A stretch of DNA of 63,675 nt, filler included, from Bigelowiella natans CCMP2755 (lineage: Eukaryota; Protista; Cercozoa), in the NCBI GenBank assembly GCA_000320545.1. It is 6 parts of 6 records of this genome, joined end to end, with 100 filler letters (N's around TTAATTAATTAA, not from the genome) between each part and the next. Parts side by side here need not be neighbours in the genome. Positions count along the whole stretch, not along the records: positions 34,195 to 43,433 come from ADNK01001854.1; 5 more parts are not named here. One strand, written 5' to 3'. Below, one piece after another: positions 1 to 63,675 of this stretch. Positions within the stretch are counted from its first letter, which is position 1. Each line of letters begins with the position of its first letter. Both the position numbers and the translations under genes were made by a program. The notes under the pieces are model-generated. The model did not search any database. It was not told where the DNA came from and worked only from the letters and a program-made list of their open reading frames with translations.

Positions 1-257
1 TCCAGGACCTCCTCCTCCTCACCTAATCCATAGCCCTGGAAGGAGAAAGTCCATGGTTCGTTGAATGTCAACCGGAAATCCACACAATCCCCAAATTCCT
101 TGTAACCAATGAGAAAATAAAGCCCTGTCTCGTTTGTTTTATCAATTATCATCATCATCATCATCATCGATTACCAAAAATCTATATGCCTCCTCCTCCT
201 CCTCCTCCTCCTCCTCCTCCCTTTCCTCTCTATCGTCGTCGTCACATGCTTGCCCAG

Positions 258-3425
<3,168 letters not shown>

Positions 3426-3736
3426 TGATTGTGACACTACTAGAAGAAGAAGAAGAAGAAGAAGAATAGTGCTGCATGATATATGCTATTAGATAATAGA
3501 GGAGGAGGAGAGGAGGAGGAGGAGGAGCAGCTGATTCTCTCCCCTTTGACCGCTACTACGTACGAACACACTCTGAATGAGTCGCTCTCCTCGATCCCCC
3601 TCTCAATACTGAATCAACATTACCAGCTACTCGCCTCTAATTCCTTTGCAATCTTCCCCACCCTCAATCGTCGTCCTCCTCCTCCTCCTCCTCCTTTCCT
3701 TTGTGTCCCCTGTTGGCTGCTCTCCCCCCCCCCCCA

Positions 3737-3836
3737 NNNNNNNNNNNNNNNNNNNNNNNNNNNNNNNNNNNNNNNNNNNNTTAATTAATTAANNNNNNNN
3801 NNNNNNNNNNNNNNNNNNNNNNNNNNNNNNNNNNNN
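3737..3836. other. Artificial contig linker (N44-TTAATTAATTAA-N44)
   Basis: Identical 100-bp spacer with stops in all six frames; it occurs five times in the window. Confidence 0.97.
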
Positions 3837-3959
3837 TCCTCTCAAAGATAACCACAAAAACGCTTGGGTGGGGGGGGGAGAGTCATATGGATCCAAGCTT
3901 CATTTCAAAGAGAATGGAATCAAAATACATGCTACTCCGCTACTTAGTACTTCGAAATC

Positions 3960-6798
3960 TCACCAAAAAATGAAAGGAAATCGGTAGCGTTATCGTTTCG
4001 TCTTGGCGAAGAACAATTGTGCTATTAAGCATGTACATTAAAAATCTGTTGGTAGTTTTGCATGTAGATTCTACGAATAACGTTTTGTAGAACGCAGTCC
4101 TTCGACCCCCCCTCTCTTCTCACTAGCAAATTTACCTGAGCAGAATTCGTGTATGTTGGATCGGACAGGATCAAACCTTTGCCAGCTACTGTTTGAAATA
4201 TCTCGATAGGGGCTGACGTGACGGGAGAGCGAGACGGAACTGCTGTTGTTGGGTACTTAGTAGGTTGTGGCGTGGGAGCCTGAGCAACCGCTTCTACAGA
4301 CCGGTGGAGAAGATTATCCCACTGGCTCTGTGCAGAAGAATATTGAGTACCCCAATTGAAACCGAGAAATACCAAACGCCCGGATCCATACAAGCTCTCC
4401 CACACATAGCTAACACCTGGATTAGAGATAGTAGTATAGAACGTCTTACCATTGCCAACGAGAAGAAGGAGGAGGAGGACGAGGAGAAGGAGAAGGAAAT
4501 ACTATTTATTCTACTAAACTGTTCAAGGTTGTGAAAAACATTGGAGTAAAGTAAGCACTTGCTAGTATTGACGTGTAGTTACCATATGTGTTGGAGTACA
4601 CATTCGCTGCTGAGCTAGGAAGAGTGGCTAACTTGATCCCCTGATAGTATAAGTAACTATTCCCACTGTTAATTGATGACGGAGCAGTTGCAAAGAGAGG
4701 GAGTTCATTCGCAGAAGATGACTTTGTCATTGTGGTCGTATAATATGTGCTTCCAGCCGTCATTGAGTAGGAAAACACTCCGTTCATCATATTTATGCTG
4801 TGAGTATTAGCGAATAAGACGACGAGCCGCCCCCCTGCGGAAACATAATTCCGAAGAGTAGTACGCTCGGCGGTGGTCAAGGCTAAGGATACCACAATCC
4901 TTGGAATCACGACGAATGGAGGAGGAGTTCCTGAAGAAAGTTTGGAGAATAACGTAGACTTTGTGTTCACTAGGTAGTACATTATTCCCGGGGATGGAGC
5001 CGCACTCAACGCAGTTCCAATATTCGTAATGTCACTAATATCAATGTATGTGCTGTCACTGAAGAGTATTCCACCGAGGTTCTGGCTAGTAGGAGAGCTA
5101 GAAGCGACCGTGGGACTTGATGAGGAGATGTAGAAGCTACTTTGCCAAGAATAACTGCATGGATCACAAAGTGGTGGATTAGTAGTGTACTATCAATGTT
5201 TCAAAAAAAAAAAAAACGCCGATAATGAAGAACCTTACACCCAGCTATGGCAATATCAAATTTTATTTACTGACTAAGACCGAATATATTTTCATTGATT
5301 CCTGGTATAACCTATATGAAATTGTGGAACAAGAGCTTCCGCCACAAACAGATGCGTACGACGTAATTCCAGGAGCCCCAACAAGCTCGAATTGCTGTCC
5401 TGCGGGTATTCCTGCAGCGCAAGCAGCTTTGCATATGTGACTATCTGAGGTAACATATCCTTGGTTTGCAGGGCACCCCCACACATAATTATTTCCAAAG
5501 TTGCTGCTGCAGCTAGTTGGGCATGTTAGAGTGTGGCGAGATCCCGAAGTAGAAAATCCTGGAAGATTGTCACCAATATCAGAGCAACCAGCCACCGATT
5601 GAAGAACGGCCCTAGACTGTTGCTTTTGGAGTATCTCTGGTGTTTGCACTGGTCTCGATGTTGGAATCTGAACTTGAGGTTGGCTTCCATCGTCGGCTTT
5701 TGCATGCGGAGCTTGCTTAGTTACAGGAATGGAGACCTGTGCTTGAGATGGAGCAAATGCTGGATGACTGTTGTATTTTTCTATTTTCTTAGTTTTTAAA
5801 GGGATATTCTGTTGATACCCCTCGTTTTGCTTTTGAATATATTTTGGATCATTTAATTTGGTTTCATGTTTTCCATTGTCACTCTGTAACTCTGCCCTTC
5901 GAGAATGACCCGCCGAAAGAACACTTGCTGAGAAATATGACGTTTGCCTCGTGTTCTGATAAAACACAGAGTCGGACAAAGGTTGTTTGCCGCTGCATTG
6001 ACACCAAGGGCACGATCCATGAGAGGAGGACGCTGTTGATATCTGATGGTATACCGCAGAAGATAATTTAAATTTGGTTTTAGCACTCGAACCAATATAG
6101 TTTAGCTCGATATCAACAGATGGGCACGTAGGAATTTCCGATGTAACAGAACAAGAACCGTAACCATAGCCGAATCCTACAATGTCCGTTTGACCAAATG
6201 TACTAGCGCGCGGAGTAGAAAGACTTTGAGGAGGGGCACGAAAATTCTGGAATGTTTGAGACTCCGTGCTGGTCAATATCGACACGTTCCACTTTTGCAT
6301 ATCTGTGAGATCGCAATCTTCGAGCTTCTCAAAGAAAAGATTCCCTACTCCAGTTACTTCTTCGGAGTCGACCGATAGACAACTGTCGCGCTGATTTCCA
6401 TTGTGGATACACCCTGTGGTCCCAGGTAAGCTCTGCATGCCGAAGGAAACAGAGGCCTTTTGCAGAGCTACGCAGGTGTAACCCTCAAGTTGCGAAGGTG
6501 ACGTAATTGTTGTCGAGCTCTTTGTCGTATATGAGATATAATAGTTCGTTGCCATGCCGAAAACAAGTGCAGATGCAATAGCAAGGATAAAGGAAACTCG
6601 AACCAATATAGGCTCAGCTCTCATTGGTTCCAATGTTCGTGTGTCATAGAAAGCTGAAGGGACGGGAACATTTGCATAAACAAAGTTGATTCCCCGACTT
6701 ATGAGATTCTGGTTTTCTTCATCGGTCCCTCGCATTCGTTCCCTCTGCGCTATCTGCAATTCCGAGTTCTGGCGCCGTAAAGACAGATTGGTTTGCAT
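3960..6798 (-). CDS. Membrane-anchored Cys/Ser/Thr-rich protein with an LCCL domain and a GATase-like (class I amidotransferase-fold) module; multi-exon, 3' end uncertain
   Basis: The 511-aa ORF has an N-terminal TM segment (VRVSFILAIASALVFGMATNYYI) and an LCCL-like CPTSC..VWG..Y..DSHICKAACAAG..G..SY. Downstream exons contain LRNYVSAGGRLVV and YGSGRLVFLGFNW. Confidence 0.65.
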
Positions 6799-7074
6799 GA
6801 TGACTGGTACTAAAGTACTTGTTTTGAGAGCTTAGTTGCGCAACTTCTTGGGACTCGGTGAGGGAGGAGGGGGGCTAGATCAATACGAGAAGAGCATGTA
6901 TATTAGATCAGTAACGTCGGAGGTTTCAAAAAGTCCAACGTTACACCGTTCGTCCCGAAAATTCCGGCAGAAACAATCCGCCGGAGTGTCTCGAGAGAGT
7001 GTCTGGAGATTCGTCCAAAGGTCTCTATCATTTCTTCCAGTTCTGAGTTTGGGAGGGAAAGTACGATGATCGAT

Positions 7075-7246
7075 GACGACCAAGTTTAGACCAATTTTTA
7101 TATGGTAAAAGTACCTACGGAATACATCGATATGAGCTCTCCTCCTTTTCTTGTGAGAAGCATCATGATCGACGACGACGACGACGACGACCAAGTTTAG
7201 ACCAATTTACTGTGGTAAAAGTATGTAGGGAATATATCGACACGAG
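7075..7246. repeat. Two diverged ~60-bp direct repeats in the divergent intergenic region
   Basis: GACGACCAAGTTTAGACCAATTT..TGGTAAAAGTA..GGAATA.ATCGA.A.GAG at ~7075-7136 and ~7186-7246. Confidence 0.85.
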
Positions 7247-7401
7247 TGAAGAAATAGTGAGCGCTCTTGTCAACCAATAATATCCCGGACACTCTCCGTA
7301 GTACCTCGAGCGCACACCACCGGCAGCTCAATGAAGAGCCACACTTGGCTCATGACGAAAAATCATTTTTTCCAGTTTTTCCCGGTTGTTTCCTGTGTCG
7401 C

Positions 7402-9180
7402 ATGGCGCCATTGTTGTTCGCATCTCGAGTCGCAGCAGCACATTGATTCAAGTCGAGATTGTGACAAGGAAAGGACAGTTTCTTCTCGTGTTAGGCCCAT
7501 TTACTCCCTGCGACAACGGTGTGGTGTTCGGCGACTGCCAATTCGAATTGTTTTCAGTTTCTGAAAATCTGCGTCACATGCAAGCTAGAAAACACCTAAA
7601 CAACATTACGTGTAACGCTGACCCATCTGTCATCTGTCGGCTCGTGCCCCCCCCTGCATCGACACATGATGCATGTGCCATGGAGTCTCAGTCTCCTCTT
7701 CCTTGCCTCAGGTCGTAACACAGAGATAGCATTTCGTTTCGAATGAGACTGATGTTCACATCCACGTCATTTCTAGTCGGGCTGGCTTCCTATCCTACGA
7801 TGAACCTCCCGGCCATTCCTGAGGGAATGGAGAACGCTCTGACCGACGAGCAACCGCACGCAAGCTACCCAGAATCCTACGAGTTTACAGAGGAGCATCC
7901 GGTGAGAGTCGTTCCGGAGTTTATAAGAACATCTTCTCTAAATATGCATATGCATAAGTTCATCCTTTCTGATAAGTCCGACTTTCGATTCACAGGAATG
8001 CGTGCTTGGGGTGCGTGATCAAGGAAGATGTGGGTCTTGCTGGGCGTTTGCTGCAACCGGTGTGTAAATGCAGCCACTCTATCGTTCGCTCATATACACT
8101 GAAAATGCAAGGTGTCTCTTATTTTACCTAGGATCTCTCGCCGATCGAAAATGTGTAATTACTGGGAAGCCCACACGCCTCTCTCCGCAGGATCTTCTTG
8201 ACTGTGAAAAGCTAAACCTGGGCTGCAAGATGGGTGAAAAAATTCTTTCCTCTCTCTACGGCTGCATGTATAACCAGGAACGTAAATCATTGTGATAATG
8301 TAGGTTCATTGCCCGATATGGCTTGGACGTTTCTCCGAAAACATGGGGTTGCCGATGACACCTGTGTTCCATACGAGTCAGGACGGTGAGAATATATTAT
8401 TTGGATTTCCGTTCGAAATCAGTCAACCGTCGACTTACTTTCTAGGACGAGCAAAAGCGATAAATGCTCCAAGAAGTGCGAACTCAGCTATCTGGCGAAG
8501 AATGTGACCCTTGCAACTGGGGTCAAGCACTACAAAGGAGAGGCAGCAATTATGGCTGCTGTCGCGGAAGGGCCCGTGGATGTCACCTTCAACGTAATTT
8601 AAACACTCTGTTGTGCCGCCGCTCGTTGCATTGGATTAGCTCGTTCTGACACTAGGGGAATTGTTGCACGTTCCAGGTTTACACCGACTTTGAGGTCCAT
8701 TGGGAGAAGCGCACAAACGAGACGTACGTCAAAACTGACAAGAGCATCCTGAAGTTCACGGTAAGTCGCGTCAATCAATACAAAGCAGCTCTTTCACTGG
8801 TTGACTCACCGAGCCCCCTCCACCAACAAATGCCCATCTCGCTATATATGCAGGGGATCCACTCGGTGAAGGTGGTCGGGTACGGCGTGGATGACAAGGG
8901 AATCAAGTATTGGACGATCGAGAACTCCTGGGGTGAATCTGGCGGGTTTGGAGGGAAGAACAACCGAGGTTTTCCAACAGAGTATATATGTACACACATA
9001 CATATGCATGTACACCACGATGATGATTGGATGTGTTGTGACACTAACGTACTTCGCTTGCACCATTGCTTGTTGTGCGCAGGCGGGTACATCCGGGTCC
9101 GCCGAGGAACGAACGAATGCGGCATAGAACGCTTGGTGTACGCTGGATGGCCGGTGGTTCAAGCAGATTTATTGGGATGA
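7402..9180 (+). CDS. Papain-family (C1A) cathepsin B-like cysteine protease, multi-exon; start approximate
   Basis: VRDQGRCGSCWAF (catalytic Cys), LSPQDLLDC, GIHSVKVVGYG (His), YWTIENSWG (Asn), GYIRVRRGTNECGIE, stop at 9180. Confidence 0.93.
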
Positions 9181-9680
9181 GTGAAGACGATAATATGCGT
9201 CTGTTGTTGTCCTTGAATGGTGATGCAATATATCTCTCTGCGCTTATTAGGGTGACACACCTAGACACTCTGCCACGTTAAATGGCGGTTGGCGATTGGC
9301 GTACGCGTGCACTCAAACGTTGGCTGCACCACGTCGCATATGCTATATAAAAAGCTGGCATGCGCTAGATTCAATGCTAGCTAGCATGGAGACCACGGCG
9401 GGAGCTGCATACTAGTACATGCGTGTCATGCTGTGAGCATGTTGTCGACGCGTCAAATCGAAATACAGTAAATATTAGCCATGCTGCGCTTGGATTGGCG
9501 GTTCCTTCTGCATATGCAGGACCATCATCAGCAACAACTGACAACTCTGGATACGCTTTTAATGGACAGAAAGTGCAAAAAATGGATGAATATGCAGCGT
9601 TTGTATCACTGCTGTACCTTCTGAACATCTTACCAGCAGCCGCATGGGCGTTTTTGGTCTTTTCGCAGTGGCTCATCGTG

Positions 9681-10520
9681 CTATAGCGTGTTGGCCATCC
9701 TCCTCATTTCGCGGACCGTATGCTCGGCGTAGACCCGCGCGCAACTGTCCTGTATGAAGGGCAGAAAGAAGCGCGCGTCGCCTTCCGCGGGGATCATATC
9801 CAGAAACACCTCTGGGTCGTACCTCTGCGACAGATACCGCAGCACGCTGACATAAGCGTCGAGTAGGATGTGCTTTCGTCTGTTTTGATGGTGGAACTGG
9901 AAGGAATTTTGATCGTCGTCCTCGCCGTTATCGTCCTCCTCCTCGAGATGGTAGCTGTCGGTGTCCTCGGCCCCCTCCCTCGCCCTCCGCAGCACTTGCT
10001 GCCCTTTCTCCTCATTATTCCCCTTGACGTCGCCATCTCCACCACCACCACCACCACCAGCATCATCATCATCATCATCACCCCCTCCTACCCCTTGCTG
10101 CTCACCGAGGTTATGCAAGCGGGTCCAGACGAGCGACAAGATATCGCTCCACATCTTGTCCCCCCCCCCGCCCCCGCCGCCTTGCGGATGCGGCGGTGGG
10201 ACGAAGTGATCCGCGAAGGGGCAGAGGAACTTGGGGTGCAACTGAATCACGGTCCGCAAAGCCTCCTCTATCTTGCCTACCCGCGGCAGGGCTAGCACCA
10301 GTAACGATGACCTCCACCCCGCAACAGGATGAAAGGGCAATGAGGAGGAGGAGGAGGAGGACGACGAAGAAGCGCGCGATGATGCGAGCGTTCCGCAGTC
10401 CGGCACCGCAAGCAGCTTCTCGTAGATCGCCCGCGCGTCAATTGAGCGGCAGCTGAAAAGCAGCTTCTGCAGCCTGCGGAGGATAACTGCAGCGTTGCGA
10501 GGGGAAAGAGCAAGGGGTCA
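9681..10520 (-). CDS. HPS3: C-terminal exon of an HPS3-like (BLOC-2 subunit) protein; 5' part cut by the contig end
   Basis: LRRLQKLLFSCRSIDARAI...LLVLALPRVGKIEEALRTVIQLHPKFLCPFADH...FLDMIPAEGDARFFLPFIQDSC resembles the HPS3 C-terminus as I recall it (KLQSLIC...FLNVLPEDGTATFFLPYL). Recognised from memory, not searched. Confidence 0.62.
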
Positions 10521-10787
10521 GGCTATGCGTGTCGTCACAGGTAAGGTATTAAGAAAGGAAGGAAAAAGCAGCATATGGCATTGCATGAAAAACTAACGAC
10601 TGAGAAGGCCTCGCCCCCGCATTGGTATTGGAATAAAACGCAGAGCGCCGTCCTTCACGCTACATGGTGCAATCCTACTTGACTACAGTTAGCAGCTTTT
10701 TGTGTAACATGGTGCAATTATTTTGGTCCGTGTATTGATGAAGCTGATGCGAGACGTGGATTGCTGGGGGCGGCCTACTACGTCGTA

Positions 10788-10887
10788 NNNNNNNNNNNNN
10801 NNNNNNNNNNNNNNNNNNNNNNNNNNNNNNNTTAATTAATTAANNNNNNNNNNNNNNNNNNNNNNNNNNNNNNNNNNNNNNNNNNNN
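10788..10887. other. Artificial contig linker
   Basis: N44-TTAATTAATTAA-N44. Confidence 0.97.
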
Positions 10888-11069
10888 CTAACCCTAACCC
10901 TAACCCTAACCCTAACCCTAACTTTAACCCTAACCCTAACCCTAACCCTAACCCTAACCCTAACCCTAACCCTAACCCTAACCCTAACCCTAACCCTAAC
11001 CCTAACCCTAACCCTAACCCTAACCCTAACCCTAACCCTAACCCTAACCCTAACCCTAACCCTAACCCC
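10888..11069. repeat. Telomeric (CCCTAA)n array at the start of a contig, i.e. a chromosome end
   Basis: About 30 CCCTAA units with one irregular patch near 10918-10927. C-rich strand on + at the contig 5' end, which is the orientation expected for a left telomere. Confidence 0.95.
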
Positions 11070-12076
11070 AGAAAACAGCATGAGCGTGCCGCATCAGCAG
11101 TGCCATCAGGCCACGTGTTCGCTTCGAGCTGAAACCCGAGCTCATTTGCACCGCCAAAAAGCAGCAGGAACCTTGCCTCTGATGGTTTCATCAATGAAAC
11201 TTCGCTTTCAACTGACACTTGGTGCTGCCACAGGCTGGGACCATCCAACTTGATGGTGATTGATGTGTGCAAGCTGCTGGTCCCTGACCCCAATCCTGAT
11301 CCTGACCCTGACCCCAACCCTGACCCCGAACCCTGACCCGAACCTGACTCTGGCGCCAACTCTGAATCTGACCCCCAACCTGACCAGTTTTTTCCTCCAA
11401 TTTTTTGAAAAAAAAACCTTTTTGAATTTTTGTCACCAATTTTTCCAACTTGGACATCAGTTTCGACCGTCATTGCCACCGCCAATTGTTTTTGAATCTG
11501 GTCCAGAACAGAACCCCGCCAACCCTGACCCCATGCCCAACGAACCCTTTGTGGTTGCGCCAGTTGCAAGTGCAGCATGGCCAGTGTGCTTCTTGATGAT
11601 TGTCATTCACACACATGCACCCACTTGCACACTCACGTGCACGCACGCACAATCTGTGAAACCTTGGTCAATTTTGACAAAGGAGGTCAAACATGTTTTT
11701 GTGTCGTTTGTTGCATGTCAAAATCGGGCTTTCAGTTTGCCATGACACTCTCTGGATGATCAAGGCTCATGATTGTTGCAATGGAAGTTTTTCAGATGCA
11801 ACCTGGTGTTGATCATGATCACATCAAAGAGCAAAAATGCATGAAGCCTTGGATCCAAAGGACTTGTTTTGGACGATGCAGCACGGGGCTCACGTGCAAC
11901 ACAACATTGCACACGTTTTTTTTCACATTGCCATGTGACGTGCGCAATGTGCAATGCTCCACCTTGTTGCACTGCGTGACGCATGTTGCACCACACCAAA
12001 CGCACTGAAACAATCGTTGAAATTCACAGACTTCATCCACAATTGAGTTCGATTCACATGTGAAACTCTTCTGAAA
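11065..12076. other. Subtelomeric TpA-free zone containing degenerate telomeric repeats
   Basis: No TA dinucleotide between 11065 and 12076; CCCTGA/CCCCAA units at ~11282-11385 and ~11515-11540. Confidence 0.9.
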
Positions 12077-12108
12077 TAATCTTCTTTGCATGCACATCAC
12101 ATTCTGAA

Positions 12109-12839
12109 CTAAACGCCTTGCGATTTCTTTGAACTACCTCTCCGATGACGTCTGCTAGCTCCAAATCTATGAATTTCACCTATTGAACCTTCAGCACGGC
12201 GATTTGATGAAGGATACACAGTAGTTGCTAGATATTGGTTGTAAAAATCAGAGTGATCTCCAGGCACAAAAGGCACCAAAGTGTCTAGGCCATTGGTGTG
12301 GGTGTAATACTCATCGTCAGCTCCACGCACTCGTCGCTTCGAATGCTGAAAAAGCAAATTGAGGTCCTTCTTCAGAGTTGAAGAGGAACGAGTATAACGT
12401 ATATATGTGCTTCCAGAGCCCATTATCGCTCCCAATCCTTGAGCGTTCTTCCTCCTCTTTTCTTCATCTGAACTAGATTTGAGGAGCTCACGGAGATTTT
12501 CATCCTTTTCAAAACCACTGCTACGACTGCGAAGTAACTTATGATATTTGCTGTCCTTATTTGGAAGTTCTCGCATGGGCCAAAATTCGTACCTGGGAAA
12601 GACAAAACCCGGAAAAATTAATCAAAGAATTGAATTTTAATTCTAGAATTTACATTGAGGGAACGTATGAGATGAAAGGAAGTAAAAAATATAGCAAGTA
12701 AAATTAGATATTACGATTGGCCTAGATTTTCCTTCATATGGTGGTACATCATCTCTATATCTTTTCTTTCTTTCATTTAGTCGCTATTCCTTAGAATACG
12801 TCGTTTGTGTTTATTCCCTTTTTTCTTATTTTCCTTTTC

Positions 12840-12875
<36 letters not shown>

Positions 12876-13372
12876 ATCAACGCTATTATACTCACTGAAA
12901 TTCGTCTCCATCTACGATGCACCACTCCTCTTCTTGATCCTCTTTTGTCTGTTCTTCTGTGTCTTCATTTTCTTCCGATTTGGCTTCTTCACAATTGGCG
13001 CTATACTTGTCCTTACTATCCAGCTCATAGCCTGGTTTTCCCTCTTTCTTTTCCAACATCGTCTTTTTGGTTAAAGATAAACTCATCATTCATCATCATC
13101 ATCGTAATGGTGCTGCTTCATCACTATCATTATGCTTGTACCGACTCGATAGAAGTCAAGTAGAGAAGAAGTGGTAGTGGTGAAGAGTAATTATTATGAA
13201 TGAGAACAATCGTTATGTGTGTGTGCATTTGTGCGTGTGTTTATATATATATATATATATATATGTATATGATTATGAAGATTACTAAATTCCGACTAAT
13301 TCTTAATTATCACCTCAACACTAGTTCCTACTACAACTACAACCAACTACTACACACAAGTGCCCCCCCCCC

Positions 13373-13412
<40 letters not shown>

Positions 13413-13778
13413 ACCACCTTCCTTCGTCCGTTTTTCTCTCCAGACGACTTCCCTGTCTCAAAGATGCTGCTGCCAACACGCCGCTTAGTACTACTGTTGA
13501 TATGATTATTCTCGAAAACCTTGTCATGGATAAGGTGTTCCGATAAATCCAGCTGTTGTTTTGTCCAAGAAAGGTATTTGCGAAATATTCGATGATCAGG
13601 GTCATTAGAGTGATAATAATACGATGATGATGACGATGATAAGGAGGAGGAGGTGCGCTGCCTAGAACCACGAGGAATGTTGTTTTTCATTGAAGATCTT
13701 CTAATTTTATTATTATTATTGCCACTGCCACCTTGTCTTGTAGATCTACCACCACCACCATTACCATCACCAGCACTT

Positions 13779-13815
<37 letters not shown>

Positions 13816-14117
13816 GATGATTGTAGTAGCTATTTTTCATTGCCTTTCGCTCACCACCACTAGCATTAGTATTTTTGTAGTGGTTAAGATGATAATTCTT
13901 TTTACTACTACTACTACTGCTGCTGCTGTTATCTTTGACGGTCAGCAGGTGGTTTGTAGTAGAGTTTCTAAGATGATCCTGGTGATGATGATGATCATCT
14001 TTTATGTTGCTTCTTACGCGGTGATCGGATTGCTGCTGCTGCTGCTGCTTCTTCTGGTAAACGTCGCTACCTGAACCTAACTCTGATTCTCCTCCCCCTC
14101 TTTTGCTACTGTTAGTG

Positions 14118-14152
<35 letters not shown>

Positions 14153-17100
14153 CGAAGTAGTGATAGTAGAGGAAGCTGTTGTAGACGATAATACGGGGGG
14201 GGGAGAGGGATGCGGAGAAGGATGACGACCGTTGTGGGAACCAGATTTATTCGTTATCTTTTGTTCCATTCCACTCTCCCTCTCCTCTTTATTTCGCACC
14301 TCCGCTGTTCCTGTATTATCATTTGTAGTAGTAGTAGTAGAGCCGGGTGGTGATTCTACCACCTGCTGCTGCATCGTCGAGTTGTTGTTCGTCGATGACG
14401 TGGTCCTTGTTGCTGTTGTTGATGATGATGGAACCAATTGTGCCTTCTCCTCCTCCCCCTCCTCCTCCTCCTCCTGCTGCTGCTGCTGATGCTGATGCTT
14501 TACTCCTTTAAGTGTAGAAGAACCCGCCACTTGTTGCCGCCGCTGCTGCTGTTGGTAAGAACGTATTATTCTTGATGAAGAGAAAGATGTGATTGTAGAT
14601 GACGACGAGGAAGACAAGGCTCTCATCCGCCGGCTAGATCTTCGACTGCTGCTGCTGCTGTGCGTAGTAAATAGTCCAAGCACTGCTGCTCTGCCTCTTG
14701 CTTCTTGCTCCTCCGCAACTTGAATTTCTGCCCAACGATGATCCAAATGCTTTAATACGTAGTGGCTGGGGAGTGCTAACCGATAATGAAGATTTGCTGA
14801 CCATCTTCGATGATCTTCATTATCACCATTGTTACCAACCCCCCCCCTCATCATCATACCGATTCGCTGTTGCTGCTGTTGCTGATGATATGTATATGAT
14901 GATGAATATGATAGAGGAAAAGCAACATTACTACTGCCTAACCCTATCATTCTCCCTCCTCCCCCTCCTCGTCGCGAAGTAGACGACGCCAACAACGATT
15001 TTGGTTTGGATCCTCTGACCCCTACTACATTGGCATTACTACGTTTACCACTACTACTGGTCAGACTCCCGTTTAGTTTTTGTAATGACGATGATGATGA
15101 AGAAGACGATGTAACTAGTCGTCTTCTCCCCCCAGTAGTGATTATACCACCATCTCTATTATTTGTCGGTGGTGATATTGATAGCCCGGCTGCTGCAGTG
15201 CTGCTGCTGTTACTACTACCACTAGTAATGTTGTGTTTCGTAAGAGCACCACTACTACCATTTATACTACTACTACTACTTACCCCCCCCCCACCGCTCA
15301 TGATTCCACGAGAAGACGACGACGGTGGTGGTGGTGGTCCAACAATGCGGTCATTTGATACTGGTGCTACAGAATACCCACTATTACTACTACTGCCTCC
15401 TCCTCCTACTCCTCCTATTCCACCAGAGACAGTTCTCTTTAGAAGTCCTCCCCTTCTTCGTTGCAGCATGCGTTTTCGTTGTCTCAAATCATTTCCTGCT
15501 ATCGTGGTGTGCACTATAGCAAATGTACTACCAGGTTTTAGCATCACATCAAAAGAAGAAAGAGAAGATGAAGGATATACAGCACGGAACGAGTCAAATC
15601 CCTCTTGCATATCCTCAAATTCATTTGGATCTACTTGGTTTGCATTATTCTCCTCCTCCTCCCCCTCCTCTATTTGCTTGTTGACATTCTCGTTTTTACT
15701 ATTATTTTCATTATTATTATGATTATCGGAAGGAACCGCAGAAGTATTACAAATTGGTTCCTCCTCCTCCTGATTTGGTGGAAGCTCAATTCTGAGTTTT
15801 TTTGGATTTGACCGTTTTCTTTGATAACTATTGCCGTTGTCACCATCATCTTTGTCCTTCTTTTCCTTTTTTCTATTATTATTATTACCATTATCCTCCT
15901 TCAGAAGCAGTAACTTTCTCATTCTCCGACTTCCAACATCCTCTTCCTCATAAACTGTAGAGGGCAATTTCAACGCGGTTGGGGGAGGGGCATTTGGATC
16001 CAATTCCTTCTCATAGCTGTGGATTGGTTTCTTCCACCACTCAAATTCCAAGAAGCTCCTTTGCCCTATTTGCTCGTAAGTCCCAGGCTTATCGTTATGG
16101 AAGTAGTAATCTGAGTTCAGTTCCCACAAATGTACCGCCGCATCAAGTTTTTGTAACTCTTTTTGCCAGTGAGCACGTTCTTGTTGCATTTCCCACGTTT
16201 CTTCCACAGATGATGATGTTGATCCCCCAATGGAGGATAAATTGGAAGATGCCTTACTTTTCTTCGATGAAGACGGGTTGAAAGCACCGCGAAACCATTG
16301 ACCAAGTCTCGAGAAAGCACCTGCCCCTCTCCTCCTCCTCCCTGAAGTAGCACCACCACCACCACCAACTCTTTTTTTATCTGATGGTAATGAAGAAGAC
16401 GACTTGACGTCCGCTCCTCTCTTCCCGCCGCTTGTTGTTGTTCTTCTAGTAGTAGACTTTGTCGTAATACTGCGACCTTTGTTTCTTCCATTCTCGATGG
16501 CAGCAGCAGCAGCAGTAGCAGATGATGATGATGATGATGATGATACTACTCCAGATACAGCAGTTGTTGCTGCCTTCCCAACTATAGTAATGTCCCTCGA
16601 TTTGTTGTTCTTACTACCACTACCTTTTCCAATTCCTACATCTTCTCGGCGGCTGTCGTCTAAAAACCGCTGTTTCGCTTTTCTTGTTTGAGCAGCAATG
16701 GATTCCTCGTCACTATCTTCCTCGCTACTATAGTGTTGTTGATCATCGTTTCTTTTTCTCTGCTGCTGTTTCAATGATGATCCGTTATCATCCTTCTTAT
16801 CACGCGTAAAGCTCAGATTATGCGCCACCGCGCCAAAAACTCGGAGTCGTCCTCTTCCTCCTTCCTTTTTTCTATTGCTACCGTCCCCAGCAGCAGCCTT
16901 TTTTCCATCCTCCATTTGACCACCACCACCACCACCACTAACCCTTCTTCTTCCTCCATCTTGTTCGTATCGTAGTACTGCATTATTCCTAAGGAAACGA
17001 ATTACTACGGTGAGCTTCCCATCTTTCTTCGCCTCGATGAGTGCTTCTTGATACTCATCAAGTGTTTTTACCACTTTGCCACTGATAGCATCTATTACCC

Positions 17101-20100
17101 ATCCTTTCTCGACTCCCACTTCAGAACCTTGGCCTATTTCTTCTACTGATGCAACTTGGAGGGGTGATGGACGGGGGGATACGAAGGGGTTGTTGCTGCT
17201 GCTGCTGTCGTTATTATCATCATCATCATCATCATCAACACCATCCTTAGTAGTAGTAGTAGTAGTAGTAGGCTCATCATCTTGTGCTGCACCATCGTCA
17301 TCAGTGCTTTTGTCGCTGTTCTTCTCATTATCCAGGCTCTGTCCCCCCCCTAACCCCCCTTGTTTTTCTACTTGTTCTACTAGTAACTGGCCTTGCAATT
17401 TGAAACCAAATGGCGCATCGGTAATGAAGCGCTTCGTAGTTGAAGCTAGGAAGATGGCGTTCGTGCTGTTGTTCTTGTTGTTGTTGCTTGTTGTCGTTTT
17501 CTTCTTGTCGATAATTTTCCTAATCTCTTTGCCTCTCTCTCTATCACCGACTTCAGGACTGATCGATGTTCCTGCTGGAGGCGGAGGAGGGGGGGCATCT
17601 TGGGGTGACCTCGGGTCTTGATGATAGTCGTCTTCTTCTTCCCTATCTCCTTCTTCCTTTTCTGATGATGATGGGTTGCTGCTGCTACCTATTTTATTTG
17701 AAGTCTTCTTTGTTGTTGTTGTTGTTGTTGTCGTAGTCGTAGTGGTACTACTACTAGTTTTTGTCGTCGCTGCTTGTTCCTCGTGTTTTTCTTGGGAAGA
17801 TGACGACGACGACGACGACCATAGAGGGTTGAAATTGAGAGGAGTTGGCTGGTACAATCCTAAGAGGAGGTTAAGTGCATCCTGCTTAATATTATCTTGG
17901 CAAGTGTTTTGGTAGTGCCTCATAAAAGCGATCATCATTTCCTTCGTTTTTGGTCTCGCCCTGTGGTGATACAAGACTGGCGACATCGTAGCAGAAGCAG
18001 TCTTGTCGTTTGCCATTTGACGATGCATCTCAGAGCCTCCGTACTGCATAGCAATACGATCTCCCATTCTTTCGTACATATCGAGTAACACTGGAATGAC
18101 CCTAGCGTCTCTCTCCAAACGGGGGTGTAAGGCCATGCCTAAACCATACAGTTGATAGCCCAAAGCACACTTCCCAACACAAAACTGAGCCACGTTTGTC
18201 CTATCAAGAGAGTCGATGCAATTCACACGTAGGACACCTCTTTGTCGGACACAAACATTAGGCTCTATTTTTGCTTTTGATCTTTTTTTTCGAGTAGCGG
18301 CATTGTGCTGATGTTCATTTCTATGGTTATTCATTTTTTGGGAAGACGAATGCTGTTGCTTCTGCTTAGTAGTTTTATGGTTATTATTATCATCATATTG
18401 CAGCGATTGATCTTCACGGGGAGATGGAGAAGGAGGGATAACATCGCCAACCTGCGAGAACTTTAATCTAGGTGTTTTCGCCTCGGTCCCAAAGAGATGT
18501 AACCCCTTTGCTGCTGATGATGACGAACCCCCCGTTCCCCCCCCCCTTCTTTTATTTGCTACCCGAAGTTGTTCTCTTTGCAGGCGCTGAAAATCTGCTG
18601 CCGATGCAAAGGTGTTAGCTCTCCGAGTATTTCTTTTGCCATTGCTTGTACTTCCATCTCCAGCAGCAGCAGCAGCAGCACCACCAACATACTCATTGTT
18701 TTCATCATCGACGATATCATCATCATAAATGACTGGAAAAGCATTGGTATCGTAGCTCCAAAGCCATCCAAATTCCTTTGGACTTGTGGAAAGTCCTGGT
18801 TGTAAACAAGGTGCTAGATCGTAACGAGATAGTAGTAATGCTGCTGATGATGCTGATGATGATGGTGTAACAAATCGTCTGACACCACGAGCTCCGGCTG
18901 CTGCTTTCTTTGCTAGTTTTCTTCGTCTTGCTGTTGCTGCTGCTGCCACGTACCCGTCTACACCATTATTCTTAATACCTGACCCCCGAAACCCTCTCGA
19001 TTCTTTTCCACCCAATGATGATGATGATAATGATGACAGTGTACGATGATCATCATCGTCATTATCAGCACCGTCTCCTTTTTTGCTGGCAAGATGATCT
19101 GGATTAGTAGTAATAAGACCCGAATAGCTACGTCGCTTGAACATCCCTTCTTCTTGTTCTTCTTCCTCGTTGATGGCCACATTGTTGTTACTGATGTTGC
19201 TGCCATCAGTATTGCTTCGAAAATTTGATGATGATGTTGTTGGCACCAACGCCTCCCCTAGCCAGCCCAGTAAGCGAGACACACCTTTTTGCTGTTGTGC
19301 GGCAGCAGCAGCAGGGGTTGGAGTCTTTAGCATCCGATGATGATGATGATGATGATCATGATGCTGATTTTGGTGGATCGAGGGAGACGAGTGATGATAA
19401 TGGGAAGTAGAAGAAGGGGGAAGAGGAGTAGGGTTAGGCGTAGGTGGTTTTGGGTAGTAGTTGCTATTTTGGTGTGGGTTAGGCGTAGGTGGTTTTGGGT
19501 AGTAGTTGTTATTTTGGTGTGGGGGGTTAATGCTGCTACCACCGATAACGTTACTACTTTTACTACCACTACTGCCACCCCCATCCCTACTTGTGAAAAG
19601 GGAAGGTTGGTTGTCGTAGTAGCCACCACCACCACCACCGCCACCTCTGGCGCTCCTAGTATTATTGTTATAATAATTGCTGTTGCTGCGATTGTTGCCA
19701 CCGCCAATAAAAACGTCGCCTTTTCTTTCTCTCTTGAAATCTCCTCCTCCACTACTTCTGCGTCGTGTTCGTCGGCCTCCTTCTTCTTTTTCCTCAGAGC
19801 CAGGATAGAGTAATCTCGTAGGACCTTCTCCATCTCCGCTCACATTGCTGTTAGTAGTGCTACTGGTGCTGCTGCGACCGCCCCTTCTCTTATTATAGTC
19901 TTGTTGATCATAGGAATAGTGCGCAGACGAAGTTGATTCTTTACCGTTGATAAGATGTAACTTATCGTTTTTCGAAACAACGGAGAGGCTCACGGTGTCT
20001 TCCGGGTGTCTCTCGATAGCGCCTGGTAAAGGATGGGAACAGAATACGCCATTTCGCTGTATTGCCCACTAACAAAAGAATGACATGACAACGAACGACG

Positions 20101-22340
20101 GTTATTGATCTGATTATGAACAAGCGAAGAGAATGCAGATGGTAATGACCTTCGTTTCTTTCTGTATCAAGATTGACGACAGACTACGACAAATAATACA
20201 ACATCTCATCTTTCTCTTCCTAGTACTACCTGTGCGATAATGGCGAGTTCGTCCATTACGTTAGATTGAAGAGAGTTTGCTGTTCTCTTGTAGTCCCACG
20301 CCAAATAGGCAATCTTATGTTCATCAGGTAAGAAACGATTGAGGAGCTCAACAGTGGTGCCAAAACGACGGCCAATGATTGATTCCCTGGGTCTCTTTTC
20401 GTGCTGACGAACGAGATTTACAGCAATCACAGGAGACCCATATCTCCTGAATAGATCAGCAAAATGTCTCCCAGTAGTCAGCCCCAAGGGATCCTGTTTC
20501 TGCAGAACAATTTCTGGTTTTGCGACCATCTTTCGTCCTTGCTGCGTCCAGAAGAGGGGAATGGAGGCTCTGTTCTGTACATAAGATGAATATCTTCCTG
20601 TACCAATTTGGTCCACGGAAACCCTATCGAAACCATTCACGATTTGTTCGACCTCAACATCATTGGCCACCTCTCCGCGATTTGAGACACCGCGCTTGAG
20701 GTACCTTGTCCCAGCAAAGAGCCTAGACCTCCTCGCAATAAGAGTAAGTGCTATTTGCCTTCCGAAGACACTGCAGCATGTTTGTTCAAAATAGCCATGG
20801 ATGAGGTTTAGATGCCATCCAGGGTCTTTCACACGCTCTCGCAGTGCTTGCTGCAGGAAGGAGTTCCATATGTAACGACTACGTGGTGATCGTTGCTTGC
20901 CGGCGTTAGGTTCTGGTGAATGAAGTCCCTTCCTCCCATCTGCCCCCGTCGTGACTATCTTGGGTGCTCCATCTACAGCAGGTACGCCAACGGGCTTATC
21001 CGCATTAACCATGTTATATTGCATCGTACGGGTTAGATCATATGTGTATGAGTAGTAGAAGTCTTGCTTCAGTTGGATCAAACAGAATAGTCTTGTGTAT
21101 CTCGCTTCGATGGAGCGAGATTGCTTATTGTGGACCGAATTTGGAGCTCGTTCATACACACATGGATTAGTAAGAGGGACGATCGCCGTGTCTTGTACTG
21201 ACCATATGATATGGCTACCGAATGTCCCTGCTTGCCTCCTTGCCGTGATGAGAATCAGATAATGGCCATACAAGAAACGCACAAACCCGATAATCCCAAA
21301 AGCTGTTGCAATCTTCATTAAACCACCAGTGGATGCGTTACCTTCCTTGACCATCATCATCATCTGGTTGATCTCTGCACGAGTGTAGGAGGTTGGATCC
21401 TCTCTAATCTCAAGTTCAGGCGTCATACGATCGACTACAAGTAACTTGCATTCGTTACCTGTGCGGTCAATGCCAACTATGTAAAAACGAAGCGATGTAC
21501 GATATACCTAATATATTAAATATTACAAGCAAGGAACAAATTCAAATAATCGACCACCTTTCACCGGAACGACTTTTCCCTCCCAAAATATACGTAATGT
21601 CAAGCACACACCACGACGAATTGCACAGAAGATGACTAATATCACCTCAAACTGCTGGTACTTTCTAAGTAGCGGAGGCAATTTTACGGCAGTATGTCGT
21701 TGTTGCCTTGTTCTAGCCCCCCCCCCTTTTGCTTCTACTTTTGCATCCTCGCTGCTCCCCCCTGCCCCTTGTTCGGCATCTGTTGGGCTCCTGCCCACTC
21801 TCTTTGGATTATATTTTTCCGAGGGTTGAGTCGTGCGTGGAAGATGAAGCTTATACCTGATGGCCAGTAGGAGAAAAAAATTAATAATTTGAAAATTAGC
21901 ACAAATATATTACGAGTGCATCCCTAAATGTCCTTCAGCATAGTATGCTTATATGTGAGTTTACATGGTATTTTTTGCTACCGGTGTAGTTATTATGTTT
22001 GTATACTACGTTGCGAAATCAGTGCCTTCGAATACAACGGTGGCATCTCCAGATATTCGCCGTAGAATTCCGGACCGAACTAGTTTTTTCCCTGATGTCA
22101 TCAGTGAAATATGAAATAAATGTGGAACATCAGGGTAATGTGAATAGTAGGATTTTCTTTGCATGCTAGAGCTTGCTCATGTATGTGCTACTAAGAAGAT
22201 TGGATGGGATATCATTATGCCCTCTACGGTGCAACAAAGTAACCTAGAGTAATGGCTTCTTTGTGATCTTTGGCAAAGCTACTCTCCAGAAAAAATTTGA
22301 CTGCCCGAGAACCGCGGAAGCATCCACCTGTATCCTCGGG
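12109..22340 (-). CDS. FIG4: FIG4/SAC3-type phosphoinositide phosphatase, greatly expanded, with N-terminal DEP and internal PDZ-like domains; multi-exon, true start further 5' uncertain
   Basis: SAC domain motifs FYYSYTYDLT, RRSRLFAGTRYLKRG, VANDVEVEQIV, SSYVQNRASIPLFW, catalytic CX5RT (RVNCIDSLDRTN), GDRIAMQYGGS, KQDALNLLLG and the FIG4-type HLWELNSDYYFHN. The last two exons (~13065-12897, 12595-12109) splice in frame; their link to the giant exon is inferred. Confidence 0.9.
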
Positions 22341-22817
22341 GATTCTGATTAAATGTCCCAACGAGTGATTCGAGTCATGCTTCGACCCAAGTAAGATGAT
22401 TAAGTTGTGCAATGGAGTTCCGTATTTTTTCTTCCTTTTTGCTGTTTATAAAATCTAGTGACTAAAAACTGACCGTTCGCTCTGAAGATGGGTCAGAAGT
22501 TCATTGGCAACAACAGAAAGGTTCGGGAAATCCATTCCGAATGAATGAATCCACCTTGTGGAACCAACAGAGGGGGGGTGGATTCTGACTCCCTCCGATA
22601 TATTAATCAGAGGAAAAGATTGTAAAAATAATAAAGCGGCCCCAAGATTGCTTTGACCATTTATTCGGAGAAACAACATGTGATTTTCAAAGTGGATGTT
22701 GTCTCAAGTTAGAAATTCCATGAAATTTGACGAACAATTTCCATGGATTTTTTACTAGGATTTCAGGATTTCTCTTTTAAGACTAACAAAATTTTGCTAA
22801 CAAAGTTTTAGAATTTA

Positions 22818-23078
22818 CTAGATCTAGATCTAGATCTACTCGAAAACTTTCGTAGATCTAGGTCTAGATCTAGATCTAGAAACAAAAGAAAACATGCGAC
22901 ACACAATGAATGAATAGTCTAATAGCATATTATCATAACTACCTACTCTTTCCTACTACTACTGATCGACTAGACTAGGAACATACCAACTCCTACTAAT
23001 CGACTACTGTTATTAACTACTCTTTCCTATTACTACTGATCGACTAGACTAGGAACATACCAACTACTACTGATCAAC
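22818..23078. repeat. (CTAGAT)n palindromic hairpin followed by a 74-bp-period tandem duplication
   Basis: ctagatctagatctagatcta-ctcgaaaactttcg-tagatctaggtctagatctagatctag at 22818-22879; ctactctttccta.tactactgatcgactagactaggaacataccaact at 22943 and 23017. Confidence 0.85.
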
Positions 23079-25271
23079 GATCATGGGGAATCTCATCCAC
23101 ATCATTGGCTCAAGACCACCTAAGTTAAGGCACCCCCAAGAAAAAAAAAAGGTACTTGGACAGAGTAGTCAGAAGATGAATGTGCATTTTTGGTGGGAAG
23201 GTGTGGGGGGGAAGGAGCATTGAGCTCTTAGTTACTCAAGCAAAATGCAATGATGAACAGTTATTTGATGAGCTCGATAAGGATGGCACAGGTGACGATA
23301 ATCATTACTTTGAGCATAGCCAATAGACCTGAAGCACTTTTTGGGATATCCCTTTTGGGGTGTGGTTAGGCTTTATTGGAGTTCCGAAAATTCGCGACTT
23401 TGTTATCCGTGAACTAGGTTTGTTCGTCTACGAAGAAGGCGTTTAACGCGCGTGCATGCATCAATGTGTATACAAGATGGCCGAACATATGATAATTATA
23501 TAGATTATATGAATGGGTGCTGTACTCTCATGTTTATCGTTATCAGCGGTCGTATTGTTTCGTGACGACGACCTTACCCGATTTTTAAACACTGAATGGT
23601 ATTTAAGTAACCTGATATACTCTTGCATTCTCGCACCTCCCTTCCCCCAAAAGTTTTGTGACTTTTGTTCATCCCTTCCCTTCTTATGTAATCTCTCATA
23701 ACTGACTTTCCAGAACATAAATTGCTGCTGCTATGATCTCATCTAGGGGTAACCGACGAACAGGCCGGCTTCATAGTGCATCAAGCCGGTATTATTGTAA
23801 GTATTTACCTATGTGGGAATATAATATCACTCACTTTTAATTCATAATGAGTACGACAGCAGCAGTCCGTAATTCGTAGTAGTACTGCTATCTTTGTGCA
23901 ACTTTCAATTATCACACCCATACTATAGTCACAGTCAACGAAAATTGCTGCGCTCTGTTCTCTCGACCATCTCCCCACAATCTTCATCTACTCCCTGTGT
24001 TCTCGTCCCCACTCCATTTCATAGCCAAAATTACTCTTTGTGTACTGATTTCGTTATTGTTTTTTGTTGCTGTGGTGTTCATTAGACTCCAACACTGATC
24101 ACAAGGTACCATTTCTTTTGCTTAAAATGTGTGGATGATGCCGTCATCCTGCATAAGAACAATATAGTTTGTACAGCGTGTAAGGGAAACGCAACGTCCC
24201 ATTTCCCTCCCCGTCATCCTGCATAAGAACAATATAGTTCCCACACATCAACTCCCTCTTCCACAGATGAACTACGAAGAATTCAATGAGCTCTTGGCTA
24301 GATTTGAACAGGCGAATTCCCTTGTTAACGAAGAGGCTGTACTGCGCACATATATGCACGGCACCACTCAAACACACACACACACACACACACACATGCA
24401 CACATGCACACATATGGTATAGGCAGATTGGTGATAGCAGATTCGAAACATAGACAACGACGCTGCCTGGAAATATAAGCTATTATTTCCCATCACCTTT
24501 CCTCCTTTGCCGTTGTACTTTGCATTTCCTTATTCTCTCTCATCTTCTTAGCATCAATTACTTGGTAATTTCCTGCTGTGCGGCTGCTGCTGCTGCCTCT
24601 GCACATTGGGTTTGGTAATATAGATGCTGTCATTTTCGAACATAACTTTGAGAAGTGTCTGTTGGGTAGTGAAAGTTGAGTTTCTGCTATAAATTTCCGA
24701 GTAAGATTCCCAGGACCAGTTCTGGGGGAAACACACTCGTTTGCGATGTTTTTCTCCAGCAGTGAATGACTAGCAGCCTGTAGCAGCAGAATTTGTCTTG
24801 TTGTACCTTTTCATCTCCTTTCGAACGCCATTTTCTCCAATTTAATTATCGATCGTACTCTTGCTGTATGCTCATGAAGTTGCTCTGTGTTTGCTGGGGT
24901 TTTCTTCTTCTTTTTCTTCTTCTGTTGTAATAATACTCAAGTCATGGATCCCACTCTGTTGTTATCACCACGATCATCAGTCTAAAGTGAACAAAAAGGT
25001 CACATGCATATGGTACAGCAGCAGCCACGATGAATGCATTCTTCTTGCGACTACTGCAAGCTCATGACCATCGTCTGAACTATGAACGAAATTGGCCGAA
25101 ATATTCGGGTCTTCTCCCTCTTATGATCTCTATGGTCGTTAGGAGTGACCTGCATGATTGTGTGCCACTCGTATCAGTACCGGGCTGGTCCGCAGTGCTG
25201 TTTCGAGCACCTTTGGGCTTCTTTCTCCCATTCCCCCTCAACATTTTCAACATGCAATGTGCATTGTACAA

Positions 25272-25310
<39 letters not shown>

Positions 25311-25729
25311 TTTTGTTGTGTGTGCTGATTTCCCCCCCGTTCCCCCCCGTGTCGTGTTGATGCATCTTGTGCATGTTTGCAACACACAGATTCTGGAATA
25401 CAAGAAAGACTAGGCATGATGACACGAGCAGCTTCGATTCAGAAAAAGATTTTTTTTTCATCTGAATTGTTTGAACACGACATACACATCCACATTGCTT
25501 GTCCTAGATTCACCGCATGAGAATCATTTGCAGTCCATTGCAATTTCATGTTGACAAAGAGCTACGTGTCTATAATCTACGTGCCTGTGATGAATGACTG
25601 CGGCACATCGTGACTACGCGTACGCCTACGCTACACTGCACTGCATGTACGTCGCACGCATCATGCTAGCATGCTCGATGTGTTGTTAAATGACGAACGA
25701 GGAAAATGTTTCCATTCTTGTGTGCCACG

Positions 25730-27060
25730 TGGATGGCTAGAAGTTGAGTGCCTGGAGCGTGTGACACACACAGCTCACTTTTTCCGCCGATTTTCGTGAC
25801 AAAAACATTGCATGTTGAAACAGCAGTTCATCAATGATGATGACATCATTGTGGGTAGGTTGGTGTTGAGCTCCCCTGCTCTCTCACACAGCCCCCCTGC
25901 ATCGTGCGAAAAGCTAGCTGTGCTTCGATCCATATGATCGACGATCGTGATGGACCATTGCTGGAAAATTTTCAATTCATTGGGTGTGCGCAGCACTGTG
26001 CTGGCATGCTGCATCGCAGCGTGTTTGGCTGTGATGCTGCAGATCGACGCAGGCTTGCGGCTTGCGGTGCACATGCTAGCTGCATGCAAGAAACGTCGTG
26101 TGATGCATGTTGGCGCTTGCATGAGATGTGGATGTTCATGGCGGCACACATTGCGCTGTGTTTCCACAATTTGATGCAAACAACGCTGATAAGCTCCGAG
26201 CTAGAATCAAAGTGCAAGCATTGCCTGCTGTGCCACACGCCGCACTCCCTTGTTTTGTTGTTCCTGCATCACATCCCTAGCATCCGTCTCAGGTGGCATG
26301 CACACGTCGTGCATGCTGGCATGATGCATGCATGTGATGTGTGTGATGAAGAGTTGTTGATCAAATCTTTCCAATTCTCACATCGTGATCTAGCCATGCA
26401 AGGCAGCGCGGCTGCATGCATGTGTGCGTAGCTGTGCTAGCATTTCACCATTCTGCCATTGCACATCGCGTGCATCACTTTGTCTCTGTGTCAAACAATT
26501 GTGTGCACTCACGCGTGTTGCACGCATGCGAACAATGAGCATGTCGCATGGACACGTGTATCTCTGCACGTGCTAGCGTGCACCACCGGCCGTTGAGCAC
26601 ACATGAGCTGTGCATCTGTCGATGCAGATTGCAATCACGCGCATGTGCGCTAGCATGCACGTGTGTGGCTAGATGGACATGCATTTCTCTGCAGCGTGTG
26701 TCGCGAAACAGCTCATTGCTTCGCATCATGACTTGATGCGATGCCGCCTAAACAACCTGCTGCACGTTGCGCGCACCGCGACAGACCACTTTGATGGCAT
26801 CGAACGTTTCATCGTACGTTGCGCCGTCACGCCGTTGTTCTCGTCTAGCTAGCTACTAGTAGCTAGCCTAGCAAAAACATTCGCAGAGATATTGATCCAC
26901 TTTGCCCGCACATTGTCACGCTGCAGTGCGGTTCACTAGTGCATGATGGACATGCAACATGATGGACATGTACCACATTGCTGTGTCTATCATGTGCATG
27001 CGCATGAACACATCGCTAGAGCGGCAGACAACAAGTCATGCATTTCGCACCTCGATTCGT
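25730..27060. other. TpA-depleted, CpA/TpG-rich intergenic block; residual TA mostly in CTAG
   Basis: About 29 TA in ~1.33 kb, about 17 of them in CTAG (by-eye count). Confidence 0.85.
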
Positions 27061-28899
27061 TTAATGTCATTTTATAATTCTCGCTCGATTCTCATTTCCT
27101 GTGATGATTTGGCATGCGTGTACTGTCAGCAGCGTGAGCGTTGCGATTGATCGAGCACAGATGGCTGTTCCGCAGTGGGGGGCACATCGCTCATCGAATC
27201 AGCATCAGCATGCCAGGTCTCCATGCAAGTGAATTTCAGGCATTGCTCAATTGAATGTCCTCTGGAGAATTATAAAAATACATCACGTGTGCACGCGGGA
27301 CTAGAGGTTCTGCAAAATTAAAAGGCCTTCTCCAATGCAGCTAACATCTTCAACTTAGATGTTCAAGAGCATCACCGTGCTTGCATTAAAAAATTGCAAG
27401 ACGAAATTGACCAATTAAATTAATAACATAAACCCTCTATGTTTGTTGAGATACGATGTCATAGCGACATTGCATCACGATGTTTGTAAATAAACTCAAT
27501 TAACTTTCCCCAGCAAAATACAAATAGCCATGCTAACACCATTAGTATTTTCTGAATGATGGTTCCAATTATGATGAAGAACCTGAAGTAGTAGTAGAGA
27601 TAAGAAGAAACACGAGTGTTGCTAGTTAGGGTAATACTCTAGATTATAATTATGATAAAATAAATGATAATGTTGATGATGATGAAATTGAACAAGTCGA
27701 CGATGATTGGATAGTAACGTTTACCAACGACACTGACAACTAATTTCTTATCCGTGAAATTTATTTATTTTATGTCCCTCCTTTGTCAATTGATGTTCAT
27801 ACATAGTACCAATAGAGAATCTTGTTCTTGGAAAAATATCGTCTGTTTAGTTAATTTTTTAATATCAGTTCAGAATCTTATTTGGTGGAGTAAAATACTG
27901 GTTGGCTAGTTTTTTTTTGTTCTAATATGGTTGTATAGTAAAATAAGCTGCGGAACTATAACGAGCATAGCAATACACTACACCAGTTGTAATCCATGAT
28001 ATAGTAGTATTGCTATATTGACTACGAGGTAGCATATTAAATCAATGTCAGTCAATTGCCTATTTAGAGCTAGAATCACCTGCATTTTACGACTGTGCGT
28101 TTTATACCGCAGAAATAGTTTTCAGATGGTAGTTGTCTGAAGGAGACCGCAGCATTCGATAATTGAAATAGTGATGACAAATTGTATTTAATAACGCTTT
28201 GTATGTATGAATCATCGTACTACAGCTAATGATGGTGATACTATCAAAACAGCAATTCGACTAATTATCACTAGTCATCATCACCACACCATCATACAGA
28301 TAGTTGTTAAAATTTATGAAAGTTAAATCGTAGTACTATAATTATAATTACTATTATTTTTATTATCATTAATGCAACCACCTGTATTCTCTACACGTCA
28401 GCATATCCGGCAAATCAGTCATTATTTCTTTAATTGGTACTGCGAGCTCTGATCTGCTCACATTCAAATCAAGAATAACTTAATCACAACAGAGAAGAAA
28501 GGCAAGAGGGAGGAGAGGAAGAAGAAGAAGAAGAAACCACACAGCACACAGCACACACAGCACACACACACACACACACAAACCTGATTGGCTGATGCGA
28601 CCAGTAGCAGGACCCGAAAAATAGGAAAACGATAAATAGAACCAACCTATTATTATACATACAACGAATAACAATAATAATGATAATTATAATAATTATA
28701 ATGATAACAATAAATTGAGAAGATCGAACAACATCCTTCGATAATAAATAATAGTTACAATTATACTAGTAATAACAAATTGAGAAGATCGAATAACATT
28801 CTTCGCAAATAATTTACAAACATGTACCGTAGTGTATTGATAAAATATAAGCTAATTACTCTAGCATTGTTTAACAAACTACTCAACTAATAAAATATA

Positions 28900-28933
<34 letters not shown>

Positions 28934-29094
28934 CTATTTGCTATATGGCTCTGCTAGATGATAATGTGGTCTTGTGATTTTATTCGTCGGTTCCTTCATT
29001 GTAACAACTTACATATACGACAGGAGGGCTAAGATTGCTTGATCGTAATCAGTACCAATACTTGCACTGTCTGGATGTTCTCCCTAGAAGTAGA

Positions 29095-29133
<39 letters not shown>

Positions 29134-29474
29134 AGTGAGGAGGAAGATAGAGGATTGATGTACAGGTGAGGAAGTTGCTGAGCTCTTGGAGATGAAGAAA
29201 CAAATAATACGAGTTGTCAGAGTGTGTGATTTTAGTAGTGTAGTGTTCCTAGTAGTAGTATTTGGTTATAGTAGTAGTATTAGGTCGTTCTTACACATGA
29301 AAGCTGGAATTCTCTTGCTTCATAGAACATTATACAAATCCCTTTTAATAATAAAAAAAAGGAGATGGGAGGAGGGAGAGGGAGGTAGTAAAGTATAACT
29401 TATAATACAATTCATTCAAGGATTATGGTAGTTTAGTACCCATAAGAACAACAGGGATCATGTATTGCTGCAGC

Positions 29475-29519
<45 letters not shown>

Positions 29520-29842
29520 AGAAGGAGGAAAGAATGTTAATATAGTAGTAGTGCAATTTAGAGAAAAATAAAACTTGGTGAGAGAGAAATAAGCTGATTA
29601 TATACTACTGTTAAGGAATGTGAAATTCAATCCAATTTTAGGAGTAACTAGTAACGATTATGGAGCGACTGCTTAAATTGTATGCACAGTAACACACACA
29701 CACACATACACATACATATTATATAATGTATATAGTAATCGTGCTGACTAAAATTATGCCGCATAATCACACTTTCTGGTATTTTTCCCGCACACGAAAA
29801 TAATACGTTCGAATATACTTGCCTTCTCCTAATCAATGGGTA

Positions 29843-29877
<35 letters not shown>

Positions 29878-30096
29878 TAGCAGTGAACAACAAATGTACT
29901 AGCACAATTCATAAATCCGATAATCTCCAAGGAATTAGTCATTAGTAGCCAAAAACAAATGATGGGTGGATGGAGATTACTACTACTTCTTCTTCTTCTA
30001 CTACTACTATTACTACTACTCATCACCCATCTACTTGGCAGATACTCTGGATGCATTCTATATGATTGTTGTACAATTATGTCAAATAAGGAGGTG

Positions 30097-30196
30097 NNNN
30101 NNNNNNNNNNNNNNNNNNNNNNNNNNNNNNNNNNNNNNNNTTAATTAATTAANNNNNNNNNNNNNNNNNNNNNNNNNNNNNNNNNNNNNNNNNNNN
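30097..30196. other. Artificial contig linker
   Basis: N44-TTAATTAATTAA-N44. Confidence 0.97.
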
Positions 30197-30596
30197 AAAC
30201 AAACACCCCCAAAATTAATGCTTACAGAGGGGGATTGCTTTCCCTTAAAATCAAAACTTTTTTTTGGGAGTTTCACCCTTGGGTACCGAAGATTGAAAAC
30301 TTCCCCCCTTTTAAGATTTTGATCCCAAGGAAAAACACGGGGGTTAAATCGCGTTTGCAAATGAACCAAAATCCCATTTAGTCGTTTTATTGGCTTCCAA
30401 ACCCGTCCTTAAAGGGGGATTTGGGGAGAAAAAAAAAAAAAAAATGAAAAAAACACCTTCAGGGTTCCCTTTCCGGCCCGGGGGTAGCCATTGGTTATAG
30501 CCCTCTGGGTAAAGTTGGTTCCCCCTAAAATTTCGGATATGGTCACTTTTTATAAGAGGAGGAAGGGGGGGGAAGGGCGGGAAGGACCTTGGGAAT

Positions 30597-30627
<31 letters not shown>

Positions 30628-30926
30628 CCCCCCCCCCCCCCCCAAGGTTCTCGTAATTTCTTGTACGAGACACCGAGATCATGAAAATGGAGGAGGTGAG
30701 GGGGGGGGGCGGGGGTAGGGGGAATGAAACCCTGTTTCTACCACCACAACCTCTTATTCAGCCACTCAAGAAGCTCAAATGAGCGCATAGCTGCTGTATC
30801 CCCCGAGGAACCTTAAACGTATAATCGTCGTTTTTGGGAAGCAAGTCTGCAAGCTCAGGAGCTCCGATCTTTTCCCATGCATCTATTGCTACAAGTGGGT
30901 GAAAAGACTCGTTCTCACGTTTGTGC

Positions 30927-31531
30927 TAAATTTTACCAAGAGCTTGGATGGCCTTTGCCGCCTCCTTAGCGTTCGCAGGAGGTTTGAGCTTTCGGGGGCT
31001 CGCCGAGTGGGAAGGGGTCTCCGCGCCATCGTTGCGAGGACTCCCCAAGGCGATATTGATCTATGGAGGGAGGGGAGGAGAGATTAGATGGCCAGCAAAC
31101 GCTGAACAAACAAGTGAAATGCTACAGCACGATAGCAATCTGACACATTCCATATATTTATCCACGCAGCATCCCAAAATTCTTTGTTCTTTACCTCAAA
31201 ACACCATGCATACGATGTTGGGCCATACGCTGCAAAAATGGGACGACTGGCTATTGAGCGATCCTACCCGCATCCCCCCCTTTCCCACCCTATCCCCTTT
31301 CCCTCTTGCGAACTCACAGAGAGCGAAGAATCTAGCCTCAATATTGCTCTTAAGAAGTCCTCCAACTCAGATCTTGCAACCGCCAGGATAAATATTACGA
31401 TTTGAAGGAGGGGGGGGGAGGGAGGGGGACAGCACAAAGACAGCATCAGTGCTAGTCACTAGAAAACCAAAGACATATTCAGCATAATGGCTTCTCCATC
31501 TCCGGAATATATATATTTTATATATGCGTGC

Positions 31532-31562
<31 letters not shown>

Positions 31563-32139
31563 CATGCATGTGGATCACATACCTGCGTATTTTGTAAGCA
31601 TTGCGCAATCTCTCCCCAATCCTTCCAGCTCTGAAATTGCAATAACATGACACTCTCGTATTATCAACATATACACCGAGGAAGGGCGGCAAAACACACC
31701 TATTGAGGAGCCAATGCACATAGGCATTTAGATCTACCCTCGTTGCTCGGAACCTGTGCAAGCATGAATCACAACGCAATAAGCTTTAAAGAATGCTCTC
31801 AAGTTGCCTCCTTATCACGCTGTCAGCATCAAGTGCTAATATCACCCAACTTATCCCCAACCACAACTATCACTACGAGGGGGGTCATAGCGGCGATAGA
31901 AATGAACAAAATAAAAGCCAGGAAAATACAAATCTCGCTTCATTCTCGCAGAGCCGTAGCATAGTGCCAATGGCCTTGGTAAGGTAAGGTCAGGAAATCG
32001 TCTTTGAATAAAAAGAAAGGGAGAGTATAGCTCAGAGAAAGAGGAATCATCAAGATTTGGCACACATACGGCGTCGCAATTGAGAGAAGTTCTAGCATTT
32101 TCTCTCCAGAAGTACTGTACAAAGACACCCATCCCTATA

Positions 32140-32182
<43 letters not shown>

Positions 32183-33560
32183 TAATATATAAATTTATCA
32201 GCATATATGTACATGTGTGTGTATGCGCGCGCGTGTGTGTGTGTGTCCGCCTGACTCTCGTCTCTAATCAATACAGCACGCCGAATCATGGTGATTATCT
32301 TTCTCAGGGTGGGTGGGTAGGAGCATAAAACTGACAGCAGCTTTACCTCCAACGGCGAGATAATGCGAGCTCGATGTCTCAAAATCAGTGCAACCTGCGC
32401 ATCGATGTCAATTAGCTGTGTTGGCACAAATAATGGGGACTCGTTTTGTTGATAAATGATATTCGTCATCATTCCTCACACACCAAGATGATGATGATGA
32501 CGATGATGATGATGATGATGACGATGCATAATGATTATGATGATTACGATGATAATCTTCTCCAGAAGGAACCCGCCAACATGCATAAAGTTGAGCTATA
32601 TCATCCTCGCACTTCTAATTTGATTTAGTACAGGCAGGAACTTACTGAGACTTTTTGCCCTGACTCAACCTCTCCAACCTGCATGTTCAGAGAGAAGGGA
32701 GACGTGCCGTCAGTTTCACATCGAATACCGCCAAAAGAACAACAACCACATGCATGTTTCCAGCATAATTTCCACTTGCAAAAATAAACGCACAAGCAAC
32801 GAGGAAGAATCTACGTGAGGTAGTAATACCTCTTCCGAGCTGATATTCGAGTGTCTTCGGACAAGGATAGAGGCGTTTCGCACACCTTTTGCCATTCAAA
32901 AATGTAACAGCCATTAATGGTGTTCTAGACTCGCACAATCAGAAGGTGAAGAGCACGGTGTTCGCGGTAGTCCCGTGGAAAAGAAGACAGATCAGACAGG
33001 AAGGGATCGACATCAACCGAAGCTTGCGTGGCCCGGACTTGGTGTTTTTCGAATCAGTACCCCGTGTGAAGGGAGGGGGGGGGGGAGGGGCTAAATTGAT
33101 GTGTTTCGCCGTGCACACATCGTTTAAATCGCCAGTATCTGACTACTACTTTTCTTCTTCTTCTTCTTCTTCATCCTCTAGAGAGGCTAACGAAGTCGAT
33201 GTAGAACATCGAGCGATCTGTACCTCTGACAACCATCGTGCAGATGCTCGGGGGGAGCAGGAGCTTCTCGCGTACTCTGCAGCCGTCCTTCCCCTCCATC
33301 GCTTTCCCCTCCGCCTCCTCCTCCCCCCCCCCCTCTCTACCCCTCGTCCTTCGCCTCTCCAAGGCCCTGCCTTGAGGAGGAAGAAGGGCAATCGTTCCGT
33401 CGCCATCATCATCATCGTCGTAGCCATGCAAATACCCGAAAAAGCCCTTTCTCATGCTCTCTGTAAGACGGGTCTCTTCTTCCGCAGCTGCGCGCTTTTC
33501 CTCCGCCCTCCTTTCCTCCCCCGCGGTGTACGGGTTGGGGAATCTGGCGGTTTGCAGCAG
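30927..33560 (-). CDS. Hypothetical multi-exon protein, no recognised domain
   Basis: Coding-like segments between microsatellite introns: EERRAEEKRAAAEEETRL...FYIDFVSLSR, LIDIDAQVALILRHRARII, NFRAGRIGERLRNAYKIR, ARSELEDFLRAILRLD, and a terminal PPANAKEAAKAIQALGKI*. Confidence 0.45.
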
Positions 33561-33640
33561 GCAGCAGGAGGGGGGGAGGGGGGGGAGGGGGGGAAGGAGG
33601 TGAGGATTAAGTTGTCGGATGTACGTGTGTGAGTGTGTGC

Positions 33641-33683
<43 letters not shown>

Positions 33684-34094
33684 TGTGTGTCTTTGTGCAG
33701 AAAGGTATATCAACACAACGATCACGCTGATACAGATAAGGAGAAGTGGGGAGAGCAGGTGATGAGGGAGAGGGGAAAGGGAGAAAGAATGCACGAGATA
33801 TGTGTGTAGTAGCGTTAAGAACGCATAATCATTTATGAGGCGCTAGACGGGCAAGTAGCACCTCGAATCTTGAGGGGGAGGCTCGACGATGGTCACGGGA
33901 TAATAACGACGAGGATTTTCATTCCGCAATAATGCAACTTGGGTCCGACACTGGATTTCCATGATCTAGAGGTAAATTTTTTGCATCTTTAGTGTGGTTA
34001 TGCATGTTGAGCTCTCATATACGAAAATAAGATATATTCGAAATATGGATATAAAACCTGCATTCTCTCTTCCCCTCCCCCCCCCCCAAAAAAC

Positions 34095-34194
34095 NNNNNN
34101 NNNNNNNNNNNNNNNNNNNNNNNNNNNNNNNNNNNNNNTTAATTAATTAANNNNNNNNNNNNNNNNNNNNNNNNNNNNNNNNNNNNNNNNNNNN
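34095..34194. other. Artificial contig linker
   Basis: N44-TTAATTAATTAA-N44. NOP2 is cut here and does not continue on the other side. Confidence 0.97.
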
Positions 34195-34369
34195 GGGGGG
34201 AAGGGGAGTAGCAGGCAGAAAAAGGACAAAACATAAGGAATACTTCATCAATAGCCAATGCACCGTGCTACAGCGAGATTGATGTTGACTGTGCCCATCG
34301 AAGAGAGAGGTGGGGTGGGAGAAAGGGGGGGGGGGGGAGAAGGATAGTACGAATAGGCGGTTCGCCTCA

Positions 34370-36597
34370 CCCTCATTGGACACGATTGCATTGCGCACGC
34401 CCAGACGGTGAAGGTTCCCGATCAGTGAAGGCAAGCGCTTCTCTGAGAAGAGAGGTTGCAAGCAGACAGACGGATGGTGATTTTAGGGAGGGAGGGGGGG
34501 GCAGGATATGGGAGAGAGGGAGGGAGAGAGATAGAGGAATAAAAAAGAAATTGCAGTGAGATGAATAAACACATAAACCACCTCCTCCCTCGCCCCGCCC
34601 CCTCCCCCCCACCCCCCTTTTACGATCTTACTGTTGAAATCGTTGCAGACAAGGGTCCCCGTGTTCTTCATGAGCGAGGCGAGGTAAGTTGACTTGCCGC
34701 CGGGCGACGCGCACATGTCCACCACGAATTCGTTCTGGTGATATATATATATAAAACATACACAAATAGAGTATAAATATCGCTATATTCATCATCCTTC
34801 TTCATCATCATCATCCTTCTTCATCATCATCATCATCATCATCATCATCGTTGTCGTCGTCATTATCACGCTAAAATGATCCAATCCGCACCTCGACTGG
34901 CGCGAGGGCCATAACAGGGAGAAACGAGGAAGCCGATTGAAGCATGTAGTGGCCGGCGAGATACTCAGGTGTTGCCCCAATAGGCACCTGCGACTCGTAG
35001 ATTTTGAGCCCAACCTGAGCAGCAAACAAGAATCGATGACGACGAGGAGGAGGAGGGTGGGGGGGGGGAGGGGGGGGGGGGGGGGGGGGGAAAAAGAAAA
35101 AGCCACCCGCAACAACCCCCAAACGCCCCCGCCCCCACACACACACAGATCACAAGCACATCATCTACCTTCGACCAATCTCCAACGGTGTCAAGGTGCA
35201 CTCCCCTTTTTGTCAGTGATTGTGCGAGCTCTCTGCGCTTCGTCTTTAGCGTGTTGGTTCGGATTGTGACTGGACGCGGCGCCTCGTTGGCTTCAAGGAG
35301 CTCCATGGCCTGCGCCACCATCATCGTCGTCATCATCGTCATCATCATCATGCAAATGGTCACCACCATCATCCATTATCATCGTCAGATGATTTTGACC
35401 ATTTTGCACTAACAAATGCTTATTATGTCACCTCGGCTGGCGAAAACATCTCGAGGAACATCTCGATCAATTCCGGAACGTATCTGAACGGTGTATTCGC
35501 AACAACAGCACCAATGACGATGACGACAGATCAGTACCGAGGGAGAGACGAAAGAAGAGGAGGAGGAGGAGGGAAGAGGAGAGACACGGAGGGGAGGGGA
35601 GAGGGGGGAGGAGAGGAGCGCACGTTAAGCATGGGGGGGGGGGGGCGGTATAAATTCATTTTTCTCGAGTAACAACAACAACCCGAAGAAGTTGGACATA
35701 TCATCCCTTAGTCGGTCTATATAGTCAGAGCGCGCACGGTCGGCCTCACGCCTTTTCCGAAAATCCGCCAAAACGAACAGGACGTCTTGGATGCGATTCT
35801 GGATCCTCGTCTGTCGCAGTAGTAGTAATAGAGTAGTAGTAGAAGTAGTAGTAGTAGTAGTAGTAGGCACATCATTCGGTCATCATGCGGAGACGGACTC
35901 CACCACGCCGACGCCCACTTGTTGTTCATTTCGTGTACGAAAAACCACACAGAATCATGTCGACGGTTGCTGCTACTCCTCTTACCATATCAGGAGGCGC
36001 TAACTTCTCCTTTTCTGCCTCGGCTTCGGTTGGAAGGCGGAACGCGCCTTGGCGCTGTGCATCGCTCTCGCGCTCTGCTTGAGCGTCCTCTTCCATCCGT
36101 TTTGCTTCTAGGTCAGCTTGCCGGGCTTCTTTCTCGATAGGAAGCTCTTCGTCCTCGTCCTCCTCCTCCTCGTCGTCGTCATCGTCGTCAACGTCCTCCC
36201 CGGCCAGCTTGCGTTTGAGCCAGAGCCGGTTGTCATCCGAGAAGCCTTTTTTCTTCTTTGTTTTTACCTTCTCATCCTCCTCCTCTTCATCTTCATCGTT
36301 GTCATCGTCATCGTCATCATCATCATCATCCTCGTCGTCACTTACGTCATCATTCTTCTTCCCTTTGCCGTTGACTTTGTGGCGCTTGCCCCCCTGCTGC
36401 TCCTGCTCCTCCTCCTCCTCCTCTTCCTCTTCCATATGATCATCATTCTCACCTATAACAGTAGGCTTCACTGAATCGAACTGATTTGGCCCCATCTGTC
36501 CCCATTTCCACTCAACACACAGGGACACCTCAAACAACAGCACATCGCGAAATAAATAACCTGTGAAACCGGCGAAGTCGGAGTCGTCGTCGGACAT
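34370..36597 (-). CDS. NOP2: NOP2/NSUN1 25S/28S rRNA cytosine-C5 methyltransferase, multi-exon, C-terminal part missing at the contig end
   Basis: Acidic N-terminus with FSDDNRLWLK and ELPIEKEAR, then RPVTIRTNTLKTKRRELAQSL, IGATPEYLAGHYMLQSASSFLPVMAL, and the SAM-binding motif DMCASPGGKSTY. Confidence 0.95.
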
Positions 36598-36963
36598 CTT
36601 CTCGTTAAAGCCTCGCAGCCAGAAGACTCGTGAAAATTATTCTTGATACTGAGGGCCTGTGATCTCAGAGTCTACGTTCTTGTACCGCCAGGGGAGGGCT
36701 CGTTCACAGCAACGCCACGATGTTCTTCGGTTCCAGCCCCGAAGCCATTCCAGAGATGAGGGCAATATTGACGACGACAAGACAACTTCGATGTCGCAAG
36801 TGCGATCCGACAGATATTTCTAATTTATTTCGATAATAATCGCCGAAGCCCCGATTAAGAAAATAATTTCCTTCAAAGAGTTGTCGCCGTAAAGAAACGG
36901 AAGGCGTTATCGACCTAAACCTCAGTTTCGGATATCTTCCCTGGTGCTTCAACGGATGGGCTG

Positions 36964-38406
36964 ATGATGAGGAGGGCCCCCCCCGGCCCGACAGGCTGCT
37001 TGGTGGCCGGTTTGTTTATCCTTACGGCTACAACGAATGCAGGCTGGGGGGGGTCTTCGAAGGGCTCTCTGTCACATGGCTCCCGTGCTCCCGCGTCTGC
37101 TGCAGCTTCAGGTCGAGTGGCCACGCGTTGTTTGCTCAGGCCGACTAGAGGAGGTTTGCAGCGACGAGATGCGGTTATCCTAGGTGCTCTTAGGAAGACT
37201 TCGCCCTCCATCGTACGCATCGTTGCTCCGAATGGCCATGGAGTCAGTAAGAAGTGTCCTGAATATCAGCTGCCGGAGGAGGAGGAGGAGCTGCTCTCTC
37301 GGAAGCTCTTCTGGCCGGATTTGGACGGGTACCACCACCATTCCTACCAGTACCTACTTACCATCGGCTACGACGGCAGTGCGTTCAGCGGCTGGCAGAC
37401 GCAGAGTGCTACGATTTCATCATCGTCGTCGTCGTCGTCATCATCATCATCGTCATTATCATTCTCACAGCCTGCCCTAGGCAAAACGAAGAAGCCTCAG
37501 GATTTCATGACCCAGGCGGCATCAGCACCGGTAGGGAACGGCAAAGAACATCCGGGCACATACCCAACGCCTATTCCAAATAGAGCTGTGCAGGATGTCC
37601 TCACAAAGGGATTGTGCCGCGCCCTGGGGCTGGATCCTAATTCAGAGTTCTTTTCTCCATCACCGCTGCCAGTACCGTCATCGAGCGAGCTCGATACTAC
37701 AACCAATACCGTCAGAAACCGAACAGCAAAGGAATTACTCTGTGTCCGGTCATCGGGTCGAACTGACGCCGGTGTGCACGCGACGGGGCAGGCAGTAACG
37801 TTCATGAGCCGAAGGAGGCTAAATCCTGAGAAAGCTCTCCTGGCCATCAATAGACACCTGCCGCCAACTCTGCGCGTGATGAGGGTAAGGGAGGTGCCCC
37901 CTACCTTCCATCCAAGCCTCGACGTCGTGTGTAAAACCTATCAGTACACGGTAAGTAGTAGTCTTGTAGCGTAGCGCAACGGTGGTGGCCACTATCAGTA
38001 TCATCAGTATAGTCGTCATCATCGTCACTACCATCATCACCAACGACCTAATCATTAAGTTAGCATTGTTGCCGACTTCCCTGCCGCCGTGCTGCTCTTT
38101 TTGTTATTTTTGTGTCAGATTCACAAGCACGAGGTCATGGACCCGCTGTACAGGAGGAGGCGGATGCATTATCCCTGGAAGATCGACCTCGGTCGCTTGC
38201 GCGAGGCAGCCGACATTATGCAAGGTCCTCCCGCCAAAGACTTCCTCGCCTTTTCCAAGCGTAGACCCGCGGCTATTGATGAAGGTGACTACGTGACGCG
38301 GCAGAGAGGGGGGAAAATAGGTCTAAGGGTGATATCGTGAAACGCTCCTGCTGAAGTCCTTACGAGTCTCATTCGTGTTTTTTCACCAAGTGCTGTATGT
38401 ATCTGC

Positions 38407-38467
<61 letters not shown>

Positions 38468-38915
38468 CCTGTGTATGTATGTATTTCTCAGGGAGGGGTA
38501 GCGAACGCATCATCGATCGAATCGAGGTTGTGATGGTTTCCCACCCCGCACAAATCACGCAGCTCTGCCCGCGTAGCATTGCAACAGCTTGAGTGTCCTA
38601 GAGCGCTAACCGTCGTCGTCGTCGTCGTCGTTGTCGTTGTCCCTGTGAGCTTCCAAAAAATACCAACCCCCACATGTCACCCTCTCACCGTCGTCACCGT
38701 AAGCGGTGTGTGCATCGCCCCCTAGCTAAGTCGTACTCTATGCGCCCCCCCCACTCACCGCCCATCGCTCTCGCAGTGGCAGCAGGTAGAGGACCACGGA
38801 CTTCGAGTCGAGGTGGTTGGAAAGGGCTTCCTACACTGCCAGGTTGGTCGCGCAAAGCACACCGACTGATGCGAAGAATAGACCTCGGCGATGGAAATCG
38901 AGAGCGTAGTGCTCG

Positions 38916-38959
<44 letters not shown>

Positions 38960-39417
38960 GTGATGGTTTTTGTGTTTCACTCCACCAAAATGCTGTCAAC
39001 TCAGGTGCGGCACATGGTGGGCGCAATGCTTGCGTGCGCCCAGGGCCAGATCGATGTCGAATACATCGAATCGCTTCTTTCCCGCGTAAGAAGTCAACTC
39101 ACAGAATCTCGGAACACGCGCGCGCGCACACACACACAAACACGCGACACCGCCGATCTTTTCCCTTTCAGAGGAGAAGACTTGACCCTCACGAACACGT
39201 CTAGATGTACCACAGCAGAGATGAAGAGAATGAATTGGGGTTGCTGCGAGGGCAAAGAGCCTCGTACCTACATTTTCAAGTTCTGTGCTAACATGTCGTC
39301 ATGTTGTCCTATACTCAGAAGGAGCCTGCCGCACCAAAATCCCAGCTTCCTCAACCAAAATGGAAGCCTGCAGCGCCGCAGGGGCTTTGTCTGGTGCACA
39401 ACTATAAACTCTATTAA
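36964..39417 (+). CDS. truA: tRNA pseudouridine(38-40) synthase, TruA family, probably organelle-targeted; multi-exon
   Basis: LTIGYDGSAFSGWQ, SSGRTDAGVHATGQ (catalytic Asp), QVRHMVG, APQGLCL, stop at 39415-39417; hydrophobic then Ser/Arg-rich N-terminal extension. Confidence 0.9.
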
Positions 39418-39739
39418 AACGAATGTAAACACGTGCTCGTGGTCTGACGGGTTGTAGCATGCTGTGGAAGTGCATTAGAACATCACACCTTGCTCATCTT
39501 GCACGCAGGTTAATGTGGAGTACGGCGAAATCCCAAGCGACCCTAGAGAAAGTAGGAGTTTCTCAGTTCACGGCAATTGATGAGTCATTGACCCGGCATA
39601 GCCTTAATGGCTCTGCCATGTACACCCTGTTAGGACATGTGTGCTTTAGGACACATGTGAGATAGTTCAGTCTATATCAGGTATGCTTCAGAACACATGT
39701 GCGTCTAGTATACATGTGTTGCATTTACATGTTAATCAA

Positions 39740-39770
<31 letters not shown>

Positions 39771-40049
39771 TTATATATGCTATTACTGTGTCTTTATTTC
39801 ATCCTATTTGTCCCTATATATGCTAATACTATTTGAGTAGTCATCGCTGTACTGCTAACAACCCGCGCACGCATATTCTCCCGCTTGCTGCGCAGCTGCA
39901 TTTTAAGCGCATTCGCATCTAGATAACAACCAGATTGCATTGATTTTTTAATTGTAGCTAGCGCTATTACAAAATGTAATCTTATGAATCTTAAGTCCAT
40001 TTCCCTCAAGCTTAGCGCTATTCCCGCCGGACCTTGCTAGCTTATTAGA

Positions 40050-41270
40050 ACATTGAAAGCCAGCCTCTTTGTCATCTCACGATGTGCTGCATGGCGCGGG
40101 CGAGCGACAGAGAATCTCTCGGATGACATGGGGCATTGTGCGCACAATGCACACATGAGACGAATGTCAATGCGGTGATGTGGCTAATGAACAATGCAAG
40201 GAAAGGTGGTGGTTACGCAAGGGCCACACAAAAGAGCCTCACATGCATGAGACGGATGTGATGAAGAATTGAATTTTTTCAATGGTCATCCTGATGTGGC
40301 TGTGCAATGCAGCGGCTGCAGCGCTGATGTTGCATCTGTTGGTTTCTGCCACCACGTGCTTCATGCATTCGAAAGCGTCCTCATGCGACCGATGTTGCCG
40401 CGCACTGCGCGCAGCAGTTCTGGAGTCCTTTTCAGCTTTTGTCAGCCGGTTCGTGTCGTCGTTGCGATTCATGATCGCGCGCATTTGATTGCGCAATCTG
40501 ATTTGTTCTCGACTGTGTGTTGGACATTGCAGGAGATGATCCATGTCCTTCAGGATGCCACATGCATCGCACGTGGCATCTTCCTCCGTGCATTGTCCAC
40601 GTGAAAACGTGAATTTTCCAAGATTGCCGACACCACAGATGGCGCGCATCCATGGTGTAGCAACACTTGGAAGTTTCAGTTTGATGCCGGTGATCGAAGA
40701 TGACGGGAGGAATCCAAGATTCTTGAGATGCACAGCGCGCAATGAACCATTGGACCATTCCTCTTCGAATTCGTTGAAAGCACAGGATTTCATCACCTTG
40801 TGATGTTTTTTCAGTTCTTTTTTCAGCGCCTCTGTTGTCGCCAAAACGGTGGGCAATTCGTCGTCTAACAAATCGTCAGTGATCGATTTGAGCCGACGAA
40901 ACAAGGATGCTTTGTTCCACGCATTTGTGGACACATCAATCCACGATGTGCCATCTAGCATTTTTCGATTTTCAATGATGAAGTCACAACTGCTCCAATC
41001 ATTTGTTCCTCATGGATTTGAGGACCGCTGCCTGTGTCGATCCACGCATCAGTGCGCAACCATGATTTAGCACACTGCACTTCAGTTTGACATCGGGGTG
41101 GCAACGTGCCAGTGAGGACGTGGGGGACGTCGTTGGAGATGGATCCAGGTGATCCCAATGCACGTTTCAGGGTTTGGGATTCCATGGAATCCATCTGTTT
41201 CATTCGCATGTTTCTTCGTGATCTCCACATAGGAGCTGCGTATCTGCTGGATGCAAGGAACCATGATTTA
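40050..41270 (-). mobile_element. Degenerate 5'-truncated non-LTR retrotransposon (LINE ORF2 3' part), TpA-depleted
   Basis: Post-RT segment ESQTLKRALGSPGSISND..LTG..P..KSWLR (40955-41230), a frameshift, then a C-terminal CCHC knuckle CDACGILKDMDHLLQC. No Tyr in either ORF. Confidence 0.72.
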
Positions 41271-41356
41271 CAAAATTTTTAATTTAGCCTTGTACACACA
41301 TGTGTACACATCACATGTGTACATATGTGTACACATGTGTATATGTGTATGTGTAG

Positions 41357-41615
41357 GCTTTTGAATGCATGAAATACATAGTAGAAGAGGCAAATATATA
41401 TAACATGAGCACTGTTGTGCCGCTGCTTTGCAAAGCTACATCTGGTTGACTGTTAAAAACACTTAACCACTTCATTACATCCGTCTCATATGCTGTTTGA
41501 TGCATAAAACACACCATAGTGGAGACAAATAATAGGTATAACATAAACAATATGCGCGCTGCGCATAGCTACAATGACATGACTATTAAAAAGATTTAAT
41601 CACTTCATTACATCC
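41357..41615 (+). repeat. Two tandem ~130-bp fragments homologous, in inverted orientation, to the LINE ORF end at 40242-40376
   Basis: 41357-41492 (gcttttgaatgcatgaaatac...ttcattacatccgtctcat) and ~41497-41615 align with the reverse complement of 40242-40376. Confidence 0.85.
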
Positions 41616-41795
41616 TCAACACAACATTTAATGCGTGCTCGTCAAAATAAATAAATACAGAGTGTACCAAATTAGCGCTTTAGCCAGCTGCCGCTTGGAA
41701 AATTCCGACTCGGATTAGCAATCGTCGTCCTTAATGCATTCCATCCAGCTCCAGAGATCATTGTCTAATCCCGAAGTCGGAACAATCAAATCATG

Positions 41796-43290
41796 TTAGG
41801 GTTTGATCACGCTCTGATGTGAATCTAGCTTTTTGAATAATAATAATGTTATCGATACACACCGTTAGTCAAGAATTAATTCAACAATACCTGTTTCATT
41901 CTTTAAAGGTTCGAAAATATTTCTATCAGAGATTGGTGGAGCAGTAGTGACAAGGCTGCTGCAGTGCTTGAAGTGTACGGCTTTTAGATGACCCTGTAAC
42001 ATTGCCCAAAATCAATATAATATTTTGGCATAAATGCGATGAACGCTATTATGTGCTGTCTGGGAGGGGGCAATAATCAGATTACCTTCAAGTGTGGCTT
42101 TTGTCTAAAACTCGCAGAACATAGTTCTGTGATCAAGAAATCAATGATTAATAATTTCACTGCAACGTATTGCTAATATGTTGATATGCTTACCGCAAGA
42201 AAATGGTCTAATTCCATTATGGGTCAGGTTATGACGCCTCAGCCTAAACCAAAGTACAATATATATGATGCTGTATTCGATAATTATCTGAGAGGCTGCT
42301 GGTTCACAGCCTATATGTCTTCATAGATGGTATACCTATACTTCGTCTTGAATGACTTCTCACATTTTTGACAGCTGTTGATGAAATACGAATTGCATAA
42401 GTTGGTCATCCATACATTTATTTTCAGGATATACTCACTCGTATCGGTTTCTCTGGGTATTCTTCACTTCTACAGGGGCAGAGGCGTCGCTGAAGTTCTT
42501 CGTCGTTTTTGGTGCATTTGGAGCCGTCTTACTGTTGCGTTGTTTTTTACGCAATATACTGCAATAGCAATGCTAATCAGGACTAATTCGACTCTCTGTA
42601 AAAGCTGCCTTACCTAATCTTCAAATCGGACATTGATGATGGAAGCATAATGTGAAACGTACTCCCACTTGTCGCATATTCTACATTCCTCCCGAATTCT
42701 GATTTAATTTTATTTTCAATATCAATGGAAATGACAGAGAGTAAGGTGCGCTTAGTACCCCTCTTTTGGAATGACACTTTTATTTCCTTGACGTTGGAGA
42801 GATCTGGAGAGAGGTTCTTGGAAGCAGAGGTCTGTAATCTTTTTGGATTCTTCATTAAGGGAGATTCGCACTCCATATCTATTGAGGATTCAGGCTTGCA
42901 GGTGGCATTGGAGGGTATCATTGGGTGTGCGCTGGAGGGCTCTGCACGGAGTTTGGGATGATAATGGATTGAACGATCACTTTCCGCAAGCTCCGTTGCG
43001 CATTAAGGTATGCCCCAAATTCAGTTCGCTATTATGAAAATGGATTGGATTTCGATGAAAAATAGGCCTCGCTTCCCTTTTTTTTTGGATTGATCGGCAT
43101 AGAGTCGCTATCCTCACGGAATGATTAACCCCTTTGTTAGACAAATTCCGTTCGTTATTCTGAAAATGGATTGGATTTCGATGAAAAATATTATGAAAAT
43201 GGACTGGATTTCGATGAAAAATAGGCCTCTCTTCCCTTTTTTTGATTTTTTGGATGATTTCAAAAGCACCGACGGGTACGCTGCACATAC
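41796..43290 (-). CDS. C2H2 zinc-finger protein (two fingers), multi-exon, start uncertain
   Basis: Splicing short exons at ~42380-41890 gives CQKCEKSFKTKYRLRRHNLTH-NGIRPFS-CELCSASFRQKPHLKGHLKAVH with a TGEKP-like linker; last exon DSHQSVIKP*. Confidence 0.8.
43031..43243. repeat. Three ~30-55-bp direct repeats encoding IFHRNP(I/V)HF on the minus strand
   Basis: TGAAAATGGA(T/C)TGGATTTCGATGAAAAATA at ~43035, 43161 and 43194. Confidence 0.85.
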
Positions 43291-43433
43291 CGTGGTTTTT
43301 AATAAAAACAACCCTTTCTTCTTGGAGAAATTCGGAATTTAGCGTTACTCGAAGTTATTCTCTTTTTTAGTGCGTTCTCGAGCCGTTTCCTACCTGTTAC
43401 AACGAGGGCTGATTCCGCTTCAGAATAGCGAAC

Positions 43434-43533
43434 NNNNNNNNNNNNNNNNNNNNNNNNNNNNNNNNNNNNNNNNNNNNTTAATTAATTAANNNNNNNNNNN
43501 NNNNNNNNNNNNNNNNNNNNNNNNNNNNNNNNN
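43434..43533. other. Artificial contig linker
   Basis: N44-TTAATTAATTAA-N44. Confidence 0.97.
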
Positions 43534-43557
43534 CACATATAAACATATGTATATATC

Positions 43558-43624
<67 letters not shown>

Positions 43625-43664
43625 TTGTGTATATTATGTAACGTCTTGTCTATTTTTCCTCGCA

Positions 43665-45050
43665 GAAAGGGTTATACGTGAACGCGATCGAATCAAAAAA
43701 TGAAATTGGAGGCATCAAAATTAGCCATCCACCCGAAAAGGATTCCAGCAGCAGCAGCAGCAGCAGCAGCACAGGTGATGAGCTCCAAACTAAAAAGGGT
43801 ACAACAGAATCTTTTGATGATTCTGCATTCGATTCGGGGCGGCATGAGAAAGGGACAATACCGAAGAAGAGGCTCGAGCGGTGTGTGACAGTCTCGTCCC
43901 CATCCTCCAACAATAACATAAGAGGCGAAATATTGCCATCGTCCACCCTGCCAGAAGAACTTACGAAAGCGCTTATAAAGTGTACTCCAACCAAGAGCGA
44001 GGATAGCAGAAACCCCAAGAAGTTTCTGGATCGAGTCCAAAAAAAATGGCTGTTGAAACAAAGCAAGAAGAAGACCCCACAGATTTCTGATAGTTCCGGC
44101 GGTACAGCATCGGCGGTTCTTAGGGTATGCAGAACTCCTGAAGCAAAAATAGGCCCGGCTCTCAAGAGTCAACAGGGGCCTTCACCGCCATCGCCATATT
44201 CCAAAAACTCAGCGTTCTCGTTTGTTTCTAGCCCGAATAATAACTGCTCGAAGCAAGCCAATCAGAAAGAATTCCCGTGTATTCATTGCCCTTCTAGTTG
44301 CTCAAGTGAAGTCAATCAGAAAGACTTTGTCCGGACGATACGATCTCCATCGAACAAACTGCAAGAGAGTATCACTTGTGTATTCAATGCCTTTTCCCAG
44401 AAATCAGCAGCTATGACGCCTGAGCATAAGCCAACTGGTAAGGGTGAGCCTCCGGGGTTTCTTCCCAAGATCAGACCGGCAGCAACACGAATAAGTAAGT
44501 TCTAATCCTTCTTTTGCAGCTCTACGATTTTTTGTTGATACCAAACTGACCAAATGCTTCTAATATTCAAGATTCAAAAGGAGACAAATCGCCGCCACCT
44601 TTATCTGTGAAGCAAGTGGATACCTCGACGAAGACAGATCCAGGGAAAATGACTTCGAGGCTGTTCGGCTTGCATCTAGTCGCTCTATGTAAACTTCGAG
44701 GCGGCGATCTTGATAACGCTGAAATAGATAACAAAATGACTCTGTCGGGTGCTCATAAATCGCCCGATAAACATTCAAATAATTCTGCCCAAGCATTGCT
44801 CTTAAATGAGGCAGACAAGTTAAAGCAGGCCGCACGGTTCAGGGGAATTAAGGGCTCGATGCTCACTGACAGAGCAAGCATTGCTTCGAAAAAGGCATTA
44901 CAGAGGTATCACCAACGCAAAGCCATAAGAAGAGTTGGGGACGATCCTAATGTAGTTACCAGAAAGGCAGCTCTCGCTTCAGCGGAGCTCGCATCAAGAA
45001 ATCCGGTGACTTCGTTATGGAAGTATTCAAAGAGATTTGCAGGCACATAG
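43665..45050 (+). CDS. Hypothetical Ser/Lys-rich protein, 3' exons only
   Basis: Acceptor near 43665, a 275-aa open frame, a donor near 44492, then a second frame to the stop at 45050. Confidence 0.55.
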
Positions 45051-45759
45051 CTGCTGTCAGGATGAAATGCGACGAGATGTTGTGTTTTATCAATAGAAAA
45101 TGAAGATGTACTGAAAAGAAAATTAAGATGACCGGATATGATCGTGATGTAAGACGGATGTAATAAATTAAATAAATTTGTCAATGGACATCCTCATGTA
45201 GCTGTGTAATGATCGTGATGTCACATTGTAGTCGTCATCTGACAGTTACATACACGCTAGCACGCATCATAACAGAGCTATGCTAGCTATGGCATGTTTT
45301 ATGTGTATTATTATACATGCCTAGATGCGTTGACGCAATAGCAACATAAAAATGACACTGTAATCATGCCATCTATACATCTGATATTTCTATAAACAAG
45401 CTGGTTGCGGTAAGGCAGTGTGCGCGCGCTTTAATGACACAGCAGTGAGTTTAGAATAATAACGACAACATGCTGGCTATATAGCTAGCTGGAAGCACAT
45501 GTACATTATTTCCAAAGCTAGAATCCATCACATATGTAATTATTGTATAATTGGCTACTGTGCTTTTAAAGTTAAGCTGCTAGGCTCCCGGCAGTGCATG
45601 GCTAAGCTACGTGCATAGCATGCATGCTGAACCGCATTATTACTTCAAATTTAGCTCATTGAGGCAATGGCTGACATAATAATCATTTCTGTTGACATGG
45701 GACATACGCATTGTAATAAGAGTACAAAAAGCTCTTATGAGGGAAGAGATTCGACAACT

Positions 45760-46893
45760 TCAATATCTCCATGTTGATTGAACTTCCATAGCCCATGGAA
45801 ACTTCGTGATAAGAGCAGCATTGAACACCTTCTCTAGAGGAACCTGACAAATGACGTACGTTGAAACCGGTGATAATATCTGACTGGTTATGTCGGTATT
45901 TAACCTCATTTCGCTTGCACCAAGCAACTGTGATTCGTGGGTCCATGTAGTTGATTTTGGACGTTCCGAGCGCAACAGCTTTGGTCTCATCTTTTGTTTT
46001 CATTTTTGTTTCCAAGTTGGAGATGCGTGAGAGATGCGTCTCGTATTGTCTATCCATCACGTCGGCGTTATTGCTGAACTTGAAAGTTTTTTCTCCGTCC
46101 TCCTCCTTATCAGATAGACGGGAATTCAATACTCGAAGAAATCGAAGACGACTTCACAAGCGGTTAGGTTGTACCTTTTTTGCTTTCTTTTTGGCCTTTT
46201 TACCCTTCTTCTTAGCCCCTTTCAGCATATCAATATGCTCTTCCATAGCTTCTTTCTGATAATATCCAAAACAACTCTAATCTCAGAGTGGGACGTATTT
46301 TGATCGATCACCGGCTGCTATTGGGGGATATGAATACTACCTTGAGGACGTACTCCTCCATCTTAGCTTCCATTTTCTCGACTTGGTTTGCATGCCCTTT
46401 GGGAATGGATCGCTGGTGGTTGCAGAGCTCCGCGACGATGCGATTGCAGCGGTTGTAGATGAACTGATAGCGAGTGAGAAGAAGACACAATATGAGGAGG
46501 CGAGGATGATTCCCTTTTTGAAGTTCCGTACCGCACCCCCCCCCCCCCCCCCCCTCACTCTCTCTGTCTCTCTCTCTCTCTCTCACACCGTTTTCTCTCC
46601 AAGTGAGGTTTCCGGGGTGCATTCGTCGTTGCATTTTTCAAGTTCCTATGAATTATATAACCCAAGCGTTATGCGTGCACTACGAAGCTCGGCTTTTGTT
46701 ATTTTGATTGGAGCTGCAAATCACCCGTTGCAAAGTGATGGACGCGTTGTAGGTACGGAACACTTTCGCACTTAGCTTATCCATGTACGTTTGAAGCTTG
46801 GCGTTCAGGCTATTCGGATTGATCTTATTGAAAAGCAACTGCTGCTTTTTACTTTGGGTTCTTCTGCTCGCAGACTTCCACATTTTGCTACAC

Positions 46894-46933
<40 letters not shown>

Positions 46934-47087
46934 TGAGGACGACGCAACAACGTAAAAAAAAAGTCTCTTCTTCTTCTTCTTCTTCCAGTCAGAAATAGTG
47001 GTCGGTACGTACTAGAGTTTTTTGTAGAAAGGCTTCTCTATCTTGATCTTTTCATCGTATGGCATCGAGTCCTGATATATGTACATA

Positions 47088-47118
<31 letters not shown>

Positions 47119-49392
47119 ATTTGTATATATTTTCTACATATATGATTTTGAGGGCGGGAGAAGGGGGCGAGTTGAGAATGGGGAGGGAGAGACAGATAAA
47201 GAATCGATGCGAAATTCTGACAGATACGATTATTACACACCTTCCCGAGAAATTTGAGTCTGATGAACGTGTCCTCCGCGGTGATTTGCATATCCTCATC
47301 AACAAAAAATATGTGCTCAGCGCGAAGAGAACAACACCCAACCGTATCAGCCTTGTCCTCGCCCTGAAGAAGAAAACAAGAAGAATAGCCTGTCTTCAGC
47401 AAGCAGCTGTTTACTATTCGAGGTAGTAGCATGATTACCTTCTCGTTTCCCATACGAAGGGCGAGGCGATCGATGAGATAGATTGCCACCGCCATCTCAT
47501 ACTCATCGTCTTTCGCACTCTTTATCAATTTGTTATATTCATCGCGGATCCTTCCGATAACGTCCTTCAGTTTTCTAGACTTCTCGTATTTGAGGAAGTC
47601 ACTCATGCCTTTTCGATGGATAATGGAAAACATTGCAGCAATCGGCAGTCAGAGAGGGTGGGGGGTCTTTGGGAGCGGTACCACACGCATTTTCATGAAA
47701 GGGAAGGAGGGGGGCGTGGGGTGAATAATACCTTTGAATTTTGAGCTAGCAGCAAGCCATACATACTTGTAATCCCCGTTGATGTTGTCGATCCAGTAGG
47801 CCAACCAAGTGACTTTGGGGTTGTGGATAACGCCCTTCCAGTTGTGCCCAGCCATTGGACATTTCGGGATCTTGGCTCCTTTGCCGATGTTCAGTGTGAT
47901 CTGCTCTGGCTTCACCCGCTTTTTCACCAGCCCTGTCTTCGGATGTTCTCCACGACCGCGAAAGAGTCCTGGAGGCTCCACGTTGTAGTTTCCGACCCTC
48001 TCTCGAAACCCGTCCACCAACGCGTACCCGTAAATGTCAAGAAGCCGCTCTTTCTCCGCCTTGATCTTCTCCTTGTTTTGCTTTCGCAGAATCTTCTGCT
48101 CCTCCTTCCGTTCCATAGCCCAGTCGTAAATGGGCCTGAAATCGCATTTGCTAAATTTCTTTATCTTGTGGTTCTTGCCCAACAACTCCCTGAAGCACTT
48201 GAAGAAGTTTTTTTGAAATACAGGTTTTTTGGCATGGTCGGTCTCCAACATAACTCCAAAGAACGTGGCAACCTCCTCCTGTTCGGGAGTTAGCTCTACT
48301 TCCTCACCATCATACTTCATCTTGATTCCGTGAGGCTCGTAAGCAGGTGGAAACAAAACGCCATTATGTTCTAAGGTGTCCCACTTCTTCGTCCTTGCTA
48401 CGTAATTTCCCTCTTCGAGGTTTTCCCACCAACGGTCTACCGCTTCACTGCGAAGTGGTGCTGCCTCGCGGGTCTCGTATTTTGAGGGATCGAACCTTTT
48501 GACATTTCCAACTTTATTCTTGGATGACGAACTTGCAGCGTAGCCGTCCTCGAAGTCGGAATCGTCGTCGGAGTCATCGCGCCTCCTTGGGGTTGCCTTC
48601 TTCTTCTTCTTTCCCTTTGCTGGAGGTCGCTAAAAAACACATCATATGTGAGGAATGCAATGCTAGTCTTTTTAAAATAAGGCTAGAAACCTTCTTCTGC
48701 GGAGGTTTTCGGCTCTTACGCACAACGTCTATCAATGGGGCGTCATCTGAGTCATCGTCTGAGTCATCGTCTGAGTCATCCCCATTATCACCATTTTCAT
48801 AGTCAGCATCTGCTTTGTTTCCATCTCCTCCCTGCGACGCTTTTGGTTTTAAGGGCTTGTCGTCACTACTATCATCACTATCATCACTATCATCCTCTCC
48901 ATTGCCCAGGCCGTTCTTCTCCACCTCCATGGGCTTTGATTTCTTCGACTCTTCCCGTTTGATCGCAAGTGGTACATCATCGTCCGAGTCATCGTCGCTT
49001 TCTATAATGCGTCGACCGGTCTTGATTTTGTCTGTGGAGCTCTGGATACCAGACTCATTCACACCGTTCGCCTCTGAGCTTCCCTTTCCGTCAGACTCGG
49101 ATTCGATTTTTTGTTTCTTCAATGAGCCTGCTGGGTTTTCTTTCCCATCTTCCCCTGGCTTCCTCTTCTTTGAGAGAACCGTTGAAGAAACATCATCAGA
49201 CATAGCGCCGATTTTTGGGGGTGGGCTTGCGGCAACCAAATTTGCTTTGAACGTTGCTTTTCCAAAGAGGTCGTCGCGAATATGAAATAGATTGTATTTC
49301 ATACCTGTGACATCAATATTGATCCTTTTCTCTTCATTCCCGATTTTCCGCTTTCCCGCCAGATTTATTCTGGAATTCTTGCGTGAGGACAA
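45760..49392 (-). CDS. TOP1: DNA topoisomerase I (type IB), multi-exon; start uncertain (ATG 49203 or further upstream)
   Basis: [79 protein letters not shown], active-site [18 protein letters not shown]. Confidence 0.97.
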
Positions 49393-50127
49393 CCTCGTAC
49401 TCTGCCCTTTTTAGAAATCATCCACGTATTCAGTGGCTGAATGACCTGAGATCCTGTAGAAATATAAGTTGAAAAATACAGTATGGGCTTTGGAAAGTCT
49501 GAAATTAGTCCCTGTATGAAAATTTCTGAGCCGAGAAGGCAATTGGCCGAGAAAGGATCACTTGTCATCAGTAACAAATGCTCATTTTGCTGCATGGAAT
49601 TTTGTGTGAGGGCGTGGAAGTGAATCAAATTCCTCAGATATTCGCGTATAGTCAAGTACATTTTTAGTAGCGATTGAACAGGTAGTCGCATCAATGAGAG
49701 ACATAGATTCCAATATTTGCTTCCCATATATAGCAGTAGACTTGTTTAAAAAAATGTCTATCTGCGAACATTACAAGAACAACGTTCAGCTGAAAGGAGC
49801 AGCTCATCCCTTCCAAAGCGTCCCCTCTACTCGTACCCTGTTTCGAAGGTAACCTCGTTCACCTCAGGGTTGATGCGGATAGGCTTCTCAGGCTTCTGTT
49901 AGACTTCGAATTCAGATTATAAAAACAATTTGAACCTTAGTCAACCTGGGCTTATTCTTGTTCGGGCCGTTGCCGAATCGGCCGGTTATAGGCCTTCCGC
50001 GATTATCCACCAAATACTATAGAAACTTAGAGAAATATGCTGCTAGCTAATAAAATATGTGTACTCTTCTGGCTGAATTTTAGCATGACTCCACGCTGCA
50101 TTTCAGGGGTATGGTCATTTGATCGAG

Positions 50128-53100
50128 ATGCGGGGCACGTGGGATGGGCATATAGTCCTAGTTGTGACGCTGGTAGCCACTCTAGCCATTGAAATTCTTC
50201 CTTCAGTGCGTCTCACGGAGAAAAGGACAAAAAATGGTAATGCAGAAGAGCAAGTTACATCCTTATTTTTATAAAATATACATTCCATCCCGATTCGTAC
50301 TTCCATTGTTGTCTCTGACAACTGTGTGTGATTTCAGACCCGCTAGTGATTGTATCCACGGTCTCGGGACATTGGCATGTGTTTGACTCTAAGAGCGGGG
50401 TAAATTATTTAAATGAAAAAATCAAGCGTCGCCTTTTCTTGTTTCAATCTAATGTCGTCGTCGTGTTCAGACCTCGCTAATGTCCATTGGCCATGATGAC
50501 GGAAGAACTCCGGAGTTCAACATCGACAATATCCATGAGGACGAGAGGGCTCAGAACAGGCCTCTGCAACCGCCAAACATTTCTAATATGACCGAGCATT
50601 CCATGCGGGCACCGCGTCTCGTACCTTCACCAGAGGGCCGACTCTTCGCAGTTGGTGACGCTGGAAAAGATAATAGCTCAGATTTATTAACGGACACTGG
50701 ACTTACAATTCAGGATGTCGTTGCACGCTCTTCGGTGAGATCACGAACCTATACAATACCACAGACGGCTGTCATTTGCATTTTGGCATCCAAGTGTTAA
50801 TCTTCACCTTGATAAATAACAAAATATTGCTTGATCCAGGTCGTGGTGAATGACACAGTCATCATAGGATCACTGAGCAGTATGCTCTTCAACATCGACC
50901 TAGGGAAGTACAATATTCTTTCAACGAGTACGTTGGAAGGAGACACTGCCACAGAAGCAGATCTTTCCTCCCTGCAAGATGGTAGGGAGGGGTTGGAGTC
51001 AGAAGACAGCGGTTTAGAGGCGACAGTCGTCCGCGCGGACTACCTCCTCCAAGCTATGGATCGCAAATCTGGAAGCCTCTTGTGGGAGACCCGACACAGC
51101 CGATATGAAACATACCCCGCCTCATTAGAAACTGGAATAGGTCACGCTGGACCCAGAAAATTGCCTGAGAGCCCCTCAAGTTCAAGCTTTGGCTATTCAT
51201 CCTTTACAACCTCAGATTACATGTTTCACCTGGTCGTGTAGTAACATCATCATCGTTTACCATCTATTCTATCACCTTAGTCTATCATCTTAGTAGCCCC
51301 CCCCTCCCCCACCGTCCCTTCTCGCCATGTCTGTTTTGTGTGTTACTAAGGCGTGATGTTCTGCCTGTTTTCCTAGGTCGATACGGTCTCTGGGGAGCTT
51401 ATTTGGTCACGTAAGGTGAAGTTATGTTCTCAGAAATTGAGTTGCCGTTGATGAAAACCGTTAATACTATTTTCTTATTTTCCCTCCTACACGGCTCTCA
51501 GCTCCCGTCATTTCCAAGCCGGGTGGAATTATTCAAAGGAGGCAAAATCGAGACATTACCCCACCTCTTGACTGGCAGGCGGAGCGATCAAAGTGAGGAG
51601 GAACAGGAGAACCAGGATCAGCAAGAAACCGTCGGGCAGCATAGTCATCCCCCCCCCCCCCATACTCACAACCCCGTGCAAAAGCGTGACCCCACCATTT
51701 CCCATTCGCTCACGGTGGTGACTGACGAAAGAGGGTATCCGGTTGGAATATTGCCCAAGTTTCACCCATATGAGGCGGCGAGACTCTACCTTCCTACGAG
51801 CAGCACTCGCAAGGATGATGCAGCAGTAGTCGGAGCAGCAACTGAGGGTATGATCTCAGGCCCGGGCACGGCTCAAGGGGCCTCTAAAGGGATAAGGCCG
51901 AGTGAAGAAAATGCCCTGTGCCAAATGGGGGGGGGGGAGGGTGGAAAAGAGGTGATGCACCTGGACAGCAGCAACAACAACCACCACCATCCATTTATAG
52001 ATCGAGCTCCTCCAGGGTTGAGTGGTGAATTCGGGGAGGTAGAAGAGGATAGGGAAAGCAACCTAGACAAAAATACCAACTTCATCAGGTCCCTCTTTGA
52101 AGCTTTGGGCTTTGAGGTAATAACGGTTGGCTAGTAGTAATAGTCATTGTAGTAGTAGTAGTAGTAGTAGTAGTGTACCAGTAGCAGTAAAAGCAGCAGT
52201 GAAAAGTAGGTTTTCAAAGTAGCATTTGCCTATTTTTCTACCTGAAAGGGTTCGGGAGAGGACATGATGTACGAAGACATGAAGTATCCTCGATCCACTG
52301 AATATGAGGCGGGCGCGCGCATGGGCTGGAGTCAAGGTGACCCCCCCCCCCACACTACTACTACTACTACCACCACCAGCAGCAGCAGCAGCAGCACTCG
52401 TGCAACGAGCAGCGGGGGCGAGCAATGACAAGAAATGAACGAGAGATATATTGTGCAATGTGTAGGTTACTACGAAGGATTGCACGCAGCAGAGCAGCAA
52501 CAGAAGGCCTATGCTTACTGGTTGATAAATAGTACTGAGTAGACCGAAGTGTAGTCTCGTAGCGTCCATTCCACTCATCTCCCCTGCCCCTGTTAGAGTG
52601 ATGTTTGTTGTATGATGCTCTCATTGCAGTGCTCTTACCGTTGTTGTTGTTGTTCTTCTTTCTTTTCTCCCCTTCTATGCGTGGTGGTGGTGGTGGTGGC
52701 GGCGGCAGGAGCGCTCGGTCGTCGTCGTGGAACGTGCTGCGAAAGCCTGTCTCTCTGCTGCTCATCACGGTGGCAATGGGTAATAATAGCCAATAACCAG
52801 CGGAACAATTATGACGTACCGCATCATCGAAGAAGAAAAAGAAGAAGAGAATTAGGAAGAGGGGAGGAAACTTGATTTCATTTTCGTGTCATCAATTCTT
52901 CTCAGGTTTCCTCGTAATAGCTTTCACGTTCCTATCGCCGCCACCCAAGAAACAGCCCCGCATTGACATGAAGCATCTGGGTTCTTCGGCGTCGTCGGCA
53001 TCCAACGATGGCTCGGGGGGGAAGCTCCCACAGAAGGATGATTTCCGACGGCAGAATAATCAAATTCCATCCTCTTTTCCGAGTACGTACTCTTTTCGCT

Positions 53101-54491
53101 CATCTTCGTTAGGCGGCTATAGTCTCCTCGTATGCTTGTCATCTGAACCAGACCCCTATCACCATCACCACCACCATCACCGCCCCATAATCGCCCCTTC
53201 GTCCCTTCAGACAGCCATCAGCATTATTCTTTGACAAACTTAGTATGTGCTCACTCGCTCCTCGTCTGTGCCCCTTTGCGTACCAGGTTACTTCGGCTCG
53301 CGTTTGCAGCAAGATTTCGAGACTCTACAGAGACTCGGCAAAGGGGCATTTGGCACAGTCATTAAAGTAATCCGACATGGAGGGAGGGGGAACATAGGAA
53401 TTCGTCGGTGGGGAGGTGGGAGGAGAGTACCCACGAACTTTAAAAGCCCTATGTTCAACAACTACCAAAGATAATAACCTGCCTGGACAATCAACTATTA
53501 GCGATTTTACGCCGATATAGCGCCTCTATTTAGAAAACGTGCCGTTTTCCCTTTTTCAATAGGTGAGAAATCGCATTGATCTCCGCACGTACGCCGTGAA
53601 GTTAGTGGATCTCACCAAAGCGAAGGAAGGAGAGTCCTCCCGTCTGTCATATTCCCCTAGAGACAACTCCACCCCTGTGCCGCCTTCGAGAGTGCGCAGT
53701 CCTAGACGAGTGCTCGCCGAGTGCCTTAGAGAGGTATTATAAGGGGGGGATGGGGAGGCTTCTAGTGTTCATGATGCTGATGATAACGACGATGATGGCG
53801 TTTGGTGCTGAGTGGCGGCAATAAGAAGGAGTAACAATTTGCAATGCATTCGGTATTGCTCTCGGCTGGGATTCCAAGATGTGCTGAGCTAAATCACCAC
53901 CGATATTCGTCCTTGATGGCCGATCGGCAGTGTGTGAGGAGGGGGGGTTTATTCGGGGGGAATAATGTCTGTTTATTATACGTGTTGCTGGATGTGTTCC
54001 TTGAGTAATTTGTGTGCGTTGTGTGATAGGTACGACTGCTGGCACGTCTCGAGCATGAAAACGTGTGTAGGTAACAATTTGAGATTTGGATGCTAAGTGA
54101 ATTTGAGGGGAGGGAGGGAGGGAGAGAGAGAAACGGGGGGGGGGGGGAATTTAATTAGTGGGGAGTTTAATGACTAACGTAGAGGACAAGAAAATTAAGT
54201 TGCCAGTGTTTCCTTTTTCTAGGTACCATTGCGCCTGGATAGAGAGAACCCCCTCCTTCAGGGGAGGGGGGGGTTATGGCTGCTCGGTATCCAGAAACAG
54301 TTCTACTTCTTCTCTCACAACGAAGAGGGGGGACAACTATCCTAGCACAGAGAAGCAGCAGGTGCATAGCAGCAGCAGCAGCAGCAGCAACAACAATAAC
54401 AACAACCCCAAAAGGGAGAGGGGGACGAAAAAGAGAGGAAGCAGTTTCACAATAACCCACCGCCCACCGCCTGTGTTAGAAGAAGAAGAAG

Positions 54492-54522
<31 letters not shown>

Positions 54523-54843
54523 GGGAAAACAGCACAGGAAGAAGAAGAAGAAGAAGAAGAAGAAGAAGGACGAGGCGCAAGCAGCAGCGGGGGCACTTCG
54601 CGACGAATCGGTACAGAAACTGAGCGACATCTGCAAGAACGTCAACGTCCTTGAAGACTCCGACGAGGAGCAAGAGAAGGAGGAGGAGGTGGTTGGAGGA
54701 AGGGGGAACAACAGGAAGGATGGCAAGAACGGCGATGATGATGGCGGTAAAGACGATGATGACTACTACGACAAATGGGGTTGGAGCGGAAGCTCATGGA
54801 ACGACAGCACTAGCAACACCATCAACGCCATTCGCCAGGAGGC

Positions 54844-54877
<34 letters not shown>

Positions 54878-55524
54878 AGAGTAGGGTTTGGACTGGCACA
54901 CACGGAGGTCCTGTTTCCGAACCAACTCGCTCAGTTCGGTACTAGCCTTACCCAGATCGAGCGGCCAGGTGACTCGATCTCGCACGGGTTGAGCGACCTT
55001 TCATCGTACACCGGGGTCAACTTCGAGGGCACTCCCACCACCACTCCCGTTCCCCATGAAAAAAAGGGGGGGAGGGCTGATGACGCTAATGTTGATGATG
55101 ATGCTCACGGTGATAGTGCGGCTGCCGATGACGATGATGATAATGCCAACAATGACTCGAAGAAGCAGAGGGCAGCGGACGGGGTCGTCAACTCTGCCCA
55201 AAGCTCGCCTTTAGAAAACGCAGTGCAGCTGTACTCACCAAGGAGGCGGGGGAGGAGGAGGGGAGGGGGGTGGCACCAGAAAAGCGAAGACGACGATTCG
55301 GGATCGATTATGCGGCAAGACTCTCTGAATTTCGCCGACTGCCCAGATATGTTGCCTCTGGTTCATGGGATTTGCAGATCATCGGCTAGCATGGAGGAGG
55401 AAAAGGAGGGGGGTGATGATGATGATGGGAAAAGGAGCAAGAGGCAGCAGCAGCAGCAGGCTCACAACGTGTGGCTGTGTATACAAATGCAGGTAGTAGA
55501 CTAGTAAGTCTCTAGGAATCAACT

Positions 55525-55569
<45 letters not shown>

Positions 55570-55591
55570 TTGAGTAATGTTGAGTAATAAC

Positions 55592-55646
<55 letters not shown>

Positions 55647-56145
55647 ACTTTATGCCCCCCCCCCCCTCTTTAACCACATTACTCCGTCACTGAACCATAC
55701 TTGTTTCTTTTTCCTTGGCTTCCTGTCGTTGTCAGTTTTGTGGCGATAGGACTTTGCGTCACTGGCTAGATGCTCGCTCCAAACGCCCCAAGGTTGCTAG
55801 CGGACAGGAATTGACATGATTCTCCCCCTTATTTACCACTCAACCCGAAAACAATAACAAACCGAGCTGCACGACGCTCTATCTATCCCTATCTTTTGGC
55901 GTTCAACGAATTTTCCGACGATACTGAAAACATCGATGATTTTCGTCCCGCACGGCGGTGAATTGCTGTGTCGTGGGACGAAAAGTATTAGCGTTTTTCG
56001 CTCGAAATGAAGATGGCGCGATTTGAGAGATGGAGACGTCGTCATAGCCCTTTGTTCCACCGCTCCCATCATGCTAAAAATCCTCTCCATAGTGTTTTTG
56101 AGGATGTGTCAATTTACATTCCTATGTTTGGTGGTGGCGATGGTG

Positions 56146-56180
<35 letters not shown>

Positions 56181-56384
56181 TTCAGAAACGAGGTTTGGGG
56201 GTGGGAAAGAGCAGGCAATCATCGATTATGTCCGAGCCAGCCAAAAGGCCAGCCAGGCTCTCCTTCCACAACGTAGTAGCAACAAGAAGGAGGAGGAGGA
56301 GGATGATGGTGGGCTTCAACGGTGACGATGGCGATAGTGATGCCGGCGAGGGGGAGGATGGTGATAAGGACGAGAAGGGTCCAC

Positions 56385-56420
<36 letters not shown>

Positions 56421-58410
56421 GGAATGAGGTGTCCTCTTCTACTTTATTACAGCCTAGCAGCGGTAGTATTTGCTCAGGGGACTACGATCATATGATCGTT
56501 TTTGTACAGGTGATAGTAGTAGTAGTAGTTGTAGTAGTAGTAGTTGTAGTAGTAGTAGTAGTAGTAGTAGTATAGTAAGCAGCGGGTAGACAATAGGTGG
56601 GGAAGAAGACCAACAGGGTTATTGCATTGTTGGAGGACAGGTGCTGCAGTAGTAACTACTGGAGAACTGTACATTTCATTTGGTTGTTATTTGAGCAGAA
56701 AACGGAGATGATGTGCCCCCTGGTTGTTCACTCGTTGCCTTACTACTCGTGTATCCATCACCATCGTCATCGTTTCTCTGTTGTCGTTTTCTTTCCTCCT
56801 CCTCCTCCTCCTCCTCCTTCTTCTTCTTCTTTCTCCCGCTGTCTCTCTGCCTGTGCGTCCTATTGCCTATTGAGCAGATTCTGAAAGGCCTGGAGCACAT
56901 TCACTCCAAGGGGATCATCCATAGGTGAAGGAAGAATAATGGCCCAACCCTCCATCTTCCAACCCTATGATTTCGCCGATCTATCAATATATCAACAACA
57001 GACTGTGGAAAATTCTTCGAAAGCCAGCCCCTTTTTGTTACTTCTTTAGTGTGGTTAAAACCCGGTGGTTGGTAGCTGCTGACACTGCTGATATAGCATG
57101 CATATTTGTTATCCTTCAGGGATCTTAAACCGGACAATATATTCCTCTCATCTAGATGGCGCAGGAGCCAACTGTACCCCTTTTCATCTTGCCCCTCCAC
57201 TGCCTCTTCTTCGTCTTCTTCTTCTTCAGCAAAGCATGGCAAAGCAGTAGTGGCGGTGGGGACCGGTGGCGACGTGCAAGAGAATGGGGGGAGGGGCATC
57301 GTTGCGAAGAACCACGACGGGTTGGTCAACACCGTGCCCGAGCTTGTAATTGGAGATTTCGGCCTCTCGGTTGATACGTGCAGCGATGGTACGATGAGAA
57401 CAGAAGATGATGGCAGATGATGATGATGATGATGATGATAATGATAGTGGTGGTGGTGGACCGCAGCCCTAACCCTTTCTCGATCTCTTCGATCGACGAC
57501 GCGGATACTAATGATTCACCGTCGTTTACCCTTCTTGCTCATGGAACATAGGCCGTCTGTCATACGGAGTGGGGACACCGTGTTATATGTCGCCTGAGCA
57601 AACTAGGTAGTAGAAGTACTACTACTACTAGTAGTAGTAGTAGTAGTAGGAGAAGAAAATAGTGGTCATTGCAACCTGATGGCTCGGAGATGACGATGAG
57701 GTATAACTCCAGATTGCGATCATACGGCCCGGCTTCGGATATTTTCAGCCTGGGCATTATCTTGTATGAAATGGTCAGTGTAACTCCCGACGAGTGTGTT
57801 GCAGCTAGCCTGCGATGATGACGACGACGACGACGATAATGAGATGATGAGTAGTAGTGATGATAATGATAGTCGGTGCCGAAACATATTCCTCCTCGTA
57901 TGAGCACTACGTATACTTTCTAATCTGTTGTGTCGCGAAGGTGGCGGATTGGAAAACCCGGATGGAACGCCATATGGCCGTTGCCGAGCTTCGGAAGTCT
58001 CATCGTAAGTACCGTCGCAATAGCTTGCTACCGTCGTTGACCCCTTGCAGCGCATTAGTGATGCTACATTTTCTCCGAGTTTCTTCGCTTTGAGCATGTC
58101 TTGCAACCTCCGTGTAGATGTAAACTCTGCGGTCGCCAAGGAGTACCCGCAAGAGTCAAGGTGTATTCTCTTATTGTTGAGCTGAGGAGAATAGGGCGAA
58201 GCGAGGAGGACGAAAAGGATGATCATGATGATGATGACGATGGTGGTGGTGGTGGTGGTGGTGGTGGTAATGATGGTGGTGCACAGATGTCTTGTAGCCA
58301 CTCACAGTGATATTGCTCTTTTCAGGCTTGTGCTAAATATGACGGGGAGTGACCCTCATCGCCGCATGGATGCCAAAGCGCTTTTGGAAGACCCCTACGT
58401 CCAACAGTAA
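50128..58410 (+). CDS. PERK-like transmembrane eIF2-alpha kinase (signal peptide, IRE1/PERK-type luminal domain, TM, split kinase domain)
   Basis: Signal MRGTWDGHIVLVVTLVATLA; luminal LVIVSTVSG, LVPSPEGRLF, LQAMDRKSGSLLW; kinase SRLQQDFETLQRLGKGAFG, RNRIDLRTYAVK, LARLEHENVCRYHCAWIE, a long acidic insert, LCIQMQFC..TLRHWL, IHRDLKPDNIF, IGDFGL, GVGTPCYMSPEQ, SDIFSLGIILYEM, TRMER. Confidence 0.9.
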
Positions 58411-59805
58411 GAAGATGCAATTTTCACGCTGATCTAGTATATACTCACACTACACTTGAGTCGATCGACCAGGCGGCAGTTGATATGTATCGTTCTGTTA
58501 TTATCAAGGTTTGTGGACAGGCTACCCCGTCCGCGTTCAATATAATGAGTGGAGGAGTATTTACTTTCTACTCATCGTAGCTATGCTGCCCTTTTGCTCC
58601 AGAGCTAAGAGTCATTGGTAGCAGATGAGCTCTACTGACATTCATCATCTGATTCATCTACCCCGCCTTGTACGATGGCAAACAAAGCGAGAGTACGGTG
58701 AGTCGTAGTCCGATTCGCTTACGATGCTGAAAACTCTAGAATCAGCAGCACGAGCTCGGATATGCATAACATTTCTATGAAAACAAGAATGAGATAGGAC
58801 TCTATCTGCCTGTAAACTTCAAAACCTACGATACACTGGGTACATGCACGCACTACATTGTTCTGCGACGACTATGTACGCATTCATAAATCTTCGCGAA
58901 CGGGGTGTGTCTAGTGTGCTTACAGTACGTTACACTCGAAAAAACTCTAACACGTCGTGAAAGTGCTACGTAAGCGGCCAGTCGTGACGGCTATACGATA
59001 AGCTACTACTTTAGCCTTGCTAGCTTGGCGCAATAGCCATCACGTCTAGCGCCAGCCATTCTGCATTATAGTATACAAATGCGCCTGCACAATGCTAGCG
59101 ATGCATACTAGCAAAGCTAGAAAGGTTAATCATCGACACATTTGCAACGTGCATGCATTGGCACTTGACGGCGGATGTGATGATCTAGCATAGCTAGATA
59201 GCTAGATAGGGACTTATATACTAGTAATAAATTGTTATTATTTTCAATTGTCATCCGACAATTAGCTAAGTCGCTAGCTTTGAATTCTAGCTAGCTAGCA
59301 TTGCAGGGATTGCAGCGCCTTAAGTCATGCTTGCTAGCTTGTTTGTACATCAAGGCTATCTGACTATTAGCATGCAATCGACGTATATACGTATGTACAG
59401 GCGTCGCCGTACTAGCGTAGTCCATTGCACACCCTATAGCACCGATAACTCGCCAGAGATACGCATGCGTTTTAAACAATGCTCTGTGTGATCGTCTACA
59501 CAGGCATACCTACAAAGCGCATCATGCAACACGTAGTAATAAATAGGCACGTATTATTATTATTATTAGAAACTGTGTTTCTGCATATTTGATCGATACA
59601 TAATTGTAAGTTTTTTGGTATTTGAGATAACAGAGCCTTATTTCTATTGCAAAGCTCGTCGAGTAGAAGTTGACATGCGATTTACAAACTGCACAATTCC
59701 AACAACTTCCCCAACAGTGCCTCAATGCAGCTGTAGCTATACAAAAATGTTTGTGGGGTTGACAGATGCATCTCTGTGTGTTCTAAAGAATATCGCTCTA
59801 CATCA

Positions 59806-61476
59806 TCACAGTATCCCTCCAAATGTGTCATCTAAGACCTTTCTTCGAACCCTTCTATCGCATGTTTTGCATTCTTTCTTGTCAACATCGAGCGATGCTC
59901 TCTTCTCGGCAGCTCGGCCATCAGAGCTGAGTGAAAACCTGCATTGCGGACAAGTCTTGTTCCCAATCAAGAGCCAAGGGGTCAAACAATCCTTGTGAAA
60001 TCTATGCCGACAAGGTGTTTCCACTACTACATCCTCTCCCCCCGTTTGTAGGTCGCACTTACAAACTGCACAACTGTCCCCTTGCAATTGCGATGTTCCA
60101 ATTACTTTATGAATACTTGCATCGCAATTGGTGCTGGAACCACGAAGTGAATACAAAGACATCAAAGGCTTTGGCATCTTCGGTTTAGATAACGTGGGAT
60201 CTTCTATACATTTAATGTCGTCCCATGGCAACTCAGTCGAATCCTTGACTTTCTTGGAGGTGCACGAGTTCAGGCAGGCTTTTCCCTTTTCTACCCTTTT
60301 ACTACGCTTTGCTTTTCCTTTATGAGTAGATGGTACCTCTGAATATGCGTTATCAAGCCTAACGATCATATCGATTTCGTTTCCATCATTCAGTGAATGG
60401 GACTTCAACGGCTCACTGTCCAAAAGTTGTTTATCATTGTGTGAAAGACGTTGCAATTGACTAGGAATCTGGGTTATTTCCTCTATTTTTTCCTTAACAG
60501 AGAGCCCAGTATCGAATGCATCAACGTCCAAAGATAATTTCCCGGTGTCCACGAAGATGTCGTCTGCCACTTCCTTAAGAGAACAAGCACCTCCAGTTTT
60601 CACAGTTGCCTCTTCTGGTGGCAGATTGAATGAAACTTCGGAAAGGTCAAACCGGCATTGGGGGCAAGTTATGTTGACACTAAGCCATGGCTTCAGACAT
60701 TCCTGGTGAAATTCATGGTTACATGGGGTCACAACCACCGTATCCGAAGGCAAATAATCGCACTGACAGACAGCACAGGCCCCAAAACAGTCCTTCTCTC
60801 TCTTCGGCTTTCGCTTTTTAAAGCTGGACATCAACATCGTACAAAACCACTCCGGAATAGTTTGTGTTTGATCCACAGAGAATGCCAGATCCATAGAGAA
60901 CGGAAGAGAAAAGCCACCATTTCTGTTTCTTCCACACGTGGGTAGCGATCCATGAGATGCTCCGGTGGCGGAATCATCGCACGAATTCGCTCTCATGCAG
61001 CATCTTGAAACGGCACCCTTAGAACACCGCCCTGGACCAGGTTTATCTTCATAATCTGCGACGAATAAACTATCTACGAAGTCGTTCAGTGACTCCGACC
61101 GGCTATCTTTTGGTAGCCAATTCGATTGCCCATACACTTTAAGAGCGGAACCCTGACAAAATATTTATTAGAATTTGCGATATTTTTGGATAAAAATAAA
61201 GAGAAAACAGGACACCTTTTTGATGCACTGATCTTTGAGGACGACTTCATCACAAAGGCGCTTTCCGTTGACCTCAATTTCCTGTGCATGTGGAGGGATG
61301 CCCGTAGCCTCAAAAATAGCCTGTTTGACTTCCGCGGAAGTTTCTGTTCCATCCACGTATATATCTACCGCCCTACTCGAAGAGGAAGATGAAGAAGAGG
61401 ACGATGACGCCAATGATGAAGGATTGGGCTTCTTGCATAGAGGTGAAGAGACATTGGCTCGTGGAGCGGGAATCAT
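59806..61476 (-). CDS. Putative E3 ligase with UBL-RING(H2)-UBL-RING(H2) architecture; start approximate
   Basis: UBL1 VKQAIFEATGIPPHAQEIEVNGKRL; RING CAVC..PCNHEFHQECLKPW..TCPQCR; UBL2 VKEKIEEITQIPSQLQRL; RING CAVC..PCRHRFHKDCLTPW..TCPQCR. Confidence 0.85.
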
Positions 61477-61785
61477 CTCTAGCCCTCTCTTTACTTCCTC
61501 TCCATTGAGTTCTGTTAGGCTTCTGATGGACCTTTCTCGGCATTTTCTGCTTTCGTATCCATTCCATTTTTAAGGTGCGTCATATGATTCAGGCCGCCTT
61601 TATCGCCAAACCCAACGTGTTAGCAGGAGAGAAGTGTCAATTTTACGCCGCTCTTCACAGCTTTTTCTACATCCCGAGTCAGACGCAGATGATTACCTAA
61701 AAGCGTCATCCCCATCATCTTGTCGCAGGATGATTGTCATTTTGGGCAAAATTTCAGTTGGCCCCCGCTGTCGCCCATCGCCGGC

Positions 61786-62371
61786 ATGGTGGTGATACTG
61801 GGCATTGAAGGCTCTGCAAATAAATTAGGTACCAGAATGAATAGTGATTCATGAATGGGACATGACTGATTCGAAAATATTCGAAGGCGTCGGAATCGTC
61901 ACAGATCTGGGTGAAGACCCCATCCTCGCTAACCCAAGGCACACATACATAACCCCGCCGGGGACCGGCTTCCTGCCCAGGTAACGAGCGTCACCTTGTT
62001 ATAACCGTTCCTAATAAAGTGTGTGTGTCAGAGAGACTGCCGAGCACCATCGAAAGCACATACTGCAACTAGTGAAAAAAGCGCTCGAGGAGGCCAAGTG
62101 AACACCAACCCCTTAACCCGCTGAAAAACAAATGTATTTCAAACATTTGTTGTTATGTGCTGTATCAAAATAGAATACCGCCGAAGGATATTGATGCTCT
62201 TGCCTACACGAAGGGCCCAGGAATGGGGGCACCATTGCAGGTAGTGTGCAACTCACACTAGAATAGGCACCATTTTCCCAGCTTTTTATCGTTGTCGTCG
62301 TCTTCGTCTCCAGATAGGTGCATTAGTCACCAGGACTTTGGCGATTCTATGGAAAAAACCTATCTTTGGGG

Positions 62372-62442
<71 letters not shown>

Positions 62443-63581
62443 TATACAACTGTGCCGAATCCTGTGGTAATGGCATTGAATGCAATGTTTTTAGGTGAAC
62501 CACTGTGTGGGTCATATTGAGATGGGGCGAAGGCTCACGGAAGCTAAGGACCCTATAGTTGTTTTACTCTAAATTCATGCATTATACATCTGGGAACTAA
62601 TATGAAAAACAATGCGTACATGCAGGTCTTATACGTTTCAGGCGGTAACACACAGGTATTCAACATAGAGCAATACCCTGAACCGATGCAGCAGCCTAAC
62701 GACGGTGTGCGTAGGTCCTCGCTTACTCGCAGCAAAAGTACCGAATCTTTGGAGAAACTATCGACATTGTACGTTGCAAGTCTTTCCCCCTAAATGACGT
62801 CTCACTACTGTTCACATGAGAAAAAAAAGAAAAACAGTCGCAGCACTCACAGAGCAGCTGTGTTTTGCATGAAGGCGGTAGGAAACACGCTGGACCGGTT
62901 TGCTCGTGTCGTTGGCCTTCCGAATGACCCAAGTGACAATACAGTTTGGGCATCTCACGGTGCGCTTCACCGTGATGACTGTTGCTAAGACGCGATGTGC
63001 TTGCTTACTCACAGACCCTGGCTATAACATCGAGCAATCGGCAAAGAAAGGGAAAACACTCATTGAGCTTCCGATAGTGGTATTCGCGTGGGATTGGCCA
63101 CCTGATTTGTCGTCACCAGAATCACGTTGACGTGCATGATTTCCACCCACAGGTTAAGGGAATGGACATATCTTTGTCGGGGATACTTGCTCAGGTGTTG
63201 GGACATACAACGATACTGCTACTGCCACCATAACTACTACTACTGCTGTTTGCTGCTGCTACCTAACTACTACCATAAGAAATGAAGGGAGAGCTGTTAA
63301 ATACGCGTGCTGCAACCACTTAACTATTGTCAGGTCGGATGATATACTAATCTATGGAATGTTTGTAGGTTACGCAGCTTGCTAAGACCCAGGTCAAGGC
63401 GGGCAAGATAACGACGGAGGTAAACGTTCTTCCTTCCTTTCTTTGTTGACCAAGCCTCTGACTCGGTATGGATGATCATATGACCATTTCAAGGATCTTT
63501 GCTTCTCACTACAAGAAGCAGTTTTCTCGATGCTAGGTTTCTACTTATATTGGACGCTATGCTGTTTACTTCGCGACACAC

Positions 63582-63646
<65 letters not shown>

Positions 63647-63675
63647 GGAGGGGGAGGGGGGGAGGGGGAGGAGGA
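61786..63675 (+). CDS. KAE1: tRNA N6-adenosine threonylcarbamoyltransferase KAE1/OSGEP, many short exons, runs off the window
   Basis: [96 protein letters not shown]. Confidence 0.96.

Follow-up and report, generated by a model that had tools for sequence, protein, structure and literature searches.

The question raised by this locus is why, in a short stretch of the Bigelowiella natans genome that has lost nearly all of its TpA dinucleotides, most of those that survive lie in a single tetranucleotide, CTAG. The window analysed here, meaning the whole stretch of 63,675 nucleotides with its filler, consists of six contigs of strain CCMP2755, and the TA-poor zone lies on the contig at positions 10888-30096 (ADNK01002095.1), which begins with CCCTAA repeats. 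Another contig encodes a topoisomerase I (47652-48440) with 99% identity to a jgi/Bigna1 protein, and the paralogues of the LINE in the window are named Bigelowiella natans proteins. An earlier note on this DNA had counted about 29 TA between 25730 and 27060, about 17 of them in CTAG; the exact figures are 29 and 17 (59%). In the rest of the window CTAG makes up 171 of 3548 TA (4.8%), and the CTAG share stays at or below 18% in all 590 other 1331-bp windows that hold 10 or more TA.

TpA hypermutation is known from this species: the main text of a recent preprint describes 231 de novo mutations in two viral inserts, nearly all of them TpA to TpG or CpA, and proposes as a hypothesis an ADAT-type adenine deaminase, candidate Bn78255, modelled on amphioxus ADAT2/3 (Mettrop et al., bioRxiv 10.64898/2026.01.13.699255). 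The zone resembles that process in species, in the change from TpA to TpG or CpA and in the silence of the DNA affected, and its dinucleotide ratios (Table 1) pass the cut-offs given in the preprint, rho(TA) <=0.43 and rho(CA+TG) >=1.52. Reverse-transcriptase domains occur among the TA-poor genes that it lists, and the zone carries a LINE relic. The zone differs in being shorter than the three-window clusters of the preprint, and in the nature of the target, which there is a pair of viral inserts and here a single-copy host spacer, with its 95-bp LINE relic, and a subtelomere. The main text of the preprint holds neither a flank rule nor a mention of CTAG or telomeres, matters on which its supplements could bear, and a literature search found no other paper on a flank rule.

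A silent spacer between convergent transcripts

Reads and contigs were aligned to the zone at 80% likeness, with DNA depth taken from two runs. That depth is flat over the spacer, as expected of single-copy DNA, and what the spacer shares with other sequences is limited to short motifs and the LINE relic of about 95 bp. RNA depth inside the spacer is 0-0.24 against 1-8 in the flanks, where RNA covers 25340-25594 (plus strand, with a GT..AG intron and a poly(A) tail) and 27110-27583, the latter transcript being placed on the minus strand because its intron reads CT..AC. Since RNA is nearly confined to the flanks and the two 3' ends face each other, the zone is a silent spacer between convergent transcripts. 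Over 23000-30096 these two spliced transcripts have no long ORF, and they possibly represent non-coding or short-protein genes.

Table 1. Features of the TA-poor spacer and of the two comparison loci (positions in the window)
Feature	Position	Strand	Basis or properties
Comparison locus: subtelomere with zero TA, CTAG included	11064..12077		
Last exon of spliced transcript, without long ORF; poly(A) tail after 25594	25390..25594	+	A8-tailed contig, splice junction, GT..AG ends
TA-retaining island around the poly(A) site	25500..25699		TA counts
Spacer (about 1.5 kb), single-copy and nearly untranscribed, between 3' ends of convergent transcripts	25595..27109		DNA and RNA depth
TA-erased core, 29 TA (17 in CTAG)	25730..27060		rho(TA) 0.37, rho(CA+TG) 1.88, GC 0.51
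Decayed LINE 3' end, about 95 bp, family of the 40230-41278 copy	26327..26424	-	Alignment and nhmmer
(CTAG)n-like array and perfect 20-bp palindrome centred on 26857/26858; 5 CTAG and 2 other TA	26845..26872		
Motif of about 50 bp also present in 5 or more other contigs of this genome	26943..26997		
Last exon of spliced transcript; distal 300 bp partly TA-poor (graded right edge)	27110..27583	-	RNA, CT..AC intron
Comparison locus: 5'-truncated, hypermutated LINE copy	40230..41278	-	Paralogue depth

The zone is complete in 14 DNA runs of one organism, which are possibly the source of the window, and two DNA runs show no difference from it over 2361 bp and hence no sign of ongoing mutation, a comparison of almost no power where the runs are possibly the window's own source. 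The search for an unmutated allele or paralogue of the zone in reads, contigs and metagenome contigs yielded none, with reads showing short shared motifs only. The two long ORFs of the zone are open only because stop codons contain TA, and they have no viral or Pfam match; the zone has no tblastn match to LINE proteins, and 22000-30096 has no Rfam match. A motif of the zone has no match among metagenome contigs, and one copy of the 50-bp motif at 26943-26997 reads CCAT where the window reads CTAT.

The LINE relic aligns with a score of 69 against a null maximum of 40 (12 Markov queries) and is recovered by nhmmer (E=1.2e-6); nhmmer did not recover a further match of 11 bases to the LINE end (26281-26291), which was discarded. 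The aligned relic shows the change from TpA to TpG or CpA directly, the evidence for the rest of the zone being compositional. One CTAG of the zone, at 26390-26393, aligns to a GTAG site of unmutated LINE copies that reads GTGG in the 40-kb copy (40296).

Graded edges had been described on both sides of the zone, and the description holds for the right one, where 1-4 non-CTAG TA per 100 bp are found over 27000-27399 (about 400 bp) and 8-12 beyond. On the left there is no smooth gradient, as TA is scarce at 25200-25499, where part of the sequence is a TG microsatellite, and is then retained in the island of Table 1.

Survival of CTAG relative to unmutated spacers

Because no unmutated allele or paralogue was found, survival in the zone was measured against proxies, namely the TA-rich intergenic spacers at 9185-9680, 39460-40040, 45055-45680 and 58800-59800, of which two lie between facing ORFs, one between an ORF and the LINE end, and one downstream of a RING gene. 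They were chosen by eye and partly for CTAG richness, which makes the choice conservative. These four intergenic stretches, together with 22750-23050, are also rich in the palindromes AGCT, CATG, TGCA and TATA besides CTAG, and carry many runs of (GCTA)n or (CTAGAT)n. The density of CTAG is 12.8/kb in the zone and 11.8/kb in the four control spacers, against 9.0/kb and 83.6/kb, respectively, for all other TA. The warning in the earlier note that intergenic DNA is itself CTAG-rich here was well placed: CTAG occurs at 2.8/kb elsewhere in the window and at 9-24/kb in individual spacers. A roughly fourfold part of the CTAG enrichment is thus ancestral, the spacers having been CTAG-rich before mutation.

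Ancestral richness accounts for part of the signal, not for all of it. The share of CTAG among TA does not equal that of the unmutated spacers, being 17 of 29 in the zone against 32 of 258 (12%) in the controls (p=7e-8) and 16 of 74 (22%) in the CTAG-richest control alone (p=8e-4). When the array at 26845-26872, which holds 5 of the 17 CTAG, is left out, 12 of 22 remain (p=1e-5 against all controls, 0.006 against the richest). The products tell the same story, for CCAG and CTGG were seen 4 times in the zone against 17 expected, and the ratio of substrate to product is 17:4 for CTAG versus 12:308 for the other nine contexts. A context-blind simulation on the control spacers leaves 3.8 CTAG and 17.4 products, where 17 and 4 are observed; across 60 simulated runs the CTAG share never exceeded 0.22, or 0.43 when the richest control was the starting point.

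Survival of individual NTAN contexts, compared between the zone and the control spacers, is 1.08 for CTAG, 0.45 for CTAC/GTAG, 0.29 for GTAC and 0-0.12 for contexts flanked by A or T. CTAC/GTAG and GTAC taken together differ from the A/T-flanked contexts (p=0.005; 0.05 without the cluster), and the zone retains no TTAA and one CTAA/TTAG, against 16 and 18 in controls that comprise twice as much DNA. Half of the other surviving TA had been said to carry a 5' C or a 3' G, and 6 of 12 do; this is no significant excess over the unmutated spacers, where 70 of 225 do so (p=0.21). The hexamers around surviving CTAG match those of the controls, GCTAGC and GCTAGA in both, and therefore imply no motif longer than CTAG.

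LINE coding sequence and the subtelomere

The hypermutated LINE copy offers a comparison within coding sequence. Among the differences listed from its paralogues (40 of 144 rows), 14 of 29 are CA or TG in the window copy against TA in most of the paralogue depth. In this copy and its flank, 6 of 7 surviving TA are flanked by a 5' C or a 3' G (p=0.017), and 5 of the 7 survivors of the copy are of the form Y-TA-R. A related LINE from a metagenome, L001, has 3 of 15 TA in CTAG in its 3' part against 2 of 130 upstream (p=0.008); the counts for both LINEs are small, and the control is L001's own upstream ORF. That CTAG is spared inside a LINE coding region speaks for a context preference rather than a host binding site. 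One CTAG of the window LINE, at 40955-40958, reads G at 40957 in 56% of the paralogue depth (9 contigs), and protein P0130 has the matching L-to-P change, although this G may in part be a subfamily difference. Of the two loci that the metagenome scan for the LINE returned, L002 was excluded from use (30% identity, E=2e-4); a search of viral contigs gave no match, and one of genome contigs gave 113 candidates, none of them confirmed.

The subtelomere sets a limit to the sparing. No TA is left in about 1008-1014 bp next to the telomere, and the terminal CCCTAA array is intact; the degenerate telomere units comprise 10 with CTGA, 5 with CCAA and 2 with CCGA (CCCTGA, CCCCAA and CCCCGA). CTAG is absent from the subtelomere, where CCAG and CTGG reach 10 per kb, about twice the background, and the ratio of CTAG to product, 17:4 in the zone, is 0:10 (p=2e-5). 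From this loss, and from the change of CTAG to CCAG among the LINE copies, it follows that CTAG is mutated slowly rather than being immune, or that its protection depends on the locus.

CTAG as a probable poor substrate for the known hypermutator

The explanation we favour, and hold to be rather probable, is that CTAG is spared because C-TA-G is a poor substrate for the TpA hypermutator known from B. natans. The spacer would originally have been AT-rich (about 42% GC) and as rich in CTAG as its neighbours. A locally recruited activity, probably with the LINE relic or read-through of the convergent genes as its seed, would then have replaced A by G in TpA on one strand or the other, spreading about 700 bp each way and fading in the transcribed exons. 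Exposure would have lasted long enough to erase about 90% of non-CTAG TA, with CTAG kept at its unmutated density; as CTAG reads the same on both strands, both strands would be slow, at a fitted relative rate of about 0-0.1. With long exposure, as in the subtelomere, CTAG too would be lost. The enzyme-like context preference put forward in the earlier note thus keeps its core, as the sparing survives the control for composition and recurs in a LINE coding region, but it has to be reduced by the ancestral fourfold enrichment and by the loss of CTAG elsewhere, and its single-flank form is not established. The sparing of CTAG is a real and apparently unreported property of a known process.

Shielding, re-creation, physical and compositional alternatives

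It is conceivable, though unlikely, that the mutator is blind to flanks and that a protein bound to CTAG in the spacer, or a modified base, shielded it, or selection kept it as a regulatory site. CTAG, mostly as GCTAGC or GCTAGA, is enriched about fourfold in unmutated spacers, something that a slow mutator alone cannot yield; the sparing is total in the zone and absent from the subtelomere; and the direction of the zone's products is symmetric, all of which such shielding or selection would accommodate. Against it, CTAG and CTA/TAG survivors are enriched in LINE coding sequence, where host sites are not expected, and ACTAGT and CCTAGC survive as well as GCTAGC (non-GCTAG sites being 4 of 17 in the zone and 11 of 32 in the controls). 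DNMT6 is present in B. natans (PMC9998398), and those parts of the literature on the species that were available carry no report of CTAG modification.

About equally improbable is that CTAG was mutated and then made anew, by slippage of (GCTA)n, by correction templated by palindromes or by C-to-T change of CCAG. The (CTAG)n array and its perfect 20-bp palindrome do hold 5 of the 17 sites, and (GCTA)n runs abound in the spacers and in the flank of L001 (11 CTAG in 212 bp), so some process makes such runs. Isolated sites speak otherwise, since the 12 that remain without the array still form the majority given above, the palindrome around 8 of the 17 CTAG does not extend past 4 bp, and palindromes are of similar length in the controls. 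Furthermore, decay of CAG to TAG would refill GTAG/CTAC (35 products, 4 TA) above CTAG (4 products, 17 TA), and the mutator itself cannot make a 5' C or a 3' G beside TA. A CCWGG methylase, of which CCTAGG is the expected trace, and generic CHG decay were rejected as sources of CTAG, there being not a single CCTAGG and no stronger refilling of GTAG/CTAC than of CTAG. Both shielding or selection and re-creation by slippage are possible explanations of the initial CTAG richness of the spacers; both fit the LINE data less well than a context preference does.

A physical determinant, whereby TA with G or C on both sides opens or flips less easily and CTAG least easily of all, is very unlikely as the full account, and is better seen as one form of context dependence than as a full rival to it. 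It draws on the intermediate survival of CTAC/GTAG and GTAC, on the left edge (25230-25729), where 11 of 17 TA have G or C on both sides against 64 of 257 in the controls (p=0.001), and on the zone taken alone, in which a model of CTAG plus both flanks G or C has the best AIC. The model fits the window LINE poorly, as survivors there are CTAA/TTAG, and CTAG survives far better than GTAC. Hardly credible is a purely compositional origin, in which an ancestor was so rich in CTAG that uniform loss of TA left a 59% share, for even with spacers as CTAG-rich as these, TA lost uniformly from the richest control leaves CTAG with a mean share of 0.22 and yields about 32 CCAG/CTGG, against 0.59 and 4 observed.

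The flank that matters

If context preference is the correct reading, the next question is which base is read. The earlier note had supposed that one flanking base inhibits the reaction and that CTAG is thereby protected on both strands. In the zone, TA with only one such flank show no significant sparing, and the products, 42 CTGH and 28 DTGG, agree better with symmetric protection (p=0.8) than with a 3' G alone (p=0.03) or a 5' C alone (p=0.02), p values that depend on the controls. Survivors cannot separate a 5' C from a 3' G because the duplex is symmetric. Three tallies of direction, from which ambiguous and adjacent double sites were left out, bear on the point, and none is significant. 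Near-identical LINE and spacer copies changed 5 times through the 5'-C strand and twice through the 3'-G strand (p=0.45). Telomere-like units, which are not independent, point the same way with 10:5 (p=0.30), and the distant L001 alignment points the opposite way with 1:3. Near-identical copies and telomere units favour a 3' G as the slow side, though not significantly.

Over the three data sets, AIC is 85.6 for a free 3' base, 90.4 for CTAG plus both flanks G or C, 91.1 for one flank, 101.2 for CTAG only and 144.3 for a uniform rate; in the zone alone the context models lie close together, each beating the uniform model by more than 20 units. The free fit makes 3' G, or equivalently 5' C, the slowest class in each of the three data sets. 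If context is the determinant, both flanks or the whole tetramer have a chance approaching even of being what is read, a 3' G alone is a possibility to be taken nearly as seriously, and a 5' C alone, the least supported of the three, is improbable. Palindromy as such was rejected as the cause of sparing, since ATAT, GTAC and TTAA are palindromes too and are lost.

Relation to other editing and mutation systems

The rule differs from those described for other adenine editors. Metazoan ADARs and the ADAR-independent mRNA editing of Fusarium resemble the mutator in that A is read as G with U/T directly 5', but, as described in PMC4817773, they act on RNA and favour UAG (G ranking first at +1 for ADAR, A and G about equal in Fusarium), whereas in the zone CTAG is spared and TAG/CTA contexts are the slowest. 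Amphioxus ADAT2/3 deaminates A in DNA, as is proposed for B. natans, and the contexts given for it, GAA for A, TCG for C, and hairpin loops (PMC10354150), are unlike a strict TpA requirement with CTAG spared. The flank rule could serve as a cheap fingerprint with which to screen candidate enzymes of eukaryotic A-to-G DNA hypermutation, and it points away from preferences of the ADAR type and of fungal mRNA editing.

Fungal RIP is likewise a local, dinucleotide-specific and near-saturating mutation, in that case of repeats, which spreads into flanks and has flank preferences of its own. It changes C to T at CpA, making TpA, and needs duplicated sequence; the zone shows the opposite direction, TpA being lost and CpA/TpG gained, in a single-copy target.

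The locus adds single-copy host spacers and subtelomeres to the viral inserts as targets, and so bears on target choice. A more far-reaching reading, which we regard as doubtful, has the mutator as a DNA adenine editor guided by chromatin or RNA that strictly requires a 5' T and refuses TAG/CTAG, a rule unlike that of characterised A-to-I enzymes. Such an editor would act on viral inserts, on silent host spacers (with the 95-bp relic or convergent transcription as seed) and on subtelomeres, would shape intergenic composition, and would be shared with diatoms.

LINE ends and the subtelomeric gene

TA-rich DNA surrounds four further LINE 3'-end fragments of the window, near 41.4-41.6 kb and 45.15 kb; a LINE relic is therefore not sufficient as a trigger. 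Besides the relic in the zone, such fragments lie at 41355-41492, 41492-41616 and 45142-45251. L001 (4001-4950) is a near full-length LINE that is TA-poor only in its 3' kilobase, beyond which comes its (GCTA)n-rich flank, and it suggests that mutation concentrates at LINE 3' ends. At 40230-40330 the summed contig depth reaches about 281,000, against about 91 for single-copy DNA, with many RNA reads, and the LINE 3' end is a very high-copy short element. A second contig of 238 bp corresponds to 39845-40082 with 18 differences, at least 6 of them TA changes (5 in the other copy and 1 in the window copy); this is a duplicated spacer under partial TA mutation, and among the 11 of the 18 differences listed neither CTAG is changed, a result left out of the evidence for sparing. 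A gene for a SacI-domain (FIG4-like) phosphatase occupies 13337-21830 on the minus strand, has a 2243-aa exon full of homopolymer runs, and reaches to about 2 kb from the telomere.

Follow-up and report, generated by a model that had tools for sequence, protein, structure and literature searches.

The window, a stretch of 63,675 nucleotides of the Bigelowiella natans genome, carries the remnant of a LINE on its minus strand, together with short tail copies of the same family and two further TA-poor patches (see the table). The host genes nearby are a tRNA pseudouridine synthase-like gene (36919-39200), DNA topoisomerase I (45683-48629) and a long ORF (20206-21507), which we take to resemble a SAC-domain phosphatase. 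With the B. natans model Bigna1/48614 the topoisomerase I shares 99% identity, against 72% for the next chlorarachniophyte. Palindromic repeats of the ACACATGTG type flank the LINE at 39635-39730 and 41289-41350.

Features of the window that bear on the LINE copy and on TA loss
Feature	Position	Strand	Remarks
5'-truncated LINE copy	40242-41278	-	ORF2 C-terminal 336 codons (41278 to 40272) and 3' tail; 7 TA, 66.5 expected
CCHC zinc knuckle	40524-40571	-	C-x2-C-x7-H-x3-C; 4/4 ligands kept; spacing as in intact relatives (alignment)
1-base deletion (frameshift)	41007-41008	-	one more letter here in other copies
Former ORF2 stop, now CAA	40269-40271	-	relatives end here; TAA here in short tail copies
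Sole remaining Tyr codon	41240-41242	-	just outside 40050-41230, in less-edited 5' edge
Remaining TAs of 40050-41230	40185, 40214, 40658, 40866, 40956, 41068		CTAA, TTAC, GTAG, CTAA, CTAG, TTAG, in that order
TA-poor stretch past LINE 3' end	40047-40241		195 bases; 2 TA, 10.8 expected
Short tail copy, same LINE family	41349-41489	+	about 140 bases; TA kept; 12 TA, 13.7 expected
Second short tail copy	41490-41615	+	TA kept; 14 TA, 13.1 expected
Another short LINE tail copy	45152-45211		TA kept; 6 TA, 7.0 expected
Second TA-poor patch	25330-27120		47 TA; degenerate LINE tail at 26327-26416
Fully stripped patch	11070-12076		1007 bases; 0 TA, 67.6 expected

Full-length ORF2 proteins with endonuclease (EN) and reverse transcriptase (RT) align in two frames to positions 41278-40272 of the minus strand (tblastn; P0006, E 1e-119; P0004, E 5e-98), which bears out the LINE homology claimed in a preliminary description of this DNA; P0004 itself holds the domains PF14529 (E 1e-17) and PF00078 (E 2e-16). 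The window copy is collinear with the APE-type non-LTR ORF2 proteins P0004, P0006 and P0018 (Exo_endo_phos_2 and RVT_1), to which it is 56-66% identical over 336 residues, and it shares with them the C-terminus and the CCHC knuckle, which had been recognised from the outset. Unlike them, it possesses neither endonuclease, RT nor the usual stop, and it contains a frameshift; an endonuclease and an RT of its own in a single open frame, the mark of an autonomous LINE, are not found in it. Since other copies run on beyond 41278, where they have loose ends and the window copy stops, and since they carry the extra letter at 41007/41008, the stretch is a LINE 3' end, 5'-truncated and frameshifted, that corresponds to the last 1.04 kb of ORF2 and lies on the minus strand. 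Past the lost stop, the frame continues for 10 codons to a TGA at 40241-40239. The best named matches to the copy are B. natans gene models. A Pfam search of its frames returned no LINE domain, just a sub-threshold zinc-finger match, and an exact search for a target-site duplication returned just a 6-base chance match, an edited duplication being one that would escape such a search. A pattern-based search for relatives confirmed none of 64 pattern matches in metagenome contigs and none of 118 in viral contigs.

An assembly artefact was ruled out, since contigs of four runs are identical in every letter to the flanks and to parts of the copy. At a likeness of at least 98% and with patchy cover, four DNA runs show no difference from the window copy at a TA site, neither of the two differences listed lying at TA, and contigs of three runs at single-copy depth cross 41007/41008 gap-free against the window, so that the deletion is common to them. 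Position 41026 is C in the window and G in single-copy-depth contigs of runs X2, X14 and X6, a possible assembly error or variant. The segment 40053-40184 stands at about twice the single-copy contig depth in X2, X8 and X14 but not in X6, and in X2 a second contig with 18 differences runs across 39850-40082; this second contig and the doubled depth could reflect either a difference between strains or a paralogue of the flank.

TA loss in the LINE copy

In the interval 40050-41230, 6 of 1180 dinucleotides are TA, whereas 74.2 would be expected for its base composition (O/E 0.08), and the minimum across 10,000 base shuffles of the interval was 47; the count first given, about 6 TA in about 1.2 kb, and the contexts listed for the survivors prove exact. 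CA and TG jointly reach an O/E of 1.61, CG stands at 0.98, AA is not depleted (0.96), and the host coding ORFs of the window (n=4) have TA O/E values of 0.56-0.75. The TA and CpA+TpG values of the interval satisfy the cut-offs that Mettrop et al. set for B. natans (TpA O/E at most 0.43; CpA+TpG O/E at least 1.52), although the patch of 1.2 kb is shorter than the three 1-kb windows by which these authors define a cluster. Tyr, said to be missing altogether, is indeed absent from all of the about 320 in-frame codons of the interval, an absence that is not independent of the TA loss because both Tyr codons start with TA; the less-edited 5' edge (41230-41278) has 3 TA where 4.3 are expected. His, Cys and Met had been called frequent. 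Over the same 336 columns, the window copy, its least-edited sister P0066 and P0018 have 12, 9 and 9 Cys, 13, 10 and 7 Met, and 12, 13 and 11 His, respectively, so that Cys and Met are slightly above the relatives and His is not raised.

The direction of the changes was evaluated against other copies, from which the window copy differs at 186 places in DNA, the best-supported 40 being classified. Among these 40, 11 read TG or CA here and TA elsewhere, and a single one shows the reverse (TA here, CA elsewhere); on the plus strand the 11 comprise 3 TG and 8 CA, so that both strands have been changed. Of the remaining differences, three set TG against CA, five set CG against TG/CA, and about 17 others fall outside a pure TA rule; the TG/CA pair at 40514-15 is equally compatible with an ancestral CG. 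A strand-restricted A to G change of the ADAR type does not fit these changes. At the protein level, reverting TG/CA to TA accounts for 10 of the 23 residues that differ from P0030 and 26 of the 102 that differ from P0003, the other A/G context classes for at most 3 and 7. Intact homologues do keep Tyr, as had been supposed: the window copy has Cys in place of four and His in place of two of the seven Tyr in P0003, each one transition away from a Tyr codon.

A rise in score upon restoring TA, the test named in the preliminary description, was obtained in guided form. On a profile built from five intact relatives, the copy rose from 531 to 592 bits (+61) upon guided restoration, with a gain of at least 1 bit at 25 of 103 TA-class sites, whereas six other classes, equally guided as controls, brought +5 to +9 bits each and gained at 20 of 529 sites (Fisher p=3e-10), among them AA at 6/89 and CG at 4/131. 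Blind reversal of all 197 TG/CA sites creates 19 stops and lowers the score to 370 bits, and only guided restoration is therefore informative. These comparisons show a loss by change of TA to TG and to CA on both strands.

The protein had been described as ruined by missense change in frames that stay open. This is overstated: 307 of 335 residues (92%) are as in P0066, 28 differing, and the knuckle is kept, so the protein has not been ruined by missense. No new stop has appeared and the natural one has been removed, but the 1-base deletion splits the frame. The copy is dead, as was said, being truncated and frameshifted, and the first causes of its death are the 5' truncation and the frameshift rather than missense. 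RIP creates TA and stop codons. The process seen here resembles the RIP of fungi in being dinucleotide-specific, in affecting both strands and in hitting repeated or mobile DNA, and it differs from RIP, whose C to T change raises TpA and makes stops, in removing TA and the natural stop, a contrast drawn already in the preliminary description.

Surviving contexts and other TA-poor patches

Five of the six TAs that remain in the interval have a 5' C or a 3' G, against 41% in the background (p=0.047 on its own), in agreement with what had first been noticed, and the bias is strongest for CTAG. In the second TA-poor patch, CTAG makes up 20 of the 47 surviving TAs, against 5% in the background (p=3e-14), and still 15 of 40 (p=4e-10) once one short repeat cluster is set aside; edited forms of CTAG number 5 against 8.9 expected by background, while those of other contexts are in large excess. 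The fully stripped patch adjoins an intact telomere array of 28 CCCTAA units (10889-11068), and inside it lie 17 telomere-like units (11282-11384), none with TAA, 10 ending in TGA and 4 in CAA. CTAG is gone from this patch as well and is therefore the last to go, not immune. By these counts CTAG is the most resistant context and the survivor bias towards C-TA and TA-G is real, the unavailability of the unedited patch ancestors limiting the test. A Pfam search of three ORFs from the two other patches gave no matches.

TA is kept close to the depleted copy. In the segment that it shares with the short tail copies, the long copy has 0 TA where 9 are expected, whereas the short copies 70 bases away keep theirs; of 13 sites where the first short copy has TA, 6 are CA, 5 TG and 2 GA in the long copy. 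This contrast fits a sharp border of the target, such as a length or domain limit, or equally the arrival of a window copy that was already edited. The TA-poor stretch past the LINE 3' end (40047-40241) may likewise represent either a spread of editing or sequence brought from a donor locus.

Edits common to sister copies

The sister P0062, which reaches 128 codons further 5' than the window copy, differs from P0066 at 26 positions, 19 of TA type and 2 of the reverse, in classes that are loose when drawn from amino acids alone; most of its private upstream edits are T to C on the sense strand, and its RT motif is HCDD where P0004 has YCDD. Twelve sites are altered in the window copy as well as in P0062, and at 11 of these the two carry an identical residue (p=0.003 against a coin toss), or at 10 of 11 (p=0.006) without column 220, whose T is also present in P0066. 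The lost ORF2 stop is common to the window copy and P0063. The agreement at 11 of 12 edits implies that both the window copy and P0062 derive from a single, already edited template. Retrotransposition, of which 5' truncation is characteristic, is the simplest and most likely route from this template to the window copy; DNA duplication or gene conversion could also be the source of the shared edits. In run X15, a commoner and less-edited version has 13 TA in 41001-41269 (O/E 0.71) and, in 40371-41000, 2 TA among the differences listed (up to 6 more differences lie there), against 40 expected. Contigs matched by TA-free pieces 61-72 bases long stand at 15-45x the flank depth, and depth rises steeply at 40222-40345, the conserved 3' end common to many short copies, contig depth being a rough sign of many copies only.

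Among the other relatives, TA-type exchanges, in loose and unrooted classes, run 16 forward to 4 reverse for P0030 against P0018 (p=0.012) and 47 to 20 for P0004 against P0018 (p=0.001). Within the P0004 cluster (full-length marine copies, 10 members), 12 of 21 distinct changes are of TA type and 6 are Tyr to His or Cys; some are clustered, as in P0028, where Y745H, L746P and I747M affect adjacent codons with both strand kinds. In the P0018 cluster (13 members), 0 of 48 changes are Tyr to His or Cys (p=0.0005 against the P0004 cluster). The cluster comparison leaves out indels, P0006 and P0019 and takes the best 15 of 86 members for the P0003 cluster; P0006 has 62 differences, with 8 forward and 8 reverse of TA type. 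Since sister copies have many of their changes in common, LINE copies that had already been edited probably continued to be copied.

The process behind the changes

De novo change of TpA to TpG/CpA has been reported for two viral regions integrated in the B. natans genome, at about 1000x background and in silent viral DNA, and RT, endonuclease-RT and DDE domains are enriched among TpA-depleted genes of this species, transposon targets being inferred from composition (Mettrop et al, bioRxiv 10.64898/2026.01.13.699255). The same authors put forward an ADAT-like adenine deaminase as a hypothesis, with Bn78255 as a candidate, and describe RIP as a C to T change (bioRxiv 10.64898/2026.01.13.699255). 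The window LINE agrees with their case in species, in the kind of change and in the mobile nature of the target, and is an instance of the process already described in B. natans in 2026. Our analysis differs in comparing the LINE copy by copy and in CTAG resistance, edits common to copies and stop loss. CTAG resistance, shared edits and the clustered marine edits are absent from the preprint's main text, as are the strings 'retrotranspos', 'telomer', 'context' and 'CTAG'; its Tables S2, S6 and S10 may hold contexts or the locus. Our literature search, with subscription journals outside its coverage, found no other reports of TpA hypermutation.

We consider it very probable that the stretch is a 5'-truncated, frameshifted LINE fragment in which TA was changed to TG and CA on both strands, likely by this TpA-specific DNA hypermutation. 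According to the hypothesis of the preprint, silenced mobile DNA would undergo deamination of the A of 5'-TA, a predicted step, and the resulting inosine would be fixed as G at replication. Editing may have occurred in layers, some in the family master, more in the template common with P0062 and a few edits later, and reverse transcription is the most likely way in which the window copy would then have been made from that template.

The context least edited here is TA with a 3' G, the one that ADAR favours, which argues against A-to-I editing of LINE RNA at UA, by an ADAR-like activity, prior to reverse transcription. Such editing would pass shared edits on through copies and would suit the 8 of 11 DNA-level edits that are A to G on the sense strand, as well as the 5' U preference of ADAR (noted in bioRxiv 10.64898/2026.01.13.699255). 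We nevertheless regard it as very unlikely, given that the other 3 edits and most private upstream edits of P0062 are sense-strand T to C, that P0028 has both kinds in three adjacent codons, that the telomere-like units are changed as well, and that de novo changes are seen in silent viral DNA (bioRxiv 10.64898/2026.01.13.699255). Decay of 5-methylcytosine (CG to TG/CA), combined with ordinary coding avoidance of TA, is more improbable still: TG and CA are raised as it would have them and a few differences do set CG against TG/CA, but CG in the LINE stands at O/E 1.0, host ORFs retain their TA and conserved Tyr is lost; the TA, not CG, that other copies carry at the 11 sites and the few gains of CG-class restoration largely refute it. 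Pairwise differences alone give no direction, and the window could on that basis be the older state, with TA made from CA/TG in the other copies by a RIP-like C to T change. The outgroups P0003 and P0004, however, carry Tyr, Ile and Leu where the TA-bearing copies do, these TA-bearing relatives have an open ORF2 of 1153-1158 residues, and it is the window copy that lost a stop codon; a RIP-like origin is refuted by outgroup polarity, and we give it practically no chance.

That TA is altered in silenced DNA by way of an error-prone polymerase or of a methyl-adenine mark, in place of a direct DNA deaminase, is unlikely but deserves more weight than these. It is favoured by AA to AG being the second-best class against P0003 (7/102), as the WA mutation signature of polymerase-eta would produce, and by the deaminase activity of Bn78255 being only a candidate in the preprint; against it stand the smaller share of gaining sites in the AA class than in the TA class and the undepleted AA. 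This alternative alters the enzyme, not the footprint.

Hypermutation of DNA at TpA thus remains our preferred reading, and it carries the compositional hint of transposon targeting in the preprint to a direct, copy-by-copy LINE case. What is added is the CTAG rule and evidence of further copying of LINEs that had already been edited, while we infer adenine deamination in DNA. Two testable handles on the enzyme are offered, the resistant context CTAG and the layered, inherited edits; a four-base rule sparing CTAG would, if true, fingerprint the enzyme. A change of TA to TG/CA cannot make an in-frame stop, and it would therefore wear proteins by missense while leaving elements copyable for a while. 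We tentatively suggest, as a possibility somewhat short of an even chance, that the LINE family goes unstopped: no new stops being made, edited elements would remain transcribed and keep retrotransposing, and LINE lineages of B. natans would have passed by repeated editing into TA-poor masters with few targets left (target exhaustion as an escape), under an editor that spares CTAG. If edited LINEs do still spread, the outcome of defence would be unlike that of RIP, a slow erosion of proteins with frames left open.

Few RNA reads of run X21 fall on the LINE body, and these have the letters of other copies, with no sign of the window copy being transcribed. On the short tail at 41579-41615, X21 reads show T-runs before 41579, as if the tail copies were opposite-strand polyadenylation sites. 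In the B. natans gene models P0001, P0002 and P0050 (kinesin and others), the LINE C-terminus is predicted as the last exon; these models are probably annotation chimeras, helped by stop-free frames.
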